Made by a program: the position numbers and the translations under genes
Assembly (NCBI GenBank): GCA_045602885.1
Contig: JAZSCJ010000022.1
Coordinates: forward strand, 1 to 58,036
Length of the DNA stretch: 58,036 bases
Source: Oscillospiraceae bacterium
GTDB taxonomy: Bacteria; Bacillota; Clostridia; Oscillospirales; Oscillospiraceae
Direction: 5' to 3'
Shown: positions 1 to 58,036 of the stretch, piece by piece
Layout: every line of letters begins with the position of its first letter
Position numbering within the stretch: the stretch's first letter is position 1
The notes under the pieces: generated by a model
What the model was told of the DNA's origin: nothing
Databases searched by the model: none
Seen by the model: only the letters and a program-made list of their open reading frames with translations

Positions 1-122
1 TGAACGGTGTGGTCAAGCGCTCCCCCCATCGCAGCCGTCCCACCGAATCCGGCAAGCCCCCGAAACACAAACAAAAGCGCGGCTTCCGCCCGCCCAAGCG
101 CGGAAAAGGCAAGCGGCGATAA
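1..122 (+). CDS. 3-prime fragment of a second RNase R-like gene (basic C-terminal tail), truncated by the window edge
   Basis: Frame 3 reads NGVVKRSPHRSRPTESGKPPKHKQKRGFRPPKRGKGKRR* with the stop at 120-122. It differs at 11 of 117 nt from the reverse complement of 162-278, the C-terminus of the convergent rnr. Confidence 0.55.
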   Translation, partial: NGVVKRSPHRSRPTESGKPPKHKQKRGFRPPKRGKGKRR

Positions 123-160
123 AAAGGGCCGGCCCACCAAATGGTGGGCCGACTTTTTTT
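121..160. terminator. Bidirectional rho-independent terminator shared by two convergent rnr-like genes
   Basis: aaaaaGGGCCGGCCCACCaaatGGTGGGCCGACttttttt: a GC-rich hairpin flanked by an A-run and a T-run, centred at 140/141. Confidence 0.8.
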
Positions 161-2186
161 ATCGCCGCTTTCCCTTTCCGCGCTTGGGTGGATGGAAGCT
201 GCGCTTTTGTTTGTGTTTCGGGGGCTTGCTGTATTCGGTGGGACGGCTGCGCTGAGGGGAGCGCTTGACCATACCGTTTAGACGAAAGGCGATTTGCCCG
301 CTGCCCGGGTCGGCCGAAACGCAGACCACCTCCAGCGGCATACCGAAGGAGTAGACCACCCCGGTGCGCCGTCCGGTCAGCGTCATGCGTGCCTCGTCAT
401 GGACATAGTCGTCATCGGGCAGATCCTCCGCCGGAACTACTCCCTCCACACCAAAGGGAAGCGTGACAAATATGCTAAATCGTGTCACGCCGGATACCGT
501 GCCTTGAAAGACCTCACCTACATGGGAGAGCATAAACTCGGCCATATAGAATTTCTCGATCTCCCGTTCGGCGTTCTGCGCGGCCAGCTCCCGCTGGGAG
601 GACTGCACCGCCGCCTGCTGGGCGGCGGCAGCCAGCTTCTTTTCGACGGGACCGTGCAAGGTTTCTCCCAGCAGCGCCGTCAGAATACGATGCACCATCA
701 AATCGGGATACCGGCGGATGGGTGAGGTAAAGTGACAGTAATAGGAGGCGGCCAGTCCGAAGTGCCCCAAATTCTCGGCATCGTACCGGGCCTTCATCAG
801 CGAGCGCAGCAGGATGGCGTTGATGATGGGCGCCTCCGGCTTATCCTTGACACTGTCCAGTACCTTTTGCAGCGTGAAATGGTCGGCCTGCCGTACATCC
901 AGACCAAAGGGGGCCAGCATGGTGCGCAGTCGCTCGGCCTTATCGCCGGTGGGCTTTTCGTGGATGCGATATACCGCAGGCTTGCCCAGCTCATGCAGAT
1001 GCCGGGCCACCGTTTCGTTGGCGCACAGCATGAATTCCTCGATCAGCGATTCGGAACGTCCCGGCTGCCGCAAGTGCATCCCCACCGGGCTGCCCTGCGC
1101 GTCACAGAGAATGACCGCTTCGCTGCTCTGCAAGGTCAAGCTACCTCGTAACCGGCGCTTGCGCTCCAGCTTGGCGGCCAGCGTGGCCATGTCATTGAGC
1201 ATGGGAAGAATGTGTTCATATTGCTGTGCCAGTTCGGGATTTGCCTTGTCCAACAAGGCATTACAATCATCATAGGTCATGCGCTGCGTGGAACGAATGA
1301 TGCTTTTGGCGATCTGGTGGGATACCACTTCGCCCTCGTCGGTCAAGGTCATTATACAGGACAGCGTCAGCCGATCTACCCCGGGATGCAGCGAGCAGAT
1401 CCCGTTGGACAGGGCAGGGGGGAGCATGGGGATGACCCGGTCAGCGAAGTAAACCGACGTGCCGCGCTCCCATGCCTCTCGATCCAGCGGCGAGTCCGCC
1501 GGGACATAGTGACTGACATCGGCAATGTGTACCCCCAGCACCCAGCGGTGCTGCTCGTCCCGTGTTAAGGAAACGGCATCATCCAGATCTTTGGCCGATG
1601 CGCCGTCAATGGTTATAATAAGCTGCTCACGCAGATCAAGCCGCCCGGCCAGAGCGCAGGCAGGCACCTCTTGCGGAGTTTGCTCGGCCTGCTTTTCCAC
1701 ATCGTAGGGAAAGATCGGGTCAATGTCGTATTGATACAGGGTGGCGTCCACGGCAGCCTGACGGCTCCCGGCACGGCCAAAGGTCTCCACCAGTCGGCCC
1801 GTGGGCACATCGCCCCGCCCACCAAAACTGATGATTTCCACGGCCGCTTTCTCGCCGCTTGCCATTCGATGCGCTTTGCCCAATACCCGAATCCCTTCGG
1901 GCAGCTTGCGGTTGTCGGGAACCAGCCAGACATCCCGGCCCTGCTTTTGAATGACGCCCACAACGGTGCGGTTGACCCGCTCCACAATGGACTTCACCGT
2001 GCCTACCTTGCGGTGGCCGTCGGCATCCTGCTCCGGTGTGGGGTGCAGAATTACCCGGTCTCCATCCCACGCTCCGCCCTCTCGGCGTGGCGGAACAAAG
2101 TAATCCTCACCGCCGCCCTCCGGCGTAAAAAAGCCATATCCTCGCCCCGAGCCTTGGAAAATTCCATGCAGTTGTTCTTGACTCAT
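159..2186 (-). CDS. rnr: Ribonuclease R (RNB-family 3-prime to 5-prime exoribonuclease with S1 domain and Lys/Arg-rich tail)
   Basis: 675-aa ORF. It has an N-terminal cold-shock-like HGIFQGSGRGYGFF segment, an RNB core (IDGASAKDLDDAVS, HFGLAASYYCHFTSPIRRYPDL), a C-terminal S1-like region and a basic tail. Confidence 0.93.
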   Translation of the reverse strand: MSQEQLHGIFQGSGRGYGFFTPEGGGEDYFVPPRREGGAWDGDRVILHPTPEQDADGHRKVGTVKSIVERVNRTVVGVIQKQGRDVWLVPDNRKLPEGIRVLGKAHRMASGEKAAVEIISFGGRGDVPTGRLVETFGRAGSRQAAVDATLYQYDIDPIFPYDVEKQAEQTPQEVPACALAGRLDLREQLIITIDGASAKDLDDAVSLTRDEQHRWVLGVHIADVSHYVPADSPLDREAWERGTSVYFADRVIPMLPPALSNGICSLHPGVDRLTLSCIMTLTDEGEVVSHQIAKSIIRSTQRMTYDDCNALLDKANPELAQQYEHILPMLNDMATLAAKLERKRRLRGSLTLQSSEAVILCDAQGSPVGMHLRQPGRSESLIEEFMLCANETVARHLHELGKPAVYRIHEKPTGDKAERLRTMLAPFGLDVRQADHFTLQKVLDSVKDKPEAPIINAILLRSLMKARYDAENLGHFGLAASYYCHFTSPIRRYPDLMVHRILTALLGETLHGPVEKKLAAAAQQAAVQSSQRELAAQNAEREIEKFYMAEFMLSHVGEVFQGTVSGVTRFSIFVTLPFGVEGVVPAEDLPDDDYVHDEARMTLTGRRTGVVYSFGMPLEVVCVSADPGSGQIAFRLNGMVKRSPQRSRPTEYSKPPKHKQKRSFHPPKRGKGKRR

Positions 2187-2319
2187 AAGCGTTCTCCTTT
2201 GCGTTGTGCTACCGATAGTATGTGCATCATACTACCATTGTACCATACAATTACGGATGCCGTAAATGCCGCGGTTTTGGGGCATACTATGCCTATCGAC
2301 CGAAAGGAGTTGTATTACT

Positions 2320-2754
2320 TTGATAGAAGCGGATACCATAAAACTGCTGCGCGAATGCGATGCCGGGATCAAGATGGGCGTGACCAGCATTGACGATGTT
2401 CTGGACCATGTGCACAGCGAAACCTTCCAGAATCTTTTGACCAAGTGCAAGAAAGAACATGAATCGTTACAGCTTGAGGTGCAAGGCCTTTTGCAGCAAT
2501 ATCAGGACGATGGGAAGGACCCCAATCCCATGGCCAAAAGTATGTCCTGGATGAAAACCAACCTCAAGCTGGGCATGGACGAATCGGATCAAACGGTTGC
2601 CGATCTCATGACCGACGGCTGCAACATGGGGGTCAAATCGCTCAACCGATACCTGAACCAGTATGCCGCAGCCAGCGAGGTGTCCAAGGATATCACCAAG
2701 CGGCTGATCCATTTGGAAGCGCAGCTTGCGGTGGATATTCGGCCCTTCCTATAA
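2320..2754 (+). CDS. Hypothetical small helical protein, about 144 aa
   Basis: In-frame TTG at 2320 lies 10 nt after AAGGAG (2304-2309). The track ORF starts further upstream at 2266. A terminator follows. No recognisable catalytic motif. Confidence 0.55.
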   Translation: MIEADTIKLLRECDAGIKMGVTSIDDVLDHVHSETFQNLLTKCKKEHESLQLEVQGLLQQYQDDGKDPNPMAKSMSWMKTNLKLGMDESDQTVADLMTDGCNMGVKSLNRYLNQYAAASEVSKDITKRLIHLEAQLAVDIRPFL

Positions 2755-2779
2755 CGGAAATGCCTACGGGATAAATAGT

Positions 2780-2829
2780 AAGGCAGATCGGTCAAATCCC
2801 TTGTGGACAACCGATCTGCCTTAATTTTT
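2780..2829 (+). terminator. Rho-independent terminator after the small helical protein gene
   Basis: AAGGCAGATCGG, an 18-nt loop, CCGATCTGCCTT, then aattttt. Confidence 0.6.
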
Positions 2830-2845
2830 GGATGATTGAATGGAC

Positions 2846-3415
2846 TTAGAGTACCAGCTTTTCTAAGCCCTCCCACGTTAGTTCAACGGCCTCCAGCTCA
2901 CGCCAGGAGGAAAACTTGCTCTCCAGAATGAGCCAGGTGATGTACCAATATACATACTCGATCTGCAGATGGCAGGGAATGATCTGCTCGATGATTTTGC
3001 TCATGGCTGCAAAGCCGTCGGGGATGCCGGGCACCTCGGGGAAGCGCACTTCCACGATATCAGGGCGGTCAGTCTCGCTGGCGATGGCATTCAATCCGCA
3101 CCCGGCCAGATTGTCGTTGATGGCGGCTATGGTAAAGCTGTCGCCGCCGATGCGCAGCAGGGCGGCCAGAGCGGCTTGACGGCGTGTCGTGCTGGTGGTT
3201 ACCGGTCGCAGGGAGAGCAGGGAGGCCACTTGATCCAGCCCCTCCTCCTGGGCCGTCAAAACCAGCATCTCCCGGCAAAGCCGATCCAACTGCTCCATGC
3301 AGTCGTCCAGCGCAGCGCCGATGCTGTCCAGCTCCTGTGCGTTGAATGTGCCTGCGTCCAAATTATATACGCCCAACGGGCGCAGAAACTCTTTCAGATA
3401 TTCGGCGCAGCTCAA
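2846..3415 (-). CDS. Baseplate/tail protein, XkdU-like (DUF2313-like)
   Basis: 189 aa, last gene after the baseplate J-like gene as in PBSX. ATGA overlap with the upstream gene at 3412-3415. Confidence 0.7.
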   Translation of the reverse strand: MSCAEYLKEFLRPLGVYNLDAGTFNAQELDSIGAALDDCMEQLDRLCREMLVLTAQEEGLDQVASLLSLRPVTTSTTRRQAALAALLRIGGDSFTIAAINDNLAGCGLNAIASETDRPDIVEVRFPEVPGIPDGFAAMSKIIEQIIPCHLQIEYVYWYITWLILESKFSSWRELEAVELTWEGLEKLVL

Positions 3416-4464
3416 AGGGTGTTCACCGCCAATTCACCCAAAACGGGAAGCTCGCCCTGCACGGGTGCAATGTCATGGGCTGGGGCAAGTACTTGATAAT
3501 TTTCCACGCCCTCAATGCCGAAAATCACGTGCCCCAGCTGGGCGCGCAAAAGCCCCCGGCTGAGCAGTCGGCCATCAAAATAACCGCGCAGTGCTTGTTC
3601 CACCGCGGCCGTCACCGTGGTCGGTTCATATCCGTCGGCCGCCGCGATGGCCACCGAAACCGTTACGGGTTCCGTTGTCGGCGCCAGCACGCCCACATCC
3701 ACCGCGATCTCCCGGCGTTGTTCAAAATAGTCCCTTATCTGCTCCAGCAATTCCTCGTCCGGGATGCCGCTGTGAGAGGCGACCACTACATCCACCGTGC
3801 CGATGCCGCGCTGGCGGGGCAGCACGGTGGCGGCGGCCACTTGTTCAAAGGACAGCGCACCCTGCTGATAGAACGCAGCATTGGCGCCGTTGGGCAAGCG
3901 CTTGTAGCTGTCCAGAATACGCTTACGCAAACTCTCGTCATCTTCGGCATCCACGCCGCCGGAAAAGGCATCGGGATTGGTGCACGCGGCCACGCCAATG
4001 GGTGCCACCGTCATGATGGTCACCGTGCCGGCGGGCACGTTACCCGCCGTGCCCGGCTCCCATGCCCGCGTGGGTACGTGGACCGAAAGAGTACCGGCAC
4101 GCAGCGTGCCTGCCTCCACCGTTTCAAAACGCACCATCCCGGCCGTCATGCAGATGGTTCCTGCCGGGATAGTCAGATCCTGCTCAGCGGCACGGTTCAC
4201 CGAAAAGCACAGTACGCCCTCGGCCTTTGTGGGGGCACGCCGCTGCAGGGCACGCATCTGAGCGTGCAAATCCAAATGTTCACCCTCGGCCGTGTGGGGA
4301 AAGCATTGGCGCCGGGTCCAGTCGGCCTGCAGCAACAGGGAGTGGATCTGGGCGGCCACCGCGTACAGCCGCAGTGCCAGATCACCGGCCTCTGCCGGTT
4401 CCACGCCACCGCGTGCGGCGAAACTGGCCAGCATCTCCTGGTAAATTTCTTCGATCGATTTCAT
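3412..4464 (-). CDS. Baseplate J-like protein (XkdT-like)
   Basis: 350 aa. The N-terminus MKSIEEIYQEMLASF...LALRLYAVAAQ is typical of the baseplate J/gp47 family, and the gene sits in the matching position. Confidence 0.85.
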   Translation of the reverse strand: MKSIEEIYQEMLASFAARGGVEPAEAGDLALRLYAVAAQIHSLLLQADWTRRQCFPHTAEGEHLDLHAQMRALQRRAPTKAEGVLCFSVNRAAEQDLTIPAGTICMTAGMVRFETVEAGTLRAGTLSVHVPTRAWEPGTAGNVPAGTVTIMTVAPIGVAACTNPDAFSGGVDAEDDESLRKRILDSYKRLPNGANAAFYQQGALSFEQVAAATVLPRQRGIGTVDVVVASHSGIPDEELLEQIRDYFEQRREIAVDVGVLAPTTEPVTVSVAIAAADGYEPTTVTAAVEQALRGYFDGRLLSRGLLRAQLGHVIFGIEGVENYQVLAPAHDIAPVQGELPVLGELAVNTL

Positions 4465-4467
4465 GGT

Positions 4468-4818
4468 TTATACCTCCACGGTCAGAGTTAGAGGCTCTCC
4501 CCTCCAAGTCAGAGATACGGTCAGATTACCTCGGTCATCTGCGGTCTGTTCCAGCGTTACCCCGGTGACCGACAGCTCCGACTCTTCGGCCAACGCTTCG
4601 GAAACATAGGCTCGGGCCAACGCCTCGCGCTGGCTGGGTTTGGAGCGAAACAGAAGATGCAGCCGGCTGCCAAACTTGGGCAAAAAAGGACAGCCGCCCC
4701 GTCGGGCGCTCAAACGCAACAGTATGCGCTGTAAAAGTTCCTCTTGAGCCGTGGCACGGCAAAAGCCACCCTTGCCGTCGGGTACATAGTCGCCATTGCG
4801 TAAAAGCAATTGACTCAT
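4468..4818 (-). CDS. Baseplate wedge protein, gp25/GPW-like (XkdS position)
   Basis: 116 aa. The GGCPFLPKFGSRL motif resembles the gp25-like fold signature, and the gene is syntenic. Confidence 0.65.
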   Translation of the reverse strand: MSQLLLRNGDYVPDGKGGFCRATAQEELLQRILLRLSARRGGCPFLPKFGSRLHLLFRSKPSQREALARAYVSEALAEESELSVTGVTLEQTADDRGNLTVSLTWRGEPLTLTVEV

Positions 4819-4819
4819 A

Positions 4820-5245
4820 TCAGCGCGTCATACCTCCTTCGTCATCCGGTTCGCCCAATATCGACTGTACGATCTGTCGAATGAGCTCGGTTAATTGTAA
4901 TCCGTTGATAATCAACGAACCTCGTAATTCCAGCCTGCCGTTTTGGGTCAGATGTATCTGCACTCTTTGGTCTGCGCTGGACAGGCGTACCTCACCCGGC
5001 TGCGGGGTGTCTTTCTGCCGCGCGCCAACGGTACAGGGCGACTCTCCATCCGCACCGGCCTTGAGCACCAGAACCTCCTGCCCCGGTGCAGGGGCCCATT
5101 GATATCCGCCGGGGCTGTACACCGAAACGCTTCGGCGCTCCCCGGACAGATAGACGCCGGCCGGATCACCGCTCAGCGTGACCGGCCCGGTTTCCACGGT
5201 ATTTTCACGCCGGGTCAGATCCCGGCGCTGTTGCGATAACCACAT
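4820..5245 (-). CDS. Baseplate spike/assembly protein V-like small OB-fold protein (XkdR position)
   Basis: 141 aa. GGYQWAPAPGQEVLVLKAG resembles the gpV/Mu gp45 N-terminal domain, and the gene is syntenic. Confidence 0.55.
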   Translation of the reverse strand: MWLSQQRRDLTRRENTVETGPVTLSGDPAGVYLSGERRSVSVYSPGGYQWAPAPGQEVLVLKAGADGESPCTVGARQKDTPQPGEVRLSSADQRVQIHLTQNGRLELRGSLIINGLQLTELIRQIVQSILGEPDDEGGMTR

Positions 5246-5255
5246 AATCTTCCTC

Positions 5256-6206
5256 CTAACCGACCGCTTCGGGCAGGGCCAGCAGCAAGGTGGTGTAAGC
5301 GCCGTCGGCTCGTTCCCCAGTCATGGCCTGTGCCACCCGATACAGCCCATTGCAGCCCCACCCGGTGCGCTTGACTTGCACCAGCTCTCCCGGAAAGGCA
5401 AACAACGCCGTGGGGAGTGTCACCTCCAACTGGTAACGATCCGCCCGGGATCGTTCCAGCTGATACTGCCCCTGATAACGCATGGCCTGATAACTGCTTC
5501 TGCCCGGCATAGTGTGCCAGCGGCGGCATTGGCCGCCTTGCGCGATAAAGTCGGCATCCTCCACCGATGCTACCGTCTGGCGTGCTTTGTCACGCACCAT
5601 AACGTGGGAAAGCACTCCGTAGCGTTTTTCTCTCCAACGCATAGCAACCACGGCTGCGGTGTCATCCAGCACGACGGCTGTGCCGTCCTGCCACGGCCCG
5701 ACAAGCAGCCGCCCCATCCGATCAAATCGAGGCACCGTTGCGCCCCAGTACCGGGCGAACTGGTAAACTGCCTGCCACTCGCTGCTGCCGTAAGCCACGG
5801 AAAACCCCTGGGCCGGCGGTGGGGGTGTGCCCACCGCCTCAATGCCGTAGGGGGTCACATGACGACGCAGAATATCTGCCCAGGTCGCCACACCGTAATC
5901 GACCGGCTCGGCTTCATTGTCCAGCAGCAGCGCCGCCATCCCCCGGCCGATCAATGTAACACGCCGTCCGTTGCTGTCTTCCTGAAGGGAAAACTCGTCT
6001 ACCACCCCGCTGAAAACCCGTTTCCCATCCTCCTCGGCCCAAAAGCGCACCGCCGCCGACAGCACGGCCAGCTCCTCCTGATCCCAGAGAAACTGGATCT
6101 GAAAGCTGTCGCAAGGGGAGGAGGTGCCATATTCAAAGCACCATTCCAATAGGGTCGGCAGCACATGTCGGCTGCCATCGTATGTCACAATGGTTGCTGT
6201 CATCAT
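5256..6206 (-). CDS. Baseplate hub protein, XkdQ / late control D-like
   Basis: 316 aa, between the LysM tail protein and the spike-like protein. ATGA overlap at 6203-6206. Confidence 0.7.
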   Translation of the reverse strand: MMTATIVTYDGSRHVLPTLLEWCFEYGTSSPCDSFQIQFLWDQEELAVLSAAVRFWAEEDGKRVFSGVVDEFSLQEDSNGRRVTLIGRGMAALLLDNEAEPVDYGVATWADILRRHVTPYGIEAVGTPPPPAQGFSVAYGSSEWQAVYQFARYWGATVPRFDRMGRLLVGPWQDGTAVVLDDTAAVVAMRWREKRYGVLSHVMVRDKARQTVASVEDADFIAQGGQCRRWHTMPGRSSYQAMRYQGQYQLERSRADRYQLEVTLPTALFAFPGELVQVKRTGWGCNGLYRVAQAMTGERADGAYTTLLLALPEAVG

Positions 6207-6781
6207 GCCACCCTCACCTGCTGTCCGGGGTAGATCCGATTGGGATTGGCGATCTGGGAATTCAGAGCGATCAGCGCGTCAAATTCCAGCCCATACCGTG
6301 CGGCGATGCCCCACAGCGATTCCCCCTTGACCACCGTGTGATACCGTTTTTCTTCTCCGCCCTGCGCCTCTGTCGCACCCTTGCCAGAGGTAATCCCGGT
6401 TGCGGAAGAAACCGGCTGGGTGGTGTGCCCGGTATAGTCCTCCCAGAACGTAAAAGTATAGCTGACATAGTCTTCTCGTGGCTCCTGCTTCAGAGCCAGG
6501 GACACAAAGTACGCGCTGGTCGTCTGCCATACCGGGTGGACCAGCAGGCCGGGTTCCTCATCGTAAAATACCGTGGCCAGCTTTTTGAAAGCATCGTATG
6601 CGCCGGGGCCGGAAAACTCGCCCTCGCCGCGCATGACGCGGCGGGTCATGCCAAGGTTCTGCAAATGATAGCGGCCAAAGGGCACTTTGTGCACAGCCAT
6701 CTTTCGTTCAAACTCAATGGAATACACTCTGGGATTGTGGGGCCAGGTGTAGTTTTTATAGCGCATGGGTGTCAGCTTCAT
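6203..6781 (-). CDS. LysM-domain tail protein (XkdP-like)
   Basis: 192 aa. C-terminal LysM motif HTVVKGESLWGIAARYGLEFDALIALNSQIANPNRIYPGQQVRV. Confidence 0.8.
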   Translation of the reverse strand: MKLTPMRYKNYTWPHNPRVYSIEFERKMAVHKVPFGRYHLQNLGMTRRVMRGEGEFSGPGAYDAFKKLATVFYDEEPGLLVHPVWQTTSAYFVSLALKQEPREDYVSYTFTFWEDYTGHTTQPVSSATGITSGKGATEAQGGEEKRYHTVVKGESLWGIAARYGLEFDALIALNSQIANPNRIYPGQQVRVA

Positions 6782-6799
6782 GTAACCCCTCCTTCCTGT

Positions 6800-7315
6800 T
6801 TAATACATGGAAAATCCCCCGTCATACCGACGGGCATCCCGGGCGAACAGTTCGTCCAGTCGGGCTGCGTTGGGCACAGCGGAAAGAGTGGGGGCGAGTT
6901 CGGCCGGGGTGGACATTAAATTGCCGTTTTGCTGCAAATTGGCGGCAGCCTGCGCCGCCGATACCGTCTGCCGATACAGTGTCGCCGCCCAGGAATGCAT
7001 CCCGGCACGGCTGAGCTGTTCCGGCTGTAAAAACAACGGGGAAGAAAGCGCTCCTTCTGATTGAAATGCCATGATTGACAACGGGTTTTTCTGTTCTGCC
7101 ATATCGATCTCCGGACGCATTTGCACCCCTTCGCGCTCGCCTGGATCGGCTTGCGCCGCTTGCCTTTCCGGCCTGTGGTACGCCACGGCGATGGGGCGAG
7201 TTTGCCCTGCGACCCGGGAGGCGGCGACGGAAACCGACGCCGCCTCATCGCCCATGGCGTTCTCCTCCGGTGGCACTTCCTGCTGTGCCAGCAGCCATTC
7301 CAAATAGTCGATCAT
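6800..7315 (-). CDS. Protein in the tape-measure position (171 aa); putative very short tape measure
   Basis: The assignment rests on position only: the gene lies immediately downstream of the chaperone frameshift pair (ATGA overlap at 7312-7315) and upstream of the LysM protein. The sequence is Ala/Gln-rich and probably helical. Confidence 0.4.
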   Translation of the reverse strand: MIDYLEWLLAQQEVPPEENAMGDEAASVSVAASRVAGQTRPIAVAYHRPERQAAQADPGEREGVQMRPEIDMAEQKNPLSIMAFQSEGALSSPLFLQPEQLSRAGMHSWAATLYRQTVSAAQAAANLQQNGNLMSTPAELAPTLSAVPNAARLDELFARDARRYDGGFSMY

Positions 7316-7949
7316 ACCGTTTCACCTCGCCGCAGCCGCTCAAACTTTGCCGTGTCAAACCCGGCGTTTTCGCCCCGGTCACTGACCAGGGTGCCGCACA
7401 CCGGGCAGCTGCTTGAGTGTGCCTGCTCCCGGCAGCTGGGGCACAGGGCGTTCAATGCCTGCTCGTCATCCAACAGCAAATTCAGCGCGCACCAAAGGTA
7501 ATCCCGGTCGGTCATCTGTTGGGCGCGTTCTTCGGTCGGAAGCGCGCCAAAGGCCCGGAGCACACGCCAGCGAAGGCGCGCTTGCGGCGTGTGCTCCAAG
7601 CTTTTTTTAGCGCATGCATCCGCTCCTGCTCGTTTTCGCAAGAAGCCTCCTCGCCCCGGTCCAGCGCTGCCCATTGCCGGGCCAGCACGGCAATACGGTC
7701 GGGGGTCAGCGCCTCCAGCACAGCCTGTCCGTTTTCAAAGACAGGCTTGCCGTCCCACTCCAATGCCCGGGCCAATAAACAAGCGTTGGAACACAACGCC
7801 TTTTCCCGGTCACCCTGGGTCAACGTTTCGGCCTCCCGACGGGCCTGCAATACCTCCAACGCGGTCAGAAGACGCAACTCCAGACCGTCCCCGTCGGGCA
7901 CCTTGACTCGTCTGGCTCCCGCCAGAATCGCCATAAGATCTTTCTGCAT
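7312..7949 (-). CDS. Tail assembly chaperone, long (GT-like) form made by -1 programmed frameshift
   Basis: ORF 7312-7674 is in the -1 frame relative to 7512-7949. The junction at cta-aaa-aaa-gct gives ...HALKK|SLEHTPQARL... Confidence 0.6.
7512..7949 (-). CDS. Tail assembly chaperone, short (G-like) form, XkdN position
   Basis: 145-aa ORF directly after the tube gene. It overlaps the -1 frame ORF 7312-7674. Confidence 0.7.
   Translation of the reverse strand: MQKDLMAILAGARRVKVPDGDGLELRLLTALEVLQARREAETLTQGDREKALCSNACLLARALEWDGKPVFENGQAVLEALTPDRIAVLARQWAALDRGEEASCENEQERMHALKKAWSTRRKRAFAGVCSGPLARFRPKNAPNR
7602..7608 (-). promoter_or_regulatory. -1 programmed ribosomal frameshift slippery heptamer A_AAA_AAA
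   Basis: Seven consecutive T on the plus strand (A7 on the coding strand), in X_XXY_YYZ register with the zero frame (ctA AAA AAA gct). Confidence 0.7.
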
Positions 7950-7951
7950 CC

Positions 7952-8341
7952 TTACACCCCGGTTTCAATGCGCCGTGTGGCCACCAGCGTGATCTTCTCG
8001 GCTACCGTGCCGCCCAGCGCGGCGCTTTCGGCGATGGAATTCCATTGACAGCCGGAATAGATGATCTTGCGATCCGGCTTGCAGATGACCAGAGAAAAAT
8101 CGGTCATGGAATAAAAATCGATGCCGTCTTTGAGCGCCTCGTCGGTGGCGTACAAACGAGTCAGCTCGATGACGTGGCGAACCTGACTGGCCGAGGTGGC
8201 CACCGGCTCACTTTCGCCGAAGGCCTCTACCGTCTGACTGGATCGAGTGGTCTTGACCGCGTAGCTTTGCACCACCGCCACCTTTTTGTTGTCCACCATC
8301 AGATAGATATCACTGCTGGTGGGAATGCCTCCAATGCTCAT
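7952..8341 (-). CDS. Tail tube protein (XkdM-like)
   Basis: 129 aa, immediately downstream of the sheath gene, with a typical size and beta-rich sequence. Confidence 0.8.
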   Translation of the reverse strand: MSIGGIPTSSDIYLMVDNKKVAVVQSYAVKTTRSSQTVEAFGESEPVATSASQVRHVIELTRLYATDEALKDGIDFYSMTDFSLVICKPDRKIIYSGCQWNSIAESAALGGTVAEKITLVATRRIETGV

Positions 8342-8353
8342 ACCATGACCTCC

Positions 8354-9406
8354 TTATACCGTGATGTGGGCCGACAGCCAGATCTGGTTCAAGCCGTGGG
8401 CCACAGTGAAGGAAAACTCCACCAGACACACAGTGGGGTTGTCCTGCATGGCGTTGACAGCCACACCGTCATAACCGGTAATGATCTCACGGGCCAGCTT
8501 GTTCTCCAGCTCCAGTACTACCTGGGAACGAATGGCGCCGCGGCTTTGTGGGGTGTTTTTGGCGCGCTGGAACTTGGCACGCAGCGCATTGCGCAGCGAG
8601 GGGATCACGTCATCCACCACCAGAATGGTGCTCAGCTCGCGCCATGTGCTGTCGGCCACGCCGCCCACCGTGGTACAGGTGGTCACTGCGCGCACCACCG
8701 AAATGATGCCGGCCACACTCTCCAACGCAGTCACACCGCCTCGCACCAGCGCGTCGATCTCGGTGTCGCTGTATCGCTTGGCCAGACCGCTCAGCCCTTT
8801 CAACGCAGCGCCGCCCAGCGGCATGGCCGGGTCACGCTCACCGGCAATGGCACCGGCAAGGGCGGCCGCGGCACGTACGCCGGACAGCACGTCGCCGCTT
8901 TCGCTGAGCACCTCGGGCGCAACCAGCACCATGCGGTTGCAGTTGATCTGCGCGGCGCGCGCGATCAGTTCGTCAACGCTTTCCCCGGCACCGCCGGCCA
9001 CCACGCCGATGCGTTCACGCCGGGCCTGCGATGCCGCGATCACACTCTCGCGCAGCATCTGCTGCACCGTCACATCGGTGCTGTCGCAGATCACGATGGA
9101 AAGATCCTCCTGCGCCTCCAGCGCGGCGAAGGCGTCGGCATAGCCGTCCTCGTCTGCCACCGGGGCCACAACAACACCGGCTGCGCCGTTGAGAAACAGA
9201 AGCCGCACCAGCTCGGTCAGCTCGGAATCGGCACCGAATTGTTCCGCAGCTTTATTGTAATCGCTTATCACACATACGCTTTGCGTCATCTCTGCATTGG
9301 ATAACGCCGCCAGTCCCACCCACTTTGCGCCGGTTGCGCCGCTGATCAAAGAGGATGCCTCATAGACCGAGTACACGCCCGGTCGTTCATGGGTTGTTAC
9401 ATTCAT
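8354..9406 (-). CDS. Contractile tail sheath protein (XkdK-like)
   Basis: 350 aa. The N-terminal ERPGVY motif (MNVTTHERPGVYSVYE) is characteristic of sheath proteins. Confidence 0.88.
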   Translation of the reverse strand: MNVTTHERPGVYSVYEASSLISGATGAKWVGLAALSNAEMTQSVCVISDYNKAAEQFGADSELTELVRLLFLNGAAGVVVAPVADEDGYADAFAALEAQEDLSIVICDSTDVTVQQMLRESVIAASQARRERIGVVAGGAGESVDELIARAAQINCNRMVLVAPEVLSESGDVLSGVRAAAALAGAIAGERDPAMPLGGAALKGLSGLAKRYSDTEIDALVRGGVTALESVAGIISVVRAVTTCTTVGGVADSTWRELSTILVVDDVIPSLRNALRAKFQRAKNTPQSRGAIRSQVVLELENKLAREIITGYDGVAVNAMQDNPTVCLVEFSFTVAHGLNQIWLSAHITV

Positions 9407-9900
9407 ACTCTCACTCCCTTGAGCTCAAAGTCCAAAAATTGTCCGCCCTCGTCTGCCACCGCATAGAGAAAGCATTTGCATACCGCCTCCACCGGGCAGC
9501 AAAACAGCCCGCTTTTTTCGTCGTAGCGCACCTCGCCTTGGCAGAAGGACTGCACCGTCAATCCCACAGGGCCGCCCTGCTGCAGTGCGTTGGCCAGCGT
9601 GTCAAAGATAGTTTGACAGGCGGCTGCCCCATCGGTGCGGCTTGCGTACAGATCCAGCGCAAAGGTCACGGTCAGCTGCTTTCCGTACAGCTCCTCCCAG
9701 CGACCGGTGGCGCTGTTATAACGCTCGCCCAGATAATCCTGAAAGCCCGAAGGGCCGCCCTCGCACCGGCGTACCGATACCGCCGCCACCGCCTGTTGAG
9801 GTTTCACCCTGCCGCTATCCGGCCATGCGGTCAGCGCCGAGATACCCTGTCGGCACAAAAAGTCCGTCATACATTCCCGTATGGTATCCAGTCCGTTCAT
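9403..9900 (-). CDS. Tail completion / head-tail joining protein (XkdJ position)
   Basis: The internal ATG at 9900 (MNGLDTIREC...) forms an ATGA overlap with the upstream stop. The track ORF extends to 10005, but that extension overlaps the upstream gene. Confidence 0.5.
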   Translation of the reverse strand: MNGLDTIRECMTDFLCRQGISALTAWPDSGRVKPQQAVAAVSVRRCEGGPSGFQDYLGERYNSATGRWEELYGKQLTVTFALDLYASRTDGAAACQTIFDTLANALQQGGPVGLTVQSFCQGEVRYDEKSGLFCCPVEAVCKCFLYAVADEGGQFLDFELKGVRV

Positions 9901-10235
9901 ACCTGCGCCTCCTCCATGGGCTCCAGCATGGCCCACCAGTGGTTTGCCTGCTGACCCACATAGACCAGGTGGGCGGTACGCACCCGGTACCGCCCGCCCT
10001 TCCATGATATATATCCCTTGTCGCCCAACGCATTTAAATCACCGCCGGGATGACCCAGATAGAGAAAACGCTTCTGCCAGGCCAGCCCCAACGGCGTGGG
10101 CACGCGCTGCTCTTCCCGGCGGTCGGGCACAGCCTGCAGAAAGGCCATGCACAGCGTGTCTTCCTGCGCGCCCTCGCCGTGCAGATGTACCATCTGTCCG
10201 TACCGCGACAGCAGCGTGGGAAATGTTTTTGTCAT
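9897..10235 (-). CDS. Head-tail joining protein (XkdI position)
   Basis: Start MTKTFPTLLSRYG at 10235 with an ATGA overlap with the upstream gene. About 112 aa. Confidence 0.5.
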   Translation of the reverse strand: MTKTFPTLLSRYGQMVHLHGEGAQEDTLCMAFLQAVPDRREEQRVPTPLGLAWQKRFLYLGHPGGDLNALGDKGYISWKGGRYRVRTAHLVYVGQQANHWWAMLEPMEEAQV

Positions 10236-10594
10236 CCCATCACCTTCTGAAAGAAGAATCGACCGTCCTCCACCCAGGGTGCCAGCAGCTGTTCGGCCTG
10301 TCGGCGCAGCGCCTGACTTCGCTGCGCTGCGGTCTCGCCGCTGTGGCGAATGGTAACGTCCCCTGCGGTAAAGGACTCCACCTGCTCCTGCCATCCGGCC
10401 GCGGCAAGAAAGGCCAGCACCTGACAGGCCGCCGCAAGCAGAAAGGCTTCCCCGCAGTCGGCAGGGGACACGCCCTGCTTCAGCCGTCCGGCCAGTTCGG
10501 TCTCCACGGCGGCGCAGATGGGAAACAGCGTTTCCCGGTCACCTTCCTCGCCACGCAGCTGCATCACCCGGGCCAAAATCTCCTCGGTCATCAA
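10232..10594 (-). CDS. Head-tail connector protein, gp6-like (XkdH position)
   Basis: 120 aa, helical, directly after the capsid gene. ATGA overlap at 10591-10594. Confidence 0.55.
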   Translation of the reverse strand: MMTEEILARVMQLRGEEGDRETLFPICAAVETELAGRLKQGVSPADCGEAFLLAAACQVLAFLAAAGWQEQVESFTAGDVTIRHSGETAAQRSQALRRQAEQLLAPWVEDGRFFFQKVMG

Positions 10595-11619
10595 ATGCTC
10601 AGCACCTTGGCTGCCTCGGTAAAGACCTTGGCAAAGCCGGAGATGCTGGTAATGGCGGCGCGCTCCAGCTGACGGTCGATCAGCTTGTCGTATTCCACCA
10701 TCACGTCAGAACCCTTGACCATTTCCAACGCATAGTTGCGGTCCAGACCGATGATCTTACCGTCGGGCATAGCGCCGGTGCGCAGTAGCTTGGCACCCAG
10801 AGGAGTGTCCAGTTTGCCGGTGCCCTGGAAGTTCAGACCGGTCAGCGGATTCTGGAACTCGGGCAGCTTGAGCAGCTCCACCATGGTATTGCCGCCCACC
10901 AGCATGGTGTTGAGCTCATAGGGGTCAAACTGGGCCCAGAAGTCCACCAGATCGTCATAGGTCAGCTTGCCGCCGGTGCCGCCAATGGGGGCGGTGCCAA
11001 CAGAAAAAGAGGGGGCGGCGTTGTGGTTGCCGTCGCCGTTGAGCAGCACGTCAATGGCGTCCTCCAGGTGCATGCGGCTGATGTGCGCACCGATCTGGCG
11101 CAGCGTCACGGAAAACAGATCCAGCTTCTGATAACGGATGGCTTCGTAAGAGGCCACCAGCATGCGGCCACGCTTGTGCAGCTTGACCAGATTCTCCTGT
11201 GTCTTAATGGTAGTCTGGGGAATGGCAGCGCCCTCGCTGACGGGGCACAGCTGCTTTTCCTGCTCGGGCACCGAGGCGATGGAGCGGTAGTCCATGCCGT
11301 CAAAACGGGTCACCGTCGCTGTGATGGAGGGCAGAATGTCCTTCTCCTCCATGCCCTGACGCACCGTACGGGCAATGTACTCGGGGAACAGTACGGCGGA
11401 GTCAGCAGTGGAGAAGAACTTCTCCACCACGTCGCTGCCCGCGCCCTTGACCTTAATGTCAAAGCGCTTGAGCTGACGCTGATAGGCGTCCAGACCCTCC
11501 AGCGCAGTGCCCTTGTAGTTTTCCGAGGGGTCGCACTTTTCCAGTACCTGCGTAAAGGAACGGCCTGCCTCGCTGTACATACCCTTTTCCAGCTTCAGAT
11601 TTTCAAACTGATAAGCCAT
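10591..11619 (-). CDS. Major capsid protein (HK97-fold type)
   Basis: 342 aa, positioned after the protease and decoration genes. RBS GGAGGAAAA lies upstream of the ATG at 11619. Confidence 0.82.
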   Translation of the reverse strand: MAYQFENLKLEKGMYSEAGRSFTQVLEKCDPSENYKGTALEGLDAYQRQLKRFDIKVKGAGSDVVEKFFSTADSAVLFPEYIARTVRQGMEEKDILPSITATVTRFDGMDYRSIASVPEQEKQLCPVSEGAAIPQTTIKTQENLVKLHKRGRMLVASYEAIRYQKLDLFSVTLRQIGAHISRMHLEDAIDVLLNGDGNHNAAPSFSVGTAPIGGTGGKLTYDDLVDFWAQFDPYELNTMLVGGNTMVELLKLPEFQNPLTGLNFQGTGKLDTPLGAKLLRTGAMPDGKIIGLDRNYALEMVKGSDVMVEYDKLIDRQLERAAITSISGFAKVFTEAAKVLSI

Positions 11620-11637
11620 GGTTCATTTTCCTCCTTC

Positions 11638-11979
11638 TTACAGTCGCACCACTGCGGTTGCAGTCGTGGTGTCGATGGCAACCACCAGATAGGTGCGGCC
11701 ATCCTCGTCGGCCATCACGCCGCCGTTGCCGTCAGCGGTCAGCTTGACCCAGCCGCAGCCGGGTGCCGCGCCGGTGTATGCCACCTGAGTCAAACCGGCA
11801 AACTGAATGCCGGCAAAGCCCTGACGGGCGTTGACCGCCACGCCGATGAACTCATCACCGCTGCCGCAGGGGGCGACTGCGCCGGCCTCATCCAGCTTGA
11901 CTACGCATCCCTTTTCCACCGGTGCAGTCACCGGAAAGGTGGCCACCATCTCACCGATGCCTTCAAACGAAACTTTCAT
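11638..11979 (-). CDS. Small head protein, DUF2190-like (decoration/cement candidate)
   Basis: 113 aa, Gly/Ala/Val-rich beta protein between the protease and capsid genes. Confidence 0.55.
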   Translation of the reverse strand: MKVSFEGIGEMVATFPVTAPVEKGCVVKLDEAGAVAPCGSGDEFIGVAVNARQGFAGIQFAGLTQVAYTGAAPGCGWVKLTADGNGGVMADEDGRTYLVVAIDTTTATAVVRL

Positions 11980-12009
11980 GCTCCATTCCTCCTCTTGTCA
12001 TATATTCGG

Positions 12010-12894
12010 TCACACCAAAAAGGCGTTGTCCCGCTCATTGTGTTCCGGGCGCTCCTGTGCGCCCTGGGGCAGCTGGGTGTGCAGCGGATATCGTGCTCCG
12101 GCCTGGGCGCCAAAGGCGTCCTTGAGATGAAGCAGCTCCTCTTCGTCCAGCTTGTCGGCAATGCCGCGCAGCACCTTGTGTTCCAACTCGGGCTGAGCCA
12201 GTGCGCCTAAACGGGCCACCTCGCCACGCAGGGCGCTCAAATACCGGCGGCCCATGGCGGCCTCCTTCTCCAACTGAATGCGCTCGGGGTCCATGCCCTT
12301 GTGAAGCACACCGGCCCGCTTCTGGGCAGGCACCGCCACAAAGGACCACTCGTAGGCATCGGTGGCGTGCTCCAGCTCGGCCCAGCACAATTTGCCGTCA
12401 TAGCGCTGTCCCTTCCCGTGGTTGCACACGTCCAAATCACCGCCGCAAATGGAGCACGTAGCCTGCTCCACCGCGCACCCCACCGACACTTCCTTCTTGA
12501 TACCGCCCTCAATCTCGGCGATCAGGTCCTCATTGGAGGGAGTGCGCAGCATGTAAGCGTAACCCTTTAGATAGCAATAGGGATCACCGGCCTGTGTTAC
12601 CATGGCCGCATCCTCTACCAACTCGGTGCGGTAGATGCGTGCCGCCTGTCCCCGGGCCGACCACTGGTGGTCAAACATGCCGCTCTTACCCACAAACAGA
12701 GTGGCCAGCTCCTCCAGAGTTTTACGGGAAAAGCGCTCCCATTCTCGATCCACCTCGTTGTCGCACAGACGCACCGTAAAGGTATACACCTCTTCGGCCG
12801 TCAGCTGCTTGCGACTGAGTGCGTTGATTTGCGCCAAGTCCTCGGCGCTGACCTGTGCCGCGCACATGGCGTCGGCCTGCTTTGCGATGTTCAT
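12010..12894 (-). CDS. Prohead protease/scaffold, XkdF-like
   Basis: 294 aa directly after the portal gene (ATGA overlap at 12891-12894), with a helical C-terminal scaffold-like tail. Confidence 0.6.
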   Translation of the reverse strand: MNIAKQADAMCAAQVSAEDLAQINALSRKQLTAEEVYTFTVRLCDNEVDREWERFSRKTLEELATLFVGKSGMFDHQWSARGQAARIYRTELVEDAAMVTQAGDPYCYLKGYAYMLRTPSNEDLIAEIEGGIKKEVSVGCAVEQATCSICGGDLDVCNHGKGQRYDGKLCWAELEHATDAYEWSFVAVPAQKRAGVLHKGMDPERIQLEKEAAMGRRYLSALRGEVARLGALAQPELEHKVLRGIADKLDEEELLHLKDAFGAQAGARYPLHTQLPQGAQERPEHNERDNAFLV

Positions 12895-14039
12895 TCCGAT
12901 TCCTCCAGTTTTGCAGCCTGAGTGCGGTAAAGCTGCGCCCGCGCCGCCTCCACCTCATCCTGCAGATTGATGTCCTGCCAACAGATTTCCACAGCGTCGT
13001 CATACCCGTGCAGCCGCAGCCACAGCGAACAAATGCGCTCCAGTGTGGGGGTCAGACTGCGCCGAATGGCGCCCAGCTCGCTGGTCATAATGTCGGCCTG
13101 CTGGGTGCTCATGCGCTCGGTGGACGACCAGGAAAGTCCCAAAAGGAATGGGGGGATGCCCGTCTTGGCCACCAGCTGCTCCAAAATCTGCCGTACCGGC
13201 ACCTCGCTGTCCAAAATCTGGTTGTCGGCGCCGATCACCTTGATGTCCACGTCGCCCACCGCCACGAAATCTCGCACACTTCCGTTTTTGGTGCTCTGCA
13301 TGGCGCTGCTCCACTCCCGGGCGATCTCCTGACAGCGCTCCCGAGCCAGCGAGCGTTCCATGCCATCCCCATCCGGCTTGTACACCACGGCAAAGCGCAG
13401 ATTGCCCATGCGCTCCCAGTTCATGCCGATGGTCTGATAGATCTTCAGTAAGATCTCGGACAAAAAGGGCATGGAGCGAAGCATACTCACGCCATAGGGG
13501 GCGCTGGCCTCCGGCTGAAAAGGAGTGAACAAAAGTAGCTCCTGCCAGGGCAGCGGCTCGATCTGTCCCCCCACGCCACGGGTACAAAGACGGAAATCCA
13601 GCGGATGCTCCCCCTCCTGGATCTCAATGTCATCGGGATTGCCGCACAGCACGGCGGCGATCTCCCGACCCGTCCGATCCAGTACGATCTCGCCAATGCC
13701 CCGGCCGCAGGTCAGCATGCTGTCCAGATACCCGTCCAGAAAGCTCTGCAATCCGAATTGATTGCGCCCCACGGCTACGGTACGTACAAAGCGATCCATA
13801 CCGGCCTGCGCCCGATGTTCCCGGCATTGCACGGTAAATCCGCCGCACAGACGGATCAGCTTGAGAATGGCCGCGTCCACAATGGGAATGGCCTCCCGAA
13901 TGGTGCGGTACAACTGCGTCTGGCCGTGGTTGAGCGGCACATACCCGTTGAGTGCGCCAAACGGATGCCGGTCACAGCGGCGCAGCTGTACCGCTGTTTC
14001 CGCGCCTGCGCTCTCTTTTTTTCGTTCCCAGAAACCCAT
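12891..14039 (-). CDS. Portal protein
   Basis: Start MGFWERKK at 14039, preceded by caGGAGGGaaatc just after the terL stop. About 382 aa, following terL. Confidence 0.82.
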   Translation of the reverse strand: MGFWERKKESAGAETAVQLRRCDRHPFGALNGYVPLNHGQTQLYRTIREAIPIVDAAILKLIRLCGGFTVQCREHRAQAGMDRFVRTVAVGRNQFGLQSFLDGYLDSMLTCGRGIGEIVLDRTGREIAAVLCGNPDDIEIQEGEHPLDFRLCTRGVGGQIEPLPWQELLLFTPFQPEASAPYGVSMLRSMPFLSEILLKIYQTIGMNWERMGNLRFAVVYKPDGDGMERSLARERCQEIAREWSSAMQSTKNGSVRDFVAVGDVDIKVIGADNQILDSEVPVRQILEQLVAKTGIPPFLLGLSWSSTERMSTQQADIMTSELGAIRRSLTPTLERICSLWLRLHGYDDAVEICWQDINLQDEVEAARAQLYRTQAAKLEESE

Positions 14040-14052
14040 GATTTCCCTCCTG

Positions 14053-15309
14053 TCAAAATGCGCCCCGTTCCACACAAAGGGCGCTCATGCCGGTGTGCGG
14101 CTGCTGTGCAATCGTGGTGGCAAAATAGCGAATGTCATCCATGGCGTGGTCATGCTCTTTGCGTACCCGGTCTTTTCCACCGTCATCCTCCCAGCGATAC
14201 AGGGCAAACTCCCGAATGGCCGACAGACAATCCGGGCAAATCACCAGTCGCCCCTGCCGCAGCAGATCGGCCGTCAGACGAATGCCGCCCAGCACCTCGT
14301 TGCGGGCCTTGACCACCGGCCAGCCTGCACGGCGCAGCACTTCAATAAAGCTGGCCGCCGACGGATCGACCACAACACATTGGATGCTGCGCCCTCCGGC
14401 CAGTTGCTCCAGCGCCTGGGCGTACTCACCGTCGGTTTTCTGCCGACCCTCGGCCCGGGAATCGTAGTAATACTCCTTGACCCGATACCAAACGCCCTGC
14501 TGCAATCCCCACAACCCAAAGGAGGCCGGATTCACCGTGCCGTAATCGCAGGAGATGGCCCAGCGCTCAAAGGGGCCGGGCGGTGCCGGCTTGATGTAGC
14601 TCTCGTCGAAGAAGTCGTAGACCAGCCCCTCGGCGGCCACCCATTCCCCCAGCACAAACCGACGATAAAAAGTACCCCGAAAGACTCGCTCATACCGCTT
14701 GCGCACCGCCGGGCTCAACCCGGGATTGTCCTGCATGGTGAAATGCAGATACAGTGCGTTGCGCTGCTCGGCCTTGCAGATCCACTCCTTGTAAAACCAG
14801 TGCTCCGGCCCTTCGGGGTTGCAGGAAAACCAGAATCGGCTGCCCAGCACCGAGCAGCGTGCCATGGCCTGCTCCACAAAGGAGCGCGGCATGAGCGCCA
14901 CCTCATCCAGCAGCACACCGGCCAGCGTCAAACCCTGAATGTGGGCCGCGCTGCCCTCATCCCGTCCGCCAAACAGATAAAAGGTATTCTTCCTTCTTCC
15001 TGCGCGCACCGTTACGCAGCCACGGGATACCTTTTCCTCTACGGAAAACCCCAGTGACCGCAACTGCTCCAACGCCTGTCCCAACAGATTGCGCCGCACC
15101 GCTGCCGCCGTTTTTCCACACAGCGCGAACTGCTCGTTTTGAAACCGGGCCATACTCCACAGAAAAAAGGATATGGTCATGGCCAGCGTCTTGCCGCTTC
15201 GCACTGCGCCGTCGCAGATGATGGCCTCCCGATCCCGGTGGGGGGAATTGCCGCGCCACCAGGACAGGACCTGTTTCTGCTTTTGGGAAAAACTCTGCAC
15301 GCTCAGCAT
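14053..15309 (-). CDS. Terminase large subunit (PBSX/XtmB-like)
   Basis: 418 aa. Walker A-like DGAVRSGKT, a LLDE Walker B and a C-terminal nuclease region. Confidence 0.9.
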   Translation of the reverse strand: MLSVQSFSQKQKQVLSWWRGNSPHRDREAIICDGAVRSGKTLAMTISFFLWSMARFQNEQFALCGKTAAAVRRNLLGQALEQLRSLGFSVEEKVSRGCVTVRAGRRKNTFYLFGGRDEGSAAHIQGLTLAGVLLDEVALMPRSFVEQAMARCSVLGSRFWFSCNPEGPEHWFYKEWICKAEQRNALYLHFTMQDNPGLSPAVRKRYERVFRGTFYRRFVLGEWVAAEGLVYDFFDESYIKPAPPGPFERWAISCDYGTVNPASFGLWGLQQGVWYRVKEYYYDSRAEGRQKTDGEYAQALEQLAGGRSIQCVVVDPSAASFIEVLRRAGWPVVKARNEVLGGIRLTADLLRQGRLVICPDCLSAIREFALYRWEDDGGKDRVRKEHDHAMDDIRYFATTIAQQPHTGMSALCVERGAF

Positions 15310-15623
15310 GCCGCCCCATCTTCCTCTGCACCCAATGCGTTGAGAAATGCCGTGCAGCTGCCATCATCCTCTTCTTTGATCAGATGATAAATGCGCTCCA
15401 GCAGCGCTGCCCGGTCGGCCAGCTTGATCTCAATGGTTCCGTTGGCGCTGCGCTTGAACTCGGTCAATGCCGTCAGATCCAACTCCTCCAACCGGGCGAT
15501 TTCCTCCTCGGTCAAGTAGGCCAGGCGAATCGCATCGTTGACCTTTCCGCAGGCCAGTCGTTCCAGCCGCCGCAAAATCGCTTCCGCCTTTTTTCGGTTG
15601 CGTTCCAAAGTTCCACCTCCCAT
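15303..15623 (-). CDS. Terminase small subunit
   Basis: Small helical protein overlapping the terL start by 7 nt. The start is uncertain: ATG at 15623, or TTG at 15608 lying 7 nt after GGAGG. Confidence 0.55.
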   Translation of the reverse strand: MGGGTLERNRKKAEAILRRLERLACGKVNDAIRLAYLTEEEIARLEELDLTALTEFKRSANGTIEIKLADRAALLERIYHLIKEEDDGSCTAFLNALGAEEDGAAC

Positions 15624-15674
15624 ACCTGCATCCAATCGGGCGAAAATGTTGCACCTTGCGATACACACAACAAG

Positions 15675-15715
15675 AAAAATAAAAAACCACGGTCTGCCGT
15701 TTGACAGACCGTGGT
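15675..15715 (-). terminator. Rho-independent terminator of nhaC
   Basis: ACCACGGTCTG, 8-nt loop, CAGACCGTGGT, followed on the minus strand by ttttttattttt. Confidence 0.75.
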
Positions 15716-15732
15716 CGATGAGGTATGGATAT

Positions 15733-17049
15733 TTACTTTGCCTTGCGCTCGGGGAGGAGATAGATAAACACCAGGCTGCTGATCAGCAGCAGGAAGGGGT
15801 AGAACAGGAAGGGGATGATCTGGAACGCCGAAACTTCATGGCCCAGCGTTGCGCAGGCAGAAAGGGCGACCAGCATCTGCGCGCCATAGGGGATAATGCC
15901 TTGGAAAATACAGGAGAAGGTGTCCAGAATGGATGCCGTCTTCTTGTTGGAAACACCGTAATTTTTCGCCATCTCCTTGGCGATGGGGTTGGCCATGACG
16001 ATGGCCACGGTGTTGTTGGCGGTGGCAATGTCCATCAGACCCACCAGCACGCCCATACCCAGCTGACCATTCTTCTTGCCCCGGAAGAGCTTCTGAATGC
16101 CGTTGAGCAGGGACTGGAAGCCGCCGTACTCGCGCACCAGTGCGCCCATAGCCGCCACCAGCACGGCCACCATGGTGGTTTCAAACATACCGGCCGCGCC
16201 GGAGCCCATATTGCCCAGCAGAGCGAAGAAACTCTCCACCGCGCCGGTGGCCAGCATGATGACCGCACCCGACACAATGCCCACCAGCAGCACAACAAAA
16301 ACGTTGATACCCACAATGCCACCCACCAGAACCAGTACATAGGGGATGACCTGAACCAGATTATACTCGCTGGGGATGTACTCGCCGTGATAGGCGCGCA
16401 GGGAAACTACCAGGGTCAAAATCAGCGTCACTACTGCGGCCGGCAGCGCGATCCAGAAATTCTCACGGAACTTGTCCTTCATCTGGCAACCCTGGCCGTT
16501 ACAGGCGGCAATGGTGGTGTCGGAAATAAAGGACAGGTTATCGCCAAACATAGCGCCGCCCATGACCGCGCCCACGCACAGAGCCAGCGAGAAGCCGGAA
16601 GCATCGGAAACCGCCACGGCAATGGGGGTGATCAGCGTGATGGTGCCCACGCTGGTACCCATGGCGGTGGACACAAAGCAGGCCACGATAAACAGCACCG
16701 CCACCGCAAAACGGGGCGGAATGATGGACAGCATGAAGTAGGCCACGCTGGCCGCGCCCGAGCGGCCCACCACGCCCACAAAAATACCGGCAAACATGAA
16801 AATGAAGATCATGGTGACAATGTTGGGGTCACCAATGCCCTGTCCCATCAACGCGATCTTATCGTTGAGCGATACGCCGCGGTTTTGCAAACAGGCCACC
16901 AGAATGGCAACCAAAAAGGCCACCACGATGGGCACGTTGTAAAAACCCATGGGGATCTTCATGGCATACTCGAAAACCAGTCCCAGCCCCAGATAGAGCA
17001 CCAGAAATACGCCGATGGGAAGCAATGCGATGGGATTTCCCTTTTTCAT
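15733..17049 (-). CDS. nhaC: Na+/H+ antiporter, NhaC family
   Basis: 438-aa polytopic membrane protein with NhaC-like N-terminal and central hydrophobic pattern. Confidence 0.85.
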   Translation of the reverse strand: MKKGNPIALLPIGVFLVLYLGLGLVFEYAMKIPMGFYNVPIVVAFLVAILVACLQNRGVSLNDKIALMGQGIGDPNIVTMIFIFMFAGIFVGVVGRSGAASVAYFMLSIIPPRFAVAVLFIVACFVSTAMGTSVGTITLITPIAVAVSDASGFSLALCVGAVMGGAMFGDNLSFISDTTIAACNGQGCQMKDKFRENFWIALPAAVVTLILTLVVSLRAYHGEYIPSEYNLVQVIPYVLVLVGGIVGINVFVVLLVGIVSGAVIMLATGAVESFFALLGNMGSGAAGMFETTMVAVLVAAMGALVREYGGFQSLLNGIQKLFRGKKNGQLGMGVLVGLMDIATANNTVAIVMANPIAKEMAKNYGVSNKKTASILDTFSCIFQGIIPYGAQMLVALSACATLGHEVSAFQIIPFLFYPFLLLISSLVFIYLLPERKAK

Positions 17050-17271
17050 TCGTACTTACATTCCTTTCGCCTTCCCATGTGAGGGGAAGATACAATTTGA
17101 AAAAACAACCTCTATATTATATCGTTTCTGCGACCATGCGTCAATACGGCCAACCAACGGTACAGGGGAAGACTCCTGTAACCAAACTGTACTTGCTTTT
17201 TCATAGGTGTGCCCCTATAATAATACGTGAATTTTTGCGGCATTTGAATGATGTGAGGTTGAACGAGAGTA

Positions 17272-18999
17272 ATGGAAGAAAAGCAAGTGAAAAAAAGCGG
17301 CGCCAAAGTAGCCCTTGCTGTGTGCGTCGGTTTGATTGCAGGTGTTTTGCTCGCCTATCTCGGCCTGTGCGGCTGGGCCAGCGGACACCTTTTGCCCAAT
17401 AGCCAGGCGGCCGGTATTTCGCTGGGCGGCCTCAGCCATGAAGCGGCAACCCAGCAAATGAAATGGGCGGCCCAGGCGTGGAACGGCAAAACGGTGGATC
17501 TGATCTTTGAAGACACAACCATTGCCTGCGAACTGGACAAGGCGGATGTGGCCTTTGACAGCCGGAAGGTCATCGATCAGCTGTCCGGCGGCCCGTTCCT
17601 TTTGCGTGGTGCGGCTTGGTTTCGGGCGCTGATGACCCATCAGCCGCCGCAGGCCACAAATGTGCTGGTGTTTGAAAATCGCCCCTACATAGATGCGCAG
17701 CTGGCCGATCTGAATGTGGCATTGACCCAACCGATGGTACAGCATGCCATTCAAATCGGCGAATCCGAGATTCAAATCATCCGCGGCCAGGACGGGCAGT
17801 CGCTGGAGGCCGCTGCGCTGGAGCAGCAGCTGCTGACTCAACTGGAAAAGGATCGCAATTGCGCCTCCTTTACGCCGCAACCGATTATCACACAACCGGA
17901 AGCAATCGATTTCCAGCAGTTGTATAACACAGTGTACGTCGAGCCGGTCGATGCCGTTCTGGGCACCGAAACCTTTGCGATCACGCCCAGCGTGACCGGT
18001 GTGTCCTTTGATATGGCCACCGCGCGCCTGCGGTTTGAAGCGGCCAAGCCCGGCGAATGTGCGGTCATTCCCTTGCAGTTTACCCAGCCGGAATTTACCA
18101 CCGAGATGCTGGAAGCACTCCTGTTTTCCGATGTGCTGGGCCAGGTCGATACCTATGTAAGCGGCGTCAACGCCCGGGTGGCCAATGTGCGTCTGGCCGG
18201 CCAGTTGTGCCACAATACCATTTTGATGCCCGGCGAGGAGTTCTCCTACTGGGATAAGGTAGCGCCCTGTTCTCGGGAGCAGGGATTCCAACCGGCGCCC
18301 TCTTATGTAAAGGGTGAAACGGTGGACTCGGTGGGCGGCGGTATGTGCCAGGTCTCCTCGTCCATTTACTACGCTGCCCTGCAGGGCAATCTGGAAATTG
18401 TGCAGCGCAGAAATCACACCTATGCGGTGGGCTACGTTCCGGACGGTGCCGATGCAACGGTGTTCAGCGGCGGCATCGACTTCCGATTCAAAAACAACAC
18501 GGCCTATCCCATCAAAATTGTGGTCAAGATGGAAAACCGTAGTCTGTCGGTGCAGATTTTGGGCACCAAGAGCGACGACACCTATGTCAAGATGCAGTTT
18601 GTCGAGCTGTCGCGCAACCCCCATGAAACCATTTATCAAATCGACGATACTGTCCCGGCAGGTACCACCCGGGAGAAGGTCAGCGGTTATACCGGGCGCA
18701 AGGTCGAGGCCTACCGCTGCATCTATGCCGGTGACGGCACTCTGCTGAGCAAAACGCTGGAAAGCGTGAGCAATTACCAGCGCCGTGACCGCATCATTCA
18801 AATCAATTCGGCGGATGCCATGGCCTATGGCATCGACCCTGCCACGGGAGAAAAATTGCCGGAAGTGCCGCCTGCGCCGCAACCTGAAGTGCCGCCCACG
18901 CCGCAGCCCGATCCCGGTGTGGAGCAGCCTGTCGTGCCGCAGCCCGAGCCAGGCGCTGAGCAACCTGTCGTGCCGGAGGATGTACCGGTCGCGGAATAA
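17272..18999 (+). CDS. VanW-family protein with N-terminal membrane anchor and Pro-rich C-terminus
   Basis: 575 aa. TM helix near the N-terminus and a VanW-like core (GGGMCQVSSSIYYAAL, YAVGYVPDGADATVF). Confidence 0.82.
   Translation: MEEKQVKKSGAKVALAVCVGLIAGVLLAYLGLCGWASGHLLPNSQAAGISLGGLSHEAATQQMKWAAQAWNGKTVDLIFEDTTIACELDKADVAFDSRKVIDQLSGGPFLLRGAAWFRALMTHQPPQATNVLVFENRPYIDAQLADLNVALTQPMVQHAIQIGESEIQIIRGQDGQSLEAAALEQQLLTQLEKDRNCASFTPQPIITQPEAIDFQQLYNTVYVEPVDAVLGTETFAITPSVTGVSFDMATARLRFEAAKPGECAVIPLQFTQPEFTTEMLEALLFSDVLGQVDTYVSGVNARVANVRLAGQLCHNTILMPGEEFSYWDKVAPCSREQGFQPAPSYVKGETVDSVGGGMCQVSSSIYYAALQGNLEIVQRRNHTYAVGYVPDGADATVFSGGIDFRFKNNTAYPIKIVVKMENRSLSVQILGTKSDDTYVKMQFVELSRNPHETIYQIDDTVPAGTTREKVSGYTGRKVEAYRCIYAGDGTLLSKTLESVSNYQRRDRIIQINSADAMAYGIDPATGEKLPEVPPAPQPEVPPTPQPDPGVEQPVVPQPEPGAEQPVVPEDVPVAE
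18859..18977 (+). repeat. Short in-frame tandem repeats encoding a Pro-rich linker (PEVPPxPQP x2, EQPVVP x2)
   Basis: Near-identical 24-27-nt units are visible in the 3-prime end of the VanW gene. Confidence 0.5.
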
Positions 19000-19026
19000 T
19001 CAGACCTTACAATGGAGGATTGTATC

Positions 19027-20547
19027 ATGATATTGCGTGTTTTATGGAAGGGCAGCGAGCATATCATCCATGCCGAGTTGGGTGAAACCATTCTTGCGGC
19101 ACTGCAGCGCGGTGGCATTACCGCCCCGGACGCCCCCTGTGGCGGAAATGGCAAGTGCAAGAAATGTCTGGTCAGTGTGGACGATTTGGGCGAGGTGCTG
19201 GCCTGCCAGACGATCGTGACCGGGGAGCATACCGTGACCATTCCGGAAGAGCATGTGGGCGCAGTCATTGCTACGGACGGCGTATCGGTGGACTTCCCCC
19301 TGTCCCCGGCCGACGGTCTGGGTGCCGCCGTTGACATCGGCAGCACGACGGTGGTGATCCACCTGTATGATCGCACCAACGGTGTTTTGCTTGGCACCTG
19401 CAGCGGTGTCAACCGCCAGCGTGCCTTTGGTGCCGATGTGATTTCGCGCATTCAGTATACCATCGACCGCCCGGACGGACTGGAGCATCTGACCACGGCC
19501 ATCCGTGACCAGCTGCGCGAAGGAATGCAGCAGCTTTGCACCCAGGCCGGGCGCAAGATGGAGGAGCTGACCTATGTGACGATCGCCGGCAACACCGTCA
19601 TGGAGCACCTCTACGCATCCCTTTCTCCGGCCAGCATTGCAGTGGCGCCCTTCACGCCGCTGTCCCTGTTCGGTGAGGATTACAAGGGCGCTGATTTCGG
19701 CCTGCCCGAAGGAGCCAGGGTCTATCTGGCCCCGGCGGAGGCCGGTTATGTGGGCGGCGACATTACGGCCGGCATTTTGGCCAGCGGTGTCTATCGTGCG
19801 CAAAAAACGGTGCTCTTTTTGGATGTGGGCACCAACGGCGAAATGGCGCTGGGCAGCGCGTCGGAGGGCTTTTTGTGCTGTGCCACGGCGGCCGGCCCTG
19901 CCTTTGAGGGTGCGGCCATCTCGCAGGGTATGTCGGCGCAGGACGGCGCCATCAGCCGCGTGGAGCTGGTGGACGGTGCGTTGCAGGTGAGCGTGCTGGG
20001 TGAAACCCAGGCCGAGGGTATCTGTGGCTCCGGTCTGGTGGACGCGCTGGCGGTCATGCTGCAGTTGGGTGCGGTGGATGAAACCGGCCGCCTGCTCTCT
20101 CCCGATGAGGCCCCTGAAGCGGCACGGCCCTACTTGGTGGAGGGTGAGGACGAGGTGGTTTCCTTCCGTCTGACCGACCAGGTGGCCGTCAACGAAAAGG
20201 ATGTGCGCCAGTTGCAGCTGGCCAAGGCGGCCATCGCCGCCGGAATCCAAACCCTGTTGGAGGAGTGTGGCAAGAGTGAGGACGATGTGGAAGCGCTCTA
20301 TCTGGCCGGTGGATTTGGCAACTACATCCGCCGGGAAAGCGCCGCTGCCATTGGACTGATCCCACCCTCCATGCTGGAGCGCATCGTTGGCGTGGGCAAC
20401 AGCGCCGGCCAGGGCGCCGTGGCGGTGCTCTTGTCCGAGCAGGCTCGCGGTGAGCTGGATCAGCTGCCGGAAAAATGCCGCTATGTGGAACTTTCCGGAC
20501 ATCAGGGCTTTTCTGACAACTACATTGAGTGCATGATGTTTGAATAA
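19027..20547 (+). CDS. 2Fe-2S ferredoxin domain fused to an ASKHA (DUF4445) domain; corrinoid reductive-activase-like protein
   Basis: N-terminal CGGNGKCKKC...C plant-type ferredoxin motif, then DIGSTTVV and LDVGTNGE ASKHA phosphate motifs. ATG at 19027 lies 7 nt after GGAGGA. Confidence 0.8.
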   Translation: MILRVLWKGSEHIIHAELGETILAALQRGGITAPDAPCGGNGKCKKCLVSVDDLGEVLACQTIVTGEHTVTIPEEHVGAVIATDGVSVDFPLSPADGLGAAVDIGSTTVVIHLYDRTNGVLLGTCSGVNRQRAFGADVISRIQYTIDRPDGLEHLTTAIRDQLREGMQQLCTQAGRKMEELTYVTIAGNTVMEHLYASLSPASIAVAPFTPLSLFGEDYKGADFGLPEGARVYLAPAEAGYVGGDITAGILASGVYRAQKTVLFLDVGTNGEMALGSASEGFLCCATAAGPAFEGAAISQGMSAQDGAISRVELVDGALQVSVLGETQAEGICGSGLVDALAVMLQLGAVDETGRLLSPDEAPEAARPYLVEGEDEVVSFRLTDQVAVNEKDVRQLQLAKAAIAAGIQTLLEECGKSEDDVEALYLAGGFGNYIRRESAAAIGLIPPSMLERIVGVGNSAGQGAVAVLLSEQARGELDQLPEKCRYVELSGHQGFSDNYIECMMFE

Positions 20548-20586
20548 AAAACGCGGCCCCGTCAAAGACGGGGCCGCGTTTTTTAT
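20545..20586. terminator. Bidirectional terminator
   Basis: aaaaaACGCGGCCCCgtcaaagaCGGGGCCGCGTttttt, between convergent genes. Confidence 0.8.
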
Positions 20587-20593
20587 TTGCGTG

Positions 20594-20743
20594 TCAGCAG
20601 CCGTTGCCGCAGCCGCAGTGATTGCCGCAGCCGCCCCAGTTGCCGTTATCAAAGCCGTTGCCGTTGCCACAGCAGCAGAACAGGACAATGAGGATGAGCA
20701 CGATCCACAGGCAGCCGCCACCCCAACCATTGTTGCATCCCAT
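20594..20743 (-). CDS. Unlisted 49-aa Cys/Gly/Asn-rich single-TM peptide (YjcZ-like tiny membrane protein?)
   Basis: GGAGGTacttcaat then ATG. It translates to MGCNNGWGGGCLWIVLILIVLFCCCGNGNGFDNGNWGGCGNHCGCGNGC* and ends at the bidirectional terminator. It is too short to appear in the ORF track. Confidence 0.55.
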   Translation of the reverse strand: MGCNNGWGGGCLWIVLILIVLFCCCGNGNGFDNGNWGGCGNHCGCGNGC

Positions 20744-20829
20744 ATTGAAGTACCTCCTACTCAAGATGGAGATCCCTTTCCGGCGATCTCATTGTCATCT
20801 TATGCGTAAGAGCAAAAAGGGTGCGGTGA

Positions 20830-21924
20830 TCAGGAGGGGAGCAGCGCGGAAAAGCGCTGGAGCATGGTGGCCACCTCGGCACGGGTGGCCGTGCCACCGG
20901 GGGCGAGCATGCCGTTTCTGCCGTTGATGATGCCTGTGTCCACGGCCCAACTGACCGCCGGCTTGGCCCAATCGGCAATGGTGTTTTGATCGGGGAAGGC
21001 CGACAGATCTCCGCTGGGGGAGAGGGGCGTGCCCAAATAATCCTGAGCGTAGCGGTACAACATAACGGCCATCTGCTCCCGGGTGACGTTGGCGTTGGGG
21101 GCAAACAAATTGTTGGCCTGGTTTACGCCATTGACAATGCCGACGCCTGCAGCCCAGTTGACCGCCCCTTCGTACCAGCTGTTGTCCTCCACGTCCAGAA
21201 AACGACATTCACCCTCCACCGGCTCAACACCGGCCAGTCGGCTGAGCACCGTGACCAGCATGGCGCGGTTCATATTGGTGTTGGGGCTGAATTGCGTTTG
21301 GCTGGTGCCCTGGAACAGTCCCTGTTCGTATGCAAATTTCACATAAGAGTAATGCCAGTCCTCCACGGCAACGTCGGTAAAGGGCAGCGTGGATTTCTCG
21401 GCCTCCGTCAGCGTGTACACGCCCTGCACCGATATATTGACCGTGCCGGACAGGACGGTCAGCGTGCACTGGGAGTTTCCGGCCACAATATAGCGGTGCC
21501 CGTCCACCAAAGCGGCTTTTGGGGACTTGGGTGCCCCATCCGTGACATCCAGCACCGTGCCGGTCGTGGACAGCGTGTGCGCGCCGGACTCAAACAGCAG
21601 GTCAGAACCGGCCGACACGGTCAGACGATCGCCCTGGGCGAGGGTCAGACGCTCAAATGGACTGGAGTTGTCCGACGGGCCGATCTGTGACAAATAGCTC
21701 CCGGTCAGCTTGGCCAGCTGATCCAAAGCGTCCTGCTCGGTCTTGGCGGCGGCATCGTCCACGCGCTTGAGCGCGTTCTGCTCCACTTGGGGCAGATAGG
21801 TTCCGGTCAAATAACTCAGCGTGACAAAGGGGTCCTCTGGGGCGCCGGGGGCGGCAAAGGCGGCGCTCAAGCCGGTGATCAAACAAGCAACCAGCACAGC
21901 CGCGCAAATGAGTTTCTTTCCCAT
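20830..21924 (-). CDS. Secreted SLH-domain cell-wall-anchored protein
   Basis: Signal peptide MGKKLICAAVLVACLITGLSAAFA. Three C-terminal SLH repeats (FTDV..W, FLDV..W, FPD...W motifs). Confidence 0.85.
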   Translation of the reverse strand: MGKKLICAAVLVACLITGLSAAFAAPGAPEDPFVTLSYLTGTYLPQVEQNALKRVDDAAAKTEQDALDQLAKLTGSYLSQIGPSDNSSPFERLTLAQGDRLTVSAGSDLLFESGAHTLSTTGTVLDVTDGAPKSPKAALVDGHRYIVAGNSQCTLTVLSGTVNISVQGVYTLTEAEKSTLPFTDVAVEDWHYSYVKFAYEQGLFQGTSQTQFSPNTNMNRAMLVTVLSRLAGVEPVEGECRFLDVEDNSWYEGAVNWAAGVGIVNGVNQANNLFAPNANVTREQMAVMLYRYAQDYLGTPLSPSGDLSAFPDQNTIADWAKPAVSWAVDTGIINGRNGMLAPGGTATRAEVATMLQRFSALLPS

Positions 21925-21927
21925 GGC

Positions 21928-22557
21928 TTACTCCTCGGAAATCATGTAGCTCAAGGCCAGCAAACTGTCAGCAAAATGAACGTCTTCCACCGTGACCGAC
22001 GGATCGGAAATCGGCAGCTCGGTGTTGGTCAGATTCCAGATCCCACGCACACCCAGCTCGACCAGATGCTTGGCCGACTCGGCGGCCACCGACTGGGGTA
22101 CCGTCAAAACGCCCACATGAATGGGGTGCTGGGCAGCAAAGTCGGAAAGCTGGTCGGCGTGCAGGATGGGAACACCGGCGATCTCGGTGCCCACCACATG
22201 GGGATTAATATCAAAGGCGGCCACCAGATCAAACCCATTGAGGGAAAACTGAAAATTCTCGATCAGAGCCCGGCCCAGATTGCCTACGCCCAGAATCACA
22301 GCGGCGTATCCGTTGTCCATGCCCAAAATCGAGGAAATTTCGCTGCGCAGATTGGCCACGTTGTACCCATAACCCTGCTGGCCAAATCCGCCGAAGCAGG
22401 AAAGATCCTGCCGGATCTGCGAAGCGGTCAACCCCATGGACTCGCCCAGGGCATAGGAGGAAATGCGCTCCACCCCATGCTGTGCCAAATCGGTCAAATG
22501 GCGGTAATACCGGGGCAATCGCCGAATCACGGCGGAAGAGATGCGGTTTTTCTTCAT
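21928..22557 (-). CDS. rex: Redox-sensing transcriptional repressor Rex
   Basis: 209 aa. RRLPRYYRHL winged-helix N-terminus and a GVGNLGRAL Rossmann motif. Confidence 0.92.
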   Translation of the reverse strand: MKKNRISSAVIRRLPRYYRHLTDLAQHGVERISSYALGESMGLTASQIRQDLSCFGGFGQQGYGYNVANLRSEISSILGMDNGYAAVILGVGNLGRALIENFQFSLNGFDLVAAFDINPHVVGTEIAGVPILHADQLSDFAAQHPIHVGVLTVPQSVAAESAKHLVELGVRGIWNLTNTELPISDPSVTVEDVHFADSLLALSYMISEE

Positions 22558-22770
22558 GCAACGATCAAACCTTATTTATAAATCTCGACGAATCGTGTCG
22601 GAGGACGTGCTGAATATAGTGTACTGTATGGCGCAGGACTTGTCAAACTTTTTAACAAACTCGGGAAATTTTGGCATACTGTGGTTTGCTGGAAATATCT
22701 TGCGCTAAGGATTCCGGATTTGCTTATCCGCCGTCGGATATGATACAATATAACTTACGAGGTGATCGTT

Positions 22771-23448
22771 ATGTTTCAAGGTTTTTCCGATGCCACCATC
22801 GATTTTATGTGGGGCATCCGCTTTCATAATGAACGCGACTGGTTCAATCAGCACAAGCAGGAGTACCTGCAGCACTTTTATGAGCCCATGAAAGAGCTCA
22901 ACGCCGAGCTGTATCAGCGCATGTGCCAGGCCTTTCCCACGCAGAGCTTTCGCAGCAAGGTGTCACGCATTTACCGGGATGCCCGGCGGCTGCATGGCCG
23001 TGGCCCTTACCGGGACTGCCTTTGGCTGATGCTGCAGGCTCCGGCGCAAAACTGGGACGATACGCCGGCCTTTTGGTTTGAGTTGACCCCCGATGGCTGG
23101 AGCTACGGCATGGGTATGGGCTGCGGCCCGTCCATCCTGTCGGCCAAGCTGCGCGCGCGTATGGATGCCGACCCCAAACCCATGGAGCAGTTGACCCTGC
23201 GTCTGAACGGGCAAAGTGAATTTGTGCTGGACGGCCCGGAGTACGCCCGAAAAAAGACGCCGTCTGTGCCCATTCTGGCACCGTGGTACAACAAAAAACA
23301 CTTCGCGCTGCTCCATCAGCAGCCCAACGGCATCGAGCTGTACGACCGCGCTTTGGTGGATCGCATTTTTGAGGGCTGGCGCTTTCTGATGCCCTTTTAT
23401 CAGTACCTGTCCACGCTGCCCGGTGACCCCGATCCCCGGACGTGCTGA
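22771..23448 (+). CDS. DUF2461-family protein
   Basis: MFQGFSDATIDFMWGIRFHNERDWFNQHKQEY is the typical family N-terminus. ATG at 22771 lies 6 nt after GGTGA. Confidence 0.78.
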   Translation: MFQGFSDATIDFMWGIRFHNERDWFNQHKQEYLQHFYEPMKELNAELYQRMCQAFPTQSFRSKVSRIYRDARRLHGRGPYRDCLWLMLQAPAQNWDDTPAFWFELTPDGWSYGMGMGCGPSILSAKLRARMDADPKPMEQLTLRLNGQSEFVLDGPEYARKKTPSVPILAPWYNKKHFALLHQQPNGIELYDRALVDRIFEGWRFLMPFYQYLSTLPGDPDPRTC

Positions 23449-23520
23449 CAGAATTTGCATCGCAAAAATGCACTGCTGTGACACATACTGTCCTTGATCA
23501 CAAGGAAAGGTGGCGGTCGC

Positions 23521-24252
23521 ATGAAGGCAAACCTGGGCGGCGGCATAGGGTGGAAAGCGGCGGCGGTGGGTTGCTTGGCGCTGCTGGCCGCGTGCCTTCC
23601 CCAGCGGCAGCCGGCCCTTCCTGTCGATGCGCCCGCACAGCTGCAAACGCCGCCTCTGATCGCGCTGACCTTTGATGACGGGCCGCGCCGTGTCACAACG
23701 CAGCAGCTTCTGGACGGTCTGGAGCAGCGCGGCGTACCGGCCACCTTCTTTTTGATCGGAGAACAGATCATCGGCAACGAAGACCTCATTCGCCGCATGG
23801 ATGCCCAGGGCCATCAAATCGGCATCCATACCTATGACCACGTGACCCTGACCGGGTTGAACCAAACCGATTTTGACGCGCAGGTGGAGAAAACCCGCCA
23901 GATGCTGAAAAACGTGTTGGGCCACAACGATTTTCTGCTGCGCCCACCTTATGGGCTGTACGATGCCGGCACACAAGCCATGGCAAAGTGCCCCATCATT
24001 CTCTGGTCGATCGACCCGGAAGACTGGGGCGATAAAAACGCACAGCGGGAAGCGGAGCATATCCTGTCCCGGGCGCAGGACGGTGCCATCGTGCTCATGC
24101 ACGATATCTATCCCCAAAGTGTCGAGGCCGCCCTGACTGTCGTAGACCGCCTGCATGAGCAGGGCTATCTGTTTGTAACGGTGGACCAGTTGTTTGCCGC
24201 CCGGGGCATTGCGCTTGAACCCGGGCAGGTCTACCGCAATGCCCCACCATAA
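23521..24252 (+). CDS. Polysaccharide deacetylase (NodB homology domain), membrane/lipid anchored
   Basis: LTFDDGP, HTYDH and LMHD motifs. Hydrophobic N-terminus with a Cys. RBS GGAAAGGTGG. Confidence 0.85.
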   Translation: MKANLGGGIGWKAAAVGCLALLAACLPQRQPALPVDAPAQLQTPPLIALTFDDGPRRVTTQQLLDGLEQRGVPATFFLIGEQIIGNEDLIRRMDAQGHQIGIHTYDHVTLTGLNQTDFDAQVEKTRQMLKNVLGHNDFLLRPPYGLYDAGTQAMAKCPIILWSIDPEDWGDKNAQREAEHILSRAQDGAIVLMHDIYPQSVEAALTVVDRLHEQGYLFVTVDQLFAARGIALEPGQVYRNAPP

Positions 24253-24271
24253 TCAAGGGAGGAAATACGAT

Positions 24272-25402
24272 ATGATCTACAAATCATTTCAAGACAAAAA
24301 ACTCTCTGCCCTGGGTCTGGGCACCATGCGCCTGCCCGTGCAGGACAACGACGTGGGCAAGATCGACGAGGCGCAGGCGGCGCAGATGCTGCGCCTTGCT
24401 ATGGAGAAGGGCATCAACTACTATGATACCGCTTGGATGTATCATAACGGCAACTCGGAGCTTGTGATGGGCAAGCTGCTGAAACAGTACCCCCGTGACA
24501 GCTTTTATCTGGCCAGCAAATTCCCCGGTTTTACCCAACAGGCTATCGACGATCCCGGCAAAGTATTCGAGCGTCAGCTGGAGAAATGTCAGGTAGAGTA
24601 TTTTGACTTCTACCTGTTCCACAATTTGAACGAGGAGAATTTACATTGGTATACCGACGCAAAATACGGTCTGATGGACTACCTGCTGCAGCAAAAGCGC
24701 AGCGGCCGCATCCGGCATCTGGGCGTGTCAGTGCACAGTACATATGAAACGCTGCAAACCTTCTTGCAGATCCATGGCCGGCACATTGAATTCTGCCAGT
24801 TGCAGCTTAACTGGCTGGACTGGACTTTCCAGGACGCCAAAGCTAAGGTAGAGCTGCTGCGTGAGTACCACATTCCCGTGTGGGTGATGGAGCCCCTTCG
24901 GGGCGGAAAACTGGTCAATTTGGCCGCCGGGGACGAGCGGACGCTGCGTGCCCTGTGCCCCGACTGGAGCCCGGTGGACTGGGGCTTCCGCTTCCTGCAG
25001 ACCATTCCCGAGGTGACGGTCACCCTGTCCGGCATGTCAAACTTGCAGCAGTTGCAGGACAACATCGCCATCTTTGAGCGTGAGCAGCCCCTGCAGGATG
25101 CGCAGTGGGATGCGCTGCAGAACATTTCGGCCCAACTGCAAACGACCAAGACTGTGCCCTGCACCGCTTGCCGCTACTGCACTGCCCATTGCCCTCAGCA
25201 GTTGGACATTCCTATGCTGCTGGACAATTATAACGATTATAATGTCAGTGGTGGCGGCGCAATGCCCTGGGATCTGCAGGATTTGCCTGAGGATAAGCTT
25301 CCTGCGGCCTGCATCGGCTGCCGCGCCTGTGAAGCAAGCTGCCCCCAGCAGATCAAAATCTCTCAAGTTATGGCTGATTTTGCCCATAAGCTGAAAGGTT
25401 GA
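24272..25402 (+). CDS. Aldo/keto reductase with C-terminal 4Fe-4S cluster-binding domain
   Basis: LGLGTMRLP AKR N-terminus. C-terminal CTACRYCTAHCP and CIGCRACEASCP motifs. ATG at 24272 after GGGAGG. Confidence 0.85.
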   Translation: MIYKSFQDKKLSALGLGTMRLPVQDNDVGKIDEAQAAQMLRLAMEKGINYYDTAWMYHNGNSELVMGKLLKQYPRDSFYLASKFPGFTQQAIDDPGKVFERQLEKCQVEYFDFYLFHNLNEENLHWYTDAKYGLMDYLLQQKRSGRIRHLGVSVHSTYETLQTFLQIHGRHIEFCQLQLNWLDWTFQDAKAKVELLREYHIPVWVMEPLRGGKLVNLAAGDERTLRALCPDWSPVDWGFRFLQTIPEVTVTLSGMSNLQQLQDNIAIFEREQPLQDAQWDALQNISAQLQTTKTVPCTACRYCTAHCPQQLDIPMLLDNYNDYNVSGGGAMPWDLQDLPEDKLPAACIGCRACEASCPQQIKISQVMADFAHKLKG

Positions 25403-25407
25403 TTGGC

Positions 25408-26586
25408 ATGAATTATCGCTGCGATAAATACGGAAACAAACTGTCTATTCTGGGCTTTGGCTGTATGCGCTTTCCCCAGACCTTAGGCAAGATCCGCATG
25501 GAGGAGACCGAACGGCAAATTCTCGCGGCCTTCCATGGCGGTGTCAATTATTACGATACCGCTTATGTCTACCCCGGCAGCGAAGCGGTGCTGGGTGAAA
25601 TTCTGGCCAAACACGGCCTTCGGGAGCAGGTTTACATCGCCACCAAGCTGCCGCATTACCTGATCCGCAGCATGGAGGGCATGGAAAAGCTGTTTCAGGA
25701 GCAGCTCAAGCGGCTCAAAACCACCTATGTGGACTACTATCTGATGCATATGCTCAGCGATGTGGATACCTGGCAGCGGCTGAAGGATCTGGGCGTGGAA
25801 CAATGGCTGCAGGAAAAGCAGGCCTGCGGCGCCATCCGACAGGTGGGTTTTTCCTACCATGGTAGTTCGGATATGTTCTGCAAGCTGGTGGATGCCTATG
25901 ACTGGGACTTCTGCCAGATCCAGTACAACTACATGGACGTACACTCCCAGGCCGGCCGCGCCGGACTGCGCTACGCCCACCAAAAGGGTCTTCCCGTGGT
26001 CATCATGGAGCCCCTTCGGGGCGGCAAACTGGTTCACCGTTTGCCCGAAGAGGCCCGGCGCATCTTTGCCGCGTATCCCGTCAAGCATACCCCCGCCCAA
26101 TGGGCCTTCCGCTGGCTGTGGGATCAAAGCGAGGTGACCTGCGTTTTGTCCGGCATGAACTCGGACGAAATGGTGCAGGACAATATGCAAACGGCCAGCA
26201 CCGTGCAGGTGGGCGAGCTGGGCGCGGCCGAGCAGGAGATGCTGGGTCGGGTGGTGGCGGCCATCAATGCCAAAATGAAGGTGGGCTGCACCGGTTGCGG
26301 ATACTGTATGCCCTGCCCCAGTCATGTGGATATACCGGGTGCCTTTGCCGCCTATAACCGCCGCTACAGCGAGGGGAAGTTCTGGTCGCTGGTGGATTAC
26401 ACCATGTGTACCGCCCTGCGCAAAACGCCCACGGCGGCCTCCAACTGCATCGGCTGCGGCAAGTGTGAGCAGCACTGCCCGCAGGGCATCGACATCCGTG
26501 CCCAGCTCAAACAGGTGCAAAAGGAGTTGGAAGGGCCGCTGTACAAAGCAGCACGGAAGATCAACCAGTGGTTAAAAGCCTTTTAG
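25408..26586 (+). CDS. Aldo/keto reductase with C-terminal 4Fe-4S cluster-binding domain (paralog)
   Basis: LGFGCMRFP N-terminus. CTGCGYCMPCP and CIGCGKCEQHCP motifs. Confidence 0.85.
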   Translation: MNYRCDKYGNKLSILGFGCMRFPQTLGKIRMEETERQILAAFHGGVNYYDTAYVYPGSEAVLGEILAKHGLREQVYIATKLPHYLIRSMEGMEKLFQEQLKRLKTTYVDYYLMHMLSDVDTWQRLKDLGVEQWLQEKQACGAIRQVGFSYHGSSDMFCKLVDAYDWDFCQIQYNYMDVHSQAGRAGLRYAHQKGLPVVIMEPLRGGKLVHRLPEEARRIFAAYPVKHTPAQWAFRWLWDQSEVTCVLSGMNSDEMVQDNMQTASTVQVGELGAAEQEMLGRVVAAINAKMKVGCTGCGYCMPCPSHVDIPGAFAAYNRRYSEGKFWSLVDYTMCTALRKTPTAASNCIGCGKCEQHCPQGIDIRAQLKQVQKELEGPLYKAARKINQWLKAF

Positions 26587-26631
26587 TAGCAAACCCAAAG
26601 CAAACCAAGCGATCCATTTGTAAGATCGCAA

Positions 26632-26675
26632 ACAATAAGCCCGGCGCCGCGTATGCGGCGCCGGGCTTATTGTTT
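26632..26675. terminator. Bidirectional terminator
   Basis: aataaGCCCGGCGCCGCgtatGCGGCGCCGGGCttattgttt, between convergent genes. Confidence 0.8.
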
Positions 26676-27662
26676 CTATTCTTTGGAGAAGCGCTTTTGC
26701 GAAAGAATTTCGAAATGCAGCTTCTTCTGCAGGGTACCCAATACGCCATCGGGCAGGAACAAAATGACCAGAATGGCGATCAAGCCGAGAATGATGTTGG
26801 ACCAGCCGGCATACTGCGCCAGCACTTCGTCCAGCAGGATATAAATGATAGTGCCGATGATGGGGCCGCCCATGGTGCCCACACCGCCGATGATGACAAT
26901 GAACACCAGCGCCACGGTCCAGCTGTTGCTGAAGCCGCTGTTGGGGTAGATGCTGATGTTGTTCAGATAGTACAGACCACCGGCCAGAGCGGTGAACAGA
27001 CCACAGATGACAAAGCACAGCAGCTTGGACTTGAAGATATTTACGCCCACCGAGGATGCCGCGTCAGCGTCATCGCGCATGGCAGTCAGTCCCAAACCGA
27101 TCTTGGACTTGAGCAGCAGGAAGATGACCACCTGTGCCGCCACCAGCAGGATCAGCGCCATGGTGTAGATGACCTCGCGGCCGGGCCGTCCGGCCACCGA
27201 CATGCCGCCACCCATGTTGACAAAACCCCAACTGGTAAAGAAGGTCTTCAGTGCTTCGGCGATGACCCAGGTGGCGATGGCGAAGTACATACCACGCATC
27301 CGGAACAGAATGACGGCCAGTACCAACGCCAATACCGCGCCGATGGCGCCGGCCACCAGAAAGCCGGTGAGATAGGATAGACCGTAAGTGGCGGTGATCA
27401 CTGCCATGGAGTATCCGGCCACGCCCACAAAGGCTTGCTGGCCCAGACTGGTCATGCCGGTGTAACCACTCAGCAGGTTCCACATGGAGGCCATAGTGCA
27501 GTACAGGAACATCTTAATGAGAATGCGGCGGATGTTGTTGTCGCCCAGGAAACCGATCAACGCCAGAACGACCACCAGGACGGCGACAACGATCAGCATG
27601 GGAATGCCGCCGAACACACGCACCTTCTTTTGGGTGGAGGTATTGAGTTTTTTCATATTCAT
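26676..27662 (-). CDS. livM: Branched-chain amino acid ABC transporter permease (LivM type)
   Basis: 328-aa polytopic membrane protein, last gene of the liv-type operon. Confidence 0.82.
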   Translation of the reverse strand: MNMKKLNTSTQKKVRVFGGIPMLIVVAVLVVVLALIGFLGDNNIRRILIKMFLYCTMASMWNLLSGYTGMTSLGQQAFVGVAGYSMAVITATYGLSYLTGFLVAGAIGAVLALVLAVILFRMRGMYFAIATWVIAEALKTFFTSWGFVNMGGGMSVAGRPGREVIYTMALILLVAAQVVIFLLLKSKIGLGLTAMRDDADAASSVGVNIFKSKLLCFVICGLFTALAGGLYYLNNISIYPNSGFSNSWTVALVFIVIIGGVGTMGGPIIGTIIYILLDEVLAQYAGWSNIILGLIAILVILFLPDGVLGTLQKKLHFEILSQKRFSKE

Positions 27663-27674
27663 TTCCTCCTTCCC

Positions 27675-28523
27675 TTACTTGGAGAACAGGCCCTGCGGAC
27701 GCACAGCCAGCATGATGATCAACACGATATAGCTGATCAGCATGCCGTAGTTTGCGCCGCCCAGAACCTGTGCCAGACCAAAGACCAGGCCGGCCACCAG
27801 CGTACCGGGGATGGAGCCCATACCGCCAATGACCACCACGCCGAAGGCGATCAGCAGATAGTTGCCGCCCGAGCTGGGGTAGAAGGTCCACTGCATACCC
27901 ACCGCCAGACCGGCGATGGCGGCCGTAGCCATGGCAATGCCCAGCGCAATGGCGTAGGTGCGTTTCACGCTCACGCCCATCAGCGAAGCCGCCTCGATGT
28001 CGTCCGAGGTGGCGCGAATGGAGCGACCCAGATAGGTTTTGCGCAGGAACAGGGTCAAACCGCCAATGGTGATCAGACAAATGACAAAGAGGATCAGCGA
28101 CAAAACCGAGATGTTGATGCTGCCCAGCTTAATGGTGCTGGTGTTGTATGCCACGTTGGCGCGGCGTGCGTCAGCGGTGAACAGAAGCAGCATGGCGTCC
28201 TGCAAAATGATGGATACGCCAAAGGTGACCAGTAGCGCAGGTTCCGAACCTTGCAGCATGACCCGGTTGATCAGCGCGCTTTGCAGTACCACACCGATGA
28301 GGAACATCAGCGGCACCGTGATGATCAAAGTCAGAATGGGATCAATGCCCAGCGCCTTGGCCAGCAGGGTGGAGCCAAAGGCGCCCATGATGATGAACTC
28401 GCCGTGGGCCAGATTGGTCAGCTTGACGATGCCGAACATCATAGTCATACCGACGCCGAGGAGAGCGTAAATGCCGCCCAGCAAAATACCGTTGATCAAA
28501 TACTGAATTGCAACCATTTCCAC
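27675..28523 (-). CDS. livH: Branched-chain amino acid ABC transporter permease (LivH type)
   Basis: 282 aa. N-terminus QYLINGILLGGIYALLGVGMTMMFG is typical of LivH. Confidence 0.85.
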   Translation of the reverse strand: MEMVAIQYLINGILLGGIYALLGVGMTMMFGIVKLTNLAHGEFIIMGAFGSTLLAKALGIDPILTLIITVPLMFLIGVVLQSALINRVMLQGSEPALLVTFGVSIILQDAMLLLFTADARRANVAYNTSTIKLGSINISVLSLILFVICLITIGGLTLFLRKTYLGRSIRATSDDIEAASLMGVSVKRTYAIALGIAMATAAIAGLAVGMQWTFYPSSGGNYLLIAFGVVVIGGMGSIPGTLVAGLVFGLAQVLGGANYGMLISYIVLIIMLAVRPQGLFSK

Positions 28524-28532
28524 TCCACCTCC

Positions 28533-29258
28533 TTACAAACCGAAGTAGGCTTTCTTGATCTCGTCTTCGCCCAGCTCTTTGGAGCGGCCGGAGAGGACCG
28601 TTTTGCCCTTGAGCATCACGGTGGTGAATTCACCGGTGCGGATGGCACGGTTGGTATCCTGCTCCACCAGCACGACGGTCATGCCGGTTTTGCTGATCTC
28701 ACGAATCTTTGCGTAAATGTCCTTGATGACGGTGGGTGCCAGACCCAGCGAGATCTCGTCAAAGAGAATGCACTCGGGGTTGGTCATCAAGGCGCGGCCC
28801 ACAGCCACCATCTGACGCTGGCCGCCAGACAGAGAGCCGGACAGATCGTTGCGCTTTTCCTTGAGTACGGGGAACAGCTCATACACATGCTCCAGGGACT
28901 CCTTGGCCTTGGCACGCACACGCTTGGGGAAGCTGCCCATCATCAGGTTGTCCTCCACCGTCATGCGTACAAAGCAGCGGCTGCCCTGCGGCACCAGCGA
29001 CAAGCCACGGGTAACCACCTTTTCAGCGGGCAGACCGGTGATGTCCTCGCCCTTAAAGATGATCTTTCCGGCGGTGGGTTTGTGCAAACCGGCGATGGTG
29101 TCCATCAAAGTGGACTTGCCGGCGCCGTTGGCGCCGATGACCGATACGATCTTACCTTGCGGCACGTCCAGCGAGGCTGATTCCACCGCCAGGAAGTCGC
29201 CATACTTGGCCTGTACGCCTTCCACGCTCAAAATGGATTCACTCATCGTCTTCGGCAC
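28533..29258 (-). CDS. livF: Branched-chain amino acid ABC transporter ATP-binding protein (LivF type)
   Basis: Walker A GANGAGKST, signature LSGGQRQ, Walker B ILFDE. Confidence 0.88.
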   Translation of the reverse strand: MPKTMSESILSVEGVQAKYGDFLAVESASLDVPQGKIVSVIGANGAGKSTLMDTIAGLHKPTAGKIIFKGEDITGLPAEKVVTRGLSLVPQGSRCFVRMTVEDNLMMGSFPKRVRAKAKESLEHVYELFPVLKEKRNDLSGSLSGGQRQMVAVGRALMTNPECILFDEISLGLAPTVIKDIYAKIREISKTGMTVVLVEQDTNRAIRTGEFTTVMLKGKTVLSGRSKELGEDEIKKAYFGL

Positions 29259-29970
29259 CTCCCAGATAGACTTCTTCCACCAGCTTGGAGTTCATGACCT
29301 CCAGCGGATTGCCCACGGTCAGGTTGTGGCCCTGCGCCATGCACATCAGCGTGTCGGTGGATTCCACCATGGTCTGAATGACGTGTTCGATCCAAATGAT
29401 GGAATAACCAGCGGCCTTCAGATTGGCCACCATCTTCATCACGTCCTGCACTTCGGCTTCGGTCAGACCGGCGGCCACCTCGTCCAGCAGCAGCAGCTTG
29501 GGCTCGGTACCCAGCGCGCGGGCGATCTCCAAACGCTTGCGGTCCAGCAGGGTAAGCTCACCGGCGCAAACCTCACGCTTTTCGTACAGATCGGTCAGTC
29601 TCAGCGCGTCCAGCGCCACCCGGCGGCCGTCACGCTCATTGTGGCCTGCGCCGTGCACGGCGGCGACCAACACATTTTCAAAAACACTCATGCCTTCAAA
29701 GGGGCGGGGTACCTGGTAGGTGCGGCCAATGCCCATGTGGCAGCGTGCACTTGCATTCATCTTTGTAATGTTTTTGCCATCGTAAATGATCTCGCCCTGG
29801 GTGGGCACGATCAGTCCGATGAGGGCGTTGAACATGGTGGTCTTGCCACAGCCGTTGGGGCCGATGACACCATAAACCTCGCCACGCTTGACCTCAAACG
29901 ACAGATCGTTGAGGATTTGAACGCGGCCGTAGCCGGCGTTTACATTGTTGAAAGTAAGAATGGTATCCAT
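29239..29970 (-). CDS. livG: Branched-chain amino acid ABC transporter ATP-binding protein (LivG type)
   Basis: Walker A GPNGCGKTT, Walker B LLLDEVAAG. Confidence 0.88.
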   Translation of the reverse strand: MDTILTFNNVNAGYGRVQILNDLSFEVKRGEVYGVIGPNGCGKTTMFNALIGLIVPTQGEIIYDGKNITKMNASARCHMGIGRTYQVPRPFEGMSVFENVLVAAVHGAGHNERDGRRVALDALRLTDLYEKREVCAGELTLLDRKRLEIARALGTEPKLLLLDEVAAGLTEAEVQDVMKMVANLKAAGYSIIWIEHVIQTMVESTDTLMCMAQGHNLTVGNPLEVMNSKLVEEVYLGGAEDDE

Positions 29971-30049
29971 GTTACCCTCCTGTGTTGCGGTGTTTAGAAC
30001 AAACGGGGGGCCGAGGCCCCCCGCCGTGTCTTAAACTCAGAAAACTGAG

Positions 30050-31324
30050 TTATTTCTGTGTGGCGTTGCCGTCGACATAGGCGCCGGTAACGGGGATCTC
30101 GGGATAAACCGAGTTGTCGATGACGACCAGGGTCAGCTTGCCGTCAACCATCTGCCACTGGCCACCGCCAATCACGGTGTCGCCGTAGGTCAGACCGCCC
30201 ATGGTCTGGTCATACTTGATGGGGCCAACCATGGTCTCGGTGTCCAGGGCCAGCATAGCCTCGTGGACAGCCTGCTTCTCGGTGGTGCCGGCAGCCTGGA
30301 AGGCCTGAACAGCCAGCTCCAGAGCAGCATAGCCGTAAGCGGTGGGCTGGGGCAGAGCGCGGCCGTTGTTGTCGGCGGAATACTTGGCGCCCAGATCAGC
30401 GCAGGAAACGCCGGTCAGTGCGGAGGTGTAGGGGTTGGAGGGAGCCCACCAAACCTCGGTCATGATGCCTTCGGCCTTGTCAATGCCCAGAGCCTCCACG
30501 TCGCCTTCCAGCAGGCAGCACTTACCCATGGTCACGCAGCCAACCTCAACGCCGGCCGAGATCATCTGGGTGAACAGGTTGGAGAAATCGGGGGGAATGT
30601 TGGTGCCGGCCAGGATGTCGATGTCCTCGGCCTTGAACTTGTTGATGATGGTGGAGAAATCGTTGGTGCCGGAGGGATACTGGCCGGGATCGACTAGGAC
30701 ATAGCCGTCCTTCTCCAGATTGGCGGTGAACACGCTGTACCAGGCGGAGCCGTCGGCGTCATTGGCGAAGGCCAGACCGACCTTAGCGCCGGTGTTGGGC
30801 AAATAGCCGGCAGCAGCCCACAGGGCCTTGTACTGCTCGTAGACCTTCTCGATGGTCCAGAATGCGTGGACGGTCCACTCAGCGTCGGTCGTCAGAGAGC
30901 CGGCAACGGGGTTGACGGGCGCCTGAATGGCGATACAGGGCACGTCATACTGCTCGGCAGCCGCCACAACGGGGATGACGGTCTCGGGTGTCTGAATGGC
31001 GATGATCATGTCGACCTCGTCCTCGTCGCACAGCTTGGCAGCCATCTCAGAGCAGGTGGCCGAGTCAGAACCGGAGTCATAGACGATCACGTCGATGTTT
31101 TTCTTGACGCCGTCCACATCGATGCCGCCCATGGTCTCGTTGACATAGGTTTCGATTTCCTTGGTCAGCCAGTCAACGCCTTCGCCATTACCGGCCAGAG
31201 GACCGGTGGTGGGGTTTACGTAGCCGATCTTGATGGTGTCGCTGCCCTTGCCGCCGCAGCCGGCCAGAAGACCAAGGCACATGACCATGGCCATAACCAG
31301 GGCGAGGATGCTCTTCTTGTTCAT
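30050..31324 (-). CDS. Amino-acid ABC substrate-binding lipoprotein (type I PBP, Leu/Ile/Val-binding family)
   Basis: The real start is MNKKSILALVMAMVMCLGLLAGCGG (lipobox) at 31324, after AAGGAGACG. Hairpins at 30005-30051 follow the gene inside the operon. Confidence 0.86.
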   Translation of the reverse strand: MNKKSILALVMAMVMCLGLLAGCGGKGSDTIKIGYVNPTTGPLAGNGEGVDWLTKEIETYVNETMGGIDVDGVKKNIDVIVYDSGSDSATCSEMAAKLCDEDEVDMIIAIQTPETVIPVVAAAEQYDVPCIAIQAPVNPVAGSLTTDAEWTVHAFWTIEKVYEQYKALWAAAGYLPNTGAKVGLAFANDADGSAWYSVFTANLEKDGYVLVDPGQYPSGTNDFSTIINKFKAEDIDILAGTNIPPDFSNLFTQMISAGVEVGCVTMGKCCLLEGDVEALGIDKAEGIMTEVWWAPSNPYTSALTGVSCADLGAKYSADNNGRALPQPTAYGYAALELAVQAFQAAGTTEKQAVHEAMLALDTETMVGPIKYDQTMGGLTYGDTVIGGGQWQMVDGKLTLVVIDNSVYPEIPVTGAYVDGNATQK

Positions 31325-31472
31325 TGTAAACGTCTCCTTACATTTTATTTTTGGATCCCGTTCCGCAGGGATTTGTGCCACGTAGGAATAAACACCGGGG
31401 CCTTGGCCGGAATCAAAGCGGGGAACATGCCAACACATACCATCCGACCTTTTCATGTATTTTACCAGAACA

Positions 31473-31511
31473 ACCTTAAAAAAACCTTAAGATATCATTA
31501 ATATACCTTAA
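31473..31511 (-). promoter_or_regulatory. Three phased direct repeats ACCTTAA upstream of the liv-type operon; candidate OmpR-family response-regulator sites
   Basis: Copies start at 31473, 31484 and 31505 (spacing 11 and 21 bp), 150-190 nt upstream of the binding-protein start and just downstream of the two-component operon. Confidence 0.35.
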
Positions 31512-31573
31512 AAAATTGGTCTATCTCGATATAGCGCGGAGAAAAAAGAAGTCAATTTTTGTGCAATAACGAC

Positions 31574-31610
31574 AAAAAACGGGGTTCTCCCGGTGGGAGA
31601 ACCCCGTTTT
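31574..31610 (-). terminator. Terminator of the binding-protein/RR/HK operon
   Basis: ACGGGGTTCTCCCggtGGGAGAACCCCGT with a U-run on the minus strand. Confidence 0.8.
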
Positions 31611-31621
31611 ACCTCCGTGGG

Positions 31622-32944
31622 TCAAAGGGAAATGCCGCGCTGACGAAGGGGAAGAAAAACCTTAAAAATCGTCCCCTTGGGCTTGTTGTGCTCGGCGGTG
31701 ATGCGGCCGTTGTGCCGCTGGGTGATCAGACTTGCGATGTGCAGCCCCAATCCACTGCCGTCCGATTTGGACTGCTGGCGCTCCTCCCGATAAAACCGGG
31801 TAAACACCTTTTTCATGCCCTCATCGCTGATGCCAATGCCCGAGTCGGCCACGACCAAAACGGCCATGTTGTCCTCGGAGTAGGCTGAAAGCCGGATCAT
31901 GCCGCCTTTTTCGGTGTACTTCAGGGCATTTTCCAGCAAAATGGCAAGCACTTCGGTCAAAAGCTGCCGGTCTGCCACCAACGACAGCTCCGACTGCAAA
32001 TTGTAGATCAGCTTCTTTTGCGCCGCTTCGGCTTGATAGCAAAAGGGCTCAATGAAATCTTCGATCAGCTCGCTTAAATTGATTCGTTCCCAATGCACCT
32101 GCATTTCCGAGGCCTGCAACTGCACCATCTCCAACAGGTTGGAGGACATTTTGCGCAGGCGGCTGGTTTCGGCCAGGGAGTTGGAGATCAGATCGCTGCG
32201 CTCAATGATTTTCTGTCCCGGCGTTTCCAGCAGAAGCTCCAATGAGCTGTGAATGACTGCCAGCGGGGAACGAATCTCGTGGGAGGCATAGCTGATAAAT
32301 TCATCCTGCCGCTTCCACGCTTCCACCGCGCCCTGCACCAGCGATTTACTCAAATACCAGCCGGAAAAAAGTACCAGCAACATGGCGATGGCCGTGCAGT
32401 TGATCAGTACGCCGCCAATGATGTCAAGGGTGGCCTGAATGTCGGTGGAGTCGGCGACCAGCTGAATGTAATACGGGGTCGCGTTCGGATCCTCCACCTG
32501 TATGGTATAGGTATGGTAATACAGGGTGGCGGCGTTGCGCATGGCCGTTTCGGTGCGGAACTTTCCTGCGTTTTCCGGAGAAAAGGCAATGTTGAGTATG
32601 TAGTCAAAGGAGGACAGATGGGCCCGGTTGAGGACCTCGCCCTGGGCATCGCGCAGCAGAAGGAAGATACGGTAGGAAACCACATAGCTTTCTCCGCTGT
32701 CATAGAAGATGATATTGCGGCCCTTCAAAAAGTTTTCCAGCGCGTTGTCAACATCACGCCGGATCTGCGTCTCGGCCTGGGTCATCTGACTGTCCAGTTC
32801 CTGGTGCATGGCTTGGGAGGAAACCGTGTATACGATAATGTCAAAGGTGCAAAATAAAAGCAAAAACACCAGGAACAGGATGCCCATATATTGTAGGCGG
32901 CGCTTGAACAGAAAATATTTTCTATCCATACAGCTCACTGTCAT
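31622..32944 (-). CDS. Sensor histidine kinase (two TM helices, extracytoplasmic loop)
   Basis: H-box SHEIRSPLAV. N/G boxes LENALKYT, DSGIGI, GSGLGLHI. Confidence 0.88.
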   Translation of the reverse strand: MTVSCMDRKYFLFKRRLQYMGILFLVFLLLFCTFDIIVYTVSSQAMHQELDSQMTQAETQIRRDVDNALENFLKGRNIIFYDSGESYVVSYRIFLLLRDAQGEVLNRAHLSSFDYILNIAFSPENAGKFRTETAMRNAATLYYHTYTIQVEDPNATPYYIQLVADSTDIQATLDIIGGVLINCTAIAMLLVLFSGWYLSKSLVQGAVEAWKRQDEFISYASHEIRSPLAVIHSSLELLLETPGQKIIERSDLISNSLAETSRLRKMSSNLLEMVQLQASEMQVHWERINLSELIEDFIEPFCYQAEAAQKKLIYNLQSELSLVADRQLLTEVLAILLENALKYTEKGGMIRLSAYSEDNMAVLVVADSGIGISDEGMKKVFTRFYREERQQSKSDGSGLGLHIASLITQRHNGRITAEHNKPKGTIFKVFLPLRQRGISL

Positions 32945-33611
32945 CGGTCAGAATGTAACCGATGCCTCTCACGGTTTTCAGATACTTTTCGTAGTCATGC
33001 TGCCGCAGGATCCTGCGAATCTGGCTGGCGTAAACTTCGATCACGGAATATTCCGTGTTGGAGTAGAAACCCCATACACGCTGGAACAGACGCTTTTTGG
33101 GAACAATGGTATTTTTGTTTTCCACCAGAAGCAAAAGAAAATCGAACTGCTTTCCGTGCAGATCCAGCTTGGTTTCGCCAATACGGGCAATGCGGGTGTT
33201 GGTGTCGATGGTCAAATCCAGGAAGGAGAGCACCGTTTCCGTCGGCTCGCCCCGGTAAAAGCGGCGCACCAGTGCATCCAGCCGGGCCTGAAAAATGTCC
33301 AGGTCAAAGGGCTTGGACAGATAATCGTCGGCCCCGGCCTGCAATCCGCGCACCTGATCCACCGACTGGTTGAGCGCAGTCAGCATGAGTACCGGGGTGG
33401 TAATGCCGTCGCTGCGCATTTGCTCCAGCACCTCAAAGCCGTTGAGCTTGGGCATCATAACGTCCAGAATGATCACATCAAACCGATCTCGGCACAGACA
33501 GGCCAGCCCCTCTTCGCCGTCAAAGGCCTGGGTCATATCGAACTTGTACTTTAAGCTTTCGCAGATGTTGTTGGACAGATTCTTGTCGTCCTCTACGATC
33601 AGCGCTTTCAT
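32922..33611 (-). CDS. OmpR/PhoB-family response regulator
   Basis: MKALIVEDDKNL receiver domain with D..DVMMP and a winged-helix C-terminus (TVRGIGY). ATGA overlap with the upstream binding-protein gene. Confidence 0.9.
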   Translation of the reverse strand: MKALIVEDDKNLSNNICESLKYKFDMTQAFDGEEGLACLCRDRFDVIILDVMMPKLNGFEVLEQMRSDGITTPVLMLTALNQSVDQVRGLQAGADDYLSKPFDLDIFQARLDALVRRFYRGEPTETVLSFLDLTIDTNTRIARIGETKLDLHGKQFDFLLLLVENKNTIVPKKRLFQRVWGFYSNTEYSVIEVYASQIRRILRQHDYEKYLKTVRGIGYILTDDSELYG

Positions 33612-34906
33612 TTCTCTTCCTCCTCCGATATGAGTATAATGTCTGCGGTAATGTCCATAGTGGGGATCAGATAGTTGCCTACGATCTCCTGTCGATAGCT
33701 GCCATCCGGGTTGCAAACCCATTGTCCGGCAAGGCAGCTCATGACTGATACATGGTCATCGTTAAACCGTACATGGCCGATCACCGTATTCAGATCGGTC
33801 TGGTTTGCCGCGGCGTTGATGGCGTCAAGATCCAGCGAGCCGGCACGCCGGAGTATGTCATACAGGATCTCCACATTGGCGTGCTTATAGCCCACCGTGG
33901 GCGGTACGACGCGCAGCGTGGGGTCGTAATGCTGTAGATAATCCTGGGCCAGCTGTGCGCTGGTTTGGCCCGTGATGGAGGAGACCGTGGGGAAATCGGC
34001 ATTCCACCAAACTTCGCTGATCAAGCCGTTTGCCAACGGCCCCAACTGTTCGACATCGGATGCGAACAGACAGGCCTTGGCCACGGTGCACATCTTGGGG
34101 CGATAATCGCTGGCCATGCATTGCCGCCAGAATGCGGCGAAATCCTCGGGGTTCATTACGCCCACAATGATGTCGCATTGGGCGGCGGCAAAGGCGTCTG
34201 CAAATGGGGTGTAATCGTTCAGTCCGGCGATGTATCGGCCGGGATCTACAATGGTATAGCCCTTGTAGGTGGCAAAATCCTGAATAAAAGTGGCGATCTC
34301 CATGCCTTCGCTGTCGTTGGCGGTGATCAGTCCGATGGTTTTGTTGGTGTCCACCCGGTCCCAGGCGTCCCAAAAGCAAAGCAGTTCATGTTCATTGTCA
34401 AAATGGGTGTGCCAGCAATTCTGATACGGGCCGCCCATGATCCAGGCCGAAGCCGGCGCGTCGGTGGAAATGCAGGCGATCCCGGCCTGCTCACACACGG
34501 CAGACACCGGGGAAACGGTATCGGAGGTGTTGGACACGATCATAATGTCGATGCCCTGGTTAATCAGCGCTTGCGCCGCCTCGGCGGCCTGTTTCGCGCT
34601 GGATTGCGAATCGGCATACTCCAGCTTGAGTCGGCAGCGCTGCCCATCCAGAAGAATGCCGCCCTGCTCATTGATGGCGCGGATAGCGGCCAGCTCCACA
34701 TAGGGCGTGCCTGCGCCAAAGGAGGCCAGCGGCCCGCTCAAGGGAACTACCCGTCCAACCGTCACGGTTTTGTCAAAGATCCAGTTTCCGTCTGCGTCAC
34801 GACCGGAGGGGGCAGGGGGCGTTGCGGCAGGGGAACAGCCGGTCAGCAGCACAAAGCACAGCAGCAATGTCATGATCCGAGCGCGCAAACCCGATCCCCT
34901 CCTCAC
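33608..34906 (-). CDS. Type I periplasmic-binding-protein lipoprotein (Leu/Ile/Val-binding family) co-transcribed with the two-component system
   Basis: Lipobox LLTGCS. PBP1-like sequence. Its stop overlaps the RR start (ATGA at 33608-33611). No cognate permease genes are in its operon. Confidence 0.78.
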   Translation of the reverse strand: MRRGSGLRARIMTLLLCFVLLTGCSPAATPPAPSGRDADGNWIFDKTVTVGRVVPLSGPLASFGAGTPYVELAAIRAINEQGGILLDGQRCRLKLEYADSQSSAKQAAEAAQALINQGIDIMIVSNTSDTVSPVSAVCEQAGIACISTDAPASAWIMGGPYQNCWHTHFDNEHELLCFWDAWDRVDTNKTIGLITANDSEGMEIATFIQDFATYKGYTIVDPGRYIAGLNDYTPFADAFAAAQCDIIVGVMNPEDFAAFWRQCMASDYRPKMCTVAKACLFASDVEQLGPLANGLISEVWWNADFPTVSSITGQTSAQLAQDYLQHYDPTLRVVPPTVGYKHANVEILYDILRRAGSLDLDAINAAANQTDLNTVIGHVRFNDDHVSVMSCLAGQWVCNPDGSYRQEIVGNYLIPTMDITADIILISEEEEK

Positions 34907-34964
34907 GAAACAATATTACCTATATTGTACTCAAGCGCACCTTTTTTTGCAAGGGCAAAGCACG

Positions 34965-34997
34965 GAAAAAGCCGCACCGCATGCTTGCGGTGCGGCT
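34965..34997 (-). terminator. Terminator of the APC permease gene
   Basis: AGCCGCACCGCAtgctTGCGGTGCGGCT with a U-run on the minus strand. Confidence 0.75.
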
Positions 34998-35022
34998 GGG
35001 AAATTCGGTGTGTATCATGTGA

Positions 35023-36420
35023 TTACGATGCGTTGCGCCTGCCAAGATGGTCGATCAAAGCGCCGATGGCCATAATGACGGCAAAGACGATCAGATACCA
35101 AAGACAGGCCATGCGGTGGCTGAAAATCGAGGCCACCACCATGAACACACTGCCCAGCAAGGCCAGACCGGGCAGAATAAACCGGCGCAGTACCGGCTGG
35201 TCGGACTGCTTGCGCATCCATTGGATGAGAATGGGCAGGTACATCAGATAAATGGTGATGATGGGCAGCTCGGTGGAGTCAAATACAAACGGGCCGCTCC
35301 ACATCCCGGCCAGATTGGACGCATAGAAATAAAGAAACCAGGCCGCGGTGATCATCAGCGCGAAAATGGCCGAGTTGGTGGGCATGTTGGTCTTGGCATC
35401 CACTTGGGAGAACATGGTGGGATTGGGTCCCTCGCCCCGGGCGGCCAGGGCATAGATGCCACGGCTGCAGCCCAGCATCAGACCGTTGGTGGTGCCCAGA
35501 CAGGAAACGGCAATAAACAGATTCAAAATGTTACCCAGTACGCCGCCAAACAGATTGGTGAAGGCAACGGTGGCTCCCTTGTCGATCAGTTCCTGATTGG
35601 TTGCGCCGCCGGCCACACCGATGTAGTAGAACAGATACACGGCCACAATGATGATGCCGCCCAGAATGAGCGCCCGGGGAAGATTCTTTCTGGAGTCCTT
35701 GATCTCGGCGTTGATGGAGGTGGCGATGATCCAACCTTCGTATGCAAAGGCGGTGGCACACACCGCGGCAAACAGAGGGCTTTGGGCGGCATCCTCCACC
35801 TGGGCGACCGTCACAAAGTTTTCCTGCAGTGTGCCGCTGGTCAGTCCGTAGATCAGACCGACCACGGCCATCAGAGCCAGGGGGATCAGCTTGATCACCG
35901 TGGTGCTGGTTTGCAGCTTGCCGGCCAGCTTGGGGGACAGGGCGTTGATGCCGTAGGTCATGCACAGATAAAACAGAGTCAAGGCTATGCACTCCGGCCC
36001 GATCAGACAGCCGCCCTGGGCGACCGGCACCGTCATGGGGAAGTGGGGGTTGACCGAGGTAAGAAATTCCAACGTATACCGGGCCGACACCCAGGCCAGG
36101 GCAGAGGTCATGCCGGGATAGTAAATGGTTGCCGTAAACCAGCCCATATAGTATCCGTACCGGGGTCCCACCGTGGCCTCGGCGTAGTCCACAAGCCCGT
36201 TGACCCGTTCGTACTTCTGTCCCATGAAGGAGAAGCTCAAAAGGCACACCAGCATGATGGCGCCGCCAATGATCCAGGCCAGAATACCCAGCGGCATATT
36301 GCCGGCGGTCTTGGTCAGAATGGTCTGGGCCTTAAAGAACACGCCCGAGCCGATGACGATGCCCACCACCATGCAGATGGCGGTGAACAGACCGTATTTT
36401 CGTTCCAGTTGGTTGGACAT
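35023..36420 (-). CDS. Amino acid permease (APC superfamily)
   Basis: About 465 aa and 12 predicted TM helices. N-terminus MSNQLERKYGLFTAICMVVGIVIGSGVF. ATG at 36420 lies 5 nt after GAGGTG. Confidence 0.85.
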   Translation of the reverse strand: MSNQLERKYGLFTAICMVVGIVIGSGVFFKAQTILTKTAGNMPLGILAWIIGGAIMLVCLLSFSFMGQKYERVNGLVDYAEATVGPRYGYYMGWFTATIYYPGMTSALAWVSARYTLEFLTSVNPHFPMTVPVAQGGCLIGPECIALTLFYLCMTYGINALSPKLAGKLQTSTTVIKLIPLALMAVVGLIYGLTSGTLQENFVTVAQVEDAAQSPLFAAVCATAFAYEGWIIATSINAEIKDSRKNLPRALILGGIIIVAVYLFYYIGVAGGATNQELIDKGATVAFTNLFGGVLGNILNLFIAVSCLGTTNGLMLGCSRGIYALAARGEGPNPTMFSQVDAKTNMPTNSAIFALMITAAWFLYFYASNLAGMWSGPFVFDSTELPIITIYLMYLPILIQWMRKQSDQPVLRRFILPGLALLGSVFMVVASIFSHRMACLWYLIVFAVIMAIGALIDHLGRRNAS

Positions 36421-36531
36421 AGAACACCTCGATGACATGAAAATTTGCGATAAAAAACATGGGCCTTATTATATAAAGAAAAACCATGCCAAGTCAAGGC
36501 TTTCCGTCCGGAGAAACGCCCTGTGGCGGTT

Positions 36532-36570
36532 TCAAAGAAAAACGGCCGCCGGAATCGATCGGCGGCCGTT
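36532..36570 (-). terminator. Terminator of the nif-like/hyd-like operon
   Basis: AACGGCCGCCGgaatcgatCGGCGGCCGTT followed by tttctttg on the minus strand, 5 nt after the HydF-family stop. Confidence 0.8.
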
Positions 36571-36574
36571 TGCA

Positions 36575-37786
36575 TTATGCCTGGGCGGTCAGCAGCGCGT
36601 GCAGATGGGGGAAACAGCGCAGGGTGCGCTCCAGCGTGCCGGTGACCTGTGCCAGTGTGATGCCGTAATTGGTAAAGGGAATGTTTTGGTCCAGGGCACA
36701 GCGCATGCGGTACTGGATGTCGCGGTCGGTGTTCATGCAGCCGCCGCAATGGATGACCATGGCGTACCGGGACAGATCCTCCGGGAATTCGGTGCCGCTG
36801 CAGGTTTCAAACTGCAGCGTGCAACCGCAGTAGGCCTGCAGCAGCCGGGGGATCTTGACCGTGCCGATGTCGTTGCATTGGCGATGATGGGTGCAGCCCT
36901 CTGCCATAAGAATGATGTCGCCGTCACGCAGATTTTTGGCGGTGGCAATTCCCGCCACGGCAGTCTCCAAAAATCCCTTGTACTGGGCCATGACAATGGA
37001 AAAGGTGGTCAACGGCACCGATTGGGGGGTCACCTTGCTTACCACCGCCAGCGCCTGACTGTCGGTCACCACAAGGGCGGGTGGCTGGCGCAGAGCCTGC
37101 AGCGTGGCTTCCAGCTCGGTCTCCTTGGTGACCAGTGCGATGCCCTGCGCGTCCAAAATGTCACGAATGGTTTGCTGCTGGGGCAAAATGAGCCGGCCCT
37201 TGGGCGCCGATTCGTCAATGGGGCACACCAGCACGACGGTGTCCTGCGGCCGGAGTAGCTGGCCCACGATGCTCCGGTCGGGATCTCCCTTGGGCGCAAG
37301 CTGTGCGATGCGCTCTTTCAAAGCGGTAACACCCTCGCCGGTCAGCGCGCTGACATACAGGGCGCGGTCGGTTTGGTCCGGCCGATTGTGCTGCAGCTCG
37401 CATTTGTTGTAGGCGATCAGATGTGGGATCTGCTTTTGTGCGAAAATGTCCAGAAGTTGTCGGTCAAATTCATTGAGCCCGGCCTGCGCATCGACTACTA
37501 AAACGGCCAGGTCGGTCTTGTTGAGGATTTGCTTTGTTTTCAATACGCGCAGCTCACCCAGCTGGCCCACATCGTCAAAGCCCGGCGTGTCGATGATGAC
37601 CACCGGCCCCAGCGGGAGCAGCTCCATGGCCTTGCTGACCGGGTCGGTGGTGGTGCCCTTCACGTCGGATACCACCGCCAGTGCCTGCCCGGTCACAGCG
37701 TTGACCAGACTGGACTTTCCGGCGTTTCGACAGCCGAAAAAGCCGATGTGCAGCCGCTGGGAGGACGGAGTTTGATTCAAACTCAT
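36575..37786 (-). CDS. hydF: HydF-family GTPase ([FeFe]-hydrogenase maturase scaffold family)
   Basis: G1 GCRNAGKSSLVNA, G3 DTPGFDD, G4 YNKCE. C-terminal cluster motif EGCTHHRQC ... HCGGC. ATG at 37786 after GGGGAAGTG. Confidence 0.85.
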   Translation of the reverse strand: MSLNQTPSSQRLHIGFFGCRNAGKSSLVNAVTGQALAVVSDVKGTTTDPVSKAMELLPLGPVVIIDTPGFDDVGQLGELRVLKTKQILNKTDLAVLVVDAQAGLNEFDRQLLDIFAQKQIPHLIAYNKCELQHNRPDQTDRALYVSALTGEGVTALKERIAQLAPKGDPDRSIVGQLLRPQDTVVLVCPIDESAPKGRLILPQQQTIRDILDAQGIALVTKETELEATLQALRQPPALVVTDSQALAVVSKVTPQSVPLTTFSIVMAQYKGFLETAVAGIATAKNLRDGDIILMAEGCTHHRQCNDIGTVKIPRLLQAYCGCTLQFETCSGTEFPEDLSRYAMVIHCGGCMNTDRDIQYRMRCALDQNIPFTNYGITLAQVTGTLERTLRCFPHLHALLTAQA

Positions 37787-37803
37787 GTTGTGTTCACTTC
37801 CCC

Positions 37804-38928
37804 TCAAAAATCGGTGAACCCCGCATCCACGGTCGGGGCAAAGATGGCCTGTGCCTGCTGGGCGGTCAGTTCAATGCCAAACACGCTCTGGTAGTATTCC
37901 ATGGTTTTCTCGGTAATGTCAATGTCGGCAAACAGCTCGGGGTACACGGTTTTGGCGATCCACAAAAGGGTCACCGGCGTGTCCACCCCCGGCGTATAGC
38001 TGCGATACATCCCCAGCGGCATTTTGTACACCCGTTGATTCTGCACGGCGTCGATCCCGCTCCAGTCATAGCTTCCGATGCGGTTGTTCTCCAGATCGGC
38101 AGGCAGGGCGGTGTTGAAATTGGTCATGAGAATGGTGTCCGGGTTCCATTGGTAAAGCTGTTCCAGTGTGATTTTGACCGAGTTGTCTTCGGTCAGCTCC
38201 CCGGCCACGTTGATAGCGCCCACGGCGTCCGCCCACCATTGGCCGAAAAAGTGCTTGCCCGAAGTCACAATGGCGCTGTCGCTGTACTGGAAGAGAAAAA
38301 ATACCCGGGCACGCTCCTGTGGGGCAAGGCTTTGGGTACGCTCACGCACCAGCGCTGCCGCCTCGTCGCTGTAAGTGCGCACCAGCTGCGCACGGTCATT
38401 GGCGTCCTCCGGGAAGATTTGCTCCAGCAGATCGATCCATTGCCCCAGCGTTTCCACGGCATTGTATTCCCACTTGTTCACCGACACCGCCACGGCGTTG
38501 AATCCGGACTTGCGCAGGCTTTCACCCAGCAGCGTGCTGGACGCGCTGTAAAAAACCACCTGTGGGTCCAGTTTCATCAGCTCTTCGGCGTTGAAATCGG
38601 TGCCGCTGATGGCCGACGTGTCGGCCTGCAGAATTTCCGGATACAGCTGGGACAGCAGACTGTTTTCCGCTGCCGCCATACTGGTGGGCGCCATGGCAAC
38701 GATCTTGTCGGCCGAGTCAAAAAAGACCGAAAGTACCGAGGGCAGCGGGAAAATATCGCACACGGCAATGCGCTCAATGTTTTTGGGCAGCGTTACCTCA
38801 TACCCGGCGTGGTCGGTAATGACGATGTGTTGACCATCGTCTTGGGTCTGGGTCGGGGCTTGCGTGCATCCGGCTATGCCGGTGGCCAGCATACCGGCAG
38901 CCAAAAGCAGACAAATCAGTTTTTTCAT
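37804..38928 (-). CDS. ABC substrate-binding lipoprotein, Fe-chelate/cobalamin type (FhuD/BtuF-like, Peripla_BP_2)
   Basis: Lipobox LATGIAGC. Class III PBP-like sequence. The start lies 1 nt after the upstream stop. Confidence 0.82.
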   Translation of the reverse strand: MKKLICLLLAAGMLATGIAGCTQAPTQTQDDGQHIVITDHAGYEVTLPKNIERIAVCDIFPLPSVLSVFFDSADKIVAMAPTSMAAAENSLLSQLYPEILQADTSAISGTDFNAEELMKLDPQVVFYSASSTLLGESLRKSGFNAVAVSVNKWEYNAVETLGQWIDLLEQIFPEDANDRAQLVRTYSDEAAALVRERTQSLAPQERARVFFLFQYSDSAIVTSGKHFFGQWWADAVGAINVAGELTEDNSVKITLEQLYQWNPDTILMTNFNTALPADLENNRIGSYDWSGIDAVQNQRVYKMPLGMYRSYTPGVDTPVTLLWIAKTVYPELFADIDITEKTMEYYQSVFGIELTAQQAQAIFAPTVDAGFTDF

Positions 38929-38929
38929 G

Positions 38930-40087
38930 TTATTGCACTCCTAACAGGTCGGTTGCTTTGAGCTTGGTAAGGTCGGGGATGTCCTTGCGGCCGATGCGGC
39001 CGGAAAAGGCTTCGTGGGGCAGGGAGATGAAGTTGCACCCCTGGGGCAGGATGGCTTGGTAGAGCGGATCGGCAATGACCGTCCGGGCATCACGGCAGAC
39101 GGTTTGAATTTCTTCTTCCTCCATGACGGTGCGATCGCCGCAGGAGAGCACGCCGTCCAGCTCAGCCAGCGCCTCCAGCGTGGAAAGCACGCGAAACTGC
39201 TTGCCGCACTCCAGATAAATGGCCTGTGCCAGCGAGCGGGAGAGGATGCTCTCGCCAATGATGTAATCGCTGCCCTCCTGGGGGGCGCAATAGGAATCAA
39301 AGACCATGCGATTCTTTCCGTCCTGTGCCGCGGCGCGCAGCAGGGAAACGATCTGTTCACACAGCAAATCGCCCACCGGCGCGGCCACCACATAGGGTGT
39401 TCCAAACCGCTGCAGCAGCAGCTGGGCGGTTTTCATACCCACGCCGGAAATGACCAGATTGACTTGTGCCTGCCCGGCCCGGCGCAGATCGTCCAGCGTG
39501 CTGCCCATGGCCCAGGTGGAGATCACGTCAAAACCCTGCTCGCGCAGATAATTTTGCAGCGAGGGGATGGTACCCGAAAGGGAGAAATCCAGCGGGGTCG
39601 CGCCCAAAATGTTGACGGCATTTTTGCGCTTGTGGGTGGTGGGTTCCACGATACGTGCGGCCAGCGCCTGCAGCGCCTCTGATGCGCCGCACAGATAAGA
39701 GCGCATCCCGTTGGTCTGAAAGCCAAAGCAGGGGATGCCGGACGCCTGCTCAACCTCGTGGGCGATGGCCGGCAAATCGCATCCCGTCATCATGGGGATG
39801 GGCGTTCCAGCCAACGCGGCAAACTTGGGGTGCAGCTGCTCAATGGCGGCGAGCATATCCTGCACCACTTTGTCATCCTCGCCCAGAATGGCTTGCATTT
39901 CAGTCAGCGCGGAAATGAACACCATGCTGTCCGAATCATACCAGCGCGGCTCATCGTGGGTGCTGTAGGTGGAGTTGCAGCCCGAAGCGTCGTGCATGAC
40001 CACCATGCCGCCCAGCTCATACAGCGCCGAGCATACGCCGAACACGTCGGCGGAATAATTGGGTAATACCGTTCGTGCCTGTCTCAT
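38930..40087 (-). CDS. Nitrogenase component 1-type oxidoreductase subunit (NifK/NifN/BchB-like)
   Basis: 385 aa. HDASGCNSTY and PMMTGCD motifs typical of the Oxidored_nitro family. ATGA overlap with the upstream subunit gene. Confidence 0.8.
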   Translation of the reverse strand: MRQARTVLPNYSADVFGVCSALYELGGMVVMHDASGCNSTYSTHDEPRWYDSDSMVFISALTEMQAILGEDDKVVQDMLAAIEQLHPKFAALAGTPIPMMTGCDLPAIAHEVEQASGIPCFGFQTNGMRSYLCGASEALQALAARIVEPTTHKRKNAVNILGATPLDFSLSGTIPSLQNYLREQGFDVISTWAMGSTLDDLRRAGQAQVNLVISGVGMKTAQLLLQRFGTPYVVAAPVGDLLCEQIVSLLRAAAQDGKNRMVFDSYCAPQEGSDYIIGESILSRSLAQAIYLECGKQFRVLSTLEALAELDGVLSCGDRTVMEEEEIQTVCRDARTVIADPLYQAILPQGCNFISLPHEAFSGRIGRKDIPDLTKLKATDLLGVQ

Positions 40088-41403
40088 ATGCAGCTTTCAC
40101 ACCCCAATCCCTTTTCTTGGATCAACCGGGCGGTGTCCTTTTCCTCCCGGAAGGCGTCGATCATCAGCTGTGCCATGCGGGCAATGCCGGAAAAACCGTA
40201 CAATCCGCCGTTTTCCACCAGATTGACAAAATGGGCGCTGTTGGTGAAAAAGGCGGCCTTTTGGCCCAACGCCAGCGTTTTACCCTGGCTTTCCCGTACC
40301 AGCTTGCGCATACCCGCGTGGACGGTGGGATAAACCATCACATCGGGCGCGTGGTCACGCAGCCATTGGTAGTCCTCTTTTTCCTCTGCGCTGAAGCTGT
40401 CCAGAAACAGCGTGTCCACGCAAAAGCCGTGCTCCAGCAGCAGCCGGGCCAGCCCCAGCGGGCGCGAGGTAACGGTGTAGTCAATGGCAATGGGCGTGTT
40501 CCCAATGACCTGCGCAGCCTGTGCCAAAGCCTCGTTGGCCGCCTGCTCTTGGGCGTAGCCGCCGTCGTATTCCGTGCCAAGCTCCTGCGCCAGCGCCGTC
40601 AAATGCGCCCGAATTTCCTGCGCGCCATAGCTGACCGGCACATAGAGGTGCTCCCGTTCCAGCCGCTGGGCCAGTGCCCGGCCGCCCTCCTTGGCCACCG
40701 GCTGGGTGGTCAGAAACAGCGTGCTTTGGCCCATCTGCTGATACTGCTCGTAGCTTTGGCAGTCGGGGATCTGCAACACGGTCCACCCGGCGCGTTGGAT
40801 CAGCGCAACCAGATCACTTTGCGCCTCCATGGAAAAACAGTTTCCCAGAATGGCGCAGGTACGCTCTTGCGCCGGGGTGGGCCGGATCAGACTGTACAGC
40901 TGCCTGCGCATGATCTGATCCGGGGTCAAACCGCTTTTGCGCATGGTGGGGATCATGTAGCAATCGGTAAAATCCACCGTGGGAAATCGCTCACGCAGCA
41001 CCCGATAGCACATGGCAAGATCACAGCCCATGAAGTGGTGGATGCAGCTGCTGTAAACCAGTACGGCACGCGGCAGCTGGGGCAGGCGGTTGAGCACATC
41101 GCTCACGCCCTCGATGAGCAGCTGCTCCATGTCGCCGTTGAGCACATTGTGCTCCTCGATGGCAACGGTGGAAAACCGCCCGGTCAGATTCATCTCGGCG
41201 GCGGACAGCACCACGCCACGCAGACAGCCGGCGGCGCAGACAAAAATCTCGTGGGCCTCGGGCAGCAGCATACCTACGTGCACGATGGTCCATGTGCCCC
41301 GGGCCGGTGCGCTGTATTCCAGCCCCGAGGCAAAGGGGGCAGGGAAGGCCGCGTCGCTCATGGCGACGCGGGGGGCTTGTGTGCCGCCCAGCCGCTTCAG
41401 CAT
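40084..41403 (-). CDS. Nitrogenase component 1-type oxidoreductase subunit (NifD/NifE/BchN-like)
   Basis: About 439 aa. [10 protein letters not shown] and [12 protein letters not shown] motifs. The probable start MLKRLGG at 41403 overlaps the NifH-like stop (ATGCTGA). The track start is 41418. Confidence 0.78.
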
Positions 41404-42161
41404 AGGGCCACCCCGCATTCTTGCAGAATGGCATCAGCCAGCGCCCGGTACTCCTGCGCCATCGCGCTGTCCGGGAAGGCTTCGATCACGGTTTGGTTGC
41501 GTTCCTCGGCCTCCTGCACCGTTTCGCTGCGGCTCAGCGTGCCCACAATGTGGCTGCCCACATCCTCGGCCAGCTCCTGCACCTTTTCCAGCTCGTTTTT
41601 CACGTCGCGCCGGTTCAAAATGATACCGCCCAGTCGGGCATAGCCACGGTCCTTGAAGTTTTCCACCGCCATGGCGATGTTGGCCGCGGCGTGCAGGGCC
41701 ATATTTTCGCCCGAAGTAATGATAAACACTTGATCGGCATAGCCGCCGCGCATGGGCATGGAAAACCCGCCGCAAACCACGTCGCCCAATACATCGTAAA
41801 ACACAACGTCGGGCTGATATTTCTCATACGCGCCCTTTTCGGCCAGCTTTTCCAGCGCCGCAATGATGCCGCGCCCGGCACAGCCCATGCCCGGCGTCGG
41901 GCCGCCGGCCTCCACGCAGATCACGCCGCCAAATCCGATGTGTACCATATCCTCCAGCGAAAAATCGTTGTTTCGCTCCCGCACCAGATCCAAAACGGTG
42001 TCCACGCGCTCCAAATGGTGCAGACTGCCGGTGGAATCGGCCTTGGGGTCGCACCCGATCTGCATCACCTTCAGTCCGCGCTCAGCCAGAGCGGCGGCCA
42101 GATTGGATACGGTGGTGGACTTTCCGATCCCGCCCTTTCCATAAACGGCAATTTTAATCAT
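41397..42161 (-). CDS. NifH/BchL/CfbC-family ATPase (nitrogenase iron protein-like)
   Basis: [10 protein letters not shown] Walker A and CDPKADST switch I. Both 4Fe-4S ligand cysteines are present ([18 protein letters not shown]). Confidence 0.9.
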
Positions 42162-43242
42162 GATGCTCCTCCTTGTTTTCGTAATTCTTGTGATCGCCGC
42201 GCCCGACCACGATCTCCATGCCCAGCGACTCCACCTGCGCGCGCAGCAGCTGCAGGCTCTCCTCGGCCGTCAGCTGCGCGCCGGCCTTGTGGTCGTAAAG
42301 CATGTAATCCTTGCGTGTGTTCTGGGGAGAAAGATTGGGCATGACCACATTGCATCCGGCCAGAATCCCCTGTATCCGCCCGTCCTCGGCCAGCGTGCCA
42401 AGGGCGGTGGTGGAGGGCAGCAGCACATCGGGCAGCATGATCCGGGTCAAACTCAGACAAAACAGCGTCAGCGAACGGCTGCCCGGGGGGAACTGGGCAA
42501 AGGGGGTGTCTTGATGGGGCAGGAAGGGGCCGATGCCCACCATGGCCGGCTGGAACCGTCCCATAAATTCCATGTCCTCGGCCAGACTTTCCGCGCTTTG
42601 ATAGGGCGCGCCCACCATCATGCCGCAGCCCACTTGATAGCCGATCTGCTTCAATGTCTCCAGACATTGCATGCGGTGCTCAAAGGACATCTGCGCGGGA
42701 TGAAGCTGCTGGTAATGGGCGTACTGCGCCGTTTCATGGCGCAGCAGATACCGATCCGCCCCGGCGGCAAACAGCGCCTCATAGCTGGCCCGACTTCGCT
42801 CACCGATGGACAGCGTCACGGCGCAGTCGGGATAGTTGTGCTTGATCTGTGCAATCAGCGCGACCATCTTCTCGTCGGTCCAGTATCCGTCCTCGCCGCT
42901 TTGCAGCACGAAGGTCCGATACCCCAGCCGATACCCCTCCGCACAGCACTGCAGAATGTCCTCCTGGGAAAGGCGGTAGCGGTGCACATTGCCGTTGGAC
43001 TTGCGGATGCCGCAGTACAGACAGTCATTTTTGCAGATGTTGGAAAACTCAATGATGCCCCGGAAGAAAATCTGGTTTCCAAACTGCTGTCGGGTAATGG
43101 CCCGGGCCAGTTGGGCGGCGTATTCTCTATCCTGCTGTGTAAAGGTGGAAAACAGGGCCACCCAGTCCTCCCGTGCAAGGCACTTGCGCGCGTCAAGGGT
43201 TTGGATGCGTTCCAGATTGGTCAATGGTCTCACCTCCGGCAA
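42154..43242 (-). CDS. hydE: HydE-family radical SAM enzyme
   Basis: [18 protein letters not shown] (CX3CX2C) followed by VLQSGED, as in HydE. The likely true start is TTG at 43224, 8 nt after GGAGG. Confidence 0.83.
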
Positions 43243-44290
43243 TGTAAGTGGTTTTCACGTGGGCGCCCGGCAAGCGGGACAGCCCATCGGTCAGGCACAG
43301 CACGCGCTCCACCGGCGCGTCCAGAGTCAGCGTGATGATGTTGACCCCCGCCTTGCGATAGGGCAGTCCCATGCGCCCGATCATGTACTGATTGTAATCA
43401 CGCAACAGGTGATTCATCGCCCCGGCGCTTGCGTCGCCCTCCATCAGCACGGTGATCCCGGCAATGACGCGCTCGGGCTTGGCCTGCGTACCCGGCAGGC
43501 GCTCGTCAATGGCCACCGGGATCACATCGGCGTAGGTCTGATCGGCGGTCTCCATGGCACCGATGACCGAGCGCACGCCAAAATACCGCAAAATGTTTTC
43601 CTCGGTCACCACCTGGCGCACCTCACCGAAGCAGTGGCGGCCGTCCTTTGCCAGCATCAGCGCCTTATTGGCGTGGCGCAGGGCGTGGGCCGGATAATGG
43701 GTGTTGAAAATGCAGGTAATGCCTTCCGATGCCAGCTGCGCGATCAAATCCAGCACCAACAGCTGATTCTGGAAATCCAGATTGGATTCCGGCTCGTCCA
43801 AAATCAAAACCTGCGGATCGGACACCAGCGCCCGGGCGATCAGAACCATCTGGAACTCGCCGCCGCTGAGCTGACTGCACAACCGATGGCGTACCGGCTC
43901 CAGTTTGGTGCGCTCCAAAACCCGATCCACTGCGCGGCGGTCGGCCTCCCCCGGCGTGGAAAATACGCCGATGGTCGCCGCCCGGCCCAGCAGGATCATT
44001 TCCTCCACGCTGTAATTGGCCGGGGCCTGCTTGGCTTGCGGCACATAGGAAATGTGCTGCCACAGCGTTTTTTGCGGAATGTCCTTCAAACTCGTCCCAT
44101 CCAGCAGGCTCTCACCGCTGTCCCATGCAAGCAGTCCCATGATGCACCGCAGCAGCGTTGTCTTACCCGCGCCGTTGGGGCCCAAAATGGTCAGCACGTC
44201 ACCGGGCTGCAGGGAAAAGTTGATGCCCGACAAGATCTGCCGCTCATGGCCGGGGTAGGTAAACGACCCGTCCTTCACTTGAAAGCTCAT
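43193..44290 (-). CDS. ABC transporter ATP-binding protein (Fe-chelate/B12 type) fused to a C-terminal TM1266-like ACT/NikR-C-like domain
   Basis: Start MSFQVKDG at 44290 (ATGA overlap with the permease stop). Walker A GPNGAGKTT, LSGGEFQ, LILDEP. The C-terminal ~85 aa are paralogous to the 81-aa protein at 45460-45705. Confidence 0.85.
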   Translation of the reverse strand: MSFQVKDGSFTYPGHERQILSGINFSLQPGDVLTILGPNGAGKTTLLRCIMGLLAWDSGESLLDGTSLKDIPQKTLWQHISYVPQAKQAPANYSVEEMILLGRAATIGVFSTPGEADRRAVDRVLERTKLEPVRHRLCSQLSGGEFQMVLIARALVSDPQVLILDEPESNLDFQNQLLVLDLIAQLASEGITCIFNTHYPAHALRHANKALMLAKDGRHCFGEVRQVVTEENILRYFGVRSVIGAMETADQTYADVIPVAIDERLPGTQAKPERVIAGITVLMEGDASAGAMNHLLRDYNQYMIGRMGLPYRKAGVNIITLTLDAPVERVLCLTDGLSRLPGAHVKTTYIAGGETIDQSGTHPNP

Positions 44291-45321
44291 AAACTCCACC
44301 CCCTGTTTTTGCGCAGAAGATAGATAAAGAAAGGCGCGCCGATCATGGCCGTCAAAACGGAAATGGGGATCTCCTTGGCACTCACGGTGCGGGCGATGGT
44401 GTCCACCGCCAGCAGGAAAGCCGCACCCCAGCCCACGCAGGCCGGCAGCAGCGCCACGTTGTTGCTGCCGTACCGCATACGGCAGATGTGGGGCACCAGA
44501 AGGCCCACCCAGCCCACCTGCCCACACATGGAAACGCAGGATGCCGTGATCACGGTGGCGCAAAGCTGGGACACCATGCGCAGCCGCTTGATGTTCACGC
44601 CCGCGCTGACGGCCTCGTCCTCGGTCAGCACCAGCAGATTCATGCGCCAGCGGATCAAAAGCAGAACGACCATGCCTGCCAGAATGGGCACGCCGCCCAG
44701 CAAAAGCATACCGCCGTCGGCCTGCTCCAGACTGCCCATTAGCCAATAGGTGATGGACGGCAGCTGCGATTCCGTGTCCGCCGTGAACTTGACAAAGGAC
44801 ACCAGCGAGCTGAACAGCGACCCCATCATGATACCGGCCAGAATGGGCGTGCTTTTCGAGCTGCCCAGACCGCGGCCCACCACGCCGGTCAGAAGAACCG
44901 CCAGCAGACCAAACACCAGCGCCAGAAGCTGAACCCCCACACCGTTCCAACCCAGCAGCAGCGCCGCCGCCGCGCCAAAGCTGGCCCCGGATGCCACGCC
45001 CAGCGTGTCCGGGGTGGCCAGCGGATTGGAAAACACGCTTTGATAGGTGCAGCCCGATACCGAAAGCCCTGCCCCCACCAAAACGGCAAGCACCAGCCGG
45101 GGCAGGCGCATGGACCAGACCACAATATTCGCCTGCGCAGAAACCGTGCAGGGCACGCCCAGCTTGCTCAAAAGGGCGCCTGCCACGTCCATGGGCGAAA
45201 GCGCCATGCGCCCGATGCACAATCCGGCAAAAAACAGCACCAGGGGCAGCAGGATGACCCCGGCCAGTTGCCGGCGGCTCAAGCCCGCGCCAAAGCGCGC
45301 AGTATGCGTTGTCTTACTCAT
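44287..45321 (-). CDS. ABC transporter permease, FecCD/BtuC family
   Basis: 344 aa. MRLPRLVLAVLVGAGLSVSG and a polytopic profile typical of FecCD. Confidence 0.88.
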   Translation of the reverse strand: MSKTTHTARFGAGLSRRQLAGVILLPLVLFFAGLCIGRMALSPMDVAGALLSKLGVPCTVSAQANIVVWSMRLPRLVLAVLVGAGLSVSGCTYQSVFSNPLATPDTLGVASGASFGAAAALLLGWNGVGVQLLALVFGLLAVLLTGVVGRGLGSSKSTPILAGIMMGSLFSSLVSFVKFTADTESQLPSITYWLMGSLEQADGGMLLLGGVPILAGMVVLLLIRWRMNLLVLTEDEAVSAGVNIKRLRMVSQLCATVITASCVSMCGQVGWVGLLVPHICRMRYGSNNVALLPACVGWGAAFLLAVDTIARTVSAKEIPISVLTAMIGAPFFIYLLRKNRGWSL

Positions 45322-45360
45322 AAAAAATACCGCCGCATCCCGAAAAAAGGATACAGCGGT
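45322..45360 (-). terminator. Intra-operon intrinsic terminator / attenuator directly upstream of the permease start codon
   Basis: The minus strand reads ACCGCTGTATCC-ttttttcg-GGATGCGGCGGT-atttttt-ATG: a 12-bp stem including 2 G-U pairs, then a U-run. Confidence 0.55.
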
Positions 45361-45459
45361 CGTGCAAAAATCGCCCGGGTCCGCATCGTATCTTTCACCT
45401 CAAGGTTAGTTTCGGTGTCAGGGGATGCTTCACTTTCTATATAAATTTGTAAAATGCGT

Positions 45460-45705
45460 TTACGCTTTGGAAAATACCGCCTTGGCCGCAATGCCGGGCA
45501 GTCGGCCCAGCGCGCCCGTCAGACTGTTGATTTTGTCGCTGGGTGCGTCCATGGCAAGGGAAATGATGCTGATGCCCTTGTCGCGGTAGGGAATGCCCAT
45601 TCTTCCGATGATGTATTGTCCGTATTGATGGAGAAGCACATTCAAGTCTTCCACTGCATCCATATTCTCAACGATAATGCTGATGCAGGCCACTCTTGTT
45701 TCCAT
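45460..45705 (-). CDS. TM1266-like small ACT/NikR-C-terminal-like protein (family annotated as putative iron-only hydrogenase system regulator)
   Basis: 81 aa: ACISIIVENMDAVEDLNVLLHQYGQYIIGRMGIPYRDKGISIISLAMDAPSDKINSLTGALGRLPGI. RBS GGTGAGGTGAG. Confidence 0.78.
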   Translation of the reverse strand: METRVACISIIVENMDAVEDLNVLLHQYGQYIIGRMGIPYRDKGISIISLAMDAPSDKINSLTGALGRLPGIAAKAVFSKA

Positions 45706-45722
45706 TCTCTCACCTCACCGTA

Positions 45723-45751
45723 ATTATATCAAACCCCCACACCCATTGCAA
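45723..45751 (-). promoter_or_regulatory. Sigma-A type promoter of the nif-like/hyd-like operon
   Basis: The minus strand reads TTGCAA, 17 nt, then TATAAT with an upstream TG (tTGaTATAAT), about 20 nt before the RBS of the TM1266-like gene. Confidence 0.6.
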
Positions 45752-45838
45752 TCAAATCCGGCGCAAATAACATTTTCTGTGAAGAATGTATGGATTTGCG
45801 CGGCAAAGGCCACAACGGGGTGTTTCATTTGTACGGGT

Positions 45839-46441
45839 TCACCCCACCGCGAAGAACCCGTGCTCCATGGCCACGTTGCGGATGGCATACGAAGACAAGC
45901 ATGCGCTCTCGCTGCCATCATCTCCCATCCACACCTGCCAGAACAAAAACTCCTCGGTCAACCGGTCACAGGGTGTCCCCGGCAGATAAAGCAAAAACTC
46001 GGTGCCGCCCTCCAGACCGTATGGCCCGGCTGCAACGTACCGCACGTCGTCTATGATCTCCTCCGTGCCGGGAGTTTTTGTCATGGTCAGCTCAGACAGC
46101 TGTAATGAGTAGGTATATTCGTCGATCTGCCCCATGATCTGAAAAGCGCCCTCAAATCCGCAGACATACACCGTCCCCTCCGGATAACCGTCTCCGGTTT
46201 CGCCCATATTGGTATCGTGGTACGTCCCGTAAAATGTTCCATCCCGGTTCAGATGCAATTCGGTTGACCACGCTCCCACACCGCTGCAAAAAGTAAAACT
46301 TTGCGCAACCTTGCCCGGGAATGGCAGGACATCTTCCTCCATGGGCTTGTGCATCGTCGCATCATCCTGCTCCGGTGCAGGATTTCCGCAGCCGCTTAAA
46401 AGCAACGCACAAATCGTCATCCAGAAAAGCAGTCGTTTCAT
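45839..46441 (-). CDS. Hypothetical lipoprotein
   Basis: Start MKRLLFWMTICALLLSGCG (lipobox) at 46441 after GGGAGG. The track ORF extension to 46810 runs through a tRNA gene. Confidence 0.65.
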   Translation of the reverse strand: MKRLLFWMTICALLLSGCGNPAPEQDDATMHKPMEEDVLPFPGKVAQSFTFCSGVGAWSTELHLNRDGTFYGTYHDTNMGETGDGYPEGTVYVCGFEGAFQIMGQIDEYTYSLQLSELTMTKTPGTEEIIDDVRYVAAGPYGLEGGTEFLLYLPGTPCDRLTEEFLFWQVWMGDDGSESACLSSYAIRNVAMEHGFFAVG

Positions 46442-46515
46442 CGTGAACCTCCCGTTAGAAATAGATTGGAAATTTGCAAAAAGAACGCCTCCGAATTGCT
46501 CCGAAAGCGTTCTGC

Positions 46516-46599
46516 TGGTGCGCCTGAAGGGACTCGAACCCACACGCTGAAAGCACGAGAACCTAAATCTCGCATGTCTACCAATTCCATCACAGGCGC
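46516..46599 (-). tRNA. tRNA-Leu (anticodon TAG), CCA encoded
   Basis: Acceptor GCGCCTG/CAGGCGC, anticodon stem-loop CGAGA-ttTAGgt-TCTCG, long variable arm, GGTTCGAGTCC T-arm. Confidence 0.9.
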
Positions 46600-46613
46600 G
46601 CAAATCGAAAGAT

Positions 46614-46642
46614 ATTTTAGCATTAGGGGGTAGAAAAGTCAA
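46614..46642 (-). promoter_or_regulatory. Promoter of tRNA-Leu
   Basis: The minus strand reads TTGACT, 17 nt, TAAAAT, ending about 14 nt before the tRNA 5-prime end. Confidence 0.55.
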
Positions 46643-46691
46643 TCGGGAAGGGCTATAATACAGACCAAAGCTCCAGGAGGAAGTGACACTT

Positions 46692-47531
46692 ATGAAACGA
46701 CCGGCTCGCGTGGCGGCCATCCATGATATTTCCGGCTTCGGCCGCTGTTCGCTGACCGTGGTGCTGCCCGTGCTGGGTGCCATGGGGGCCGAGTGCTGCC
46801 CACTGCCCACCGCCTTCCTGTCGGCCCAGACGGCTTACCCTAAGTCCGACCGGGCGGTTTTTCTGGATATGACCGACCAGTTGGCCCGTACCGGCAGCCA
46901 TTGGCAGGAGCTGGGCGCGCAGTTTGACGCCATCTACAGCGGCTTTCTGGGCAGTGAGACCCAGATCGGCCTGCTGGGCGATTTCATCCAAACCTTCCGC
47001 AAAGAAACTACCTTGGTGGTGGTCGACCCCGTCATGGGCGACTGGGGCAAGCCCTACCGCACCTATACCCCCGACCTGTGCCGCCGCATGGGCGAGCTGG
47101 CCGAGCATGCCGATGTCATCACCCCCAATCTGACCGAAGCGGCCATCCTGCTGGGGGAGGTCTACGACCCCACGCCGGATGAGGATAAAGTGCGCGATTG
47201 GTTAAATTGCTTGTCCCTCAACGGAAAACGCTCGGTGGTCATTACCGGCGTCACCCCTGCTCCGGGCATGGTGGGCGCGGCCTGTCTGGATCGTGCTACC
47301 GGGGAAATTTCCATGCCCGCCGCGCCGGAGGTTCCCGTGGCCTATTCGGGTACCGGCGACCTGTTTGCCAGCGTCATGCTGGGCGCGCTGCTGCGCGGGC
47401 AAAGCCTGCATCAAGCCACCGCCCTGGCAGTGGAGTTCGTGCAAAAGTGCGCTGCCTTCACCCGCGCGCTGGACGGCGACCGCCGGGAGGGCGTCATGTT
47501 TGAACGCCTGCTGGGCGACTTGATCGGATAA
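46692..47531 (+). CDS. pdxK: Pyridoxal/pyridoxamine kinase
   Basis: AAIHDISGFGRCSL, GFLGS, VVDPVMGD, ITPNLTEA and GTGDLFAS motifs. ATG at 46692 after GGAGGA. Confidence 0.87.
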   Translation: MKRPARVAAIHDISGFGRCSLTVVLPVLGAMGAECCPLPTAFLSAQTAYPKSDRAVFLDMTDQLARTGSHWQELGAQFDAIYSGFLGSETQIGLLGDFIQTFRKETTLVVVDPVMGDWGKPYRTYTPDLCRRMGELAEHADVITPNLTEAAILLGEVYDPTPDEDKVRDWLNCLSLNGKRSVVITGVTPAPGMVGAACLDRATGEISMPAAPEVPVAYSGTGDLFASVMLGALLRGQSLHQATALAVEFVQKCAAFTRALDGDRREGVMFERLLGDLIG

Positions 47532-47534
47532 AAC

Positions 47535-47571
47535 AAAAAGAGGTTTGGCCGTTGGGCCAAACCTCTTTTTT
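47535..47571. terminator. Bidirectional terminator between pdxK and asnS
   Basis: AAAAGAGGTTTGGCCgttgGGCCAAACCTCTTTT. Confidence 0.85.
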
Positions 47572-47586
47572 GCCGTAAGAAACAAA

Positions 47587-48981
<1,395 letters not shown>

Positions 48982-49061
48982 GGGATTCTTCCTCTCTGCA
49001 CTTTCAAATAATATCTATGTATTTTAACACAAAACGAAAATTTTACAAGGGTGTATACCAA

Positions 49062-49096
49062 AGAAAACCGCCCCTTTGGGGCGGTTTTCTGAAAAA
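49062..49096 (-). terminator. Terminator of the lipoprotein gene
   Basis: AGAAAACCGCCCCtttGGGGCGGTTTTCT with flanking A and T runs. Confidence 0.75.
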
Positions 49097-49112
49097 AGAT
49101 ACCGTATTCGCG

Positions 49113-49940
49113 TCAGGAAATGAATTCTGCACTGATGGTATAGCGCCAGCTGCCGTCCTCGGCGCGTTGGGCGCTGCACCCGGAAAAGCCGTAGGCCCCC
49201 AGCGAAGTGCGCCATTTTTGCGCCGAAAATGCCGTCAGCACCGGCGGCGGCTCGCCCTCGCTCAGCATGGGCAGATGCCAGATCGCGTCCTCATCGGTGT
49301 CGATGGAATAAAGAATGCCGTTTTCCCACTCGTAAAAATACCCCTGTGGCTCCTGCACCCCTGCGCCGTCGATCATCAGCGGATGGGCGGTGATATAGCC
49401 CTGTTCCAGCAGCTCGTCCATGGTGCCGACGACCACTGGAAGACCGTGAAGCTCTCCGAATCGATGCATCACGGCTGCTTTTTCGCCCGCGCTCAAGTGG
49501 GACAGCCCACTCAAGTCCAGACCCAGCACCTCCAAACCCTCGTTCAGCGTATCGTCCTTTGCCCAAAGATCCTCCAACACCTGCAAGTACAGTCCGCAGC
49601 GGTCATCCACCGGGTCGTCCGTCAGCTCTACTGTGCTGACATTGAAGAATTGCGCAGGATAGCTTTCCATCACGCCGTCAAAGGAAACGGCGATCATCTG
49701 CCCGTCCCGGGGCGTAAAGTCCAGCTCCAAATCGCTGACATTCAGGCGATAGAGCTCGCCGCTGTTTTCATCAGTGGGCGCCAGCAACAGTGCGTCTTCC
49801 TCTGCCCCATCCACAATGCGGCAGGTCACGGTTTGCGATGCCGGTGCGCCGGGGAGCTCATTGGCTGGGTTTTGCACGGCCGGGCCACAGCCTGGCAGCA
49901 CAGCCAGGGCAATCAGTATGGCCAATAACTTTCCTTTCAT
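49113..49940 (-). CDS. Hypothetical lipoprotein
   Basis: MKGKLLAILIALAVLPGCG lipobox. 275 aa with no recognisable domain. Confidence 0.68.
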   Translation of the reverse strand: MKGKLLAILIALAVLPGCGPAVQNPANELPGAPASQTVTCRIVDGAEEDALLLAPTDENSGELYRLNVSDLELDFTPRDGQMIAVSFDGVMESYPAQFFNVSTVELTDDPVDDRCGLYLQVLEDLWAKDDTLNEGLEVLGLDLSGLSHLSAGEKAAVMHRFGELHGLPVVVGTMDELLEQGYITAHPLMIDGAGVQEPQGYFYEWENGILYSIDTDEDAIWHLPMLSEGEPPPVLTAFSAQKWRTSLGAYGFSGCSAQRAEDGSWRYTISAEFIS

Positions 49941-50047
49941 GGATATGACCTCCTTTGTACTCCCTTGGACGAAAATCCAAGGGAAAAGTTCCCAAAAATA
50001 ACATGCGGCACGGCCGTTTTGCCTCGAAAAAGATCGAGTTTTGTAAA

Positions 50048-50079
50048 ACGCACACGATACAAAGTTGTATCGTGTGCGT
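50048..50079. terminator. Strong 14-bp hairpin, probable terminator of the YcxB-like gene transcript
   Basis: ACGCACACGATACAaagtTGTATCGTGTGCGT, with T-rich flanks in both orientations. Confidence 0.5.
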
Positions 50080-50164
50080 CCTTTTGTCTTGCGACACAGA
50101 CGGTTTCACGGTTGTATGTCCCATTATGCGGTCTTTTCTTGCCGAGAAACCACGAAAAAAGCCA

Positions 50165-50218
50165 TTGACGAAATAGAACATACGTGCTATTATTAGCGTG
50201 TAAATAGAACTTGTGTTC
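50165..50218 (+). promoter_or_regulatory. Sigma-A promoter carrying two LexA (Cheo-box-like) operators
   Basis: TTGACG (50165), 17 nt, TATTAT (50188). GAACatacGTGC lies inside the spacer (50176-50187). aGAACttgtGTTCg is at 50207-50218, a perfect GAAC-N4-GTTC. Confidence 0.45.
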
Positions 50219-50336
50219 GATAAAAAAGGGGGGTCTACCTATGCAACTGAAGTGGTCTGCTCAGGTCTGTGTCGTGACGCACGCCGACCGAATGCAGTGG
50301 ATTCACATGGACGGAAGCGGTGCGACGAGGGAGGGG

Positions 50337-50858
50337 TTACACCGTTTGGATGGTCTTGTCGGTGCGCTCCTGAATGAACTGTCGGAACGCATCGGCAGTT
50401 CCGCCGGTCAGGCTGTCTTTGGCGTAAACCTGAGCATGGTTTTTGCTGAACAAAAAGACGAAATAGCCTTGGGTCTCGGCGATCATGACGATGTTGTGGT
50501 ATGGAAAATCTGATTGGCCTACCTCCGAGGTGTGGTGATATCCGTCGGCGGTAAAGGTGACGACGGACTGTGTCAGCCCGGGCAGATTCCGCTTGCGCGC
50601 CAGATAGCCGTTGAACGCGTCCTCCCAAATGAGGGTGATCAGAATGACCAGCAGGACGAGCCAGGTGACAACGGTTTTCCCGGAGATTTGCACGGTTGGC
50701 TGACCAAAGGGCCAGGAAAGCAAAAACCCCAGCACGATGATGATCCAACCGAATATGTGCATGCGGCGGCTGTGCGCTTTGCGGGTCGTTTTCCGTAATG
50801 CGCGCGCCATGGCGGTAAAGGCTTTTTGGTCATAGGCAGTGGTAAAGGTGAATTCCAT
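50337..50858 (-). CDS. YcxB-like membrane protein
   Basis: 173 aa, with two central TM helices (IFGWIIIVLGFLLS, VVTWLVLLVILITLIW) and a C-terminal YcxB-like domain. Confidence 0.68.
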   Translation of the reverse strand: MEFTFTTAYDQKAFTAMARALRKTTRKAHSRRMHIFGWIIIVLGFLLSWPFGQPTVQISGKTVVTWLVLLVILITLIWEDAFNGYLARKRNLPGLTQSVVTFTADGYHHTSEVGQSDFPYHNIVMIAETQGYFVFLFSKNHAQVYAKDSLTGGTADAFRQFIQERTDKTIQTV

Positions 50859-50950
50859 CGCAAAAACCTCCGTAAATCATGATTGTACCGTTACTTTGCC
50901 AAAATACCGAATGCGGTTCAAGTAATAGTGAACAGTGAAGAGGTGAAAAG

Positions 50951-50983
50951 TAAAAATCCTCCACACTTTCGTGTGAAGGATTT
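50951..50983 (-). terminator. Terminator after the tRNA-Thr/tRNA-Tyr pair
   Basis: Hairpin ATCCTTCACACgaaaGTGTGGAGGAT (one mismatch) followed by a U-run on the minus strand, directly after the tRNA-Tyr CCA. Confidence 0.65.
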
Positions 50984-51068
50984 TGGTGGAGGAGGGTGGA
51001 TTCGAACCACCGAAGTCAGCGACAACAGATTTACAGTCTGCCCCCTTTGGCCACTCGGGAACTCCTCC
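50984..51068 (-). tRNA. tRNA-Tyr (anticodon GTA), CCA encoded
   Basis: GGAGGAG acceptor, anticodon loop ctGTAaa, long variable arm, GGTTCGAATCC T-arm. Confidence 0.92.
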
Positions 51069-51095
51069 ATATGCAATTACAGGGCGATCAAGCCT

Positions 51096-51171
51096 TGGAG
51101 CTGGTGGACGGACTCGAACCCCCGACCTGCTGATTACAAATCAGCTGCTCTACCAACTGAGCTACACCAGC
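51096..51171 (-). tRNA. tRNA-Thr (anticodon TGT), CCA encoded
   Basis: GCTGGTG acceptor, TAGCTCAGTTGGTAGAGC D-arm, anticodon loop ttTGTaa, GGTTCGAGTCC T-arm. Confidence 0.92.
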
Positions 51172-51210
51172 ATCTCGCGCTCAAGCACCGGCTCATCCAC
51201 AGCAAGAGAT

Positions 51211-51239
51211 AGTTTAGCAGAAAGGAAAGTGGTTGTCAA
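51211..51239 (-). promoter_or_regulatory. Promoter of the tRNA-Thr/Tyr operon
   Basis: The minus strand reads TTGACA, 17 nt, TAAACT, about 40 nt upstream of tRNA-Thr. Confidence 0.55.
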
Positions 51240-51514
51240 CAAGAAAAAATAAGAAACTTCATTTTTTCGAGGAGAGGGAGAGGACGATCAGAGCAAAAAA
51301 TTCTTTCCCACGGCGTTTTACCGACCGGCAGCTTGAAGTACCGGTGGGTCAATGCAGCCAATGCCGTGGGGAATTGTACCGGGGCGACGTGTTTTGGCGT
51401 GTCGGCGGCAGGCTGATCTGCGAAGATTGCCTGGAGCGGTTTGCGCAGTGCTATTTTGCGCCCTGGCGCATGACGGGCGAGGAATTGATACAGGAGGAAA
51501 CAAGCGATACATGA
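51233..51514 (+). CDS. Small zinc-ribbon protein (start uncertain)
   Basis: CSQCRGEL ... CEDC four-Cys motif. ATGA overlap with the next gene. The N-terminal limit is unclear. Confidence 0.4.
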   Translation: MSTRKNKKLHFFEERERTIRAKNSFPRRFTDRQLEVPVGQCSQCRGELYRGDVFWRVGGRLICEDCLERFAQCYFAPWRMTGEELIQEETSDT

Positions 51515-51744
51515 AGTTGGAAGAACTGTCTTTGCAATACCGGGCAAGTGCCCAGCTGCTGCACGAGCGAATACAAACGCTGCAGGGCCAGCGCTTGTGC
51601 AGCGCAGAAGATCTGGAGCGCACCTTGCTGGATGACCGCATCCATACGCTGACCACCATGCTGCGTGAAATGCGGGAGCTGGCGGTGCTGACCGCCCGCT
51701 ATTATGAAAGGGGGTACCGGCGCAATGCCAAATACACGATATAG
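51513..51744 (+). CDS. Small helical protein (77 aa)
   Basis: MKLEELSLQYRASAQLLHERIQTLQ..., coupled to the upstream ORF by ATGA. Confidence 0.45.
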
Positions 51745-51754
51745 AAGAGGTGGG

Positions 51755-52045
51755 ATGTACGCCGCCGACATGGCGGTTTACGCCCGGGAGATGGCGTCGG
51801 ACAACAGCGCGCAAATGGGTCGGGTCAAGCGCAATCTGGTGCGAGCCCTGCGGGAGGATGTGACACCCCGACAGCGGCAGATGCTGCTGCTTTACTACGC
51901 CGAGCGCATGAATATGCGTGAGATCGGGGAACGGCTGGGGGTGGACAAATCCACCGTTTCCCGTACCATCAAACGGGGGGAGGCCCGGCTGCGCCGCTGC
52001 CTGCGCTACGGTGCGGAGGTTTTTCTCAACGACCGGGAAGATTAA
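51755..52045 (+). CDS. Sigma-70 region 4-type helix-turn-helix protein (small sigma-like factor)
   Basis: LTPRQRQMLLLYYAERMNMREIGERLGVDKSTVSRTIKRGEARL is a region 4.2-type HTH. No region 2 is present. Confidence 0.62.
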   Translation: MYAADMAVYAREMASDNSAQMGRVKRNLVRALREDVTPRQRQMLLLYYAERMNMREIGERLGVDKSTVSRTIKRGEARLRRCLRYGAEVFLNDRED

Positions 52046-52076
52046 TGCAACGGGTTCGGTTCTCGTTGCATTAAAC

Positions 52077-52109
52077 ACGGGGCGTCCGGCTGTGTGCCGG
52101 ACGCCCCGT
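52077..52109. terminator. 14-bp GC-rich hairpin between convergent genes
   Basis: ACGGGGCGTCCGGCtgtgtGCCGGACGCCCCGT. The flanking U-runs are weak. Confidence 0.45.
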
Positions 52110-52114
52110 TGCGA

Positions 52115-53398
52115 TTAAGAACCGATCAAAAACCCATCCCGCGCTTCCAGAATGGTCACATCCTGCACCACGTTGTGCAGCCCGGGTCGGGGCACACGCA
52201 CCTGCACATAATTGGGGGCGTGGCCGACAGAACCGCCATCCTCGTCCTGCTCAAACAAAACGGGAAGCTGCTGCCCCACCAGCGATTGCAGATAGGTCTG
52301 CTCCATGGCGGCGGCAATTTGGATGGCTCGGTGAGTGCGCTGTTCCTTGACAGCCGGGGAAACCTGCCCTGGCATGGCGGCGGCCGGGGTGCCGGGTCGG
52401 GGGGAATAGGGGAAAACGTGCATGGAGGAAAAGGCACACCGGCGGATGAATTCCAGCGTCGCGCTAAATTCCTCCTCGCTCTCCCCGGGAAAGCCCACGA
52501 TCAAATCCGTGGTGATGGCAGGCTGATTAAAGTATTCTCTTAGTAATTTTACGCTTTCATAATACCGAGCGCAATCGTATTTCCGGTTCATACGCGCCAA
52601 AACGGTGTCACAGCCGCTTTGCAGCGACAGATGGAAGTGGGGGCACAGATTGGGCAGGGCGGCACAACGGCGGCAGAATTCCGCCGTAATGGTGCGCGGC
52701 TCCAGACTGCCCAGCCGGATGCGAAGACCAGGCGCGGCGACGCAAACGGCTTCGATCAGATCGATCAGTTGGGGCTTGCCCTCCAGATCCCGACCCCAGG
52801 AAGAGATCTCAATGCCGGTGAGCACCAGTTCCCGATACCCTTCTCCGGCCAGCCGGGCGGCCTCGGCCACGGCCGTGGCCAGCGGCAGGGAACGGATGGG
52901 GCCGCGGGCATAGGGGATGATGCAGTAGGAGCAGAAGTTGACACAGCCGTCCTCTACCTTTAAAAGCGCGCGGGTGCGCCCCTCCATGCCGCCGGCCGGC
53001 AGCACTTCAAAGGTGCGCCGCTTGAGCGCGTCGTCCACGTCGAAAATGGGCGCTGCCTTCTGTGCGGCCACACGCTCCAGCGCATCCACAAAGCCCATGC
53101 GGTCGTTGGTACCCATCAGCAAGTCGGCCTGCAATGCTTTGGCCTGTTCGGCGTGGGTCTGCACATAGCAGCCGCACACGGCCACAACGGCGTCGGGGCG
53201 GCGGCGACGGGCCCGGCGCACGATGTTGCGGGATTTTTTGTCGCTGACGGCCGTGACCGAGCAGGTGTTGACGATGTAAGCGTCGGCCTGTCCCTCAAAG
53301 GGCACAAGGGTATGCCCCCGGCGCACCAGCTCGGTTTCCAACGCCTGCGTTTCATATTGGTTGACCTTGCAGCCCAAGGTGTAAATGGCAACTTTCAT
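52115..53398 (-). CDS. mtaB: tRNA methylthiotransferase, MtaB type (radical SAM, UPF0004 + TRAM)
   Basis: MKVAIYTLGCKVNQYETQ N-terminus with the three-Cys UPF0004 domain. Radical SAM motif CVNFCSYCIIP. Confidence 0.86.
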   Translation of the reverse strand: MKVAIYTLGCKVNQYETQALETELVRRGHTLVPFEGQADAYIVNTCSVTAVSDKKSRNIVRRARRRRPDAVVAVCGCYVQTHAEQAKALQADLLMGTNDRMGFVDALERVAAQKAAPIFDVDDALKRRTFEVLPAGGMEGRTRALLKVEDGCVNFCSYCIIPYARGPIRSLPLATAVAEAARLAGEGYRELVLTGIEISSWGRDLEGKPQLIDLIEAVCVAAPGLRIRLGSLEPRTITAEFCRRCAALPNLCPHFHLSLQSGCDTVLARMNRKYDCARYYESVKLLREYFNQPAITTDLIVGFPGESEEEFSATLEFIRRCAFSSMHVFPYSPRPGTPAAAMPGQVSPAVKEQRTHRAIQIAAAMEQTYLQSLVGQQLPVLFEQDEDGGSVGHAPNYVQVRVPRPGLHNVVQDVTILEARDGFLIGS

Positions 53399-53500
53399 GC
53401 AGGTTTCCTCTTGTTTTTTTGTAGTACTTACTTTACAATATTATCACTGTTTTGACAAGTGCAATCGCAAGGATGGCATTTCCCGGAAGGAAGTTACAAT

Positions 53501-54859
53501 GTGAAAGGTTCTATGGTACAGGGCAAGGAATGGAAGCCCCTGTTACTGTTTGCTCTGCCCCTGATGGGGGGACAGGCGCTGCAGCAGCTTTACAATACGG
53601 TGGACGGCATCATTGTGGGCAACTATGTCGGCGGCGTCGCTTTGGGCGCCGTTGGTGTGTGCGCTCCGGTGACGCTGCTGTTTCTCTCCATCGCTATGGG
53701 CATGTGTGCCGGCGTTTCGGTGGTAGTGGCGCAGTATTTCGGTGCCGGGAAACTGGCCGAAATGCGTCGTGCAGCATCCACCTCGCTGTTGATGCTCTTT
53801 GCCATGGGCATCGTGTTTTCGGTGATCGGCGCCGTGTTCGCCCGGGTCTTTCTGGAACAGTTTCTGGGGGTCGGCGGCTGGTATATTGACCAGGCTACCA
53901 CCTATTTCTCCATTTACGCCATCGGACTGGTCTTCCAGTTCGCCTATAACGCCTTTGCCGCCTTGCTGCGTGCGGTGGGTGATTCCAAGGCCACGCTGTA
54001 TTTTCTGCTGATCTCCTCCGTGGTCAATCTGGTGCTGGATCTGTTTTTTGTCATTGTCCTGCGCCGCGGTGTGGCCGGTGCGGCCGTCGCCACGGTCATT
54101 TCCCAGGCGGTTTCGGCCGTTGTGGCCGGCATTTATATGATGCGCAAGTACCCCAGTTTCCGTTTTTCCAAAGGGGAACTGGTCTGGCATCCGGCTTCGG
54201 CCAAGCTGGTGCTGCGTCTGGCAGCGCCCAGTACGCTGCAGCAGGTGGTCATGTCCTGCGGCGTTTTGGCGCTGCAGCGTGTGGTCAATCACTTTGGTGA
54301 TGTTTACGCCGGTTTGATGAGCGGTGCCACCGCCGGTCAGCGTGTGGAAAGCTTTATTACCATCCCCATGTTCGCCTTTGGCACGGCTATGACCACCTTT
54401 GCCAGCCAGAACATCGGTGCCGGTCAGCTGGAGCGTGTGCGCCGTGGCCGCCGGGTGTGTCTTTGGATGGGTCTGGCCGTCAGTCTGGCCATTACGGCGC
54501 TGGTTCTGCTGCTGCGTGAGCCGCTGATCGGCCTGTTTGGGGTCAATGCGCAGGAAATGCATTACGGTGTGCAGTATCTGCTGATTTTGTGCCCCGGCCT
54601 GTTCCTGTTTGGTCTGTACATCATCAACACCGGTATTTTGCAGGGCTCCGGCGATGTGGGCTATACCGCGTTCATCCTGCTGGTCAGCTTTGCGCTGCGC
54701 ATCGTGCTGTCCTATGCGCTGGCGTATCACACTTCGTTGGAATACCGGGCGGTTTGGCTGTCCCAACCGGTGGGCTGGCTGCTCAATCTGATCTTGAGCT
54801 GGGCGCGGTACTACAACGGCGCATGGCAAAAAAAGGGCGTGGCCCATGTAAAAACCTGA
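53501..54859 (+). CDS. MATE-family efflux transporter
   Basis: GKEWKPLLLFALPLMGGQALQQLYNTVDGIIVG and 12 predicted TM helices. GTG at 53501 lies 7 nt after GGAAGGAAG; ATG at 53513 is the alternative. Confidence 0.87.
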   Translation: MKGSMVQGKEWKPLLLFALPLMGGQALQQLYNTVDGIIVGNYVGGVALGAVGVCAPVTLLFLSIAMGMCAGVSVVVAQYFGAGKLAEMRRAASTSLLMLFAMGIVFSVIGAVFARVFLEQFLGVGGWYIDQATTYFSIYAIGLVFQFAYNAFAALLRAVGDSKATLYFLLISSVVNLVLDLFFVIVLRRGVAGAAVATVISQAVSAVVAGIYMMRKYPSFRFSKGELVWHPASAKLVLRLAAPSTLQQVVMSCGVLALQRVVNHFGDVYAGLMSGATAGQRVESFITIPMFAFGTAMTTFASQNIGAGQLERVRRGRRVCLWMGLAVSLAITALVLLLREPLIGLFGVNAQEMHYGVQYLLILCPGLFLFGLYIINTGILQGSGDVGYTAFILLVSFALRIVLSYALAYHTSLEYRAVWLSQPVGWLLNLILSWARYYNGAWQKKGVAHVKT

Positions 54860-54893
54860 CCCGGACAGAACCATTTGAGAAAGGGGCACTACC

Positions 54894-56264
54894 ATGGCAC
54901 GAAGTATGACGCAGGGCAAGGAATGGAAACAGATCCTGCTGTTTTCCCTGCCTTTGTTCGCGGGGAATCTTCTGCAGCAGCTGTATAACGCGGTGGATGG
55001 CATCGTGGTGGGCAATTTTGCCGCCGACACGGAGAACGCCCTGTCCGCGGTGGGTACCTGCGCGCCGGTGACCATGGTCTTTCTGGCCTTTGCCATCGGT
55101 ATGTCGGGCGGCTGTTCGGTACTGATTTCCCAACTGTTCGGTGCGCGGCGCATGGAGGAAATGCGCCAGGCCGTATCCACCGGCTTGATTTTGGTGGGGT
55201 CCATCGGACTGGTGTTCAGCATCGTGGGCGGTATGATCGCCCGGGGTATTCTGACCCATCTGCTCAGCGCGTCGGAAGGCTATCTGGACGCCGCGACCAC
55301 CTATCTGACCATTTTCTGCTTTGGTCTGGTGTTCCAGTTTATCTATAACATCGCTTCCTTTATTTTGCGCTCTCTGGGCGACTCCAAGGCTACGCTGTAC
55401 TTTCTGCTGATCTCCTCGGTGGTCAACATTCTGCTGGACCTGCTGTTTGTGGCGGTGTTCCATTGGGACGTGCCCGGCGTGGCGGTGGCCACCACGCTGG
55501 CTCAGATGGTGTCGGCCGTAGTCGCCGTGGTCTATATGTTCCGCAAATATCCCGTCCTGCGCTTTTCCAAGGGCGAGTTCCGCTTCCATAAGGACAAGGC
55601 GCTGCTGGCGCTGCGTCTGGGTATCCCACACACCATCCAGATGGTGGTGGTGTCCGCCAGCGGCATGGCGGTGCAGCGTGTGGTCAACGACTTTGAGTTG
55701 ACGGCCGGCTATACCGCCGCCATGCGTGTGGAGAATTTCGTCGCCACACTGCCCCTGTCGGCCAACGTAGCCATGGTGACCTTCACCGGGCAGAACATCG
55801 GCGCGGGCAAGCTGGATCGCGTCAAGCGCGGCTTGCACGCCATGTGGCTCATGAGCGCGGGCATCTCGGCCCTTGCCGCCGTGTTGATCAGTCTGTTTGC
55901 CGTTCCTCTGTCCGGCCTGTTCGGCGTGGAGGGCGACGCACTTTGGGTTTCGGTGGAGTACATCCGTGTGGTTTCGCCCGCCATGGTGGCATTTGCGCTG
56001 TATATGGTCACCACCGGTTTGCTGCAGGGCGCGGGTGATGCTATCTTTGCCGCCACAAACAGTCTGATCTGTACCGGCCTGCGGTGCGTCGCGGCCTATG
56101 TGATGGCCTATCTGACCCCCATCGGCGGCGCCGGAATCTGGTATTCGCCCATTGTGGGCTGGTGCGTGGCCTTTTTGCTGGCACTGTGTCGGTATCACTG
56201 GGGCCCCTGGCGCAACAAGGCGCTGACCACCGCCCGGCCCGATTCCAACCAAGCAGGAGGATAA
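54894..56264 (+). CDS. MATE-family efflux transporter (tandem paralog)
   Basis: GKEWKQILLFSLPLFAGNLLQQLYNAVDGIVVG. Collinear similarity to the upstream gene. Confidence 0.87.
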   Translation: MARSMTQGKEWKQILLFSLPLFAGNLLQQLYNAVDGIVVGNFAADTENALSAVGTCAPVTMVFLAFAIGMSGGCSVLISQLFGARRMEEMRQAVSTGLILVGSIGLVFSIVGGMIARGILTHLLSASEGYLDAATTYLTIFCFGLVFQFIYNIASFILRSLGDSKATLYFLLISSVVNILLDLLFVAVFHWDVPGVAVATTLAQMVSAVVAVVYMFRKYPVLRFSKGEFRFHKDKALLALRLGIPHTIQMVVVSASGMAVQRVVNDFELTAGYTAAMRVENFVATLPLSANVAMVTFTGQNIGAGKLDRVKRGLHAMWLMSAGISALAAVLISLFAVPLSGLFGVEGDALWVSVEYIRVVSPAMVAFALYMVTTGLLQGAGDAIFAATNSLICTGLRCVAAYVMAYLTPIGGAGIWYSPIVGWCVAFLLALCRYHWGPWRNKALTTARPDSNQAGG

Positions 56265-56268
56265 TGCC

Positions 56269-56847
56269 TTGTCAAATCACTTTTTCGCGTACATCTCCCG
56301 GATGCGCTACATTGACCGCTGGGCCTTGATGCGTAACTCGCAAAAGGAGAATGTGCAGGAGCACTCCCACATGGTGGCCGTGCTGGCCCATGCGCTGGCG
56401 GTCATTGCCCGGGATGTATATCACAAGCAAATCGACCCCGGCCAGGTGGCCGTGGCGGCGCTGTATCACGACGCGCCCGAGATCCTGACCGGCGATCTGC
56501 CCACCCCGGTCAAGTACTTCAACCCGGACATTCAAGCCGCCTATAAGCAGGTAGAGGCCGTGTCGGCCGACAAGCTGCTGGGTATGCTGCCCGACGAGCT
56601 GCGCCCGGCCTTTACGCCCTATCTGAAAGAAGAACCCGGCCCCATCCACGATCTGGTCAAGGCAGCCGACAAGCTGTCGGCCTATATCAAGTGCCTGGAA
56701 GAGCTCAAAATGGGCAACAACGAGTTCCGCCGGGCGGCCGAGCAGACGCTGGAGCTGATCCGCCGCAGTCCGCTGCCCGAGGTGGATTACTTCATGCAGC
56801 ACTTCCTGCCGGCCTTTGAGCTGACGTTGGACGAATTGAGTACATAA
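56269..56847 (+). CDS. HD-domain 5-prime-deoxynucleotidase, YfbR-like
   Basis: MRYIDRWALMRNSQKENVQEHSHMVA and LYHDAPEILTGDLPTPVK (HD motif). TTG start after GGAGG. Confidence 0.82.
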   Translation: MSNHFFAYISRMRYIDRWALMRNSQKENVQEHSHMVAVLAHALAVIARDVYHKQIDPGQVAVAALYHDAPEILTGDLPTPVKYFNPDIQAAYKQVEAVSADKLLGMLPDELRPAFTPYLKEEPGPIHDLVKAADKLSAYIKCLEELKMGNNEFRRAAEQTLELIRRSPLPEVDYFMQHFLPAFELTLDELST

Positions 56848-56875
56848 ATCGTAACATTTTGAGGAGGAATACCAA

Positions 56876-57145
56876 ATGAAAGCAATCGTAACTGTAATCG
56901 GTAAGGACACCGTGGGCATCATCGCCTTTGTCTGCACCCTGTTGGCCGAACACAACGTCACCGTGCTGGACATCAGCCAGACCATCGTGGACGGATTCTT
57001 CACCATGACCATGCTGGCCGACGTGGAGAAGGCCAACATGCCCTTTGGCGAGCTGGCCGCCCTGCTGGAGGAAGAGGGCAACAAGCGCGCTCTGGCCATC
57101 CGTGCCCAGCGGGAAGATATTTTCAACGCCATGCATCGTGTGTGA
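56876..57145 (+). CDS. ACT-domain protein, UPF0237 family
   Basis: [36 protein letters not shown]. 89 aa, the usual partner of UPF0210. Confidence 0.85.
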
Positions 57146-57156
57146 GGGACGGCAAC

Positions 57157-58036
57157 ATGATTCAGAGAAGTGAAATTTTAGATACCCTTCAGATGATTGA
57201 CCAGCAGCATCTGGATATCCGTACCATCACCATGGGTATCTCCCTGCTGGACTGCTGCGATCCCGACCCGGCCAAGGCCTGCGATAAGATTTACGACAAG
57301 ATCTGCCGCAAGGCGGCCAATCTGGTCCAGACCGGTAGCGATATCGAGCGGGAATTCGGTATCCCCATCGTCAATAAGCGCATCTCGGTCACCCCCATCG
57401 CATTGGTGGCCGGTGCCAGCGACACCAAGGATTACGTTCCCTTCGCCGTGGCGCTGGACAAGGCAGCCAAGGAAACCGGCGTCAACTTCCTGGGCGGCTT
57501 CTCGGCGCTGGTGCAAAAGGGTGCCACTCCGGCCGACAATTATCTCATCGATGCCATTCCCGAGGCGCTGGCCACCACGGAATTTGTCTGCTCCTCGGTC
57601 AACGTGGGATCCACCAAGGCCGACATCAACATGGATGCCGTCGCCCGACTGGGCCGCACCATCAAAACCGCCGCCGAGCGCACCGCCGACCGGGGCGGCT
57701 TTGCCTGTGCCAAGCTGGTGGTGTTTTGCAACGCTGTGGAGGACAACCCCTTCATGGCCGGTGCCTTCCACGGTGTGGGTGAGGGCGACTGCGTCATCAA
57801 CGTGGGCGTGTCCGGCCCCGGTGTGGTCTACCACGCCCTGCAAAACGTCAAGGGCCAGAGCTTTGATGTAGTGGCCGAAACCATCAAAAAGACGGCCGAG
57901 AGAACCGCCGACCGCGGCGGCCTGGGCTGTGCGAAGCTGGTGGTGTTCTGCAACGCCGTGGAGGACAATCCTTTCATGGCAGGCGCATTCCACGGCCCGG
58001 GTGAGGGCGACTGTGCGGTGAGCGTGGGCGTCAGCG
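57157..58036 (+). CDS. UPF0210 (DUF711) family protein, 3-prime truncated by the window edge
   Basis: An ORF open to the window end: [33 protein letters not shown]... GFSALVQKG ... [23 protein letters not shown]. It is not in the supplied track. Confidence 0.85.
57658..58036 (+). repeat. Diverged in-frame tandem duplication (period 222 nt) inside the UPF0210 gene
   Basis: [52 protein letters not shown] at 57658 recurs as [52 protein letters not shown] from 57880. Confidence 0.7.

Follow-up and report, generated by a model that had tools for sequence, protein, structure and literature searches.

Several phage-derived particle systems of bacteria are available for comparison. PBSX, a defective prophage of Bacillus subtilis that is regarded as a GTA-like element or phibacin, carries its structural genes in the order from terS to a baseplate gene of the XkdU class, and its XkdO protein has a length of about 1300 aa. 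RcGTA is encoded by a head-tail cluster of about 13-15 kb that is vertically inherited under purifying selection (partly restated in PMC12946183). FpGTA of Faecalibacterium is encoded in two operons (10.5 + 5.5 kb) and packages 8.4-8.9 kb; its capsids measure about 40 nm and show no visible tail, for which a podovirus-like form was suggested by the authors (PMC12946183). Nanopore sequencing of faecal virus-like particles further revealed GTA-like packaging in Oscillospiraceae (Onthomonas, peak at about 5.9 kb) and the same signal in Ruminococcus callidus (4.6 kb), both with no locus assigned (PMC12946183).

The stretch of DNA analysed here, referred to as the window, comprises 58,036 nucleotides. 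On its minus strand (2846-15673) it holds a block of about 12.8 kb, which is strongly suspected to encode a gene-transfer-agent-like particle not described so far; the literature search yielded no paper on this locus. According to ORF calls, the block contains 19 intact co-oriented genes and one -1 frameshift product, namely terS, a terL of the PBSX family and the genes for portal, prohead protease, a small head protein, capsid and three connectors, followed by those for sheath, tube and chaperone, for a protein of 171 aa in the tape-measure position and for six baseplate components that are Mu-like. Gene families were assigned with Pfam, PHROGs and NCBIfam as well as by structure comparison (Table 1). 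Judged by these assignments, the block encodes all parts for a DNA-filled head and a contractile tail with a Mu-type baseplate, and nothing for replication, integration or immunity. The preliminary description had placed the cluster correctly, with all frames intact, but had counted 18 genes. Its eight ATGA overlaps proved to be eight four-base start/stop overlaps, six with ATGA and two with TTGA.

Table 1. Features of the particle cluster and its borders, with positions in the window.
Feature	Position	Strand	Evidence or remark
Conserved promoter/operator-like motif	15640..15673	-	upstream of terS: TTGTTGTGTGTATCGCAAGGTGCAACATTTTCGC
terS, small terminase subunit, ~101 aa	15303..15608	-	probable TTG start after GGAGGTG; N-terminal DNA-binding helix-turn-helix absent
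terL, large terminase subunit, PBSX family	14053..15309	-	TIGR01547 173 bits vs cut-off 105; Terminase_6N
Portal	12891..14039	-	phrog_30703, E 2.7e-164; start set by ribosome-binding site
Prohead serine protease, 294 aa, C-terminal coiled-coil (scaffold-like) tail	12010..12894	-	AF2 model, pLDDT 80
Small head (virion structural) protein, 113 aa	11638..11979	-	phrog_4588, E 1.5e-23
Major capsid protein, HK97 fold family	10591..11619	-	Phage_capsid_4 E 1.3e-15; phrog_3922 E 1.4e-115
Three connector/head-tail joining genes	10232-10594, 9897-10235, 9403-9900	-	position; kept in all loci; third = phrog_25177
Tail sheath, 350 aa	8354..9406	-	Phage_sheath_1 + Phage_sheath_1C
Tail tube, 129 aa	7952..8341	-	phrog_27038, E 4.4e-57
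Tail assembly chaperone pair	7312..7949	-	G-like 7512-7949; -1 frame reaches 7312
171-aa protein, tape-measure position (mini tape measure candidate)	6800..7315	-	ATGA overlaps chaperone stop
LysM baseplate hub (Mu gp43 / XkdP-like)	6203..6781	-	LysM E 1.3e-14; DNA_circ_N E 2.4e-5
Baseplate hub (P2 gpD / Mu gp44 class)	5256..6206	-	phrog_177, E 1.5e-32
Central spike (probable), 141 aa	4820..5245	-	phrog_25991; mainly position
gp25-like baseplate wedge	4468..4818	-	GPW_gp25 / GP46, weak; phrog_43
Baseplate J-like wedge	3412..4464	-	Baseplate_J E 2.1e-53; phrog_6
Mu gp48 / P2 gpI-like wedge, last cluster gene	2846..3415	-	Phage_Mu_Gp48 E 6e-7, below cut-off; phrog_521
Hairpin, 13-bp stem, bidirectional terminator candidate	2780..2822	.	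between cluster and convergent 162-aa ORF; sequence inspection

The remaining 45 kb of the window consist of host genes only (RNase R, NhaC, VanW, RACo, Rex, ABC transporters, HydF, NifH-like, AsnRS and others), the Pfam domains of which are host-type or none. As stated before, no integrase, repressor or replication gene was found by Pfam in the 58 kb, no tRNA adjoins the cluster, and the longest word shared by the flanks has 9 nt, which is at chance level (8-10 in shuffled sequences). Fibre, holin and endolysin genes are absent from the window as well, but this part of the earlier claim does not extend to the whole family, since in basal lineages a CBM5/12 protein and a Phage_holin_4_1 holin follow gp48. 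The expected nhaC terminator was found upstream at 15685-15716. At the other border, a hairpin exists where a terminator of the cluster had been proposed; its T-run lies on the plus strand, and it is thus better suited to the convergent ORF than to the cluster. Composition is host-like, with a GC content of 60.8% in the cluster vs 58.8% in the host genes and an RSCU correlation of r 0.96.

Similar to PBSX, the locus is chromosomal and non-replicating, and its structural genes follow the same order, from terS through to the baseplate gene of the XkdU class. Also shared are a TerL of NCBIfam TIGR01547, a prohead protease whose fold is of the XkdF class, and a LysM hub protein in a contractile tail. 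In contrast to PBSX, Xre/Xpf regulators, an XkdV fibre and an xhlAB/xlyA lysis cassette are all missing in cis, the TerS of about 100 aa is devoid of a DNA-binding domain, and the protein at the tape-measure position is far shorter than XkdO. PBSX is also restricted to a few Bacillus species, whereas the locus described here is conserved family-wide. At the level of BLAST, sheath, portal and capsid resembled none of the records of cultured phages. By description, RcGTA shares the compact, vertically inherited head-tail cluster under purifying selection, a TerS without specific DNA-binding domain and regulators and lysis functions that are encoded elsewhere. Its tail, however, is non-contractile, head spikes and fibres lie at other loci and control is exerted by GafA/CckA-CtrA, whereas the present locus is contractile-tailed and resides in a Gram-positive anaerobe. 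FpGTA, also compared by description, stems from the same bacterial order and habitat and has a chromosomal, phage-like structural operon that carries genes for neither replication nor lysogeny, a TerS reported to be free of a DNA-binding domain, and lysis and receptor-binding functions separate from the head genes; it differs from the single operon in the window with its sheath, tube, chaperone frameshift and Mu-type baseplate. R-type tailocins (pyocin R2, diffocin) resemble the locus in the minimal set of sheath, tube, chaperone, hub and wedge with a simple baseplate, but are without terminase, portal, protease and capsid, which are present here as the most constrained genes.

The terminase bears on the question of what such a particle would carry. 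TerS is assigned by position and a match to Pfam Terminase_2 (E 0.0019) that lies under the curated cut-off and covers only profile positions 58-129 of 141. Its start, formerly set at 15668, is more likely the TTG at 15608. In the alignment it lacks the approximately 60-residue N-terminal helix-turn-helix that the TerS of head-only relatives (177-191 aa) retain, and this is a family-wide trait. TerL is about 49% identical to the TerL of many Firmicute siphophages; these relatives, infecting lactic-acid bacteria, clostridia and staphylococci, are headful packagers. Together with the analogy to known systems, a TerS without DNA-binding domain and a siphophage-related TerL suggest a putative GTA-like behaviour, in which random host DNA would be packaged in fragments shorter than the locus and transferred.

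For the 294-aa protease, no sequence match was obtained in Pfam, NCBIfam or PDB. Comparison of its model with BFVD gave an entry named 'Prohead serine protease' as top match (E 1.6e-19) and one named XkdF with E 1.9e-6. Starts of the second and third connector were refined to 10235 and 9900. The head-only relatives are capsid clusters in the chromosomes of other Clostridia from the gut (L002, L165, L168 and, in Ruminococcus callidus/champanellensis, L171-L173). They share homologous terL, portal, capsid and, where present, protease genes with 38-61% identity, are flanked by host genes and have no integrase; the capsid protein of the R. callidus cluster is 40% identical to that of the window. 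Sheath, tube, chaperone and the gene at the tape-measure position are absent there, and in L165 the capsid leads almost directly into the LysM hub. In Ca. Improbicoccus, a capsid gene belonging to the same superfamily stands alone as an orphan.

Upstream of terS, the preliminary description had seen only a weak sigma-A-like promoter and considered a promoter missing. Its two hexamers fall inside a motif which is conserved across genera and is not sigma-A-like in look. The family consensus reads A/T tract .. T.GGTG.ACG.AAACGT.CAACTTTT and is located 24-25 nt before the GAGG of the ribosome-binding site, a spacing that is fixed across loci. With a PWM derived from 60 loci and a threshold of at least 10 bits, a single match was obtained in the 58 kb, scoring 32 bits. 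In 71 loci (2.3 Mb) the motif occurs exactly once per locus, always on the plus strand, which there is the cluster strand, and in genome loci directly upstream of terS. As Watson-Crick covariation was not found, the element is read as a DNA motif rather than a hairpin. With such a promoter-like motif conserved in front of terS, the promoter can hardly be called missing.

The same block with the same gene order occurs in at least 247 GTDB species representatives, the named ones all being Oscillospiraceae, and in 211 IMG/VR entries, most of which are cut at the cluster borders. Carriers include Flavonifractor plautii ATCC 29863, Pseudoflavonifractor capillosus ATCC 29799 and Intestinimonas massiliensis. 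From terS to gp48, synteny is preserved and all 19 genes are intact in some 68 complete loci belonging to different species (69-82 loci per gene), with only two split genes, the baseplate J gene in L008 and terL in L039. Lysogeny or replication genes were found beside the cluster in none of the loci, including IMG/VR provirus calls ending at its borders. A complete head/contractile-tail block without replication and integration genes that is conserved in hundreds of species is what makes the locus a GTA-like particle candidate. Median dN/dS, obtained from 45 non-independent congeneric pairs with a simple Nei-Gojobori estimator, is 0.027-0.254 for all 18 genes measured (highest single pair 0.50). 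These data bear on the view of a functionless defective prophage remnant in which decay is merely pending. Lysogeny, replication and lysis genes are indeed absent from the window, and the Ca. Improbicoccus orphan is an example of such genes surviving as debris. Intact genes, purifying selection on each of them and a conserved slippery site and promoter motif speak against it, and neutral remnants do not last through a co-divergence with a host gene down to about 60% identity. The comparative data already largely refute a remnant, which we regard as hardly credible; that the locus is a domesticated element under selection, as proposed earlier, is well supported.

This co-divergence was determined with a host gene that is physically linked to the cluster (Mantel r 0.915, 0/2000 permutations as high). 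The flank formed by glgB and a D-Ala-D-Ala carboxypeptidase is common to 28 loci, all inside one clade of the tree. Flanks differ between clades, which implies that the block was relocated or inserted independently at least in some cases. A selfish mobile mini-element, satellite-like or an integrase-less minimal 'phage', that packs its own approximately 13 kb and spreads horizontally via host recombination or a helper would agree with these variable flanks, which also differ in the window, with the uniform cluster size (12.4-14 kb), and with related head modules in virome-labelled contigs; the capacity of PBSX-type heads is about 13 kb (PMC12946183). However, neither an integrase or replication gene nor att repeats are present, the DNA-recognition domain of TerS has been lost, codon usage is host-like, flank-sharing loci lie within a single clade and co-diverge with the flank gene, and the virome contigs bear host flanks (DHFR, ThyA, NrdD, SecY and others). 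Such an element is considered improbable, and vertical inheritance of a domesticated module is preferred.

The tail genes are kept in detail. Sheath homologues form at least 2964 clusters at 90% identity, the best 120 all having 340-357 aa. Within the chaperone overlap, A AAA AAA at 7602-7608 is in the correct register, confirming the intact frameshift signal reported before; a slippery heptamer in X XXY YYZ register is found in the overlap of 65/73 loci, and in seven more the two frames are fused. The product of the gene at the tape-measure position has 156-289 aa (median 192) in 70/72 loci. The 171-aa protein matches no Pfam or PHROG entry, and only the ends are conserved (N-terminus MTDYLE.LL, C-terminus lDRaFrRDsRRYDGGF.LY), the middle being A/G/E/R/P-rich; position and conserved termini make the protein a tape measure candidate. 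The 141-aa protein, with weak profile matches to Pvc8, a Vgr protein and P2 gpV (E 0.06-0.7), is probably the central spike, mainly by position.

A PBSX-type killer particle, i.e. a headed tailocin selected for tail-mediated killing of competitors with packaged DNA as a by-product that is never delivered, would account for the PBSX gene order and PBSX-family TerL, the contractile tail with LysM hub and the strong constraint on sheath and tube (tube dN/dS 0.027). PBSX itself packages 13.4-kb host DNA and yet acts as a tailocin (PMC12946183). Capsid, portal and terminase are, however, as constrained as the tail (capsid dN/dS 0.044, among the two lowest in the cluster), an observation difficult to reconcile with heads that do not matter. 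A fibre/receptor-binding gene is absent from most members, and the baseplate genes, with dN/dS of 0.12-0.18, show no diversifying selection, unlike bacteriocin specificity determinants. The very short protein at the tape-measure position also speaks against a long penetrating tail, so that we consider a pure killer rather unlikely.

On balance we lean towards a long-kept, vertically inherited phage-derived particle module ('viriform') of one gut Oscillospiraceae clade, working as follows. The promoter-like element upstream of terS would be activated in trans by an alternative sigma factor or late activator whose gene lies elsewhere, and the 12.8-kb operon would then be transcribed as a single translationally coupled unit. 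Proheads would be built by protease/scaffold, capsid and portal, and filled by TerS without DNA-binding domain and PBSX-family TerL through headful packaging of cell DNA with little sequence preference. The short sheath/tube tail would be assembled on the LysM hub by the -1 frameshift chaperone and the very short tape measure candidate. Release may depend on cis lysis functions (holin) in basal lineages and presumably on functions encoded elsewhere in the lineage of the window. The particles would either deliver host DNA to relatives as a GTA or kill in a PBSX-like manner, carrying host DNA incidentally, two outcomes that the evidence does not separate. If the capsid capacity is at least 13 kb, the element could package itself.

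The head and contractile-tail genes form one compact operon, whose genes were assigned by Pfam, PHROGs and NCBIfam profile searches (Table). With small corrections, ORF calling and profile searches confirmed the PBSX-like cluster of the preliminary description at its place. Eight ATGA junction overlaps had been proposed; their number is correct, their type only in part (6 ATGA, 2 TTGA). The proposed XkdF-like protease is borne out as a fold, since the AlphaFold model of the 294-aa product (pLDDT 80), which has a long coiled coil at its C-terminal end, matches predicted viral prohead serine proteases, one of them named XkdF. A Foldseek search of the PDB with this model and searches of the protease, spike and TerS profiles against PDB sequences gave nothing significant. 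The chaperone frameshift signal proved intact and in the correct register, as had been stated.

Table. Positions of features in the window and in related loci, with the basis of assignment of the cluster genes in operon order.
Feature	Position (strand)	Basis or remark
Head and contractile-tail operon	2846 to ~15673 (-)	ORF calling of the window
Motif upstream of terS	15640-15673 (-)	also before terS in the family loci L003-L082
Small terminase (terS)	start most likely TTG at 15608	weak Terminase_2 match; start refined from ribosome-binding sites
Large terminase (terL)		NCBIfam PBSX family TIGR01547, 173 bits (cut-off 105)
Portal		phrog_30703, 2.7e-164
294-aa protein		no Pfam, NCBIfam or PDB sequence match; structure model
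Small head protein		phrog_4588
Major capsid protein		Phage_capsid_4; phrog_3922, 1.4e-115
Three connector genes		position; third also phrog_25177
Sheath, 350 aa		Phage_sheath_1 and Phage_sheath_1C
Tube, 129 aa		phrog_27038
Chaperone and overlapping -1 frame		slippery heptamer in overlap
Slippery A AAA AAA	7602-7608	register right for -1 shift
171-aa gene		no family match
LysM/DNA_circ_N hub		LysM 1.3e-14; DNA_circ_N 2.4e-5
Hub		phrog_177
Probable spike, 141 aa		phrog_25991
gp25-like wedge		weak GPW_gp25 match
J-like wedge		Baseplate_J, 2e-53
Mu gp48-like wedge		Phage_Mu_Gp48, below cut-off
162-aa ORF, convergent with cluster	2266-2754 (+)	lower-GC stretch (~51%)
Hairpin	2780-2822	T-run on strand of the 162-aa ORF
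HydF/nitrogenase-like block	36575-45705 (-)	HydF, periplasmic-binding-like protein, two nitrogenase-component-1-like proteins, NifH-like ATPase, radical-SAM protein, ABC ATPase fused to TM1266-like domain, separate TM1266-like regulator
Three small overlapping ORFs	51233-52045 (+)	adjoin tRNA-Tyr and tRNA-Thr; one zinc-ribbon-like
113-aa protein among these ORFs	51704-52045 (+)	sigma-70 region 4 only
Genes after gp48 in a relative	L031:16480-17396	further such loci: L007, L047, L049, L058, L071, L006, L011, L059, L063, L037, L054, L178, L184
Fused chaperone frames	about 11.3-12.2 kb	L023, L037, L054, L066, L075, L077, L082
Head-only cluster, L168/L169		chromosomal, host flanks, no integrase
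Head-only cluster, L171-L173		Ruminococcus champanellensis/R. callidus, adjoining rnpA-yidC-jag-trmE-gidA
Head-only cluster, L002		MT835508, recorded as 'Bacteriophage sp.', yet a bacterial fragment with NrdD, RnfC, ApbE, SecY
Capsid-LysM cluster, L165		MT835952; capsid, two small ORFs, then LysM hub; no sheath or tube

The remaining part of the 58 kb is host sequence, encoding RNase R, NhaC, VanW, RACo, an SLH protein, Rex, ABC transporters, a two-component system, HydF, a NifH/NifDK-like set, AsnRS, MATE pumps and tRNAs. Domain searches of the 58-kb window revealed no integrase, replication, repressor/immunity, fibre or holin/endolysin genes. The reported lack of lysogeny, replication, fibre and lysis genes therefore holds for the window; as to fibre and lysis genes it does not extend to all relatives, some of which carry a CBM protein and a holin. 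Flanking direct repeats, also reported as missing, were not found beyond the length expected by chance, and the suggested comparison with flanking genes showed composition and codon usage of the cluster to be like those of the host (RSCU r 0.96). Pfam and PHROG searches gave no match for the convergent 162-aa ORF, and none of the related loci carries a homologue. The sigma-70 region-4 protein was considered as a regulator of the cluster and rejected, because no homologue occurs near any related cluster. The HydF-containing block is a hydrogenase-maturation/nitrogenase-like cluster unrelated to the phage-particle locus.

Related loci are widespread. At least 2964 sheath clusters at 90% identity are homologous, the best 120 all being 340–357 aa long, and relatives turned up in at least 247 GTDB species, each represented by one genome in the scan. 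The best 80 of these all bear Oscillospiraceae-type names, with Flavonifractor, Lawsonibacter, Pseudoflavonifractor, Intestinimonas, Flintibacter, Colidextribacter and Muriventricola among the genera. The set from terS to gp48 is complete, in the same order and at near-equal spacing in every locus of sufficient length, and only two split genes occur in the whole locus set. IMG/VR holds 211 relatives; 35 of the best 80 are full-length, and most of these 35 are entered as 'proviruses' with borders within tens of bases of the cluster ends. Prophage callers thus detect exactly the 13-kb unit and nothing more. Relatives in cultured phages are clear for TerL only (~49% identity to TerL of lactic-acid-bacterial, clostridial and staphylococcal siphophages); portal, sheath and capsid matched only unannotated human faecal contigs.

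Among 45 congeneric pairs, median dN/dS (Nei-Gojobori) ranged from 0.027 for the tube to 0.254 for the second connector, with at most 0.50 in any single pair. The synteny and dN/dS comparison called for in the preliminary description hence points to purifying selection on an intact gene order; beyond the two split genes, neither relaxed selection nor pseudogenes were seen. That the cluster is a decaying prophage remnant is accordingly hardly credible, as these comparative data exclude decay. An upstream flank of glgB and a Peptidase_S11 D-Ala-D-Ala carboxypeptidase is common to 28 loci. Across these, pairwise carboxypeptidase identity is a predictor of identity in six cluster proteins (Mantel r 0.915; none of 2000 permutations reached it), with the caveat that host gene and cluster are physically linked. 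Neighbour joining of the six concatenated proteins placed all 28 inside one clade. Co-divergence and a single clade of flank-sharing loci are what vertical descent predicts, and long-term vertical inheritance under purifying selection was found among the relatives compared. Since other clades and the window have different flanks, some relocation has occurred. The window's own lineage is thinly sampled: a metagenome scan gave only sheaths of 66–78% identity, the closest of them (71–78%) on contigs shorter than 2.5 kb, with the top ones (77–78%) on human-gut contigs of 1–2 kb. Longer metagenome contigs (sheath identity 61–66%) carry none of the window's flank genes, and rnr/nhaC was found on no relative's contig. 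NhaC was rejected as an anchor for site conservation because 88%-identical proteins sit in unrelated neighbourhoods: two such loci (L163, L164) have entirely different surroundings, and in L163 nhaC adjoins a small HTH_3/Peptidase_M78 pair and short ORFs resembling a mobile-element remnant.

Upstream of terS lies a motif that is strongly conserved across genera. It consists of an A/T tract, then T.GGTG.ACG.AAACGT.CAACTTTT, and is followed at a fixed spacing of 24–25 nt by the ribosome-binding site. Each of 71 loci, 2.3 Mb in all, has the motif exactly once; further copies that would mark the missing modules were found neither there nor in the window. Exact-pattern scans are unfit for such a search, as patterns with 14–19 fixed bases catch only 6–17 of the 71 true sites and many chance matches. 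The preliminary description had seen only a weak sigma-A-like promoter here, which does not stand: its TTGTTG and AACATT elements fall inside the conserved motif, which is unlike a sigma-A promoter. A sigma-70 reading was dismissed, as a promoter scan found none upstream of terS, and a sigma-54 reading fails on spacing; the part TGCAACTTTT presumably resembles an ECF-like -35 element. In some loci the motif is partly palindromic (GTTGCACG-NAAA-CGTGCAAC). A related box, GTTGCAT-N6-ATGCAAC, stands before terS in the head-only cluster L168, as does TGCAATTTTT in the capsid-LysM cluster L165. An RNA hairpin or terminator was rejected, many sites keeping only 3–5 of 8 pairs, and an Rfam search returned tRNAs only; the motif is a DNA site because base-pair covariation is absent. 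A dedicated sigma factor, or a late activator, whose gene lies elsewhere may act on it.

Some relatives carry additional genes after gp48. A co-oriented CBM_5_12 protein of 152–158 aa, a candidate receptor binder, is found in 8 genome loci and a Phage_holin_4_1 holin in 10, both together in 6; two further metagenome loci have the holin. In the tree they make up a contiguous basal grade adjacent to the window; one member of the grade, L041, has neither gene. Both genes are missing from the species-rich Flavonifractor and Lawsonibacter clades and from the window. Read most simply, the ancestor had a receptor-binding and lysis tail-end, which has since been lost or relocated.

Two proteins are unusually small. 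TerS (~100 aa) aligns only to the central and C-terminal part of Terminase_2. In the head-only clusters TerS measures 177–191 aa, with an additional N-terminal helix-turn-helix of ~60 residues that is missing across the whole family of the window. In 70 of 72 loci the gene after the chaperones encodes 156–289 aa, with a median of 192; its start overlaps the frameshift product's stop. Only ~12 N-terminal and ~20 C-terminal residues are conserved around a variable A/G/E/R/P-rich middle. If this protein is the tape measure, as its position suggests, the tail would be very short. The A7 slippery site is kept in 65 of 73 loci, and in seven others the two frames are fused, through true variation or through a wrong homopolymer length in the A7 tract.

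An element that packages itself selfishly is an improbable explanation because TerS is truncated, an integrase is absent, codon usage is host-like and clade and flanks are congruent. The best account of the cluster is a host-controlled particle-producing module. Judging from a TerS that lacks the DNA-binding domain and from virome contigs with host flanks, the particles may package essentially random host DNA. Their role may be DNA transfer, as in GTAs, or PBSX-like killing; we lean towards a DNA-related function, since the head genes are at least as constrained as the tail genes, no diversifying receptor-binding gene is present and the tail is probably very short.

GTAs are well characterised mainly in Alphaproteobacteria, and to our knowledge only PBSX and the newly reported FpGTA of Faecalibacterium have been described in Gram-positive bacteria. 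The PBSX structural genes run from terS to the baseplate via terL, portal, protease, capsid, connectors, sheath, tube, chaperone, tape measure and LysM. The window cluster shares this order from terS through tape measure, LysM and four to five baseplate genes, and its TerL belongs to the PBSX family. In contrast to the PBSX tape measure of >1000 aa, which goes with a tail of ~200 nm, the protein at this position has 171 aa. PBSX further encodes in cis a repressor and a late sigma-like factor (Xre, Xpf), a fibre gene and a holin/endolysin cassette, whereas regulators, fibre and lysis cassette are missing from the 58 kb, with a CBM protein and holin in some relatives only. As in GTAs (viriforms), phage-like structural genes are chromosomal and accompanied by no replication, integration or immunity genes. 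Unlike RcGTA with its non-contractile siphovirus-type tail, the cluster has sheath domains. Unlike R-type tailocins, which lack capsid and packaging genes, it retains terS, terL, portal, protease and capsid under constraint. PICI and capsid-forming PICI satellites, whose tail a helper supplies, differ in that the cluster has its own full tail and no integrase, replication/primase or regulator genes, and intact temperate prophages in that it lacks integrase, repressor, replication and lysis modules and att repeats. FpGTA (capsid RCH50849.1, portal RCH50851.1) was characterised as podovirus-like with two operons (PMC12946183); unlike this tail-less or podovirus-like agent, as published, the window holds a single operon with sheath and tube. 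By their defining features, the cluster lies outside the PBSX, RcGTA, FpGTA, tailocin and satellite families, and in its working it is nearest to PBSX/GTA elements.

Clustered at 50% identity, relatives of the capsid protein number 1335; no Faecalibacterium name was found among 20 sampled. Homologous head-only clusters of lower-GC gut Clostridia contain terS with intact helix-turn-helix, terL, portal, protease, capsid and a few small genes between host genes, and several 'Bacteriophage sp.' deposits are in fact bacterial chromosome fragments. An orthologous chromosomal position of these clusters and the Lawsonibacter clade was rejected, the neighbouring carboxypeptidases being only 23–25% identical. 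In Ca. Improbicoccus pseudotrichonymphae (L167; AP027924, 1.0-Mb genome), a lone capsid gene from the same superfamily, at 43% identity, sits amid unrelated genes and has the appearance of a true remnant; a 575-aa sheath, unrelated to the family's, lies ~7 kb away together with a T4 gp19-like tube.

Nanopore sequencing of faecal virus-like particles showed GTA-like packaging to be most prominent in Ruminococcaceae and Oscillospiraceae, and the packaging signals of Onthomonas (~5.9 kb) and R. callidus (4.6 kb) were given no locus (PMC12946183). For the capsid capacity of the present locus the ~5.9-kb Onthomonas peak is a lead, not a link. In a mouse study Oscillospiraceae GTAs were suspected, with no cluster under its criteria; its 12.7-kb cluster is a capsid-only, holin-bearing candidate satellite of another family. 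Literature searches on GTAs and phage-like particles with the genus and family names gave no description of the window locus. Tentatively, and with some doubt, the cluster may be the contractile-tailed member of a large unrecognised superfamily of domesticated capsid loci in gut Clostridia (Oscillospiraceae, Ruminococcus and others), the source of the unassigned GTA-like packaging of short host DNA fragments, with graded tail reduction and progressive export of receptor-binding, lysis and regulatory genes. The tail would have been reduced from sheath and tube with a 156–289 aa 'mini tape measure' via a capsid-LysM hub to head-only clusters. If true, this would be a Gram-positive counterpart of RcGTA evolution with possibly the shortest contractile tail known.

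Virus-like-particle sequencing finds much Oscillospiraceae and Ruminococcaceae chromosomal DNA in capsids; the locus, present family-wide, is a concrete candidate source. Carriers are culturable (Flavonifractor plautii ATCC 29863, Pseudoflavonifractor capillosus ATCC 29799, Intestinimonas massiliensis, Lawsonibacter species), the conserved promoter motif provides a regulatory handle and the locus offers clear knock-out targets. For the question of how packaging specificity and tail length are set, the shortened TerS and the very small protein at the tape-measure position are of structural interest. An active locus would account for the recurrent 13-kb 'provirus' predictions in carrier genomes and would give abundant anaerobes of the human gut a major means of exchanging genes, or of killing within their species.

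Follow-up and report, generated by a model that had tools for sequence, protein, structure and literature searches.

The nine-gene operon described here, on the minus strand of a 58,036-nt stretch of Oscillospiraceae DNA (the window), is a real, conserved and uncharacterised variant that combines a nitrogenase-like trio, the maturases HydE and HydF, and an ABC importer. Its TM1266-family gene and the leader RNA that follows form an element common to hydE-hydG-hydF operons and a lone hydG gene elsewhere, which therefore places the operon in a regulon for [FeFe]-hydrogenase maturation.

Organization of the operon

An ORF check of the window confirmed nine open reading frames (g1 to g9), all on the minus strand. 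Transcription is predicted to start from a sigma-70-type promoter upstream of g1, TTGCAA-17-TATAAT (45723..45751, minus strand; 10/12 matches, extended -10 TG), which is followed by the ribosome-binding site GAGGTGAG and the ATG of g1 at 45705. It is predicted to end at an intrinsic terminator (36540..36571, minus strand), a 12-bp stem with 9 GC pairs and the U-run TTTTTCTTT. Read directly from the sequence, the junctions g2/g3 and g6/g7 are ATGA overlaps, g4/g5 and g5/g6 overlap by 8 and 7 nt, respectively, and g7 and g8 are separated by 1 nt. Genes g3 and g4 overlap by 32 nt; the latter has a TTG start at 43224, preceded by the ribosome-binding site GGAGG. The translationally coupled junctions, the one promoter and the one final terminator suggest that the nine genes are one transcription unit. 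The initial annotation had placed genes, promoter, final terminator and junctions correctly, and the promoter and final terminator of its single operon stand. The 138-nt spacer between g1 and g2, however, contains a structured RNA that is conserved, as well as a 13-bp hairpin with a U-run (45360-45329), so that the single operon has to be regarded as gated after its first gene. As reported earlier, hydG and hydA are missing from the 58 kb: neither hydG, a second hydE or hydF, nor HydA signature motifs were found in the window.

Four genes encode the importer and its putative regulator. Gene g1 (45460..45705) encodes an 81-aa TM1266-family ACT-like protein, a putative ligand-sensing regulator (PF21699, 104 bits; TIGR03959, 107 bits, cut-off 60.8) that matches the TM1266 structure 2NZC (E=7e-11). 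Gene g2 (44287..45321) encodes a FecCD/BtuC-type (type II) ABC importer permease (PF01032, 270 bits) that stays under each equivalog cut-off tested (BtuC, FecC, FhuB). The product of g3 (43193..44290) is an ABC ATPase (PF00005, 116 bits) whose C-terminal part, from about residue 277 to 347, is a TM1266-like ACT domain (PF21699, 54.5 bits) that is 43% identical to g1. Gene g8 (37804..38928) encodes a Peripla_BP_2 substrate-binding lipoprotein (PF01497, 50 bits) whose lipobox Cys21 is invariant in homologues. Its closest PDB entries, 4ovk (139 bits) and then HI_1472/MolA (60 bits), are uninformative on the ligand.

A nitrogenase-like trio outside the characterised families

The NifH-like ATPase/[4Fe-4S] reductase g5 (41397..42161; PF00142, Fer4_NifH, 310 bits) remains below the curated cut-offs for nifH (333 bits vs 394) and CfbC (330 bits vs 402). 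Its cluster ligands C94 and C130, as well as C37 and C82, are invariant across 68 homologues. The 439-aa D/E-like component-1 subunit g6 (40084..41403; PF00148, Oxidored_nitro, 65 bits) has BchN as its top curated model (31 bits vs a cut-off of 324), and its AF2 model (pLDDT 85) adopts a component-1 fold. The 385-aa K/N-like subunit g7 (38930..40087; PF00148, 109 bits) scores highest with NifE (66 bits vs a cut-off of 505); its closest PDB matches are a NifEN fusion (E=2.8e-10), followed by NifD, BchB and NifN. All three proteins fall far short of all curated cut-offs for nitrogenase, DPOR and CfbCD, which bears out the earlier placement of the trio outside characterised families. The trio probably represents a deeply branching system made of a NifH and NifEN/DPOR-type partners.

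The earlier question of whether the D/K-like proteins retain cluster-ligating cysteines can be answered: some are kept. Conserved residues of g6 are C56, C60, C120, C148, C435/C438, H42, H51, H122 and H123, and C37 is the sole invariant cysteine of g7. The pair probably holds one inter-subunit [4Fe-4S] cluster, with C60, C120 and probably C56 of the D-like subunit and C37 of the K-like subunit as candidate ligands. The D-like subunit has in addition a site rich in Cys and His, and its C-terminus ends in a CxxC tail. The 2+1 cysteine pattern mapped in g6/g7 is the same as that of the Firmicutes clade that Dos Santos et al. 2012 (PMC3464626) found beside hydrogenase maturases.

HydE and HydF

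Both maturase assignments made earlier hold far above curated cut-offs. The radical SAM maturase HydE is encoded by g4 (42154..43224; TIGR03956, 526 bits vs 254.6; 265 bits against the T. maritima HydE structures), the GTPase/scaffold HydF by g9 (36575..37786; TIGR03918, 532 bits vs 325.6), in which the HydF dimer and tetramer domains are both found. The most likely start of hydF is the ATG at 37786 (MSLNQ...) rather than the TTG at 37807 of the longest ORF, which had been chosen initially, because the N-termini of homologues begin likewise; the g8/g9 overlap therefore becomes a short gap. HydE identity is 61% within and 56% between the groups of nif-type and hydEGF-type operons, with overlapping ranges, and no deep split separates g4 from the HydE of hydEGF operons. 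Owing to the family scores and the absence of a paralogue split, HydE and HydF of this operon look like ordinary H-cluster maturases, not a diverged paralogue pair.

Conservation of the module

A relative of the D-like subunit is encoded in at least 580 Clostridia species genomes; Coprococcus catus and Intestinibacter bartlettii are examples of carriers. Among 80 loci compared, the NifH-like and D-like genes are present in 80/80 and the K-like gene in 79, with the same gene order; no other neighbours of the nif-like module are conserved across these loci. The neighbourhood recurs with a variable complement of maturases: 31 of 58 uncut loci have both hydE and hydF, 12 hydE only, 4 hydF only and 11 neither. 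The association itself is not new: in Firmicutes, NifHEN-like genes next to genes for hydrogenase maturation and next to ABC transporters had already been noted by Dos Santos et al. 2012 (PMC3464626), who also saw tandem NifH-D-K sets. Two such sets in tandem, resembling nifDK plus nifEN, also occur in some of the genomes considered here (locus L134). The operon still fits neither the canonical nif nor the canonical hyd arrangement, and the statement that no characterised system has this composition is upheld; most such nitrogenase-like clades are still without an assigned function in a 2026 review.

A leader RNA shared with hydrogenase maturation operons

The RNA between g1 and g2 (45382..45428, minus strand) is a conserved leader of about 48 nt, supported by a covariance model and covariation. 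It reads CUGAC-RY-CGAAA-loop-UUGAG-RY-G-RAAG-AUAC, is predicted to fold into a rod-like hairpin interrupted by two purine internal loops in tandem, and has no match in Rfam 15; by this comparison it is a newly described element. The covariance model (R1) finds the leader in 44 of 59 assessable related nif-like loci (twice in locus L011), on the operon strand except for two marginal matches (E about 1), whereas the other 15 yield no motif at default filters. There are 36 double-change cells vs 12.9 in shuffles (0/500 shuffles as high), and the chance expectation of the pattern in the window is 0.00. An outer P1 helix is present in a subset of leaders only. The predicted terminator/attenuator that follows (45329..45360, minus strand; 13-bp hairpin plus U-run) abuts the start codon of g2. 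For 131 of 133 distinct leaders elsewhere, a terminator hairpin with a U-run lies no more than 170 nt from the motif. The 3' tail of the motif is complementary to the 5' arm of the terminator (-9.1 kcal/mol; shuffled tails, -5.1 kcal/mol).

When metagenomes were scanned independently for the leader pattern, 120 loci were returned, and almost all of those that are uncut have a TM1266 gene next to the motif. The leader lies ahead of hydE-hydG-hydF in about 35 loci, contig-truncated ones counted, and also ahead of hydF-hydE-hydG, of a lone hydG, of nif-like trios and of two kinds of ABC importer (FecCD-type and SsuA-type). HydG in leader-linked loci was identified with 938 bits. The TM1266 gene and the leader accompany hydEGF operons in loci without nif genes as well. 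The earlier suggestion of Fe-S/organometallic cofactor assembly gains support from this sharing. Co-regulation could also arise from a common signal (iron, sulfur or redox state, for example) and not from a common pathway.

Possible functions

Our preferred, still tentative reading is that the nif-like/importer part may be an accessory branch of the H-cluster maturation regulon, which would acquire a metal precursor or prepare it. Less probable, at perhaps one chance in a few, is a role in metal (iron) acquisition: a siderophore-, heme- or corrinoid-like chelate would be imported, then reduced or dismantled with ATP by the nitrogenase-like reductase at very low potential to free the metal, and the sole reason for the presence of hydE/hydF would be that H-cluster assembly shares the regulator and is a large consumer. 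This account fits the FecCD-type permease, the lipoprotein of the Peripla_BP_2 family and the relatedness of the ATPase to those of heme, corrinoid and Fe-dicitrate systems; operons that have just an importer behind the leader fit it too. In C. difficile RT078, the locus tags of a NifH gene and of an iron ABC permease are two apart, and both genes are listed among the iron-related ones with differential expression. However, none of the known chelate reductases resembles nitrogenase, the regulon includes an SsuA-type importer that is not of the iron-chelate type, no Fur-type evidence was obtained, and the extra Cys/His residues and CxxC tail of the D-like subunit suggest cluster or metal handling over a simple substrate pocket.

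It is unlikely that the D/K pair is a NifEN-like scaffold for a distinct organometallic or Fe-S cofactor, with HydE and HydF moonlighting for a client other than [FeFe]-hydrogenase. The formal analogy to NifB/NifH/NifEN, the additional conserved ligands of the D-like subunit and the tandem sets of L134 speak for such a scaffold; HydE and HydF are, however, undiverged from their hydEGF-operon versions, they are missing from many nif-like operons, and no conserved client-enzyme candidate is found nearby. The proposal, also made in the initial annotation, that an imported tetrapyrrole or corrinoid is reduced in the manner of DPOR, COR or CfbCD is very improbable. Characterised nitrogenase-like enzymes with a single [4Fe-4S] cluster all reduce tetrapyrroles, BchN is the top, very weak PDB sequence match of g6 (E=0.0017), and g8 matches IsdE weakly (41 bits). 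Yet the BchN, BchB and CfbD models score only 27-56 bits vs cut-offs of 268-490, the g6 fold resembles NifK, NifN and MarD at least as much as DPOR (TM 0.57-0.64, similar for NifK, NifN, NifE, BchN and MarD), neither tetrapyrrole or cobalamin genes nor such a riboswitch are linked to the operon, and the regulon partners are hyd maturases. Least credible and already disfavoured is a chance landing of housekeeping hydE/hydF beside an unrelated nif-like/transporter cluster: many Clostridia have their hydE, hydF and hydG genes dispersed, and 11 of 58 loci lack both maturases, but the insertion points are identical across several Clostridia families and hydEGF operons, including those in loci without nif genes, have the TM1266 gene and leader in common with this operon.

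As an accessory branch of H-cluster maturation, the operon would work as follows. Transcription from the promoter before the TM1266 gene would have to read through leader and terminator to reach the permease gene. The leader may be an attenuator responsive to a ligand or to the TM1266 protein; given the pairing of its tail with the terminator arm, a stabilised motif should favour termination. The TM1266-like domain fused to the importer's ATPase (g3) would, by analogy with MetN and ModC, stop import when that same ligand is plentiful. The type II importer and the trio would take up a metal-containing compound and prepare it, by ATP-driven reduction or scaffolding, as a precursor of the H-cluster or of Fe-S clusters. 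HydG would be encoded elsewhere in the genome, probably behind the same leader, as for a lone hydG on another contig. The module cannot be essential, because many organisms with [FeFe]-hydrogenase do without it. Defined in-vitro maturation, which is reported to succeed with HydE, HydF, HydG and general factors, speaks against this reading. Since the leader RNA is predicted to control ordinary hydrogenase-maturation operons elsewhere as well, the nif-like enzyme probably helps to build or supply the metal cofactor of the hydrogenase.

Operon architecture and gene content

The operon consists of nine co-directional genes on the minus strand (45705 to 36575). This run, proposed in the initial annotation, is borne out by an ORF listing and by direct reading of every junction. 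The permease and ATPase genes overlap by ATGA, as do the genes for the D-like and K-like subunits; overlaps of 8 and 7 nt join hydE to the nifH-like gene and the latter to the D-like gene, and a 1-nt gap separates the K-like gene from the binding-protein gene. The hydE gene starts with TTG at 43224, behind a GGAGG, and overlaps the ATPase gene by 32 nt. A consensus scan recovered both boundaries of the unit, namely the promoter (TTGCAA-17-TATAAT with extended TG, 45751-45723) and the terminator at the operon end, a 12-bp GC-rich hairpin with a U-run (36571-36540). The spacer of 138 nt between the first and second genes is not empty and holds a structured motif and a hairpin with a U-run; the operon forms one gated transcription unit. 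The most likely start of hydF is the ATG at 37786 (MSLNQ..., alike in homologues). A promoter-like site (TTGACA-18-AATACT with TG, 37893-37922, minus strand) lies upstream of hydF in the 3' end of the binding-protein gene and may be an internal hydF promoter or a chance match.

Gene families were assigned with Pfam and NCBIfam models, and the families proposed earlier (PF00142, PF00148, PF01497, PF01032, HydE and HydF) all match above their cut-offs. The first gene codes for a TM1266-family protein (TIGR03959, 107 bits versus a cut-off of 60.8). It is followed by genes for a FecCD permease (PF01032, 270 bits), an ABC ATPase with a second TM1266-like domain (PF00005, 116 bits; PF21699, 54.5 bits), HydE (TIGR03956, 526 bits versus 254.6), a NifH-like protein (PF00142, 310 bits; nifH model, 333 bits versus 394), two Oxidored_nitro proteins (PF00148, 65 and 109 bits, gathering score 28.6), a Peripla_BP_2 lipoprotein (PF01497, 50 bits) and HydF (TIGR03918, 532 bits versus 325.6). 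The window therefore holds the HydE, HydF and TM1266 equivalogs of [FeFe]-hydrogenase maturation. Across the 58-kb window a search found no second hydE or hydF and, as already reported from the sequence, no hydG, no HydA client and no nifB, nifE, nifN or nifV.

HydE and HydF are bona fide maturases. HydE carries the CxxxCxxC motif and scores 265 bits to T. maritima HydE. Between nif-type and hydEGF-type operons its identity is 56%, compared to 61% within them, with no deep split; given these overlapping identities, the protein is thus an ordinary maturase and no specialised paralogue, which is evidence for orthology with the canonical enzyme. HydF combines a GTPase domain with HydF_dimer and HydF_tetramer domains and the sequence CTHH...HCGGC (CxH...HCxxC cluster motif), and from the equivalog score and these motifs we infer that it is the orthologue of the canonical maturase.

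The transport genes encode a type II (BtuCD/FecCD-like) importer, with PF01032, PF00005 and PF01497 all above gathering scores. No substrate-specific equivalog cut-off in NCBIfam is reached, and PDB structures related to the binding protein reveal no ligand class. The importer ATPase shares its ACT-like domain with the stand-alone regulator. We take this C-terminal domain, of a ligand-binding type, to be analogous to those of the trans-inhibited MetNI and ModBC importers.

The nitrogenase-like trio

A NifH-type ATPase and two adjacent component-1 subunits, both above the PF00148 gathering score, place the trio in the nitrogenase superfamily (NFL). The NifH-like protein has the P-loop GKGGIGKS, and its [4Fe-4S] cysteines, C94 and C130, do not vary among 68 homologues. 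For the D-like subunit AlphaFold (AF2) gives a model (pLDDT 85.3) that has a component-1 fold and matches component-1 proteins with probability 1.00. The nearest structural relative of this subunit could not be singled out: NifK, AnfK, VnfK, NifN, NifE, BchN and MarD are matched alike (TM 0.57-0.64, 10-19% identity), and NifK, NifN, NifE, BchN and MarD are about equally far. Among all PDB sequences the best match of the D-like subunit is BchN (E=0.0017), and those of the K-like subunit are a NifEN fusion (2.8e-10), then NifD, BchB and NifN. From the Mar/Isr group (Group IV-C/F), the methylthio-alkane reductase (Mar) structure matches the K-like subunit at E=0.006 only and the D-like model at TM ~0.6, which is no closer than the other families come.

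Equivalog models for NifD, NifK, NifE, NifN, BchN, BchB and CfbD give 17-66 bits versus cut-offs of 268-654. The K-like subunit is neither NifD (42 bits versus 654) nor NifK (17 versus 427), and the D-like subunit matches neither of these two models. NifEN identity is rejected as well (nifE 66 bits for the K-like and 22 for the D-like subunit versus 505; nifN 28 versus 327), as are DPOR (BchL 208 bits versus 345; BchN 27-31 versus 324-420; BchB 56 versus 490) and CfbCD (CfbC 330 bits versus 402; CfbD 29 versus 268; two different D/K subunits here). True nitrogenases (Nif/Vnf/Anf) are excluded by the incomplete P-cluster set of six Cys and by the lack of cofactor ligands and model matches. As the initial annotation suspected, the three proteins reach the curated cut-off of no characterised family, and by these profile scores they would belong to none. 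When 1.84 billion representative proteins were searched with a family profile (A1), only 1105 scored at E<=0.001 (441 at 1e-30), and the family is therefore a discrete, distant clade.

The trio is deep-branching and has a reduced cysteine set. Residue conservation over about 70 homologues was mapped through HMMER alignments. Of the P-cluster and FeMo-co ligands whose presence had been in question, two D-like cysteines and one K-like cysteine stand, and the six-Cys P-cluster set is absent. In the D-like subunit C60 occupies the alpha-C88/NifE-C62 position and C120 the alpha-C154/NifE-C124 position, the first ligand position being an invariant Arg (R35); in the K-like subunit C37 alone is kept, at the beta-C95/NifN-C44 position. 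This reduced set (C60, C120, C37) points to a single inter-subunit [4Fe-4S] cluster, NifEN/DPOR-like, and no P-cluster. C56, four residues ahead of C60, is a candidate third ligand. Further conserved D-like residues are C148, C127, C215, H42, H51, H122/H123 and a C-terminal GCxxC, an extra Cys/His set that appears to have no counterpart in known families. The GCxxC tail (40084-40101), whose C435 and C438 are found in 92-94% of homologues, is predicted to be disordered (pLDDT below 50) and has features that suggest the handling of metal or clusters. Five family members (P0132, P0151, P0159, P0182, P0206) are 730-1010 aa long, which suggests NifH-D or D-K fusions.

Conservation across genomes

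A scan with the D-like profile, using one genome per species, matched at least 599 stretches, of which at least 580 were confirmed. The best 80 of these loci are all from Clostridia (Oscillospiraceae, Lachnospiraceae, Acutalibacteraceae, Christensenellales, Intestinibacter, Clostridium). Searched by tblastn with the nine proteins, all 80 contain the NifH-like and D-like genes and 79 the K-like gene, and the neighbourhood recurs as anticipated, in the order TM1266, FecCD, ABC/ACT, [HydE], NifH, D, K, binding protein, [HydF]. The brackets mark the variable members: among 58 loci not cut by a contig end, 31 have both hydE and hydF, 12 hydE only, 4 hydF only and 11 neither, Intestinibacter bartlettii being an example of the last group. 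ORF clustering of the 80 loci revealed no further conserved neighbour, such as hydG or hydA (next commonest cluster in at most 5 of 80). HydA signature motifs were present in just 2 of 200 loci. The exact sequence of the window's D-like protein has no match in the contig index.

In one metagenome locus (L134, re-oriented 2024-8406) a single TM1266 gene and leader are followed by two tandem NifH-D-K-like sets, the second of which has a shorter D/K pair (425 and 347 aa) with more resemblance to NifE; the arrangement recalls nifDK plus nifEN, and the duplicates reported for Coprococcus catus and Dorea longicatena. Clostridioides difficile may also carry a version of the module: in RT078 the gene for an iron ABC permease (J5O10_08600) is separated by two locus tags from one for NifH (J5O10_08590), an 'iron-only hydrogenase system regulator' of TM1266 type (J5O10_11210) is encoded elsewhere, and all three are listed as differentially expressed (PMC11633334).

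A leader RNA and its regulon

The spacer behind the TM1266 gene contains an RNA motif (45382-45428, minus strand) with the pattern CUGAC-RY-CGAAA-loop-UUGAG-RY-G-RAAG-AUAC. It lies about 20 nt upstream of a terminator of 13-bp hairpin and U-run (45329-45360) that abuts the start codon of the permease gene, and it is repeated at the equivalent position in related loci. At gathering scores Rfam 15 detects three tRNAs only and leaves the leader unmatched; at E<=5 the leader region yields Xanthomonad sRNA and snoRNA models, both far below their gathering scores. These searches rule out a known riboswitch.

With a covariance model, 44 of 59 assessable nif-like operons show the motif. It is located at the operon 5' end, on the same strand as the operon, and either precedes the TM1266 gene or follows it closely. 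The helix shows 36 double-change cells versus 12.9 in shuffles, and 98.7% of its cells are paired versus 19-55% with the partner slid, both counted on a model-fitted alignment that is biased towards structure; RNAalifold returns the same stem from a plain MAFFT alignment. An independent exact-pattern scan of metagenome contigs gave 120 loci, for a pattern with 0.00 expected chance occurrences in the window; two matches inside ORFs are apparent chance matches. In nearly all uncut cases a TM1266 gene begins 100-270 nt past the motif or ends just before it.

The genes downstream of the motif fall into few classes. About 35 loci, including truncated contigs, continue with hydE-hydG-hydF (HydG 938 bits versus 312), two with hydF-hydE-hydG (a further 4 are truncated after hydF), and about 14 with the nif-like trio, with or without hydE/hydF. 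The operon in the window is hence part of a regulon whose other members are H-cluster maturases. In a single locus (L163, re-oriented 2332-4010) a lone hydG (487 aa) directly follows the terminator of the motif and no TM1266 gene is close by, the layout expected for genomes that have hydE and hydF in the nif-like operon. A FecCD-type importer alone follows in 7 loci (plus one truncated after FecCD). In about 34 of the 120 loci (L085, L119, L123, L197 and others) leader and TM1266 gene precede an SsuA-family importer, consisting of a binding protein, an SsuC/SaoP-like permease and a short ABC ATPase; in L197 these genes are followed by one for a GltD/NuoF-like Fe-S flavoprotein. The SAO selenoprotein locus of Haft is unrelated.

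A terminator lies at most 170 nt from the motif in 131 of 133 distinct leaders (median 40 nt). The 3' tail of the motif pairs with the 5' arm of the terminator at -9.1 kcal/mol, versus -5.1 kcal/mol for shuffled tails. Motif and terminator are accordingly predicted to be an attenuator: the TM1266 gene would be transcribed directly from the promoter, with read-through into the other eight genes gated, a layout that presumably resembles HutP-type systems. An outer P1 helix was considered as a general feature of the motif and rejected, as it is seen in a subset of leaders only and lies near shuffle energy (mean -2.7 versus -2.0 kcal/mol); it is therefore not claimed, and any ON/OFF direction is putative. 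That a TM1266 gene accompanies the motif almost constantly favours an RNA that acts with the TM1266 protein over direct metabolite binding, and leaders with no adjacent TM1266 gene imply a sensor able to work in trans, or an RNA that can work alone. We regard the leader as an undescribed candidate riboswitch or protein-dependent attenuator of many Clostridia.

Other features of the window

A terminase large subunit-like ORF (Terminase_6N, 12891-15309, minus strand), whose neighbour ORFs have no family match, suggests that a prophage, or what remains of a phage, lies at a distance of about 20 kb from the operon. A RACo-like protein (corrinoid-enzyme reductive activator with a 2Fe-2S domain; 19012-20547, plus strand) is encoded beside a VanW-like protein; no link of this gene to the operon was found. 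A tRNA-Leu (46516-46599, minus strand) lies just upstream of the operon promoter region, and a tRNA-Tyr/tRNA-Thr pair is found at 50984-51171 (minus strand). The long ORF 45839-46810, which overlaps the tRNA-Leu, is probably over-called; its 3' part, small, lipoprotein-like and with no Pfam match, may be the sole real portion.

Discussion

The finding is a real, conserved and uncharacterised nitrogenase-like variant inside an [FeFe]-hydrogenase maturation regulon. The initial annotation knew of no characterised system of this composition. The literature that was searched agrees in that it contains no characterisation of the module and nothing functional on TM1266 or the leader RNA; the association of nitrogenase-like and maturase genes, however, had already been seen. 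Dos Santos et al. (2012, BMC Genomics 13:162) described nitrogenase-like genes adjoining hydrogenase maturation genes and ABC transporters, with the 2+1 cysteine pattern and, in some genomes, tandem duplicated sets, in a sentence or two that record and interpret the genomic finding speculatively and include no regulon, leader RNA, conservation statistics or experiment (PMC3464626). Judged by their description, the Firmicutes NifHEN-like clusters have the same cysteines as the trio, two D/E-like (equivalent to alpha-C88 and alpha-C154) and one K/N-like (equivalent to beta-C95/NifN C44). The bare gene association is therefore not new. A 2026 NFL survey in Chemical Reviews assigns functions to Nfa, CfbCD, Mar, Isr, DPOR and COR only, treats all other clades as uncharacterised and makes no reference to HydE or HydF (PMC13474568). 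The present analysis adds statistics on scale and architecture, evidence for the orthology of HydE and a probable one of HydF, the extra conserved ligands and, most importantly, a regulon of leader RNA and TM1266 that turns an anecdote about neighbours into a specific, testable link.

Related in regulation are the canonical TM1266-hydE-hydG-hydF operons (L130 and others), which share the HydE and HydF equivalogs, the TM1266 gene and the same leader and terminator. The window differs in having no hydG and in placing the trio and a type II importer between the maturase genes. The combination of regulator gene, RNA element and terminator is, we assume, analogous to HutP and PyrR attenuation, with the difference that the leader could be a protein-independent riboswitch, given the lone hydG and some operons with no adjacent TM1266 gene.

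In the mechanism that we propose, the TM1266 domain would bind one effector that controls both transcription and transport. Trio and importer would acquire a metal-containing precursor, which would then be reduced or scaffolded for H-cluster or Fe-S assembly, and the two would form a dispensable accessory branch. Taken as a whole, this mechanism seems to us almost as likely to be right as wrong.

Its main rival, which we consider doubtful, is a metal-chelate acquisition module merely co-regulated with the maturases. The loci in which a FecCD-type importer alone follows the leader fit such a module; the SsuA-type importer of the regulon, which is of no iron-chelate type, speaks against it.

A nitrogenase-like enzyme and ABC uptake share one regulon also in MarHDK/IsrHDK, C-S bond reductases co-regulated with sulfonate/taurine importers; an SsuA-type importer occurs elsewhere in the present regulon. 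Mar, in contrast, has a P-cluster, an L-like cluster, full Cys sets and the NifB-like MarB, and no sulfur-assimilation genes are linked to the operon in the window.

We think it improbable that the operon makes a distinct new cofactor. NifH plus NifEN, the scaffold on which FeMo-cofactor matures, likewise joins a NifH-like ATPase and a D/K-type heterodimer, with genes for a radical SAM enzyme and a scaffold protein as neighbours, has interface Cys at the NifE C62, C124 and NifN C44 positions, and provides both the best curated model (NifE) and the best PDB match of the K-like subunit. The trio departs from it in the Arg at the first NifE ligand position, in lacking NifB, NifX, NifV and cofactor ligands, and in the extra C56, C148, H122/H123 and C-terminal CxxC of the D-like subunit.

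A tetrapyrrole reductase is very unlikely: DPOR/COR and CfbCD are also ATP-dependent NifH-like reductases whose catalytic part probably has a single inter-subunit [4Fe-4S], but the trio scores far below their curated cut-offs and is accompanied by no tetrapyrrole pathway genes, and CfbD is homomeric whereas the D/K pair here is heteromeric. Chance juxtaposition of genes, which the variable presence of hydE and hydF might suggest, is scarcely credible beside the same gene order in the best 80 loci.

Returning to the accessory branch, we put forward, tentatively, the broader reading that an importer-fed NifH/NifEN-type machine is an unrecognised H-cluster accessory branch of gut and rumen Clostridia, in a regulon (hydE/G/F, the trio and two importers) that would be switched by a new attenuator RNA with TM1266 or its ligand.

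To our knowledge, nitrogenase-like enzymes and [FeFe]-hydrogenase maturases, the best-studied builders of complex iron cofactors, have always been treated apart. A shared operon and regulatory RNA join both systems in hundreds of species of gut and rumen Clostridia and provide a testable entry point. They offer a candidate function for one of many orphan nitrogenase-like clades and a candidate role for TM1266, a protein from structural genomics for which we know of neither ligand nor mechanism, and the leader RNA is a simple handle for finding the effector. The finding also prompts one to ask how gut bacteria that produce hydrogen control and supply the assembly of their hydrogenase cofactor.
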